From contig NW_005434593.1 in assembly GCF_000315625.1 (NCBI RefSeq), forward strand, positions 1 to 56,408: a stretch of DNA of 56,408 nt, written 5' to 3'. This stretch comes from Guillardia theta CCMP2712 (lineage: Eukaryota > Protista > Cryptophyta). This document shows, piece after piece, positions 1-56,408 of the stretch. The notes beneath the pieces were generated by a model. That model was not told the DNA's origin and searched no databases. It saw only the letters and a list, made by a program, of their open reading frames with translations. Each line of letters begins with the position of its first letter. Position 1 is the stretch's first letter. Made by a program: the position numbers and the translations under genes.

Positions 1-14118: not shown

Positions 14119-14137
14119 CGTGATGGTGAGCTGCTGA
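9891..14137 (+). CDS. Multi-exon protein: hydrophobic N-terminus, LRGG motif, LOTUS/OST-HTH-like segment, Zc3h12a/Regnase-type PIN (NYN) ribonuclease domain, poly-Q tail
   Basis: The exon at 13450-14137 reads LFDEGLVKFTPAGGDDDAFIIQYAWESDGWIVSNDNYREF...DWLTRRKIFYAFLGTTFIP, matching the Regnase/N4BP1 motif DDxFIxxxAxxxDGxIVSNDxYRD/E. Exon 1 (9891-10429) plus the exon near 11389 gives MRLLLKDVGAKGIEEEEAVEKYQDMYSEDLRRQMQMKSWMEFCRK. Further exons lie at ~11730-11819 and 12251-12462. Linking these exons into one gene crosses two gaps. Confidence 0.7.
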
Positions 14138-14167
14138 CGCTGGTGCGGGGTATGCAGCAACAGCAGC

Positions 14168-14198
<31 letters not shown>

Positions 14199-14213
14199 CG
14201 TGATGGTGAGCTG
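14045..14213 (+). repeat. Tandem duplication of ~83/80 bp including the CAG (poly-Q) tract
   Basis: GAGCTGCTGACGCTGGTGCGGGGTATG(CAR)nCCCGTGATGGT occurs twice (from 14045 and 14128), followed by a third GAGCTG at 14208. Confidence 0.95.
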
Positions 14214-14427
14214 AACGACGGGAGGAGGAGGGAAGGAGAAGGGGAAGGAGCGGGAGTGCAGGAGGAAGTTAAGGAGGAGGAAGTGAACAAGAAGTTGAGG
14301 AGGAGGGAGGGAGAGAGGGAGGGAGGAGGGAGGAGGTACAGGTTATCAAGTAGTATTCTAGCAAATAATCTCAAGTGTACAACTTTCTCCTCCTCCAAAG
14401 GTATCGAAGAGAATTCCCCAGCTGCCT

Positions 14428-17400
14428 TCAAGCTGAGCCTCCTGAAGCCACGTCATCTTGCCATCTCCTCTCCCTCTTCCTCCCTCTTCCTCCCTCTTCC
14501 TCCCTCCCTCTTCCTCTGTCTCTTCCCCTCCCCCCGCCCCTCCTCTTTATCTTTCTCTTCCTCACCTGGAGCCCCTGGAGCTCCCGCAGCTCCCTGCAGC
14601 AGCTCTCAGTCACCAGCCTCCTCCTCTCCCTCCACATCATCTTCCCACTCCTCTCTCTCTCTCCTCCTCATGCCCCATCATCTTCGTCCTCCTCCTCTAC
14701 CTGCGGCCCCCTCACTCCCGGCCGGCCCGGCGGCCCTTGCGGTCCGTCCTGGGCAGTCTCTCCACGAGCTCCAATCGGGCCCGGCAGGCCCGGCAGGCCC
14801 GGCATCCCTACAGCCCGTCAGTGACCCGTCCAGCTCTACTGCACTCTTCCAGCTCACCGTGAGCTCCCACCACTCCCGGCGCCCCGGTCTCCCCGGTCGG
14901 GCCCCGGGCTCCCGGTGGGCCTGGTGGGCCCGGAGGTCCCTGGAGTTCTCAGTCAGGCCTTAGGAGAAGCCCAGCAGCAGACCCACCTGTGGCCCAGCCT
15001 TCCCCTCCGCTCCTTCCTTCCCTGGTACCCCGTCCTTGCCCGCAGCTCCTGCATCACCAGGCGCTCCAGTGCGTCCTCGGGGGCCCGGGTAGCCTGCAAC
15101 CCAACGGTCAGCACTGCCGGTGGGCTGCAGCTGGGGGAGGAGACCTGGCGGTCCCTTGGGCCCATCCAGCCCAGGGCGTCCTGGAAGACCGTCTGGGGGA
15201 GGAGTCAGGAAGTGACTTCGACGCCTCCTCCTCCTCCCTCACCCTTCCCGTCCGAGCCGTTGAGACCTGCAGGCTCGCCAAGGTCAGCTACAGCCCAGCA
15301 GGGGGAGGAAGCTGGACGTCACCTGGGGATCCAGCGGGACCCATCGGGCCTCGGGGTCCTCGCACGCCAATGGGACCGGTCACCCCCTGCCGCAGGAGGG
15401 CGTCAGGCGGCGAACTCAAGAGCTAGGCTCCTGCTGGGGACTCACCCTCGGACCAGGTAGTCCAGTTGGACCCCTCACTCCTGGGACTGAGGTGGAAAGT
15501 CACTCACAGCTGGGAATGGAGGGGGAGGGGAGGGGGTTGGGGTGGTTGGGAGGTTCGGGGGGTTCCGTGTGCCCTACCTGCGACGCCATAAGCTGGTTTC
15601 CCCCTGTACCCGCGGGGACCTGGCGGGCCTGCGAGAAAGTCAAACTTGAAGCCCAAGGGCAGAGGAGGAAGAGAGAGAAGGAGGGAGCGGGAAGGAGTGG
15701 GAGGAAGATCAAGGAAGAGAGGAGAGGGAAGTGTAAAGACGCGGAAAGAGGGGGAGGGAACAACCGGGGAGAGTGAAGGGAGCGAGGGGAGGGGAAGGAT
15801 GAAGACATCGAGGGGGAGAGTACACCTGGGGGGCCGGGTAGTCCAGGATCTCCTCGCTGCCCTCGAGACTTCCTTATGCGTCGCACCATCCTCTTCAAGT
15901 CCTCGTGCTGTCTCTCAAGGTCTGCCATGGCGATCAGTCGCGTGCGAGGAGGAGCGGGTGACGACCTTCGACTGTGTCCTTCTCACTCTGATAGTCCTCC
16001 TTGGTGTTCTCTAGCTGCTTCGCCAGCCCCGTCACCTCTGGGAGTAGCTGCTCAACCTGCCAGTCCACGTCACTGCCAGGGGGAGGGACGACGAGGAGGG
16101 AGGGAGAGGAGGGCGAAGGAAGAGGGAGGGAAGGGAGAGGGAGGGAGAGGGAGGGAGGGAGAGGGAGGGAGGGAGAGGATTGAGAGGTTATGCGAGGGAT
16201 GGAAGGCGGAGGCTAGTCTGCAGCACCTTCGAGATGCTGTCTGCAGTCTGCTGCTCCCTTGCCATCACCAGCTCTGCTTCCTGTGCTCAGCATCAGCCAC
16301 CGTACTCTTCCCCCTCCTTCTCCTGAGCCTCCCAGCACCTCAGGGCTCAGGGTCACATGCAGAGTGCCGGAGAGAACGTAGTTGCCCAGGTCCTTGGTCA
16401 CCGAGACACAGGGAGAGCCTGTCGCCATCTTCAGCCTCCCCCAACCGTCCTTCACCTCACACTCTTCAGCTCCACCCTAGTCCCCCCCCCCCCCCCACCG
16501 ACTCCTCCACAATCCTTTCAGCCTCCCTCTCCCCTGATCTTCCCACCCCCTCCCCTCCTCCCTCGTATCCCAACCTGACATTCATCCCCTTCCTTCCACT
16601 CTCCCACGAATGCCTCCCGCTCCCTCCCTCCTTCACCCTCAGCTCCATCTACCGGGACAAGGCTTCGAGGACTCCTCGGACTCGTTCTCCTCCTCTCCTT
16701 CCTCTTCTCCGCTGTCGCTCTTGCTCGCCCCCTCAGTCTCGCTGCTCTCCTCCGCCTCCTCGGCAAGTTTCTACAAGACGTCAGGACTCGCTCGATCCAC
16801 CAACAACCTCCACCTGCGCTGCTGCAGCCGCACTCTCTGCCTTCCTGACGTTGCTCATGCTCGCCTTGTGCGCTGGGTCTGATGTCACAACGAGAATCGT
16901 GGGTGAGGAGGAGGAGAATGAACAAGGGGAGGGAGGAGCAACAACTTGGAAGGAAAGGAGGGAGCAGGAAAAGGAAGGAGGGAGCAGGGAAAGGAAGGAG
17001 GGAGGAGGAGGCGGAAGGGAGGAGGAGAAGTTGAAGAGGAGAAAGAGTAGGACCGATTGTTGCGAGCGTCTTGTGAGCTCGTGCAGTGCTGTGCTGGCGG
17101 TGAGCTGGGAGGAGGTGAGCTGGGGGTCAGAGGAAGAGGAGGAACGGCAACCATGAATGCTCTTGAGGCTCTTGGAAGGAGAATGAGAAAGGAGAGCCTC
17201 TCTCTCTACAGGATGAGACATCTGCTGCATAGCAACTTCAGAAAGGAGATAGCAGGTAACTAGAGGAGGCAGCAGGTGGCTAGAGAGAGGGAGCAAGTGG
17301 CAGGTGGGACTGGTGGAGCTACCGAAGTCTGGAACGCTACAACGAGGGCGATGGCGGCGATTGCACCAACGATGATCCCGATGTACCTGGAGGACAAGAT

Positions 17401-17805
17401 GTCAAAGAAGAGAGAAAGAGAGGAGGAGAACTTCAGATACATCCTCCTCGCCGCTCCTGACTTGTGCAGTAGTGACGTGCTGTCACTCGGAGCCTCATGG
17501 GACGACGGGAACCTGCGGGCACGTATGAGAGGATGGAGGAGCGTTGGAGGAGATTGGCAGAGGGAGAGAGAGAGAGGACAGGAGAGAAGAAGCAGAAAAC
17601 CAGAGAGAGGAGGCGGGGGTGGTGTTAAGTGGATCTGTAAGGAGGAGGAGGAGGAGGAGGAGGAGGAGGAGGAGGAGGAGGAGGAGGAGGAGGAGGAGGA
17701 GNNNNNNNNNNNNNNNNNNNNNNNNNNNNNNNNNNNNNNNNNNNNNNNNNNNNNNNNNNNNNNNNNNNNNNNNNNNNNNNNNNNNNNNNNNNNNNNNNNN
17801 NGAGG

Positions 17806-17838
<33 letters not shown>

Positions 17839-17968
17839 TGCAGGAGCAGGGGCAGCAGCAGCAGGAGGAGGAGCAGCAGCAGGAGGAGGAGCAGGAGCAG
17901 GAGCAGGAGCTGAGTGCTGGCGGGGATTGTTGAGCTGCCATTTACCAGTTTCCCATCGTCGTCGCCAT
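14428..17968 (-). CDS. Collagen-like (Gly-X-Y) protein with N-terminal membrane anchor and short coiled coil, multi-exon
   Basis: Spliced reading: MATTMGNW|FPSSHEAPSDSTSLLHKSGAARRM|YIGIIVGAIAAIALVVAFQTS (TM) ... MADLERQHEDLKRMVRRIRKSRGQRGDPGLPGPPG|PPGPRGYRGKP...|PGVRGPTGLPGPR|GVTGPIGVRGPRGPMGPAGSPG...|GAAGAPGAPG|GSA*, with canonical GT-AG boundaries. Confidence 0.8.
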
Positions 17969-17989
17969 GAAGAGTCGCGGGACTCGAAA

Positions 17990-18128
17990 GGTGGGGGTAC
18001 TCCTAGGCCAGAAGTAGGGGTATGCGTGACTTTCGCAAAGGAGGGTAGGGTAGTCACAGTACCCCCTATAATCCTATGGATTCAAAGGACAATAGGAGGT
18101 ACCTGACATGAGGGGTAGGGTAGGGGTG
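17990..18128. promoter_or_regulatory. GGGTA-motif cluster in a divergent intergenic region
   Basis: GGGGTAC, GGGGTATG, GGGTAGGGTAG, GTACCCCC and GGGGTAGGGTAGGGGTG immediately upstream of the minus-strand ATG at 17968. Confidence 0.4.
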
Positions 18129-18603
18129 ATGACGAGAGCGAAAATTGGATGAACGCAATCAGAATGGTGACAATACAGTGACGAGAAACGGAGAAGGGAG
18201 AGGAGGAGAGGAGAGGAGAGGAGAGGAGAGGAGAGGAGAGGAGAGAAGATGGCAGAGTCGAAGTGAGAGGGAGAAACAGGTCAACGCAGAGAGAAGGGCA
18301 GGAGAGGGAAATGCATTACAAAGATTGAGATCGAGGTCGAGTATGATCAGCTCTGCTCGACTCTGATCACAAGGGGATTGGCAAGGCCAAGAGAAGTGCA
18401 TGAAGGAATCTTTTGCGATTATCAAGAATCGTGGCAGTCTGGATTGATCATGAGGATGGGAAGGCAGGCATTTACCTCTGACTGTGCTGTTGTCGTGTAC
18501 GTGATGACTGTCAATATGCTAAACACGTTGACGTCAGGGTCACTAAGGATGTCTGAGGGAATCAGACGAGACTAGCACTGCTCGCCTCCTCGACACACAC
18601 AAG

Positions 18604-20090
18604 ATGTACCAACAGGCAGCTGCCGATGAATCCAAGAGATCCAGTCGTGGCATGCTCGCGCTGCTGTCGGCCTTGGTGCTGCTGGTGGGGGATGCGCTCT
18701 AGTGGGTTCAAGGCAAGACCTGGGGCAGGCGAGTCTTCCGTCCTGCTCCTCCTGTCACGCTGACGAGAGATGGCATGGCAGGGGCTGGTGCTGCTGGAGC
18801 AGGGGAACCGAGGGAGGGTGCTTGCGATAGAAAGGACGTCCAACGAGCTGAAGAAGAAAGCAAAGATCGAGGACGAGCGAGCAAGGGCGCTGAGGAAGCA
18901 GGTGCTGGGTCTAGCAGGAAGAGGAGGAGGAGGAGGAGGAGGAGGAGGAGGAGGAGGAGGAGGAGGAGGAGGAGGAGGAGATCACTGACGAGCTGCAGGC
19001 CAACATCGACTACGACAAGGCAGAGGAGCTGCTCAAGGACGTTGGGATCACGACGCACTGGGTGGGGCAGATGGCGAGGGAGGAGGCGTCGCTGAGCGAG
19101 GAGATGAGGATGGATAAGGAGAACATCAAGGAGGACAAGAGGAAGCTGCTGCACGTGAGAGCGAACATGCGGCTGAGCAGGGGAGGAGGCGGGATGACAT
19201 GGCGGCAGGTGGAAGTGCTCAAGAAGGAGATCGCGAAGCTAAAGTCTGTCCTGCAAGAGAGGCAGAAGAAGCTCGATGCCTCCAAGCAGCTCCTCGCCTC
19301 TACTCGCAGTGACCTGCTCCGGGACCAGCGGCGGCATCAGGCGCAGGAGAAGAACGTGGCAAGGCTGCTGCATCAGGCCGATACCTTTGCGGACGAGGCG
19401 GAGAAGTCGTTGAAGCGATCGCAGCAGCTGCGCCTGTCGTCGGAGTCCTCGTTCAAGGACCAGGCCTCCGAGGAGACGGCGGCCGACGACTTCCAGAAGG
19501 CCAACAAGCTCAAGAGAGCGTCCTCGGTCGACACCAGGAAGGCGCTAGACGCGCGTTCCAAGGCTCGTCTCGGCCAGGTCTGCTCGCCTGCCCGACTGAC
19601 GTCGGAGCTTACGGGGCGCAGGAGTACGTGGCGATGCTGAAACAGATGGTTGCTAAGGAGCGGAGGGACGTGGCGGTGGACCGAAAGCTGAGGGACCAGG
19701 ACGTTGCCGGTGCGAGCAAGGTAACTCGTCGTCCTCTGAGCCCTCTGAGCCTCCGCTGAGACCTCAAGCAGGAGCAGTCGGCGGTGGACCGCCTGCTCAA
19801 GGAGGAGAAGCAGCTGTCAAGACCCTCCCTGCTGGCAGAGGAGGCGGCGACCAAGTCAGACCTCGTGAAGGTGCAGGAGCGGCTCAAGGAGGAGGAGGCT
19901 GCGGTGAGGGAGAAGGAGGCGAGAGGGTCCAGTGACCCCCCAGCAGGTGACGCACAAGCAGACGGAGGCGAAGAGGGAGCAGCTGAGGGCGATGCACCTG
20001 CTGCACATGTCCCACAAGCTGCAGGGAAAGGCGGCCGACGCGCTCGCGGCCTCGACCAAGACCATTCAGATGGAGGAGAAGGAGGCGTGA
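18604..20090 (+). CDS. Multi-exon coiled-coil protein with N-terminal signal/anchor
   Basis: MYQQAAADESKRSSRGMLALLSALVLL, then exons SNELKKKAKIEDERARALRKQ, VEVLKKEIAKLKSVLQERQKKLDASKQLL... and AVDRLLKEEKQL...; ends MEEKEA* at 20090. Introns are short GT-AG. Confidence 0.7.
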
Positions 20091-20523
20091 GCAGCCGAGG
20101 GAGGAGAGGGGAGGAGGAGAGGGGAGGAGGAGGAGAGGAGACGACGCTGAGAGAATGAAGGAGAGGAGCGAGGAAGGGTGATGAGTCAACTTTAGTGAAT
20201 AGATGAGAGTAAGACGGGTGAGTTTGTTTGGGCTCTAGACTCGATGATAGGCTGCTATGTAGCTGCCAACTGCAACTCGAGCAAGATTCCCGCATTCTAC
20301 AGCTGCATCACTGTTGACAGCCGCAGTTTTGATTGTTGTACGAATACTTGGAAGTCTCATAGTGTTTTGACACCATGGACCTGAACCGGGAATGTATCAA
20401 TCAGTCAAACTTGGCTGTAAGAGACAGAAGGTGGCCGGGCAGGATATCGCTTCGAGCATCTCCACGATTATACGTTTTTATTGCGTTAATGTTTGCTCTA
20501 ATCTACATGAGTGTCTTTCGAGT

Positions 20524-20835
20524 CTACAAGACTAGGCCTTCGCCAGTCGCTGAGATGACCTCAGGTCGGTCTTTGTCTTCAATCAATCTGATTGAATGCA
20601 CAAGCGCCTCCAGTTGTTTGCTTCTTGACGGGCAGCCGTAAAGCTCCCGTCGGCCTTCCTCGGATAGCGGAAGGATCGCTTTGGAGTGGCTCGCTCTATC
20701 TTGATACTTGATCTCTGCTTGGACCCTCCTGGACACGTCCCGGAAAGATGAAGCATCTGCTCTATCAGCATGCTCGTCGAAGCTTGCCAAGGAGAGGTCA
20801 GGGAAGCTGGGTTGTTGGTCTACCTCGAGGTTCAT
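20524..20835 (-). CDS. Array ORF-A copy 1, 103 aa orphan
   Basis: ATG-to-TAG ORF of identical length in all six units; AATAAA on the minus strand ~40 nt past the stop (20477-20482). Confidence 0.5.
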   Translation of the reverse strand: MNLEVDQQPSFPDLSLASFDEHADRADASSFRDVSRRVQAEIKYQDRASHSKAILPLSEEGRRELYGCPSRSKQLEALVHSIRLIEDKDRPEVISATGEGLVL

Positions 20836-21530
20836 CGCTGCTCTTCACTCTTGGGGGAGTAGCTTGACAGGGAAGATGCTTTGAGTGTCGGCCGGCTGCT
20901 GGGCGGGGAGATGAAGCACAAGGAGACTGACTCGTGCTGGGGAGAGAGGCGGGGGGTTGGGTTGCAGTATCTCTTCTCATCCCGTCCTGATAAAGCAGCA
21001 AGAGGGTGCGTTCTTTGCCTAGATCGACAGGTTGTGTAGTAATCGGTTTCAACTCATGGAGTCACGTACCGAGTAGGAATAAAGTCATGCTTCGACAATG
21101 TAAAGGTCATGGCCGCCCCATCGATACGATGCGATCTTGAGTCGGCGTTGACGTGCGAGGAAGCCAAGGGAGCTGCTTTCCGGGAGGCGCTGCAATCCTC
21201 AACGGCATCCGTGACCTCCCCGGTCATCGAGCTCTTCGATCCGATGCGAATGATCTTCCATGGTCTTCTATTCGATCAGTCGAAGGCATGACCATGGCAT
21301 GATCTTGTCAGCAGCTCCTCCGCCTGCCCGCCATCCGATGCGTAAGCCCGTCCCCCTGCTTCAGTCCCATCCAACCGTTGCGATTCTCAGTCACTTCCCG
21401 ACCTGCCTCCACCTCGTTGCCCCTTACAAGAGCCTTCGCTCCGCCTCGCGCTCAATCCTCCGCACCTGCCCCCCTCCCCTCTCGTCCTCCTCCCAGTACC
21501 CCCCGCCCTCTCCTGAGCCCTCGCCCCGTC

Positions 21531-21860
21531 ATGTCTTCCTCCTCCCACGACTGGCAAGCCTCCCTCGTCCCCCTCGTCCCTCCCCTCCCGCCCCAGACGG
21601 CCCCGCTGCTTCGCGTCTACCTTGTGCTGGCGGTGGGCATGCTGGCGGGGCTGGCCGGCGCTCTCGCGCAGGGAGTCGCCTGGCTCCTGCAAGACGACGG
21701 CATCGACTCCCCCGACGCTCTGGACTCTTGTCTCCGGCTCCCGTCGGCCCCCCGCCCGGACGCCGAGCGGGCGAGGAGCCATGGCGGCTTCGACAGGCGG
21801 AGGCTGCAGCAGCCGCACTTCAACCAGACCTTCAGGGTCAGGCGCGTCGGCGTCGTCTAG
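21531..21860 (+). CDS. Array ORF-B copy 1, 109 aa single-TM orphan
   Basis: MSSSSHDWQ...LLRVYLVLAVGMLAGLAGALAQGVAWLL...FRVRRVGVV*; GC-rich third codon positions; AATAAA ~38 nt downstream. Confidence 0.55.
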   Translation: MSSSSHDWQASLVPLVPPLPPQTAPLLRVYLVLAVGMLAGLAGALAQGVAWLLQDDGIDSPDALDSCLRLPSAPRPDAERARSHGGFDRRRLQQPHFNQTFRVRRVGVV

Positions 21861-22524
21861 GCAGGCGTCGCCATGTACACTAGGCAGCCATGTAGAGTAA
21901 TAAACCGCACCACATGACCTCAGTCGCCTCGCGCGTCCTGGCGGAGTCAGCGGGGGAAGGGGAGGAAGAGAGGAGGAGCAAGAGAAGGGAGGGGCAAGAG
22001 CGTGGGGCGGAGAGTCAATAGAAGAAGGAGGAAAGAGACGAGGAGGGAGTCGGCACTGGCGCGAGGAGGCTTGTAGGTGCTGGAAGATGGGGATCAGGAC
22101 AGGAGGAGGGGGGCGAATCTTGCATCATCACACTCACTGTCATGGGTGCATCGTGGTGTTGGGTAGGATGTGCTTGCATGCTGTTGGTGCTGGAGCTTGC
22201 TGAGCGAGATGAGGTCTCGCCTACCTCCTTCGCATCACAGGATTGCACTCCAAGGCGTGTATGGTTGGATCTGTATGCATGTGCTGCAATCATCATGTGA
22301 TAGATCGTCAAGCATCATCACATGTTGAGAGTTGATGAGAGAGACTTTTGCTTGAGAGCCGGTCATTGTGTCTCTCTCGATGTAGACTAGCAGCAGTGTA
22401 GACTACGTGTAGAGCTGCTCTCTGCCAGAAACTGGCCGGGCAGGATATCGCTTCGAGCATCTCCACGATTATATGTTTTCATTGCGTTAATGTTTGCTCT
22501 AATCTACATGAGTGTCTTTCGAGT

Positions 22525-22836
22525 CTACAAGACTAGGCCTTCGCCAGTCGCTGAGATGACCTCAGGTCGGTCTTTGTCTTCAATCAATCTGATTGAATGC
22601 ACAAGCGCCTCCAGTTGTTTGCTTCTTGACGGGCAGCCGTAAAGCTCCCGTCGGCCTTCCTCGGATAGCGGAAGGATCGCTTTGGAGTGGCTCGCTCTAT
22701 CTTGATACCTGATCTCTGCTTGGACCCTCCTGGACACGTCCCGGAAAGATGAAGCATCTGCTCCATCAGCATGCTCGTCGAAGCTTGCCAAGGAGAGGTC
22801 AGGGAAGCTGGGTGGATGGTCTACCTCGAGGTTCAT
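22525..22836 (-). CDS. Array ORF-A copy 2
   Basis: Same 103 aa frame, substitutions only. Confidence 0.5.
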   Translation of the reverse strand: MNLEVDHPPSFPDLSLASFDEHADGADASSFRDVSRRVQAEIRYQDRASHSKAILPLSEEGRRELYGCPSRSKQLEALVHSIRLIEDKDRPEVISATGEGLVL

Positions 22837-23533
22837 CGCTGCTCTTCACTCTTGGGGGAGTAGCTTGACAGGGAAGATGCTTTGAGTGTCGGCCGGCTGC
22901 TGGGCGGGGAGATGAAGCACAAGGAGACTGACTCGTGCTGGGGAGAGAGGCGGGGGGTTGGGTTGCAGTCTCTCTTCTCATCCCGTCCTGATAAAGCAGC
23001 GAGAGGATGCGTTCTTTACCTAGATCGACAGGTTGTGGAGTAATCGATTTCAACTCATGGAGTCACGTACCGAGTAGGAATAAAGTCATGCTTCGACAAT
23101 GTAAAGGTCATGGCCGTCCCATCGATACGATGCGATCTTGAGTCGGCGTTGACGTGCGAGGAAGCCAAGGGAGCTGCTTTCCGGGAGGCGCTGCAATCCT
23201 CAACGGCATCCGTGACCTCCCCGGTCATCGAGCTCTTCGATCCGATGCGAATGATTCTATTCGATCAGTCGAAGGCATGACCATGGCATGATCTTGTCAG
23301 CAACTCCTTCGCCTGCCCGCCATCCGATGCGTAAGCCCGTCCCCCTGCTTCAGTCCCATCCATCCTTTTGCGTTTCTGCGTCACTCCCCGACGTGCCTCA
23401 CCCGCATGACCGGCGGGGGGGCTCGTTGCCCCTTACAAGAGCCTTCGCTCCGCCTCCCTCCTCCACACCTGCCCCCCTCCCCTCTCGTCCTCCACCCAGT
23501 ACCCCCCGCCCTCTCCTGAGCCCTCGCCCCGTC

Positions 23534-23863
23534 ATGTCTTCCTCCTCCCACGACTGGCAAGCCTCCCTCGTCCCCCTCGTCCCTCCCCTCCCGCCCCAGA
23601 CGGCCCCGCTGCTTCGCGTCTACCTTGTGCTGGCGGTGGGCATGCTGGCGGGGCTGGCCGGCGCTCTCGCGCAGGGAGTCGCCTGGCTCCTGCAAGACGA
23701 CGGCATCGACTCCCCCGACGCTCTGGACTCTTGTCTCCGGCTCCCGTCGGCCCCCCGCCCGGACGCCGAGCGGGCGAGGAGCCATGGCGGCTTCGACAGG
23801 CGGAGGCTGCAGCAGCCGCACTTCAACCAGACCTTCAGGGTCAGGCGCGTCGGCGTCGTCTAG
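23534..23863 (+). CDS. Array ORF-B copy 2
   Basis: Same 109 aa frame. Confidence 0.55.
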   Translation: MSSSSHDWQASLVPLVPPLPPQTAPLLRVYLVLAVGMLAGLAGALAQGVAWLLQDDGIDSPDALDSCLRLPSAPRPDAERARSHGGFDRRRLQQPHFNQTFRVRRVGVV

Positions 23864-24527
23864 GCAGGCGTCGCCATGTACACTAGGCAGCCATGTAGAG
23901 TAATAAACCGCACCACATGACCTCAGTCGCCTCGCGCGTCCTGGCGGAGTCAGCGGGGGAAGGGGAGGAAGAGAGGAGGAGCAAGAGAAGGGAGGGGCAA
24001 GAGCGTGGGGCGGAGAGTCAATAGAAGAAGGAGGAAAGAGACGAGGAGGGAGTCGGCACTGGCGCGAGGAGGCTTGTAGGTGCTGGAAGATGGGGATCAG
24101 GACAGGAGGAGGGGGGCGAATCTTGCATCATCACACTCACTGTCATGGGTGCATCGTGGTGTTGGGTAGGATGTGCTTGCATGCTGTTGGTGCTGGAGCT
24201 TGCTGAGCGAGATGAGGTCTCGCCTACCTCCTTCGCATCACAGGATTGCACTCCAAGGCGTGTATGGTTGGATCTGTATGCATGTGCTGCAATCATCATG
24301 TGATAGATCGTCAAGCATCATCACATGTTGAGAGTTGATGAGAGAGACTTTTGCTTGAGAGCCGGTCATTGTGTCTCTCTCGATGTAGACTAGCAGCAGT
24401 GTAGACTACGTGTAGAGCTGCTCTCTGCCAGAAACTGGCCGGGCAGGATATCGCTTCGAGCATCTCCACGATTATATGTTTTCATTGCGTTAATGTTTGC
24501 TCTAATCTACATGAGTGTCTTTCGAGT

Positions 24528-24839
24528 CTACAAGACTAGGCCTTCGCCAGTCGCTGAGATGACCTCAGGTCGGTCTTTGTCTTCAATCAATCTGATTGAA
24601 TGCACAAGCGCCTCCAGTTGTTTGCTTCTTGACGGGCAGCCGTAAAGCTCCCGTCGGCCTTGCTCGGATAGCGGAAGGATCGCTTTGGAGTGGCTCGCTC
24701 TATCTTGATACCTGATCTCTGCTTGGACCCTCCTGGACACGTCCCGGAAAGATGAAGCATCTGCTCCATCAGCATGCTCGTCGAAGCTTGCCAAGGAGAG
24801 GTCAGGGAAGCTGGGTGGATGGTCTACCTCGAGGTTCAT
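24528..24839 (-). CDS. Array ORF-A copy 3
   Basis: Same 103 aa frame. Confidence 0.5.
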   Translation of the reverse strand: MNLEVDHPPSFPDLSLASFDEHADGADASSFRDVSRRVQAEIRYQDRASHSKAILPLSEQGRRELYGCPSRSKQLEALVHSIRLIEDKDRPEVISATGEGLVL

Positions 24840-25548
24840 CGCTGCTCTTCACTCTTGGGGGAGTAGCTTGACAGGGAAGATGCTTTGAGTGTCGGCCGGC
24901 TGCTGGGCGGGGAGATGAAGCACAAGGAGACTGACTCGTGCTGGGGAGAGAGGCGGGGGGTTGGGTTGCAGTCTCTCTTCTCATCCCGTCCTGATAAAGC
25001 AGCGAGAGGATGCGTTCTTTACCTAGATCGACAGGTTGTGGAGTAATCGATTTCAACTCATGGAGTCACGTACCGAGTAGGAATAAAGTCATGCTTCGAC
25101 AATGTAAAGGTCATGGCCGCCCCATCGATACGATGCGATCTTGAGTCGGCGTTGACGTGCGAGGAAGCCAAGGGAGCTGCTTTCCGGGAGGCGCTGCAAT
25201 CCTCAACGGCATCCGTGACCTCCCCGGTCATCGAGCTCTTCGATCCGATGCGAATGATCTTCCATGGTCTTCTATTCGATCAGTCGAAGGCATGACCATG
25301 GCATGATCTTGTCAGCAACTCCTTCGCCTGCCCGCCATCCGATGCGTAAGCCCGTCCCCCTGCTTCAGTCCCATCCATCCGTTTGCGTTTCTCAGTCACT
25401 CCCCGACGTGCCTCACCCGCATGACCGGCGGGGGGGCTCGTTGCCCCTTACAAGAGCCTTCGCTCCGCCTCCCTCCTCCACACCTGCCCCCCTCCCCTCT
25501 CGTCCTCCACCCAGTACCCCCCGCCCTCTCCTGAGCCCTCGCCCCGTC

Positions 25549-25878
25549 ATGTCTTCCTCCTCCCACGACTGGCAAGCCTCCCTCGTCCCCCTCGTCCCTC
25601 CCCTCCCGCCCCAGACGGCCCCGCTGCTTCGCGTCTACCTTGTGCTGGCGGTGGGCATGCTGGCGGGGCTGGCCGGCGCTGTGGTCCGGGGGGTCGCCTG
25701 GCTCCTGCAAGACGACGGCATCGACTCCCCCGACGCTCTGGGCTCTTGTCTCCGGCTCCCGTCGGCCCCCCGCCCGGACGCCGAGCGGGCGAGGAGCCAT
25801 GGCGGCTTCGACAGGCGGAGGCTGCAGCAGCCGCACTTCAACCAGACCTTCAGGGTCAGGCGCGTCGGCGTCGTCTAG
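25549..25878 (+). CDS. Array ORF-B copy 3 (AVVRGV allele)
   Basis: Same 109 aa frame. Confidence 0.55.
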   Translation: MSSSSHDWQASLVPLVPPLPPQTAPLLRVYLVLAVGMLAGLAGAVVRGVAWLLQDDGIDSPDALGSCLRLPSAPRPDAERARSHGGFDRRRLQQPHFNQTFRVRRVGVV

Positions 25879-26527
25879 GCAGGCGTCGCCATGTACACTA
25901 GGCAGCCATGTAGAGTAATAAACCGCACCACATGACCTCAGTCGCCTCGCGCGTCCTGGCGGAGTGAGCGGGGGAAGGGGAGGAAGAGAGGAAGAGGAAG
26001 AGGAAGAAGGAGCAAGAGCGTGGGGCGGAGAGTCAATAGAAGAAGGAGGAAAGAGACGAGGAGGGAGTCGGCACTGGCGCGAGGAGGCTTGTAGGTGCTG
26101 GAAGATGGGGATCAGGACAGGAGGAGGGGGGCGAATCTTGCATCATCACACTCACTGTCATTGTTTGGGTAGGATGTGCTTGCATGCTGTTGGTGCTGGA
26201 GCTTGCTGAGCGAGATGAGGTCTCGCCTACCTCCTTCGCATCACAGGATTGCACTCCAAGGCGTGTGTGGTTGGATCTGTATGTATGTGTTGCAATCATC
26301 ATGTGATAGATCGTCAAGCATCATCACATGTTGAGAGTTGATGAGAGAGACTTTTGCTTGAGAGCCTGTCATTGTGTCTCTCTCGATGTAGACTAGCAGT
26401 GTAGACTACGTGTAGAGCTGCTCTCTGCCAGAAACTGGCCGGGCAGGATATCGCTTCGAGCATCTCCACGATTATACGTTTTCATTGCGTTAATGTTTGT
26501 TCTAATCTACATGAGTGTCTTTCGAGT

Positions 26528-26839
26528 CTACAAGACTAGGCCTTCGCCAGTCGCTGAGATGACCTCAGGTCGGTCTTTGTCTTCAATCAATCTGATTGAA
26601 TGCACAAGCGCCTCCAGTTGTTTGCTTCTTGACGGGCAGCCGTAAAGCTCCCGTCGGCCTTCCTCGGATAGCGGAAGGATCGCTTTGGAGTGGCTCGCTC
26701 TATCTTGATACTTGATCTCTGCTTGGACCCTCCTGGACACGTCCCGGAAAGATGAAGCATCTGCTCTATCAGCATGCTCGTCGAAGCTTGCCAAGGAGAG
26801 GTCAGGGAAGCTGGGTTGTTGGTCTACCTCGAGGTTCAT
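26528..26839 (-). CDS. Array ORF-A copy 4
   Basis: Same 103 aa frame; protein identical to copy 1. Confidence 0.5.
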   Translation of the reverse strand: MNLEVDQQPSFPDLSLASFDEHADRADASSFRDVSRRVQAEIKYQDRASHSKAILPLSEEGRRELYGCPSRSKQLEALVHSIRLIEDKDRPEVISATGEGLVL

Positions 26840-27517
26840 CGCTGCTCTTCACTCTTGGGGGAGTAGCTTGACAGGGAGGATGCTTTGAGTGTCGGCCGGC
26901 TGCTGGACGGGGAGGTGAAGCACAAGGAGACTGACTCGTGCTGGGGAGAGAGGCGGGGGGTTGGGTTGCAGTCTCTCTACCATCCCGTCCTTATAATGCC
27001 AGGAGGTTCAAAGTGAGAGGATGCGTTCTTTGCCCAGTGGAAGGTGAGGGGGTAGGGGTGCCTCTACTGTACCGGATTCCTCCATGTCGCGGAGGAGATC
27101 GACAGGGTGGGTAGTGTCAACTCATATAGTCACGTACCTAGTCGAGTGAAGTCATGCTTCGACAACGAAGAGGTCATGGCCGTCCCATCGAAAGGGTGCG
27201 AGATTCAGTCGGAGTAGACATGCCAAGATGCCAAGCGATCTGATTATCTCTCCCCGGTCATCGAGCTCTTCGATCCGATGCGATTGATCGTCAAGACGAC
27301 AGCGTGACCTAGTCAGCAACCCCTTCCCATGGGCGTTCGCAAGTCTCCCGTCCAAGCACTCCCCGACGTGCCTCACCCGCGTGACCGGCGGGGGGCCTCG
27401 TTGCCCCTTACAAGAGCCTTCGCTCCGCCTCCCGCTCCCTCCTCCGCACCTGCCTCTTCCTGACCCTCTCGTCCTCCTCCCAGTAGCCCCCGCCCTCTCC
27501 TGAGCCCTCGCCCCGTC

Positions 27518-27847
27518 ATGTCCTCCTCCTCCCACGACTGGCAAGCCCCCCTCGTCCCCCTCGTCCCTCCCCTCCCGCCCCTGACGGCCCCGCTGCTTCG
27601 CGTCTACCTCGTGCTGGCGGTGGGCATGCTGGTGGGGCTGGCCGGCGCTGTGGTCCGGGGGGTCGCCTGGCTCCTGCAAGACGACGGCATCGACTCCCCC
27701 GACGCTCTGGGCTCTTGTCTCCGGCTCCTGTCGGCCCCCCGCCCGGACGCCGAGCGGGCGAGGAGCCATGGCGGCTTCGACAGGCGGAGGCTGCAGCAGC
27801 CGCACTTCAACCAGACCTTCAGGGTCAGGCGCGTCGGCGTCGTCTAG
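27518..27847 (+). CDS. Array ORF-B copy 4 (most divergent; AVVRGV allele)
   Basis: Same 109 aa frame, with synonymous (TCT>TCC, CTT>CTC) and non-synonymous changes. Confidence 0.55.
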   Translation: MSSSSHDWQAPLVPLVPPLPPLTAPLLRVYLVLAVGMLVGLAGAVVRGVAWLLQDDGIDSPDALGSCLRLLSAPRPDAERARSHGGFDRRRLQQPHFNQTFRVRRVGVV

Positions 27848-28505
27848 GCAGGCGTCGCCATGTACACCAGGCAGCCATGTAGAGTAATAAACCGCACCAC
27901 ACGACCACAGTCGCCTCGCGCGTCCTGGCGGAGTCAGCGAGGGAAGGGGAGGAAGAGAGGAGGAGCAAGAGAAGGGAGGGGCAAGAGCGGGGAGCGGAGA
28001 GTCGAAAGAAGAAGGAGGAAAGAGACGAGGAGGGAGTCGGCACTGGCGAGGAGGCTTGTAGGTGCTGGAAGATGGGGATCAGGACAGGAGGAGAGGGGCG
28101 AATCTTGCATCATCACACCCACTGTCATGGGTGCATCGTGGTGTTGGGCAGGAGGTGCTTGCATGCTGTTGGTGCTGGAGCTTGCTGAGCGAGATGAGGT
28201 CTCGCCTACCTCCTTCGCATGACAGGATTGCACTTCAAGGCGTGTATGGTTGGATCTGTATGCATGTGCTGCAATCATCATGTGATAGATCGTCAAGCAT
28301 CATCACATGTTGAGAGTTGATGAGAGAGACTTTTGCTTGAGAGCCGGTCATTGTGTCTCTCTCGATGTAGACTAGCACTGTAGACTACGTGTAGAGCTCT
28401 CTCTGCCAGAAACTGGCCGGGCAGGATATCGCTTCGAGCATCTCCACGATTATACGTTTTTATTGCGTTAATGTTTGTTCTAATCTACATGAGTGTCTTT
28501 CGAGT

Positions 28506-28817
28506 CTACAAGACTAGGCCTTCGCCAGTCGCTGAGATGACCTCAGGTCGGTCTTTGTCTTCAATCAATCTGATTGAATGCACAAGCGCCTCCAGTTGTT
28601 TGCTTCTTGACGGGCAGCCGTAAAGCTCCCGTCGGCCTTGCTCGGATAGCGGAAGGATCGCTTTGGAGTGGCTCGCTCTATCTTGATACTTGATCTCTGC
28701 TTGGACCCTCCTGGACACGTCCCGGAAAGATGAAGCATCTGCTCTATCAGCATGCTCGACGAAGCTTGCCAAGGAGAGGTCAGGGAAGCTGGGTTGATGG
28801 TCTACCTCGAGGTTCAT
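28506..28817 (-). CDS. Array ORF-A copy 5
   Basis: Same 103 aa frame. Confidence 0.5.
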   Translation of the reverse strand: MNLEVDHQPSFPDLSLASFVEHADRADASSFRDVSRRVQAEIKYQDRASHSKAILPLSEQGRRELYGCPSRSKQLEALVHSIRLIEDKDRPEVISATGEGLVL

Positions 28818-29505
28818 CGCTGCTCTTCACTCTTGGGGGAGTAGCTTGACAGGGAGGATGCTTTGAGTGTCGGCCGGCTGCTGGACGGGGAGGTGAAGCA
28901 CAAGGAGACTGACTCGTGCTGGGGAGCGAGGCGGGGGGTTGGGTTGCAGTCTCTCTTCTCATCCCGTCCTGATAAAGCCACGAGGTTCAAAGTGAGAGGA
29001 TGCGTTCTTTGCCCAGTGGAAGGTGAGGGGGTAGGGGTGCCTCTACTGTACCGGATTCCTCCATGTCGCGGAGGAGATCGACAGGGTGGGTGGTGTCAAC
29101 TCATATAGTCACGTACCTAGTCGAGTGAAGTCATGCTTCGACAACGAAGAGGTCATGGCCGTCCCATCGATACGGTGCGAGATTCAGTCGGAGTAGACAT
29201 GCCAAGGTGCCAAGCGGTCTGATTTTCTTGCATCCGTGACCTCCCCGGTCATCGAGCTCTTCGACTCGATGCGATTGATCGTCAAGACGACAGCGTGACC
29301 TAGTCAGCAACCCCTTCCCATGTGCGTTCGCATGTCTCCCGTCCTAGCACTCCCCGACGTGCCTCCCCCGCGTGACCCGCGGGTGACCTCGTTGCCCCTT
29401 ACAAGAGCCTTCGCTCCGCCTCCCGCTCCATCCTCCGCGCCTGCCCCCCTCCCCTCTCGTCCTCCTCCCAGTACCCCCCGCCCTCTCCTGAGCCCTCGCC
29501 CCGTC

Positions 29506-29835
29506 ATGTCCTCCTCCTCCCACGACTGGCAAGCCTCCCTCGTCCCCCTCGTCCCTCCCCTCCCGCCCCAGACGGCCCCGCTGCTTCGCGTCTACCTTGT
29601 GCTGGCGGTGGGCATGCTGGCGGGGCTGGCCGGCGCTCTCGCGCAGGGGGTCGCCTGGCTCCTGCAAGACGACGGCATCGACTCCCCCGACGCTCTGGGC
29701 TCTTGTCTCCGGCTCCCGTCGGCCCCCCGCCCGGACGCCGAGCGGGCGAGGAGCCATGGCGGCTTCGACAGGCGGAGGCTGCAGCAGCCGCACTTCAACC
29801 AGACCTTCAGGGTCAGGCGCGTCGGCGTCGTCTAG
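29506..29835 (+). CDS. Array ORF-B copy 5
   Basis: Same 109 aa frame. Confidence 0.55.
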   Translation: MSSSSHDWQASLVPLVPPLPPQTAPLLRVYLVLAVGMLAGLAGALAQGVAWLLQDDGIDSPDALGSCLRLPSAPRPDAERARSHGGFDRRRLQQPHFNQTFRVRRVGVV

Positions 29836-30496
29836 GCAGGCGTCGCCATGTACACTAGGCAGCCATGTAGAGTAATAAACCGCACCACATGACCTCAGTC
29901 GCCTCGCGCGTCCTGGCGGAGTCAGCGGGGGAAGGGGAGGAAGAGAGGAGGAGCAAGAGAAGAGAGGAGCAAGAGCGGGGAGCGGAGAGTCGGAAGAAGA
30001 AGCAGATAAGAGATGAGACGAGGGAGTCGGCACTGGCGAGGAGGCTTGTAGGTGCTGGAAGATGGGGATCAGGACAGGAGGAGGGGGGCGAATCTTGCAT
30101 CATAACACCCACTGTCATGGGTGCATCGTGGTGTTGGGTAGGAGGTGCTTGCATGCTGTTGGTGCTGGAGCTTGCTGAGCGAGATGAGGTCTCGCCTACC
30201 TCCTTCGCATGACAGGATTGCACTCCAAGGCGTGTATGGTTGGATCTGTATGTATGTGTTGCAATCATCATGTGATAGATCGTCAAGCATCATCACATGT
30301 TGAGAGTTGATGAGAGAGACTTTTGCTTGAGAGCCTGTCATTGTGTCTCTCTCGATGTAGACTAGCAGTGTAGACTACGTGTAGAGCTGCTCTCTGCCAG
30401 AAACTGGCCGGGCAGGATATCGCTTCGAGCATCTCCACGATTATACGTTTTTATTGCGTTAATGTTTGTTCTAATCTACATGAGTGTCTTTCGAGT

Positions 30497-30808
30497 CTAC
30501 AAGACTAGGCCTTCGCCAGTCGCTGAGATGACCTCAGGTCGGTCTTTGTCTTCAATCAATCTGATTGAATGCACAAGCGCCTCCAGTTGTTTGCTTCTTG
30601 ACGGGCAGCCGTAAAGCTCCCGTCGGCCTTGCTCGGATAGCGGAAGGATCGCTTTGGAGTGGCTCGCTCTATCTTGATACTTGATCTCTGCTTGGACCCT
30701 CCTGGACACGTCCCGGAAAGATGAAGCATCTGCTCTATCAGCATGCTCGTCGAAGCTTGCCAAGGAGAGGTCAGGGAAGCCGGGTTGTTGGTCTATCTCG
30801 AGGTTCAT
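30497..30808 (-). CDS. Array ORF-A copy 6
   Basis: Same 103 aa frame. Confidence 0.5.
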   Translation of the reverse strand: MNLEIDQQPGFPDLSLASFDEHADRADASSFRDVSRRVQAEIKYQDRASHSKAILPLSEQGRRELYGCPSRSKQLEALVHSIRLIEDKDRPEVISATGEGLVL

Positions 30809-31479
30809 CGCTGCTCTTCACTCGTGGGGGAGTAGCTTGACAGGGAAGATGCTTTGAGTGTCGGCCGGCTGCTGGACGGGGAGGTGAAGCACAAGGAGAC
30901 TGACTCGTGCTGGGGAGAGAGGCGGGGGGTTGGGTTGCAGTCTCTCTACCATCCCGTCCTGATAAAGCCACGAGGTTCAAAGTGAGAGGATGCGTTCTTT
31001 GCCCAGTGGAAGGTGAGGGGGTAGGGGTGCCTCTACTGTACCGGATTCCTCCATGTCGCGGAGGAGATCGACAGGGTGGGTGGTGTCAACTCATATAGTC
31101 ACGTACCTAGTCAGAGTGAAGTCATGCTTCGACAACGAAGAGGTCATGGCCGTCCCATCGAAAGGGTGCGAGATTCAGTCGGAGTAGACATGCCAAGGTG
31201 CCAAGCGGTCTGATTTGCTTGCGTTTGATTGTCAGCAACCCCTTCCCATGGGCGTTCGCATGTCTCCCGTCCCAGCACTCCCCGACGTGCCTCCCCCGCG
31301 TGACCCGCGGGTNNNNNNNNNNNNNNNNNNNNNNNNNNNNNNNNNNNNNNNNNNNNNNNNNNNNNNNNNNNNNNNNNNNNNNNNNNNNNNNNNNNNNNNN
31401 NNNNNNNNNNNNNNNNNNNNNNNNNNNNNNNNNNNNNNNNNNNNNNNNNNNNNNNNNNNNNNNNNNNNNNNNNNNNNNN

Positions 31480-31762
31480 CCCTCCCCTCCCGCCCCAGAC
31501 GGCCCCGCTGCTTCGCGTCTACCTTGTGCTGGCGGTGGGCATGCTGGCGGGGCTGGCCGGCGCTCTCGCGCAGGGGGTCGCCTGGCTCCTGCAAGACGAC
31601 GGCATCGACTGCCCCGACGCTCTGGGCTCTTGTCTCCGGCTCCCGTCGGCCCCCCGCCCGGACGCCGAGCGGGCGAGGAGCCATGGCGGCTTCGACAGGC
31701 GGAGGCTGCAGCAGCCGCACTTCAACCAGACCTTCAGGGTCAGGCGCGTCGGCGTCGTCTAG
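31480..31762 (+). CDS. Array ORF-B copy 6 (5' end in gap)
   Basis: Same frame and stop codon; the start falls in the N-run at 31313-31479. Confidence 0.5.
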
Positions 31763-32864
31763 GCAGGCGTCGCCATGTACACTAGGCAGCCATGTAGAGT
31801 AATAAACCGCACCACATGACCTCAGTCGCCTTTCGCGTCCTGGCGGAGTCAGCGGGGGAAGGGGAGGGCGAGAGGAGGAGGTAGGAAAAAGAGCGTGGGG
31901 TTGAGAGTGGGAAGAAGGAGGAAAGAGATGTTGGAGATCGGCACTGGCGCGAGGAGGCTTGTAGGTGCTGTGCGAGGAGCAAGAGAGGATCAGGGCTGGA
32001 GACTCTTGCTACAAGCCAGCCGTCGCATGTTTTTTGCTTTCTTTCTCCTGCTGCCTGTCCAAGAGGGAGAGACCTTGTAAGGCGAGGATGGTCGTGAGGT
32101 GATATGTCAGCATGTTGTCTTGTTGGAGGAAGGGACGGTTGTTCTATCAGATTTCTTGGACTGACACCAGACACCAGATGTCTTCCAGATCAGAGATGCT
32201 ATTTCAACAGCATAAGCTACATCGCTCAGTTGAAATGTTGACGTCTGGCATCGACAAACTTGCTAAGGTTTTGTGGTGGAGTATGAAGCAGGGAGGAACA
32301 TGTTCACAGCGATGTTTATGATGCTTTTCTTGTTTAATAATGAGACAATCTGATCTTCTTTACCAGGGGCGGTTGTCGAGGTCAGAGTTCCATGAGGGCC
32401 AAGTGCCGTTGAAGGCAAGGGGGAGCTGCTCATGCTGCAGACAAGACCGTTAGCACCAGCCATGCTTTCATTCCCTTCCCCTCTTCCTCCTCCTCCCCCT
32501 TCCGCTTCCATCTTCCTCTCCTTCTCCTTGTTATGATTGACTCACATGCTGATACTCCTGACGCCACATCCACAAAGTCTGAAACATTTTGATTGTCTGT
32601 GGAAGAATCAGTCAGGGAAAATTACAGCTTTCAGGCATATAACACTGTCGGACTGTTTTCTAATCAGCAGCTGCTGTCTAGAAAACAGTCCTGTGACTTC
32701 AATTTAATCCCTCTGCTCAATTCAGCCCTATCTCTCTTCATTGTTCCCTATTTTCTTCACCAAACATCTTCGGTTGGTGCTTTTGACGCGAATTCCTCTA
32801 CCTCCCGCACGAACTTTTTCTTACATCGCCTTTCGACGCCTCCTCACCTACCCTTCCAACTCCC

Positions 32865-33128
32865 TAGCTCTCCCCCTAGCTCTCCCTCCTCTTCATCTCC
32901 CTCCTCTTCATCTCCCTCCTCTTCATCTTCCTCCTCTAGCCCTCCCTCCTCTTCATCATCTTCCTCCTCTTCATCTCCCTCCTCTTCATCTTCCTCCTCT
33001 AGCCCTCCCTCCTCTTCATCATCTTCCTCCTCTTCATCTCCCTCCTCTTCATCTTCCTCCTCTAGCTCTCCCTCCTCTTCATCTTCTTCCTCTTCATCTC
33101 CCTCCTCTTCATCTTCTTCCTCTTCTTC
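32865..33128. repeat. Compound minisatellite (TCTCCCTCCTCTTCA-type 15-mers with higher-order repeats)
   Basis: Repeated TCTTCATCTCCCTCC / TCTTCCTCCTCTAGC units; reads as an acidic DEEEG repeat on the minus strand. Confidence 0.85.
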
Positions 33129-33930
33129 GCACAGGTCCCTCACCTTTTTCTTGCTCCTCGCTTTCGCGCTTCTCCTTTTATCTTGACTAAAAAAGATCTA
33201 TTTCCGGCATCACCAAATCCGTCCACTAGAACAACTTTACAAGTTGGCCCTCCGACTCAGTAACCTGGTCCGGCCCCCGGACTCGGCCGGCGTGCCGGGC
33301 CCGGCCTGACGGGCCAGTGACTTAACACTTTGAGTAAAGTGGCCCAGTGCCACCGGCCCAGTGCACGACTCCGGGCCCGGGAATTCCCCTGAGGCCGGCC
33401 GCCGGCAGGGTGACTGAGGAGCCGCCGGGGCAGGGAAACGGTTGAACGATTCCGCTAGTCGCCGCCTACTCAGTCGGACTCGTTGCCGCATGGACTGACC
33501 GGAACCGTCACAAGTCACTGGGCAAGAAGTAGAGTTGTGTGTATTTCATGCTCCTCCTATCTCCTCTCCCTCCCCTCCTCATCCTCTTTCTCCTCCTCCT
33601 CCCGCCGCTCCCCTCCCTCCCCTTCTCCTCCTCCTCCCTCCCCTTCTCCTCCTCCTCCCTCCCCCTGTACTTGGTTTTCTGTATCCCTGTCCCTCTCATC
33701 CTGCTCCTCCTCTCGCCTCTCTTCTTGTTTGTCCGTCGTTTGTTTTCCCTGCTCCTTCAAGGTGACCAGTTAGCCCAACATGATTGACCTTCAACCAATC
33801 CTCCCTCTCCCTCCCCTTCCTCCTCCCACCCGCAACTCTTTCCCTCCTCCCTCTCCCTCCTCTCCCTCCTCTTCATTGCTCCACCCACAACTCTCACTGC
33901 AAACTCTCCTCCTCCCTTCTCCTCACCTCC

Positions 33931-34010
33931 TCAAGAGTATTCACGTTGAGCACCCGAGGAGCACTGACGGGGTAAGGTTTCTGCTAGAGAAAATCAGGCA
34001 GAAACAGGAA

Positions 34011-34064
<54 letters not shown>

Positions 34065-36623
34065 GTGTGGAAGGGAGGGAGGGGAAGGAAGCAAGCCAGG
34101 GACCTGCGAGGTTTGCTGTTGCTGCTCTTCGAGACTTTTCTTGATGGTCTTCTCAAAAGCTTCTCGAGCCTCCGCAGACCAGTGAGACCTGCACCAACCT
34201 CTTATCTTCCTGACCCTGCCCCTGCTCCTGCTCCTGCTCCTGCTCCTGCCCCTGCCCCTGCCCCTGCCCCTGCCCCTGCTCCTCTTCTCCTCCTGCTCCC
34301 TGCTCCCTGNNNNNNNNNNNNNNNNNNNNNNNNNNNNNNNNNNNNNNNNNNNNNNNNNNNNNNNNNNNNNNNNNNNNNNNNNNNNNNNNNNNNNNNNNNN
34401 NNNNNNNNNCTCCTCCTTCTCCTCCTCGCTCCCTGCTCCCTGCTCCCTGCTCCCTGCTCCCTGCTCCCTGCTCCCTGCTCCCTGCTCCCTGCTCCCTGCT
34501 CCCTGCTCCCTGCTCCCTGCTCCCTGCTCCCTGCTCCCTGCTCCTCCCTCCCTTCTGCACCCTCACTCCTTCCTCCTCGTGCTCCCTTCTCCCTCCTCTG
34601 CCCCTCATCATGATCCTCATTATGATCTCAAACAACAATATTCCTTTCCATGTTCTCAACTCTCCTGTCTCCCACGTAAACCCTTCCCGTCCTCACCTCA
34701 TCCTTGCTGCTTCCTCCTCGTGATTGCCACCACCGCCATCCTCCTCCTCCTCCTCCCTCTCTCCCTCGCCCCCGCGCTGACCTCCGCCTGCTCCTCTCGT
34801 CAGTTCCTCGCATCGTTCTTCTCCTCTGACCTTCCGAGTCGGTCGTCCTCGTCGCTCCTCCCTCAGCGCTCGCTCCTCCGCGGCATTCAACACCTTTGGA
34901 TCGCTACCCCTTCCGCTTCTCGCACCGCCTCCTTCTCCTCCTACTCCTCCTACTCCTTCTGCTGCTCCTCCCGCTCCTCCCGCTCCTCCCGCTCCTCCCG
35001 CTCCCTCTGGCACGGGTCCAGCCAGTATGGCTCCCACCACTTGCTGAGGATGCTTCTGCTGATAGAGAGCAAGAGCTTCGACCTGCAGCAGGTTGAGAGG
35101 CAGACGAGGAGCGGGAAAGGAGTAGAAGCGAAGGACAGAAGAGGAGGAGCAGGTGTTGGTGGTGGTGGAGGAGGAGAAGGAGGGGGAGGAGAAGGAGGGG
35201 GGGGAGGAGGAGGAGAAGAGGGAGGGGGAGGAGGAAGGGGAGAAAGAGGAGGAGGTGTGAGACAGGGAAAGAGATGAGGATCAAGGAACAGACCAGGGAG
35301 GAATGAAGGTCGAGGAGAGCCTGCAGTCTTGCTTCTTCCTCCGTCCGCTGGATCGACAGCTCGAGCTGCAACCCATCAGCCGCTGTGATAGAGAAATACA
35401 AGAGGAGAAAGAGAGAAATGATCATCATAAAGAGTCAGACAGTGAGGAGGTGGGGGGGGCGGGGAGGGGGGGGAAGAGAGTCAGGCGAGAGAGAGAAGAG
35501 AGTTTGTCTTCACCTTCTTTCTGTATTCCGTCGCATTCCTGGCAACCTGCAAGCTTGCTCTTCAACATACTTGTCTTCCCTCACCCCCTTCCTCCTCCTC
35601 CCTCTCTGCTCTCCCTTCATCTCACTGCCTCACTCCCTTCTGATGCCGCCCCACCGCCACCACCATCCCCTGCTCCCCTCTCCCTCCTTCTCTTCGTTTC
35701 TCACTTGCGACAAGATCTCCTCATCCGGGTCGGCGGCTGCGAGGCAGTCGAGGAGCAGCTCAAGGGACCCTCGTGCCATCTTCATCTCCTCCTCATCCGT
35801 CTCCCGCGTCCTCTGACCCCCCTGCTGCTCGCCCCCGTCACACCACCAGCCGCTCACTCCTCCTGCTCACCCTCGGTTGGTGCGCCGGGGCAGCAGGAGC
35901 AGGACGACGCGACCCGTCGGCACCCTCGTACGGCCAGGAGACGATGGTTCCCTCGCAGAGGAGGCAGAAATGATCGTCCCAGAGCCAGTCGCCTGCGCCG
36001 TGGAGGTTACAACAGCCCTCTGCCGCCGCTGCTCCTCCGCTCCCTCCTCCTAACCGCGGGCTGCTGCTCCGCAGTCGTTCACGCATGGCACCGTCCGCTT
36101 GCCGCAGCCTGAGCACCTGACAAACTAGAGGATCAGGGAAGGGAGAGAAAGAAGAAAGAAGAGCAGGGAAGGGGGTGGGAGAGGACGAGGACGAGGACGA
36201 GGAGCAGAATGAGTTCAACTTGTAGACGGATCGCCACAGCCCAGGAATCCAAGTCTGCTCTTGTCGGAGATGTTCAGTCCTGTTCGATCAGGCTGTTACT
36301 GAAAGACAACGAGGCAGACAGGCAGGAGGCGAGGAGATGACGTGAGGGAAGGTGATTGGATGAGGTAAGGGGAAATCCGGGAGAATGTAGTGAGTGAAGA
36401 TGCACAGGTGAAGGGAGGACGGAGAAGAGGAGAGAGAGCGAGAGGACGCTTCAACACCTCTTGAGGCAGTAGGAGCACCATCCTCGCTCAGTGATCCTGT
36501 CATTCCACTTCTGTTGATCATCGTCAGGGACTTCCTCCCAGTCCTCTTCTCCCGAACAACAACTTCATCTTCCCACTTCTTACAATCTCTCAAGCCCTTC
36601 ATCGCCCACTCATCGTTGTCCAT
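33931..36623 (-). CDS. Multi-exon protein with a Cys-rich putative Zn-binding module and a GAT-like helical domain
   Basis: Spliced reading: ...TEHLRQEQTWIPGLWRSVYK|CSGCGKRTVPCVNDCGAAAR|GDWLWDDHFCLLCEGTIVSWP ... MKMARGSLELLLDCLAAADPDEEILSQ|VARNATEYRKK|LELSIQRTEEEARLQALLDLHSSL|VEALALYQQK ... SHWSAEAREAFEKTIKKSLEEQQ. Both ends are approximate. Confidence 0.65.
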
Positions 36624-36748
36624 TCTTGAATCCCAATGCCCCTCGCCTCTAGGTTTCGATCTCCGCTCGTCGATCTTTCCCCTCTCGCAGCTCTTCTCCA
36701 CCGATCTCTCCCTACATGTTCTTTGCACTCTCTCCTTCTGACATCATC

Positions 36749-36835
<87 letters not shown>

Positions 36836-37099
36836 TCCATCATCATCATCATCATCTCATCGGCATCGGCATCGTCCTCCTCCCGTCTCTGCTTCTCGTC
36901 TCTTCGCTTCCTCGTCTTACCACGTCTGCCATGTCTCTCCGACCACCCCCACCCACCTCTGGCCGCATATATTGGACTCTGTTTATAACGGATACAACGG
37001 ATTCTGTAACTGATTTTACTAAATATCGGGGGGACAACCGGGCCCGGCCCGGTCCGGCGTGGTCCCCGGGGTCATGCTGGCAGTGACGAAAAGACTCCT

Positions 37100-38965
37100 T
37101 TTCAGCATATCCCTGAAGACCTCCTACCCCTGGTTGTAGACCTTCGAGTACCGGCCACATATCGCATAGGGGGTAACGTCCTCCTAAGACCAAAGACCTA
37201 CAGGGCCCTACATTATTTTGCTAGGTCGTATCACTCTAGGACCTCGCCTAGGCATAGGGACCGCGGCAGGATCCGCGACTGGGGTTGGAACGCTGGTGGT
37301 AGGGTGGTGGATGGAGTCAATGAAAAGCGATGGGGGTAGGGTGAGGTCTGAAGAGGGGGTAGTTAACATATAATATATGGGTAGGGGTATAAAATAATCA
37401 ATCAAGAAAGGGGTGGGTACATACATCACCGAAAAGCCAGAGAAGAGTAAACCGAGGAGAGAGATAATATATCACCCCTGATTATTCCAGTAAAATGAGG
37501 GGTAGGGGTGTTATTTTTTATCCACCCCATTTTGCTTTTGGGTCCAGGGGCCGATGACCCCCCTTCTACCTGCCGACCAGAGAATAGGGTCTCCACCCTC
37601 CACCCCATCTGTCACTGGAAACTACCCCACCGATTCCCAGCCATGCTCTTTTCGACAAATGGGTACGACTAACCGGTGGTTTTCTATAACATCTTCTAAT
37701 ATCAGGATAGGTAGGGTCAATAACAGAGATCACTGGGTGGTATGTGGCTGAGGGTGGTACGATCGTGGTCTTTTTAGGGGTCAGAATCCGGAATGTAAGG
37801 GGTGAGGTGTAGAGAGGACAGTTAAACAGGGGGTAGGGGGTAGTCTGGCGGTTTCATTGAGTGGCCAGACGAGGAGCACCCTCATGTTTACCCCCCTCGG
37901 CAGCCCATTAGCCACCACCCCCTACCTACTCAACCCCCCACGATCCCACCACCGTTACGCTTCAGCGTACCCCACCCCCGTAGGCTACCCGAGTTGAAGC
38001 GTCTTGAAACACCCGTCCCTGCTACTACCGGTGCACCCTGGACTTGTACTACCCACCCCACCTGTCCTGTGATACGCCTCACCTGGAGTAGATTCCACGC
38101 TTCCACACCCCTCTGTACAACTGCCATCAAACCCTACCCCTTACCCAGTACCCTACCCGTGAAATGCAATGTGTCATTCGATGCCCGGGTGATGGGAGGA
38201 GCAGAAGAATTCTTCATTGACATTGGTGGGTACTTGAAACAATATCAGTGGGTAGTAGTGCATGATACGGGGTGGGTGTCTGTCAATTCGACTAAGGGTG
38301 GGTCAAGGAGCAGGGTGGGTGGGTCAAGATTTTTCGAGGGTAGCTTTCGTAGTCTACTAGGATGGGGGGTAGGGGTATGGAACGGGAGGCGACGCTGAGG
38401 ATTCGTGGGGTGGTGAGGATATCGTGAATGATGGGGGTGGGGATGGAAGTCAGTGAGTCACTTTCACCAGGGTAGGGTACTGTAATTGTAGGGGTGGTGT
38501 CAGGGGGATCCGGGAAATTCGAGAATTGAGCGCCTTCGATGTTGTAGATATGTGGGGTGATTCGGCTCAGATGTAGGGGTGATAAGAAAAATGACAGGGG
38601 TGGAGAGGAAGGGGGTGGTAGAATCCGGAATGTGGGGGTGTAGGGAGGCAAAGTAGGGTGGGATGAGGGATGGAGAAACAGGCAGCAGAGCAGCAGTATG
38701 GGGTGGGGTGATGTACCCTACCCTGAATCTGGACAAATTCCCACGGATTCACCACCATCGGCAAAGTGATTCCCATATGTACCCCTACCATCGACTGTTA
38801 GAGTGAACCACCTACCCCTCGACATCCATGATTGCAGGGACACCCCTTGTCCTCTGTGGCCTCAGCCACCCCACCACCACCCCATCTAAATCCTAGGACC
38901 GCATCATCCTTCCATCTGGTAGGTACCCTACCCCCAGATCCCTGACTCTAGTACCCCCACCCCTA
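37100..38965. other. GGGTA/TACCC-rich non-coding island
   Basis: Dense GGGGTAGGGGT / ACCCCTACCC words in alternating orientation; no convincing ORF; lies between divergent gene starts. Confidence 0.8.
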
Positions 38966-39002
38966 GAGCAACCTCAACGAGCTCCTCTCCGCCGCCGCTA
39001 CC

Positions 39003-40417
39003 ATGCCCGAGGACGATCGCAAGTGAGTACTCCTTCATGCCGCAGATTCATCTCCTCTGCAAGACATTCGCATTCCTTTCTGTTCGCCTCCTTGCTCTCC
39101 ACATTTTTTACTAGAACACCCAACCTCGAGATCTGTTTCTGGAGGCAGGGCATTGTGGAGAACCCCTCCCCTTCAGCGATTTATGAGATGTTTCGAGGAA
39201 AGATTTGGGATTGAACACGGCCCCCTTGTTCTCTATTAGTAATTGCTGGTTCAATGGAAGTCTGTGCTCATTTTCGAATCGTTGCAGTGAAAATTGAGGG
39301 GTATTTAGCCTCGGAAACGATCATGTTCTGCTCCACACATCACGATGTCTTAGACTTTCTTGCTTGTATTCTGTGTCTTTTAGTGCACAAAATCCTCTGA
39401 ATCATATTCCTACGAGGATTTACATGATTTTCACATGATTTTTTATTGATTTTGTCCACGTTGTGCCATCCAAATTACAAGATCCGCTGTAGAGGCCCTT
39501 CGTTACTTGAACTTTTTTTGCGACTGCGCACTATGTATATTCATTTTTGAGGTTGTCGAATGCCTGGCTTGATTGTTCCCCGTCTTGATATGATCGGAGA
39601 GAGTACTTCTCTTCCAGAACGTGCTTATTTGCTCAACTCTCCTTCATTGCGCATGTCGCTGTGTGCACAGAGGAATATTGACATCTTCTTGACAGGCGCA
39701 AGGCTGAAAAGCAGGAAGACGACAGTGAGCATTCTCTAACTCAAGACCGTCGGATTTTCTAATTTGTTTCTTTGTTTGAACAGACAAGAAGAGGAAGAAA
39801 GAGGAGGAAGAAGAGGACGAGGGGGAGGGTGAAGAGGAGGAGGAAGAAGAAGGTGAAGAAGAAGGTGGTTTCTTCGTCAATCATACTCATTTCCGCTGAT
39901 CTTCCTTTGAAATCGCAGAGGAGGGAGAGGAGGAGGAGGAGGAAGGTAAAAGGCCTGTGCTACGATCGTTGCGTCTGCTCATGTTGCTCACAGAGGAGGG
40001 AGAGGAGGAGGACGAGGATGACGACGACGACGACGATGGCGACGCTCCTCAGAAGGGAGGAAAGAAGAAGGTGTGCCTCTTCTAGCAATCATCGTGTGAT
40101 GCTGATGTGCGTGCAGGCAAAGGCCAACGATGATGACGACGAGGACGACGATGATGATGACGATGTGAGGATTGCACGCTCTCGATGATCCGCTCGCTGC
40201 TCTTATCCTCGTCCTTGTGTGCTTGCAGGAGATAGATGACGATGAGCTAGCAGGATTAAAGGCTGATGCTGGAGAAATCCTCGAGCCCAAGAAGGGAGCA
40301 AGGTAGTCCTTTGACGTGCTTGCTCTTCCTCCCCTGACTTGCCCCAGGTACGCCATGCGAAGCAAGGGAGGCCAGAAGAAGTACGACCTGTCAAGCCTCA
40401 AGGATGATAGCGATTAG
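39003..40417 (+). CDS. Small, highly acidic disordered protein with basic NLS-like patches (histone-chaperone-like)
   Basis: Spliced reading with canonical sites: MPEDDRK|RKAEKQEDD|NKKRKKEEEEEDEGEGEEE...|...DDDDDGDAPQKGGKKK|AKANDDDDEDDDDDDD|EIDDDELAGLKADAGEILEPKKGAR|YAMRSKGGQKKYDLSSLKDDSD*. Confidence 0.7.
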
Positions 40418-41049
40418 ATGAATCTTGATGCTTTCCTTAGCATGTGCGAACAAATCCATTCTGTAAATTTTGATCGCTACCTCTCATTCAAGTTTATTCG
40501 CATTAAAATTTTACATCATTGAGCCAACCTATTGCTGCCGGTGTTGCTGAAAGCTAATGGAATCTTATCCCTTGACTACCCAGTCACTTGTTTGTTGACA
40601 CATGTTTCTGTACCAAATTTGTAGATATCATGGCTCGGCCTCGTTAGAAGCTTCCTCCAGGTGTGGAAAAAGCAAAGGATGCAGCTCCGCTCAAGTTTAC
40701 AGCCCAATATCGATAGATCATTGAGTTCCAAGCCGATGCATGTAACAGTTGATCTCTGTCTGCAACATACTCGTGATTGTAAAAACCAAGATTGCCCTTG
40801 CTGTGCGGAAAGGTCGAGTTGTCTGAAAGGTCTCTCTGATCTCGCATGCTCACGGTATCATGATGTCGTCCCTTCTGCTCTGCTTCATTTCATCCTCTCC
40901 TTTCGCTTCTCCCCGCACACCCTTCTCCTCTCCTCCTCTCCTCCTCTCCTCCTCTCCTTCATTGCCTCCTGGCCTCGATGTTGCTCGTTCACAAACCCCG
41001 TAGCGGGGCGGGGGGCAGGGCGGGGGGCAAACAGTGGTGGTGGTGATTC

Positions 41050-41180
41050 AAAAAGGGGGTGGGGGTATATGAAAGTACCCCTATGTTGTCCATTTAATAC
41101 TGGGAAAGAAGGGGGTATCTTTTGAAAGGGGAATGGAGAACGGGGGATTTAGATTTATGAGGTGGGGTAGTAGAGGTGTA
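41050..41180. promoter_or_regulatory. GGGTA-motif cluster upstream of the RelA/SpoT-like ORF
   Basis: GGGGGTATA, GTACCCC, GGGGGTATC, GGGGTAG. Confidence 0.35.
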
Positions 41181-41199
41181 ATAAGGGAATTTCGTTGCC

Positions 41200-42741
41200 A
41201 TGATGCTGAAGATGTTGATGCTGATCGCGATGACGATGGCGACATGCGGGGAGATAGGAGGAGGAGGAGGAGGAGGAGGATCAGGGGAAGCAGTGGCAGG
41301 AGGAAGGATCCTTGCAAGGAGCTTCTTCAACAGAGAGCCGATCAGATGCTCTCTGTTGTTCCTCGCCCCTCCTTTGCGAGCAGAATTCTCCTCCATCCAG
41401 TCGCGGCGTGGCGCATCTAGTAGATGTAGAGCTGCTCCTGTCACCTGCAGGAGCAGCAGGAGGGCACCAGCGCTGATGGCCATGAAGGAGGAGGTGGCAG
41501 GAGCCAGCGAGATGGCTTTGAGCAAGGCCATGGTGTCGGAGGAGCAGGACAAGCTGCCGGCGGCTTCGAATGCTCTGTCAGAGCGCGTGGCGATGACGGT
41601 GGGGATGCTGGTGCGGAGAAAGGAGCTGTTCCGACAGTACGCGCGAGACATCCGGGGGAGGACGGGGGTGGGAGCGATCGCAGCGCTGGTGTACTGCAGG
41701 AGGGTAGTGGAGAAGCGGGAGAGGGTATGGGGTGATCTGTTCATGATAGTGATGGAGAGGAAGCAGAAGGAGGTGGAGGAGACGGTTCTGCGAGCAGTGG
41801 ACGAGGTGCTCTCGTACCCGATCAAGGAAGAGGAGTGGGTGTGGCTGCGGGAGAATCTTCTGAGCACCTACCTGTGGTTCGCGCGCTCCTCCCGCGGTCG
41901 CTACGAGTACCTATGGCAGGAGCTGCTGGAGGTGGCGAGGAGGAAGCTCGCCCTGCTGGCGGAGGAGGCGGACGCCATGCGCTTTCCCGAGCTGGAGGAG
42001 GTGGAGTCGAGGGTGCTGCTGTTAGGGGACGAGGACAGCATGCGGCAGGACCACGAGCTGGTGGGCATGCGGGCGGGGCTGGAGGAGGAGACGCTAGGAG
42101 GAGGAGACAGCGCTCAGTTCTACGACCTCAATGTGTACCTGAACGAGCTTCTGTGCATCGCCCGCCTCCTGGATCAGCCGTTCCAAGAGCACATGCGACG
42201 GCTCTCTTCCTCCCTCTCCTCCCCCGTCCTCTTCCTCCCCGGCCCTCCTAAGTCCCTCGCCAGGTGCCGGGCAAAGGCGCAGGTGGACTACAGGAGCATG
42301 CGGTACCCCTCCTCCGCGCACCTTCTGGATGTGATCAGGGCAACGTGGGTGGTGAAGGATGAGAAGAGCCTGCTGGAAGCACTCGACCTGCTGCTCTCCT
42401 CCCAGACGCACATCACTGCCCCCACTTCCTCCTCCTCCTCCTCCTCCTCCTCCTCCTCCTCCTCCTCCTCCTCCTCCTCCTCCTCCTCCTCCTCGTCCGC
42501 TCTGCCTACTGGGCACACAGTGGTGCGGGTGAAGAACGGGTTCAAGAGGAAGGGAGGGTACCGGGACGTGAAGGTGAACGTGATCTTCACGTGCCCGAGA
42601 GGCTTCAGGCTGATCGGGGAGGTGGCGCTGGTTCTGGAGGAACTGAGGGACTACAAGGACAAGACCCACGAGCTGTACGAGATCTTGAGGGAGGAAGACT
42701 TCTTCTCGCAAGTCACTCAGTCCCTCCTCCTCCACGGCTAC
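41200..42741 (+). CDS. RelA/SpoT-like nucleotidyltransferase-fold protein (3' end in gap; start uncertain)
   Basis: Ordered motifs GPPKSLARCRAKAQVDY, LLDVIRATWVV, VVRVKNGF, GGYRDVKVNV, IGEVALVL and HELYEILR. One long open exon with GC-rich third codon positions. Confidence 0.8.
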
Positions 42742-42841
42742 NNNNNNNNNNNNNNNNNNNNNNNNNNNNNNNNNNNNNNNNNNNNNNNNNNNNNNNNNNN
42801 NNNNNNNNNNNNNNNNNNNNNNNNNNNNNNNNNNNNNNNNN

Positions 42842-42959
<118 letters not shown>

Positions 42960-43028
42960 CATCATGTCATTCGCCTTCACCTCTCTCGAGACTTTCAGCT
43001 TGCATGTTGGCTTCAAGGACCTCTCCCT

Positions 43029-44401
43029 TCAGCTTTTCTCTCGCGTCCTCCTCTTCTCCTCTCTCCCGTCCTGCCCCCCAGCAGTGTCAGCTCCTCCCCG
43101 CCACTCCGCTCCCTCACCGCAGCACGAGCATCGTCCTCCCTCTTCTTTTGCTTGCTCCCTCTTCCCCAGCTCCTGCTCTAGCAGCGCAAACTGCGCAAGG
43201 AGATCTTTCTCCGTCAGAGTGACCTCGTCCTCGCGCAGGGACAACCCCTCCTCCCTCCTCCTGACAGCCTTCAGCTCGACTTCCACCTCCATCCTCCTCT
43301 CCTCGAGCTCCGCAATGAACTTTTCCCTCTCCTCCTCCATTCTCCTCATCGCATCTCGCATCCTCCTGCTCTCCTCCAGATGCCCCTTGCTCTCCTCCTT
43401 CCTCCTCCGGCTCTCCTCAGACAGCTCCGCAATCGTCTTCTTCAGGCTCTCTGCTTCTCCTCCTTTCCAGCTCAGCAGGGCTCCTTCTGCCTTCCCTCGC
43501 AGCAACTTCTCCTCCTCGAGCTCTCGCAGGCATCGTTCGAGCTCCTCATGCAGCGACAGCATGGCGTCCTGCCACCTCCTCGACTCCTGCATCCTCTTCA
43601 TCTGCTCCACTCGCAGTCCTCGCTCGAGCTCCTCCTCTCTCGCTGACGCTGCCGCTGCCTCCTCCTTCCTCCAAACCTCCAGGTCTAGCGAGAGCAGCTC
43701 CTCGAACTCCATGGGCTTGTGGAGGAGGAGGCGGTCAAAGAGGATCCGCTGCAGCTGCTTCCTCCTCGCTCCTTCCACTGCCAGTCGCTGCTGCGAGCTC
43801 CTCCACCTCCTTCCCGCAGCCTCCACCTCCTCCCGCAGCCTCACGTTCGACTCCGCCAGCTCAATCGCCTCCTCCTTCAGCCTGCGCTCACTTGCTCGTC
43901 GCTCCTCCTGCCGCCTCGTCGCGCCCTCTCCCTCCCCAACTTGCCGCCGCTTTTCATCAACTGACCCCAGCAGCTTTTCGAGCTGTTCATCTCCGAGCCT
44001 TCTCAGCTCGATCTCGTGCTCGAGCTCGAAGCGGAGCCTCTCGATCTCCTGGTGGCTCTGCAGCAGCTTCTCCTTGAGAAACTTCAGCTTGAGCGACTCG
44101 TCGAGCTCCACCTGGTACCCAGCAGCATCAGACTCCAGCTGAGAGTCTCTGCCGAGCCAATGCTGATGCAACGAGAGCCGTCGCTCCATCATCGCAACCT
44201 TCTCCTCCAGCAGCTTCTCCTTCCTCCTCCCTCCCTCACTCCCCTTCTGCTGCTTCGTCTCCATCTCGCGAGTGGACGGCAACGGAACCACAGCCTTGGA
44301 AACTCTCGGCTGCTCTGCTTCGGCATGTCGCTCCTCCCCTCCGTCCCTCCTGGTGCTTGAAACAGCCTTGCTCCTGCTGCTCACGCTTTCCGGCATTCCA
44401 G
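43029..44401 (-). CDS. Coiled-coil protein, large exon (upstream exon probable)
   Basis: 455-codon E/R/L-rich ORF; acceptor-like TTCACGCAG on the minus strand ending at ~44402. Confidence 0.7.
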
Positions 44402-44457
44402 CTGCGTGAAACCATCAGGAGTAGCGAAGTCAAGGAAGTAGATGGTAGATACATCAT

Positions 44458-45328
44458 GATACACATGTCAGATACACATATCATGATACACATGTCAGAT
44501 ACACATGTCATGATACACATGTCATGATACACATGTCATGATACACATGTCAGATACACATGTCATGATACACATGTCAGATACACATATCAGATACACA
44601 TGTCATGATACACATATCAGATACACATGTCAGATACACATGTCATGATACACATGTCAGATACACATGTCATGATACACATGTCAGATACACATGTCAG
44701 ATACACATGTCAGATACACATGTCATGATACACATGTCAGATACACATGTCATGATACACATGTCAGATACACATGTCAGATACACATATCAGATACACA
44801 TGTCATGATACACATGTCAGATACACATGTCAGATACACATATCAGATACACATGTCATGATACACATGTCAGATACACATATCAGATACACATGTCATG
44901 ATACACATATCAGATACACATATCATGATACACATGTCATGATACACATATCATGATACACATATCAGATACACATGTCATGATACACATATCAGATACA
45001 CATATCAGATACACATATCAGATACACATATCATGATACACATGTCATGATACACATATCAGATACACATATCAGATACACATGTCATGATACACATATC
45101 AGATACACATGTCATGATACACATATCAGATACACATGTCAGATACACATGTCTGATACACATGTCATGATACACATGTCATGATACACATGTCATGATA
45201 CACATATCAGATACACATATCAGATACACATGTCATGATACACATATCAGATACACATGCCATGATATCCATATCAGATACACATGTCAGATACACATGT
45301 CAGATACGCATGTCATGATACACATGTG
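44458..45328. repeat. Variant minisatellite GATACACAT[G/A]TCA[T], 13-14 bp unit, roughly 60-65 copies
   Basis: Directly visible; four main unit variants are interspersed. Confidence 0.97.
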
Positions 45329-45696
45329 ATTCTTTTGTTTGTTTCTTCTTCTCTTCTTCTCTCCTTTCCTCTCTAAGCCATTTTTGGTTCTAACAAAAAA
45401 AAAAGTCAACGTCTGACAGGTTTAACTAAAAATATTGTGCGGGCTGGGGAAGCGGAACAAAATTAGGCCACAAGGGAACAAGGCGAAGGGAAGCGGAGGA
45501 GAGAGGAAGGAGAGGCGAGGAGAGGAGAGGAAAGGACAGGACAGGAGAGGAGAGGAAGGGAAAGGAGAGGAGAGGACGGGAGAAGACAGGGCGTAGGGGA
45601 GGGGGGGGAGCTAGAGAAACAGAGACATTAGAACGTGAAAGGGGTGAGGATGCTTGAGAGCGGTGAGGAGGAAGCATTCTGATTTTTTCCTTGCAG

Positions 45697-47504
45697 GCAG
45701 CGTGAAGAGGAACGGCATGAACGGTGCTAGCATCAAGCACGATCAGGAGGTCTTCTTGGAAGGCGATAAAGCTGCGCATGTTCTCAGCTTCGACCCCGAG
45801 AATGCGATGGAGGAGCTGCTGGGCCGCGAGCGAGTCAACTTTGACAACTTCATGGCACCAGGGAGGCTGCACAGAGAGAGCGAGAGGACGAGAAGCAGCG
45901 GGCGAGGGGAGGACTTCATGCCTCTGCTGTGCACCTTGGGGGAGGGAGGAGTGGACATCTCGACGCCGTGGCGGTGCGAAATTTGCAACATCTTCTTCCA
46001 CTGCTCGCAGGCGCTGGGAGGGCACAAGATGAACTCAACGGATCACAAGCAGCGGGTGGAGAAGCTGAGGATGGGAGAGACAGCAGGTGAAGTTGGCTGC
46101 TCCTCCTCTTGTCTCCCTCACCTCCTACAGACCTTCCTCCCGTTCCTCGCCTCAGCCTCCACGTCTACTCCAACGAGGAGGCCAACCAGCGGGAGTTTCG
46201 TAGGACGCGCCTCCCCCCCATGGCTCAGATGCCAGGCTATGACCGCGTGCTGCTGGGGTTCCCCCCCGACGTTCGCGTGGGACTGTCAAGAGTCTCGTCG
46301 CCCGCAGCCTTCTTTTCCTCCTGCAACCTCGAGGTTTTCCGCCGCCACGAGAAGTTCGGAGCCTTCGGTGAGAGGAGGAGGCGGGGGGGAGGGGGCGGGG
46401 GGGGAGGGGGCGGGGGCACGAAGGCTGGAAGGATGACGAGGAGCAGGAGGAAGGATCATCGACGTCTACTTCCAACAGTCACTGGAGGACCTCGAGTCGC
46501 TTCTCCTGGACCTCAAAAACCTCCCAGGCATCTCACAAGGCATGGACGAGGAGGAGATGAACGAGATCAAGGTACCTCCTCCTCCTCCTCCTCCGCATCT
46601 TCCTCCTCCGCATCTTCCTCCTCCACATCCTCCTCCTCCTCCTCCTCTTCCTCGCCCCAACTTCAGATCGCTCTCCATTCCCTGACGAATCTCTATCGTC
46701 TTTCTGTTTTTCCGCTCCGCTGTCTCTGACTTTCTCAGATCTTTGCCCGCATGCTCTTGACCAAGAAGAAGTTTCTCGACGTCAACCGCCGGGCAGTGAG
46801 CAAGAGGATCAAGGGAATCCGACGAGCAGGAGGAGAGAAGCTGAGGATTTTCAACATGAAGAAGAGCAAGCAGGCAGCTGGTGAACCCTATCCTTCCTCC
46901 TTCTTCTCCTCCTCTTCATCATGGTCATTATCAACATCACCCCCATTCTACTCCTACTCCTGCTCCTACTTTCTACAAATACCGCTACTACTACTCCCCC
47001 TCCCCTCCTCCTACTGCCACTACTACTTCTACCCCACTCCTCCTCCTCGCTCCTGCCGCGGGTTTAGCTTCCTCCCCCTTGATCGCTGACTGCGAGAAGG
47101 TCGAGGTGATCGCCCGTCGTCTCCCCCCAAGCAGGAGCCTAGCAGGAGGGCGCAGGGTCTCCCGTCGATCAGGTGGGAGGACAGGAGGAGCCGCCCAGCT
47201 GACGTTGAGCAGGACGATGAGGACGATGAGCGTCCCCTCCCTTCCTCCGCGAGACACAAGCAAGCTCAACTCGGTCGAGAGCCTCCTGCTGGGCTCCTCG
47301 GGTGGTCGAGAAGCAGCAGCAGCAGCAGCAGCTGGAGTCGGTGCAGCAGCAGCAGCAGCAGGAGTCGGAGCAGCAGCAGCAGCAGCAGGAGTGCGAAGCT
47401 TGACATCATCAATCTCGCTGGCTCCCTCATACGATTTTTCTCTTCCCTACAGCCTCCAGCTGTTCGTTCAAAATTCTTCTCTGCCCTCTGGTTTGCGTCT
47501 TTAA
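45697..47504 (+). CDS. Multi-exon C2H2 zinc-finger protein (QALGGH motif)
   Basis: WRCEICNIFFHCSQALGGHKMNSTDH at ~45969-46046. Following exons DLPPVPRLSLHV...FRRHEKFGAF|GGRIIDVYFQQSLEDL...EIK|IFARMLLTKKK... splice in frame. The start is uncertain. Confidence 0.75.
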
Positions 47505-47547
47505 TAAAACACTTGCCATCCTCGCCTCTTCCTCCTCCCCGTTTCTC

Positions 47548-49328
47548 TCACAGACCATATCTTGCATGATCGATCGACGACATGGTCGCGTTTGCCTGCT
47601 CGCTGATCACTAGCTGTCTCCTCCCGCCCTCCCTCACCTCCTCCTGCGCTTCTTCTCCCCACGCCAAGTGAGTTTGCGCTATCACTGTCCTCACCTCCTC
47701 CTCACTGGCTCCTGCTCGCAGCGCTCCTCGGATGTGACTGGGCTCGTCAGCCTCTGCTGAAGCAGACCACCCGCACCCCCGCCAACACAAACAAACACAC
47801 ACACACCCTTCCCTCCTCCTCCTCCTCCTCCTCCTTCTCCTCCTCCTTCTCCTCCTCCTCACGGTAGTTCACCTGTTTAGCTGCGGTGCGACTTGCTGAC
47901 CAGCAAGGATGGCGACGACGCAACTGAAGAAGGAGAGGAACAAGTGAGGGGAAGAGACGAGGGGGGGGACACGAACAGTTCTCGCAGGCGGAGGGAGAGA
48001 GTCGGGCGAGAAAGGACCGCGCCGTAACCATGTTCAATCTGAGCAGAGTGAGGGGAGGAGGAGGGAAGAACAAGGGAGCAGCTGAGAAAAGAGGTGAGAG
48101 GGAGAAGGAGAACGAAGGACGAAGAAGACCGGTGAGAGGACAGGACAACACTGCAAGGAGGGAGAAAAGAGGCGGAATAGGAACCATCATGGCATCTAGG
48201 ATGGGATGAAGCTGCTTCATCTGCTGCCTCAGTTTGTCGTATCCTCTCCCGTAGATCGTCTCGCAGGTCTTCTCGCCTGACTCCTGCCACCTGACCCCCA
48301 GCTGAGCCTCAGCTCGAGGAGGCAGCTGGTCCCCACCTGGTCGAGTCTGTGTGCTGCTTCCAATTCTCTGCTCCTTCCCGAACGCCGATCTACACGCGAT
48401 GAGAAGAGAGGGGAGGAGAGCAGGAGCAGAAGCAGAAGTAGAAGGAGCAGAAGGAGCAGCAGAAAAAGGAGCAGAAGGTGATAAATCTTACACGTCGAAC
48501 AGTCGCGAGTGCGTTGATGGTACGAGGGAAACCAGCAAACAAGTGAGTTTGAAGCAGAACCTGACGCAACCAAATGACTTGAAAGTCATAGAAGCCTTTC
48601 CTTCTCCTCCCTCCTTCTCCTTCCCGCTACCCTTCCGATCTTCCATTCCATCTGTGACTCGCTCTTGGCTCCTCACGACTATCCTTCATCTCTCCTTCTC
48701 CTTCCTCGCTCCTCTCGCTCATCCTCGGATGTTTCCTCCTTACTGGTCGCAGCTCTCGAACTTTCTGTCTCCTCTCACCTCCATCCCCTCCTCGTGCTTC
48801 TCCTCAGGAAGATGACTCCAGTCTCTCGCTACATCCGCAAGCCGACCTGAGAAAGATGACGAGGGGAAAGTGCACAAGAGGTGAGAGGAAGAAGAGGAAG
48901 CAACAGAACAGGGGAGGAAGAGAGGATGAAGGGTTGAAGGAGCATCACCAGCGGCTGCATTGGCAGATAGAAACGTGAGGATCTGGGGAGGGATGAGAAG
49001 AAGAAGCAGCAAGAGGAGGAGATGATTCCCTCTCTTCAGGCAAGAAAGATGTCGGGGATGACACCATTGACAACCAGGGATGGTCACGACAAGAACAGAA
49101 CAGACGAACTGAAAGATTGCAATAATTAACGATGTGACTCGTCCAGCCCTTCCTCCTCTTCCCCTTCCATCCCCTCCCTCCCTCCCTCCCTCCCTCCCTC
49201 CCGCCCTCCCTCCCTCTGTCCCTCCCTCCCTCCCTCCCTCCCTCCCTCCCTCCTCCTTCACCTCTCATCCTGCTCATGCTGGTCGCCCTCGACGCCCAGC
49301 TCGTGGCCGACCTGATGGCCGAAGCCAT
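47548..49328 (-). CDS. Carboxymuconolactone decarboxylase / AhpD-like family protein with a possible organellar presequence
   Basis: Spliced reading: GEKTCETIYGRGYDKLRQQMKQLHPILDAMM|IEHGYGAVLSRPTLSLRLRELFV|...SHIRGALRAGASEEEVRTVIAQ, matching the CMD pattern YGxVxSRPxLxxRxREL...HxRGALRxGAxxEE. The N-terminus MASAIRSATSWASRATSMSRMR is S/R/A-rich. Confidence 0.85.
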
Positions 49329-49994
49329 GGATTCACGACCTTGTGATATCGGACCTGTGTAGCTAGTTGGCCCGGTGCAGCCCGACGGAAGCTCACTCTC
49401 AGTGCCAGTGACGGCCCGGGCCGGGATCAGTGTCCCCGGGCCCCGGTCACCATCCGGCTCGATGTTGAAGAGGCCAGACGGGGCCGCGTGATGACTCTAG
49501 TACGGCTTTTACTACTGCAGTGACGCTGATGCGTCGTGACCTCGCGGCTCAGCGATGATCGGATGACAGTCAAACCAAGAAGACCTAAAGCCCAATCAGA
49601 CGATCTCGAACGATCTGACTGCTGTCAATGTACCTGCCATGTAACTTGTGTGTGGTAAAGGCTGGCTTTTTACTACCAGAGCCTACTCGGGCCGTGGAAG
49701 GATCCTGACCTCAATGTTTCTTGGTTACACATGAAGTAAATATGGTACCTTACGACGCCTCGTTCAATCACATCACGTTACTGCTGACAAGGCTTTGACT
49801 CCTTCCTCTTTCTTCTTGCCCCTCTGCGACTATCGCCTCAACTTTCCTTCCTCAACTTACCTCCTCCTCCTCTTCGTTGATCGTTCTTCTACCCTACAAC
49901 TCACCGCCACCTCCTCCTCCTCCTCCTCCTCCTCCTCAACTCCTTCGCATCTACCTCTACCCCTCTCCTCTTCTTCTGTTTTATCGGCGACGCA

Positions 49995-50546
49995 ATGTCG
50001 CACATGCAGGACGTTACATCCTCGTCGCCTCCTACCGCAAGCGCTGAAGGTTTTGAGCTCGCCGAGCGGAACCTCGACTTGGCAGCGACAGGGGGGCCGG
50101 AAGCGGATGAGGCAGGAGACCTGGCCGATCTCTTCTTCCTTGGACGCGACTCGAGAACCGGCAAGCCCCTTGAGCCTTCCACCGACCCCGCGCGTCCTCG
50201 CGCCGACGGGGAGAAAGAAGCAGAGAACGCTGCTCCGTCTCAAGCTGACTGCACACTGAAGCCCATGCAACTTGATGAGCCTAAGGAGCAGGAGCAAGAC
50301 GTTCACGACCTCGAGCAGGAGAGGGTCGAGGAGAGAAGCAGAGTGGACAACATTGAGTTAAAGAGAAGGAGAACCTGTAAAATCGGTTGGGAGAAGTTCA
50401 AACGCAAGTCTCTTCGCATCATCTGTGAAGGGAAACCAGGAACTTTGCTCAACAACATCCTCGTTGCCATTGACAAGGCAGGGCAGGTGAGAGGGGAGCA
50501 AGGGAAGGCGGGGGGACACGTTTGAACTAGGCACAGGCGAGATAGG
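49995..50546 (+). CDS. Hypothetical protein
   Basis: Non-repetitive ORF of ~164 codons up to a CAG|GTGAG donor at ~50486; no recognised motif. Confidence 0.5.
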
Positions 50547-50657
50547 CAGTGTAATAAACATGATCCACGTGCTCAAGCATTCACTCCCCTCACTAGCTCC
50601 ACCTCCTCCCCTGAGTCGCTGCTGTCGCTGTCGACAAGCGTGAAACGCCTGTTCCAG

Positions 50658-52019
50658 TCAAGAGGTCAGAGGAACAAGCAAGGCTCCTCGCTGTCGTGAC
50701 CGCATGCCCGGAGGTTCGTCGGGGCTCTCCTTGTCTCTCACTGCCATCTTCAGGCTCCTCTTTCGGTCCTTCACCTGCGCCTCCTTCACTCCCAGCAGCT
50801 CCCGCGCAGACTCACCTCGTCGGCGAAGATGCGGTACTTGTGGAAGCGACGGCGAACTTTGATGAAGCACACAACCGCGAAGGTGCCAGCGACGAGAACC
50901 AACGTGGAGGCGAGGAAGGCGACGACCTGAGGCTGTCAGCTCCTACCTGCTCCTCCCACCCTCCAGCTCACCGTCCACTTGAGTTCGGGGCGATACGACA
51001 CTGACAAAGTGAACTCAGCGCCGTTGCGGTTGACGGCCCGAACACGGATGCACAGCCTGCTGCTCAATCATTCTCCTCGCGCTCCTCCTTCCTCCCTCGC
51101 TCTCCAACCACTCTCTCGCTCTCACGTTTTGTCCTCCCCCATCTTCTGATCAGTCTGATTCTACGCCTCGCCTCGCCTCGCCTCGCCTCGCCTCCTGCTT
51201 CACCTGCCCTCGTGCACCTCGTCTGGCGGAAGCGTCAACACTGATCCCATGCTCGCTCCCAACGTGCGTCCATCGCCATCGCAGCCATTGTAGCTGACGC
51301 TGAGGTTGGAGGAGGTCAGGCCCGCACGCGTCGGCGTGAGCTCACCTCAGCACCAGAGGGCTCTGAGTGCGCACGCGGTCGTCGGTGAGGAGCTTGACGC
51401 GCAGCTCGTGGCCCCTCCTGGGCTCGGAGATCTGAACCCACAGCACCTTGCTCTGCATGCAGCAGACCCTCTCCTTCACCGTCGCTCCCACTCTCACCAG
51501 CCCGTCGCTCAGCTTCGCCACTACAGAGAATTCCTGGGAACCTGCGATGCTTGCGGCTGCGGCTGGGATCTCGACGGAGATGTACCAGGAGCCTCGGAGG
51601 AGGTCGCAAGGGCTGACCTCCACGCTCCTTTCCGTATCGAACTTGTCCTCGCTGTCCCCTGCGTCCAACAGCTTGCGAGGACACGAGCACTCGATGCCGC
51701 CGCAGGGAAGCTGATCGTGACAGAGAGCAAGCACAACGCCCTGCCAGAACCGTTAGGGAGGGAGGAGGGAGGAGGCATGAAGCCTCACCTGCAGCTTCGT
51801 CTCTACCCGCACCGACAGCTTCTTCGTCGCGAGAGCGTTGGAGACAGGGGAGGGGCGACCTTGCTGGTCGCTGACCTTGATCAGGAAGAAGTGCTGTGTC
51901 CCCGACCTGAAGGAGGAGACCAGGGGAATGCCATCCTGCAGCTCTCGGACTGACAAAGCTCGAGAGGTCGGGGGGGGACAAAACCAACAGAGGAAGAGGC
52001 AGAGGCAGAGCAGGCGCAT
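50658..52019 (-). CDS. Type I membrane protein: signal peptide, beta-rich Cys-containing ectodomain, TM, basic tail
   Basis: MRLLCLCLFLCWFC signal; ectodomain ...QHFFLIKV..., ...VSPCDLLRGSWYISVE..., ...NGAEFTLSVSY; TM VVAFLASTLVLVAGTFAVVCFI followed by KVRRRFHKY; ends LLVPLTS*. Confidence 0.75.
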
Positions 52020-52260
52020 GCTCGCAGCCCTCAGACCCCCTAGGGATCAAACTAATGGCTTTGCTGCTACTCTCTTCTCATCGACTCCTCTCCCCCTCTC
52101 TCCCTCTCCCCTCCTCCTGTCTCCCTCTCCTCCTCCCTCCCTCTCCTCCTCCTCTCTCCTGCTTCTCGTCAACTCTGCACTTCATCTGTCTTGTCGTCTC
52201 TTCCCGCCTCTCCTCCTCCCTTCCTTCCCCTGCCCCCGATGCTTTTCTGCATCGTCAGCA

Positions 52261-52415
52261 TGTAGGTAGGGGTAGACCAAGGATCCACTCAGATAAGGTG
52301 GGTAGGGGTACAATGATGGTGGTTGTGGAGGGGTCATTGAAATAGTAAAAATACAGGGTAGGAAATAAAATCGTAGGGTGGGAGGATATATAGGAGGTGG
52401 GTGGGTAGGGGTGGA
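52261..52415. promoter_or_regulatory. GGGTA-motif cluster between the divergent membrane-protein and TTLL genes
   Basis: GGTAGGGGTAG, GGGTAGGGGTAC, AGGGTAGG, GGGTAGGGGTGG. Confidence 0.35.
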
Positions 52416-52464
52416 TGCCAACGGATCTCACATGCGCGCGAGATGAACTGAAAGGAAACTGAAA

Positions 52465-53165
52465 AGAAGAGATGAGATGAGATGAGATGAGATGAGATGA
52501 GAAGAGAAGAGAAGAGATGAGATGAGATGAGAGGAGAGGAGAGGAGAGGAGATGAAATGAGAAGAGAGGAGAGGAGAGGAGATGAGATGAGAAGAGAAGA
52601 GATGAGAAGAGATGAGAAGAGATGAGAAGAGATGAGAAGAGAAGAGAAGAGATGAGATGAGATGAGATGCGATGCGATGAGATGAGAGGAGATGATATGA
52701 TATGAGACGAGATGCGATGAGATGAGAAGAGATGAGACGAGATGCGATGAGATGAGATGAGAGGAGATGAGATGAGATGAGATGTATGGCGACAAGATGA
52801 GATGAGATGAGATGAGATGAGATGAGAAGAGAAGAGAAGAGAAGAGATGAGATGCGATGAGAAGAGACGAGAAGAGAAGGGAAGAGAAGAGAAACGAGAT
52901 GAGATGAGATGAGATGAGGAGATGAGAGGAGAGGAGAGGAGATGAGATGAGATGAGAGGAGAGGAGAGGAGAGGAGATGAGATGAGAAGAGATGAGATGA
53001 GTTGAGATGAGATGAGAAGAGATGAGACGAGACGAGAAGAGCTGAGAAGAGACGAGAAGAGACGAGAAGAGAAGGGAAGAGAAGAGAAACGAGATGAGAT
53101 GAGAAGAGAAGAGAAGAGATAGAAGGGAAGGGAGGGAAGGGAAGGGAAGGGAAGAGAAGAGAAAA
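52465..53165. repeat. Compound pentanucleotide microsatellite (GAGAT/GAGAA/GAGAG)
   Basis: Directly visible. Confidence 0.97.
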
Positions 53166-53366
53166 GAAGCACCAATGAGGAAAGGAGGAGTAGGAGATGA
53201 TTAGGAACAGGGACTGTGGAACAGAAAGGGAAGACTGGCATCAGAAGCTGAGGGAGAGTGAGGGGACAAGTGGACAAGAGGAGACAAGTCAGCAGCTCTG
53301 TAGCCCCCAACCCCATCCACCTTGTTGTCACTCTGATCAGCGTTCCAGGCGCCTAGTCCAGGGTTC

Positions 53367-55677
53367 ATGGAAGTAAGAATGATTGTTGCGGAAGAAGCAG
53401 CAAGCGGCAAGATACGGGAGGAGGAGGAGGTGGAAGAGGAGGAGGAGGAGGATGCCATCAGCTCGCTGGGTCATGATGGTTTCGACTCAGACCCTGATCC
53501 AGCTCCCGAGCAAGACATGGACACGGACGACAACGAGGAGGAGAGAGACATGGCGAGCATGGGAGGAGTCAAGAAGATTTCTTCGAAGACCAGGATGGAG
53601 GAAGCAGGCAGGCAGTCGGCGAGGAGGTGCAGGAGAAGGCAACGTGGCAGGCAAGAGCAAGGAGGTTGGAGCAGGCAGGAGAACAAGTTGACGCGGCGCT
53701 TGTCCCCTTCTCCCTCATTCATGATGTGCGTAAGGAGGAAGAGGCAGCACCGAAGAACAAGTTCTTCTTCAAGATCGACGGCGCCAGCTCTAATTGCGTC
53801 CGCAACGCGTGGAGGAGGGCGGGAGGAGTTCGCACGCAAAAGGGAGGATGGAACGTGTGGTGGGGTCGGCCGCTGAAACAAGAGGAGTACAAGAAGTTGA
53901 ACATGTTCCAGCGCGTCTGCCACTTCCCGGGTACCTTCTTCCTCGGCAGAAAAGACTCGCTCGCCAAGTCGATCGTCGCCTTCAGGTTCCTTCACTCCCC
54001 CTCCTCCTCCTCCCTTCCTCCTCCCTTCCTCCTCCTCTTCCTCCTCCTCCTCCTTCCATCCTCCTCTTTTCGTAATATTCCTTCCCTCTTCGCCATCCTC
54101 CTTGTTTCTCCCTCCTCTCCACCTCCTCTTCTTTCCCTCTTCCTTCCTCTGCTTGCCTCTCCTGGCTCCTCCTCTTTCCTTTCTCTGATCTCTGCAGCAG
54201 AAGATCGCATGGGCAAGCAAGTTTCACTTATCTGCCCAAGACTTACCTTCATCCTGAGGACAGGTACCCTTGCTCTCCCTCCCTCCCTCCCTCCCTCCCT
54301 CCCTCCCTCCCTCCTCCCTCCCTCCCTCCCTCCCTCCCTCTCCTCTCCCTCCTTCTCTTCTCCTCTCCTCTCCCTCCTTCTCTTCTCCTCTCCTCTCCCT
54401 CCTTCTCTTCTCCTCTTCTGATTCCTCAGCATCGCATGTGTCATCGTCTCGTCGCCTCCTCACGGGTCTTGCAGGGAGCGGCTGCTGACGGACAGCAAGG
54501 AGAAGGCGAGCAGGGTCACCTACATCGTGAAGCCGCGCGCGTCGGCGAGGGGGCAGGGGATCAAGTTGGTGAGCCAGCCGGAGAGCCTGGGGGCCTCGAG
54601 CTCTTGTGTGGTGCAGGAGTACATCGACAAGCCGCTGCTCATCGACGGCAGGAAGTTCGACATGCGACTGTACGTGCTCGTGACCTCCTTTGACCCCCTC
54701 CGCCTCTACCTCTACCAGGACGGACTCGCTCGCTTCTGCACGGAGACGTACGATGAGGACGTCAAGGGAAGCAGCGGAGACCTGTTCCGCCACCTCACCA
54801 ACTACTCGGTCAACAAGACTCACGCCTCCTTCCTCGCGCGGGGGCTGAGGACGGGGAGAAACATCCGCTCAAGTGGAGCCTCAAGGCGCTCAAGGAGCAC
54901 CTGGAGGAGCGAGGGGTGGACACGAAGAGCGTGTTCGAGCAGGTTGAGGACCTGATCGTCAAGACGCTGCTGGCGGTGGAGGGGAGGATCAACTCCAAGT
55001 TGCAGCAGCTCGTTCCCTACCGCAACAACTGCTACGAACTCTTCGGCTTCGACGTCATGCTCGACGCCTCCCTGCACCCCTGGCTCATCGAAGTCAACAC
55101 GTCGCCCTCGCTCGCAGCTGACTCGCAGCTGGACAAGCGGATCAAGAACGGGATGGTGGTGGACATGTTCAACATGCTCGGCATCTGCACCTACAGCCGG
55201 CGGAAGCTCAAGGAGCTGCGGGAGCGGAAGGAGAGCTTGGCCTCCCTCGCCTTCTCCTCCCGCCTCCAGCGAGCCTCCGTCACCGACAAGCACCGGCAAG
55301 TCGAAGTCTGCAAGGGGAAGCGAAACCCGCTGGAGGACCTGACGGAGCTGGACGAGGAGATCATAAGGGAGACGGAGGAAGAGCTCGAGCTCGCGGGAGG
55401 CTTCAAGAGACTCTTCCCCTCCCCCTCCTCCGACCGCCTTCGTCGCTTCATGCAGCCTCGCTACAACAACCTCCTCCTCGCCCACTGGTTAGACCGCCAC
55501 GGCTGTCGGGCCCTTGACCGCGTGCTCAAGACACGTAGGAGGAGCTTCAAGGGGGAGGAGGAGGAGGAGAACAGCTGCTCCTCGTCTGCCCCGAAGCGAC
55601 AAGCGCAGAAAGTTCTTCGAATCGTACGAGACAAGGAGGGACGAGGAGCCGCCGTGGCAGCACGGAGAAGACGATGA
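53367..55677 (+). CDS. Tubulin-tyrosine ligase-like (TTLL4/5-type polyglutamylase) with an apparent frameshift near 54840
   Basis: Motifs WNVWWG, RVCHFPGTFFLGRKDSL, YIVKPRASARGQGI, VVQEYIDKPLLIDGRKFDMRLYVLVTSFDPLRLYLYQDGLARF, HLTNYSVNK and CYELFGFDVMLD...PWLIEVNTSPSL. Confidence 0.92.
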
Positions 55678-55744
55678 CGACATAAACCTATTTACTCAGA
55701 TGACTTCACCTCCTCCACCACCTTTGCCTGCTTGCTCTTAGCTG

Positions 55745-56170
55745 ACCCTTGCTTTCCCTTCTCTTCCCATCTCCGTGTGATGCGTCCGAACCCAACGTGC
55801 GAGAGATTCTTCAACCATTCAAAGTAGGAAACCGACACTCGCCAGCATTCATGAGCATGTCGGGGAGAACGATGATGCCCTTCTTTTCTTCTTGAGTAGC
55901 TCTTCAGCATACGGGGTGCCAGGCTCAGCGAAGCCGGCCTCCCTTGCGTCCTCGATACAGCGGCGGGGATCCTCAGTCTCGACGCCATCCTCATCCGGGC
56001 ACAAAACCAAGGCCCGCGACATCCACATCCCTGGGATCTGCGATCGTTACGAGGGCTTGATGGCGGACGTGACGTTGGTCCATCCCTATATTGGTAGCTC
56101 TGTCAACCTGACCAAGTGGTGTTTCCGCCCCAGGCGGGGCCCCGTAAACATTCTTTGTACCTTCTGCCAG
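55745..56170 (+). mobile_element. Degenerate non-LTR retrotransposon fragment (restriction-like endonuclease region)
   Basis: RDIHIPGICDRYEGLMADVTLVHP resembles the RLE pattern R(P)Dx...DVTVxHP. Upstream, a stop-interrupted TCERFFNHSK*ETDTRQHS*AC resembles a decayed CCHC knuckle. Confidence 0.4.
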
Positions 56171-56408
56171 TAAATCTGTAAGCAACTTATCGATGGCGGT
56201 GCTCAGCCAGCGGATGAGGCGTCACGGGCGGTGTCACGTTGGTCTCGGCTACCGCTGACTCGGAGGCTAGCGAGGAGGCCCACCTCGAGCGGTACCGTGT
56301 TCCTGTGTCCAGCCTCCCTCCGTCCGCTGCAGTGCCCCAGGCGGACCCCCGGGCAGCGCCGGCTCCTTGTCGGCGGCTGCCCTTTCTCCGTCCGCGGCCA
56401 CCAGCTTT

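Follow-up and report, generated by a model that had tools for sequence, protein, structure and literature searches.

The window analysed here covers 56,408 nucleotides of nuclear DNA from the cryptophyte Guillardia theta CCMP2712. At positions 20425–31970 it contains a tandem array in which five complete units, each about 2.0 kb long, are followed by a truncated sixth. When unit 2 was compared with the window by BLAST, units were found to start at 20425, 22426, 24429, 26429, 28407 and 30398, giving start-to-start spacings of 2001, 2003, 2000, 1978 and 1991 nt between the direct repeats; unit 6 (30398–31970) ends at about unit position 1660, and no unit-like sequence was found elsewhere in the window. 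The copies are head-to-tail repeats of one unit, strictly tandem and local with none dispersed in the window, and are bordered by unique flanks unrelated to the unit. Each unit carries two small open reading frames arranged head to head, ORF-A on the minus strand and ORF-B on the plus strand, with start codons separated by about 695 nt in each of units 1–6, and the array comprises six such pairs and five inter-pair spacers. An earlier sequence-only reading had proposed a six-fold divergent cassette encoding proteins of 103 and 109 amino acids; this layout is confirmed as five full units and one truncated unit, and the co-amplification is real, both ORFs being repeated within one tandem unit.

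The six copies of ORF-A encode 103 amino acids each, all on the minus strand and all with an intact reading frame, at 20524–20835, 22525–22836, 24528–24839, 26528–26839, 28506–28817 and 30497–30808, the fourth being identical in DNA to the first. Each is followed by a hexamer 42 nt past the stop codon, which reads AATAAA in copies 1, 5 and 6 (20477–20482, 28459–28464 and 30450–30455) and AATGAA in copies 2, 3 and 4 (22478–22483, 24481–24486 and 26481–26486), exactly the pattern that had been described. The product is a predicted acidic, soluble protein of about 11.6 kDa with a single Cys, and Kyte-Doolittle hydropathy found no hydrophobic segment in it, in keeping with its earlier description as hydrophilic. 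Little order is predicted for its N-terminal half, where a short motif, QP[ST]F-x-D, is conserved, while the C-terminal 45 residues are predicted to form a compact domain of helix, turn, helix and short beta-hairpin, with a conserved ATG-x-x-L-x-L at the very end. The structure model has a mean pLDDT of 69, with 10-residue block means of 83–94 over residues 61–100. In the public annotation of this scaffold (JH993045.1), which holds five ORF-B gene models, all six copies of ORF-A are missing.

The annotated ORF-B copies, each of 109 codons on the plus strand, lie at 21531–21860, 23534–23863 (identical to copy 1), 25549–25878 (protein P0004), 27518–27847 and 29506–29835, and their reading frames are intact in units 1–5. 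What can be read of the sixth copy, on the same strand at 31481–31762, consists of 94 sense codons and a stop and is likewise intact. An AATAAA hexamer had been claimed after ORF-B in all copies and is indeed found 39 nt past every stop (21899–21904, 23902–23907, 25917–25922, 27886–27891, 29874–29879 and 31801–31806). The product of ORF-B, of about 11.8 kDa, is predicted to cross the membrane once, and its one hydrophobic segment at residues 26–44 (Kyte-Doolittle 19-residue maximum 1.97) bears out the single transmembrane segment that had been proposed. The protein also has a conserved tag at its N-terminus, an acidic patch immediately behind the membrane segment, and a C-terminal motif that is basic and highly conserved. 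The two genes differ strongly in codon usage, with GC3 at 0.89 in ORF-B (GC2 0.51) and 0.58 in ORF-A.

The non-coding compartments vary more than the genes. Across the five full units, variable columns amount to 1.9% in ORF-A, 3.9% in ORF-B, 6.4% in the B-to-A spacer and 17% in the A–B intergenic region, which lies at 20836–21530 in unit 1 and at the equivalent position in every other unit. The roughly 190 nt adjoining ORF-A are conserved from unit to unit throughout the array and can also be recognised upstream of the ORF-A paralogue L001p1, and each gene retains its own conserved proximal upstream block. Variation within the unit is highest in the intergenic centre, which falls into two subtypes, units 1–3 and units 4–6, at about 85% identity and with many indels. 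Although the head-to-head distance is below 1 kb, as in bidirectional pairs, a co-regulated bidirectional pair is not supported, given the unconserved centre with its 15 indel events and the unpaired paralogues of both genes. The tail-to-tail spacer, which runs from the ORF-B stop to the ORF-A stop of the next unit (21861–22523 for the first of its five copies), contains short purine-rich microsatellites; no conserved ORF, RNA family or tRNA was found in these spacers. An AATAAA-type hexamer 20–77 nt past the stop is also present in seven of eight A paralogues and four of seven B paralogues.

Unit 6 is interrupted by an assembly gap of estimated size, 167 N at 31313–31479, which covers the start and the first 15–16 codons of ORF-B copy 6. 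The unit is collinear with its sister units on either side, positions 31312 and 31480 aligning with positions 978 and 1147 of unit 5, and the gap size fits a normal unit, the expected number of bases being 168 from unit 5, 172 from unit 4 and 171 from contig L008. This contig and L002, environmental Illumina contigs from a relative about 5% diverged, each cross a unit-to-unit junction, and L008 also contains the right flank of the array. The tandem array is genuine and probably fairly young.

Both ORFs appear to be genuine intronless protein-coding genes, as had been suggested, because indels are absent from the ORFs and frequent in the spacers, dN/dS against paralogues is below 1 and the indels that do separate paralogues are in frame. 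Among the five full units, the 642 ORF columns contain 0 indel events and the 1449 non-coding columns 20 (if events were spread uniformly, the calculated probability would be about 6.5e-4), which agrees with the earlier observation that readable copies lack indels and premature stops while the spacers are indel-rich. The comparison with the environmental relative (about 5% diverged) gives the same contrast, with no indel in ORF-A or ORF-B and many in the spacers. ORF-A has dN/dS of 0.25–0.33 against its paralogues, and ORF-B 0.44–0.64 in comparisons with L004 and two L007 paralogues, in all three of which its frame is the sole stop-free frame of six; ORF-B and P0005 differ by three indels, each of whole codons. 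Within the array, substitutions are mostly non-synonymous (8 non-synonymous and 0 synonymous in ORF-A, 8 and 3 in ORF-B), so that recent protein-level constraint is not demonstrated there, and all eight variable codons of ORF-A lie within codons 5–60, sparing the conserved C-terminal domain.

ORF-A, judged by its sequence matches, belongs to a family of proteins of about 100 amino acids confined to G. theta, Hanusia phi and ENA contigs. A profile search against 1.84 billion representatives returned only 9 matches, all of 89–132 amino acids and with E-values from 2e-52 to 1e-4, namely GUITHDRAFT_114867, 114869, 114870, 114871 and 117223 of G. theta, transcriptome proteins of Hanusia phi and ENA contigs; the Hanusia relatives, such as UniRef A0A7S0HAF9, are transcribed. 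An alignment of 16 family sequences has 9 invariant and 4 near-invariant columns. Like ORF-A, these five G. theta proteins and A0A7S0HAF9 are small (89–137 amino acids) and carry the N-terminal QP[ST]F-x-D motif, and they share with it a C-terminal block of Y/F-G-C-P, K/R-Q-L-x-A-L and a terminal A-T-G-x-x-L-x-L, invariant or nearly so; like the window copies, the relatives are intronless and form local tandem clusters. The window proteins are 45–47% identical to the annotated G. theta relatives and 75% identical to an unannotated paralogue of L001. They are themselves unannotated, and they are the only family members found adjoining an ORF-B gene. Two further G. theta clusters, L001 with three paralogues and L006 with four near-identical copies, hold A genes only. 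A RING/Not4-type zinc finger (Pfam zf-RING_4) was rejected for the family, as it was suggested for the Hanusia protein P0011 alone, at 20.7 bits against a cut-off of 27, and the window ORF-A has one Cys. A winged-helix or LOTUS-like fold for the C-terminal domain was also rejected, the best Foldseek match in the PDB being a TDRD7 motif at E = 1.3 and probability 0.08.

ORF-B likewise belongs to a family of single-pass membrane proteins, with members in G. theta and in its close environmental relatives. Its relatives P0005, P0021, P0022 and GUITHDRAFT_119337 were recovered with E-values of 5e-47 to 7e-12, and 11 columns are invariant over 11 sequences. GUITHDRAFT_119337 and its cluster on scaffold JH993108.1 resemble ORF-B in their M-S-S-S-S-H-D-W-type N-terminus, in a W-L-L-[QE]-D-D sequence after the one hydrophobic segment, in a variable linker and in a conserved basic C-terminal motif, and their members, of 107–140 amino acids, are also tandemly clustered; unlike the window, this cluster has no ORF-A relative, and identity to the window ORF-B is 36–38%. 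The single B-only cluster, L007, has at least 6 members and no A relative. Among Hanusia phi proteins a word-limited search found no ORF-B relative, against seven ORF-A representatives there. The description of both proteins as orphans therefore stands in part: no described domain or family matches either (Pfam, PHROGs, NCBIfam, PADLOC, PDB sequences and Foldseek, the last matching no known fold), as the sequence-only reading had anticipated, but both have paralogues or relatives in Guillardia, Hanusia or close environmental relatives. Under random placement, the chance adjacency of two small lineage-restricted families is low, which hints at a link between them, functional or mechanistic.

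The units are mosaics. ORF-A is identical in units 1 and 4, yet between the same two units the intergenic centre has only 85% identity. The similarity groupings of the units differ between the A and B compartments, and A and B variants occur in shuffled combinations across the array. Such mosaic similarity points to gene conversion or crossover among the copies. We favour, at a probability of roughly 60%, an array produced by unequal-crossover amplification and gene conversion of two adjacent lineage-restricted genes whose pairing is not obligate. The starting unit would have been a 2-kb segment with one ORF-A-family and one ORF-B-family gene side by side, which unequal recombination would have multiplied to six copies; gene conversion or crossover may since have kept the copies similar, with selection keeping both frames intact. 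Co-amplification of the juxtaposed genes might raise the dosage of both. Given A-only clusters (L001 and L006) and a B-only cluster (L007), the pairing of A with B is, among these loci, particular to this array, and it is most likely a juxtaposition that was co-amplified, as opposed to an obligate two-component system.

The chief rival holds that A and B are functional partners, with soluble ORF-A binding a cytosolic part of ORF-B, the shared intergenic region co-regulating both and co-amplification keeping their amounts matched. The constant head-to-head spacing in all six units, the confinement of both families to the same narrow lineage, the improbability of such an adjacency by chance and the sharply conserved terminal motifs of both proteins, of a kind often mediating binding, all speak for it, but the separate A-only and B-only clusters do not, and conservation within the unit is lowest at the shared intergenic centre, only the proximal block of each gene being kept. 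Nor do A and B variants co-vary among units, and the disparate GC3 values and the want of an ORF-B relative in the word-limited Hanusia search also weigh against partnership. We therefore regard this reading as doubtful, and an obligate form of the functional pair raised earlier is unsupported. A bolder form of it, to which we would give somewhat less credence again, has A and B making up a two-protein module specific to the lineage, in which ORF-A would be a soluble adaptor that docks on the small membrane protein ORF-B. The module might serve a cell structure specific to Guillardia/Hanusia or be selfish, its two members acting antagonistically; matched dosage would then be what selection favoured in the co-amplification, and the A-only and B-only clusters would hold diversified partners in reserve.

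It seems improbable that assembly error accounts for part of the array, or that its copies are decaying and non-functional, so that copy number or gene status would differ from the scaffold. The estimated gap in unit 6, the mostly non-synonymous changes within the array and the unannotated state of ORF-A would fit such a reading, but the units are mutually distinguishable (85–100% identity depending on compartment), the gap has the size expected of a normal unit, independent contigs of a relative cross unit junctions and the right array edge, and readable copies lack stops and frameshifts, all 20 indel events lying in spacers. A toxin/antidote-like selfish element, in which one product is harmful, the other protective and the element favours its own inheritance, was also suggested earlier and is now very improbable: the genes share only generic traits with such elements, being lineage-restricted, small, fast-evolving and multi-copy with one membrane protein, whereas the two components are not always linked, as the A-only and B-only clusters attest, neither matches a toxin, antitoxin or defence family, and in Hanusia the relatives of ORF-A are transcribed like ordinary genes. 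Guillardia is not known to have a sexual cycle, which also counts against it. Equally slight is the prospect that the genes were captured from a virus or carried as mobile-element cargo and multiplied in place. Both are intronless in a genome where 79% of genes carry introns (PMC6260743), and neither has relatives outside the narrow lineage; on the other side, no A or B relative occurs in IMG/VR viral contigs, no significant BFVD structural match or PHROGs match was obtained, no terminal inverted or long terminal repeats surround the unit or array (purine/pyrimidine tracts only), no transposase, integrase or capsid ORF was identified in the unit by Pfam, and the copies are strictly tandem and local.

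The locus brings to light two small-protein families of a model cryptophyte that are uncharacterised and taxonomically restricted, calls for correction of an annotation lacking six ORF-A copies, and offers a clean example of coding regions that stay intact and homogenised as the spacers between them diverge. Should A and B prove to work together, the array would open a way into a cell-biological module specific to cryptophytes; at present it supplies candidates for studies of expression and localisation and not a new kind of system.

Two known systems invite comparison. Eukaryotic toxin-antidote and killer meiotic drive genes are lineage-restricted, multi-copy, fast-evolving and small, and some encode membrane proteins. 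The array resembles them in its lineage-restricted, multi-copy, fast-evolving small genes, one of which encodes a membrane protein, but differs in that homology is absent and the two genes are not obligately linked. In many eukaryotes, histone H2A–H2B or H3–H4 repeat units are divergent gene pairs in tandem arrays. Unlike them, the present genes match nothing in Pfam or the PDB, their pairing is not conserved among paralogues and their intergenic centre is the most variable part of the unit; as in the histone units, two small intronless genes stand head to head in each short tandem unit, and the coding parts are homogenised more than the spacers.

An exact match of the ORF-B protein sets the window at bases 1–56408 of G. 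theta CCMP2712 scaffold JH993045.1 (GCA_000315625.1). The tandem array spans positions 20425–31970, where BLAST with unit 2 as query delimits five full units and a sixth ending at about unit position 1660. It contains exactly six head-to-head pairs of ORF-A (103 aa, minus strand) and ORF-B (109 aa, plus strand) with five inter-pair spacers, and direct-repeat analysis gives start-to-start spacings of 2001, 2003, 2000, 1978 and 1991 nt for the six registers. Repeats, BLAST and ORFs all confirm the six-fold array described in the sequence-only reading, and no array-like sequence was found in the rest of the window by BLAST of unit 2 or by window comparison. ORF-A is intact in all six copies and ORF-B in five, the sixth being readable in part. 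Several runs of N occur on the scaffold, one of which, an assembly gap of 167 N (31313–31479), lies in unit 6 and takes in the start codon and first 15–16 codons of ORF-B copy 6; the frame of this copy is not traceable across the gap, and its readable part (31481–31762) consists of 94 sense codons and a stop. The flanking bases 31312 and 31480 correspond to unit-5 positions 978 and 1147, which gives an expected length of 168 bases, and the lengths expected from unit 4 and from the environmental contig L008 are 172 and 171. Because these values agree with the 167 N, unit 6 is collinear with its sister units, and the estimated gap length is reliable to a few bases. L008 and a second ENA contig, L002, represent a close environmental relative (~5% diverged), and each continues beyond one unit into a neighbouring one that differs slightly; L008 also includes the right flank of the array. 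Since these contigs cross unit junctions, the tandem layout did not arise from faulty assembly of the G. theta genome.

The public G. theta annotation holds five models for ORF-B, all hypothetical proteins. The six ORF-A copies (20524–30808) are absent from it, though paralogues elsewhere are annotated. A literature search by locus tags and ENA project accession turned up no publication that mentions a member of either family. To the left of the array (15549–20090) lie a collagen-repeat gene (PF01391, minus strand) with an end near 17968 and, on the plus strand at 18604–20090, a 366-aa gene without a domain, rich in charged, coiled-coil-like sequence and GAGGA/AGG microsatellites. Just to the right, a tandem repeat (32876–33125; 63-nt period, four copies, 94% matches, or alternatively a 15-nt period) is situated inside a Ser/Pro-rich ORF (32593–33186, plus strand).

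Variation among the five full units (642 ORF columns and 1449 non-coding columns) is unevenly distributed. Variable columns make up 1.9% of ORF-A and 3.9% of ORF-B, with no indel event in either, whereas the A–B intergenic region reaches 17% with 15 indel events and the B-to-A spacer 6.4% with 5. By simple arithmetic on these five units, the probability that all 20 indel events miss the ORFs under a uniform spread is ~6.5e-4. The earlier observation of indel-free ORFs among indel-rich spacers (0 versus 20 events) is thereby borne out, and the hexamers are also as first described, with AATAAA after every ORF-B and after ORF-A copies 1, 5 and 6, and AATGAA in copies 2–4. Within the array, non-synonymous and synonymous differences stand at 8:0 in ORF-A and 8:3 in ORF-B, too few for a test of selection. 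All eight variable ORF-A codons fall in codons 5–60, leaving the C-terminal domain untouched (chance ~0.013, by arithmetic).

Upstream of ORF-A, a proximal block of ~190 nt is conserved, and ORF-B likewise keeps its own proximal block. The intergenic centre (~20997–21380, and likewise in every unit) is the most variable part and occurs as two subtypes, in units 1–3 and units 4–6, which are ~85% identical with many indels; the environmental relative has the centre of the unit 4–6 subtype, and the sequence upstream of P0005, an environmental ORF-B paralogue, resembles the unit 1–3 type. The ORFs of the five full units depart from this two-subtype split. ORF-A is identical in units 1 and 4 and ORF-B in units 1 and 2, and the groupings vary by compartment. 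Because ORF-A has no synonymous difference next to DNA that is 15% diverged, either conversion or crossover must have homogenised the ORFs, or else the intergenic centre was exchanged. Within one unit, GC3 is 0.89 in ORF-B (21531–21860) and 0.58 in ORF-A (20524–20835), and it ranges widely, from 0.43 to 0.85, among the paralogues of each family. The unit contains no further conserved ORF; an antisense ORF in the spacer (94–143 aa) is not conserved and changes length through indels between units. No RNA gene was detected in the unit by Rfam, at gathering thresholds or at E up to 1, or by ARAGORN for tRNA, and a repeat search around the unit and array returned no terminal inverted repeats.

Both ORFs are real coding genes. 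For ORF-A, dN/dS against paralogues is 0.25–0.33 in both halves of the protein, and comparison with the environmental relative on L002 and L008 gives 99.0% identity with zero gaps, against 90–97% identity, with between two and seven gap openings in each compartment, for the flanking non-coding DNA. The ORF-B locus is GC-rich with several frames open, and it was therefore compared frame by frame with three relatives: one of the six frames, that of ORF-B, is stop-free in every comparison, with dN/dS of 0.44–0.64. All three indels between ORF-B and P0005 are whole codons, and GC3 is 0.89 versus a GC2 of 0.51. Antisense ORFs over ORF-B were rejected, as they contain stops in paralogues and the one frame with a low dN/dS only shares wobble positions with the sense frame; upstream extensions of ORF-B (ORFs of 171–207 aa in some units) were likewise discarded, since they differ by unit and all paralogues begin at the 109-aa start. 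Introns are present in 79% of G. theta genes (PMC6260743), so that an intronless gene is in the minority state, which is unexceptional for genes of 100 aa.

The two proteins have different properties. ORF-A (11.6 kDa, pI 5.1) is without a hydrophobic segment. Its two AlphaFold2 models have pLDDT values of 65 and 69, the latter from 16 family sequences; the N-terminal half is poorly ordered, and residues 61–100 reach 83–94 in 10-residue block means, with a predicted C-terminal fold of two helices (59–66 and 71–86) and a short hairpin. ORF-B (11.8 kDa, pI 9.5) contains a single hydrophobic segment (about residues 26–52) that is directly followed by an acidic stretch, and its C-terminal motif is basic and highly conserved. 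Neither protein, nor its relatives, has a domain match at or near threshold in Pfam, PHROGs, NCBIfam or PADLOC, and Foldseek found no match with E < 1 for ORF-A in the PDB (both models) or BFVD (the better model), which upholds the earlier statement that no family is recognised for either. The sole PDB-profile matches, a MarR-type regulator for ORF-A (E = 0.06) and a 'Tet4 variant' for ORF-B, are respectively not credible and without a significant stretch. Cryptophyte phycoerythrin alpha subunits, ejectisome Tri/Reb proteins, small APC/C subunits and RAMP4-type tail-anchored proteins were never among the matches.

The proteins had been called orphans, which in the strict sense does not hold. 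A word search with ORF-A retrieved two ENA proteins and GUITHDRAFT_117223, a profile search of 1.84 billion representatives retrieved only nine proteins, all of 89–132 aa, and cluster look-up identified these as G. theta GUITHDRAFT_114867, 114869, 114870 and 114871 and seven proteins from the Hanusia phi transcriptome. Members of the family are thus transcribed in Hanusia, and the family appears to be limited to the Geminigeraceae sister genera Guillardia and Hanusia and environmental relatives. ORF-B has relatives in P0005 and P0021 (ENA), P0022 (JGI) and GUITHDRAFT_119337, and none was seen in Hanusia in a word-limited search. JGI metagenome contigs searched for A and for B yielded no relatives. 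Profile–profile comparison indicates that A and B are mutually unrelated. The distant ORF-A relatives P0011 and P0013 of H. phi are Cys-rich just upstream of the conserved C-terminal block, and a zf-RING_4 match over residues 43–74 of P0011 stays below threshold (20.7 bits, cut-off 27). These features hint at descent of the ORF-A family from a zinc-binding domain lost in the Guillardia copies; a RING-type identity for ORF-A itself was rejected, since the window protein has no ligands and the P0011 score is below the cut-off.

Elsewhere the two families occur apart. On G. theta scaffold JH993071.1 (L001), a 5.5-kb stretch contains three ORF-A paralogues, of which the unannotated one is 75% identical to the window ORF-A in protein and ~80% in DNA, the likeness reaching ~90 nt past the stop and ~275 nt upstream. 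JH993043.1 (L006) has four ORF-A-family copies, near-identical and directly oriented, with spacings of 2286, 1497 and 2577. No ORF-B relative was found at either locus. At JH993108.1 (L007), at least six ORFs of the ORF-B family are packed into 10 kb, and no ORF-A relative is present. Each family thus amplifies locally and independently of the other, and the A–B pairing is known only from the window array and, in orthologous form, from the environmental relative. The contig of P0005 (L004) shares with the window unit only the coding region and some ORF-B-side upstream sequence. Some local features of these clusters are recorded here. Between ORF-A paralogues 1 and 2 of L001 is a 376-nt inverted repeat (6392–6767 and 7012–7387; 98%, 244-nt spacer), each arm of which includes a gene call of 94 aa whose product has a hydrophobic segment at its C-terminus; profile comparison shows no relation of this gene to ORF-B. 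The fourth L006 copy (12491–12904) has a five-residue C-terminal extension past the otherwise conserved last residue and is without AATAAA, which lies downstream of the other three. At L007, public models of 198 and 186 aa (4727–6364 and 7355–8525) seem to fuse separate ORF-B-family ORFs (4727–5149; 7355–7678 and 8151–8525), and the local annotation may be wrong.

The best-supported reading is that of an ordinary, well-preserved tandem gene array, in which two neighbouring genes, each from a lineage-restricted family of small proteins, would have been amplified together, with both kept intact by selection and homogenised by recombination. The sequence-only reading had proposed a co-amplified functional pair. 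Co-amplification stands, and co-function is possible: two such families are unlikely to have become neighbours by chance, and both have the same narrow distribution, but the existence of clusters with A alone and with B alone, the variable intergenic centre that the two genes share, the lack of co-variation between A and B variants among units, and their very different codon usage all count against it. A toxin/antidote role, suggested at the same time, has no positive evidence. Nor has an origin as captured viral or mobile genes, for which several tests were negative: no relatives of A or B in IMG/VR, and nothing from PHROGs, terminal repeats or, for ORF-A, BFVD folds. As a tandem gene array, this locus is a known kind of feature, made of two uncharacterised families.
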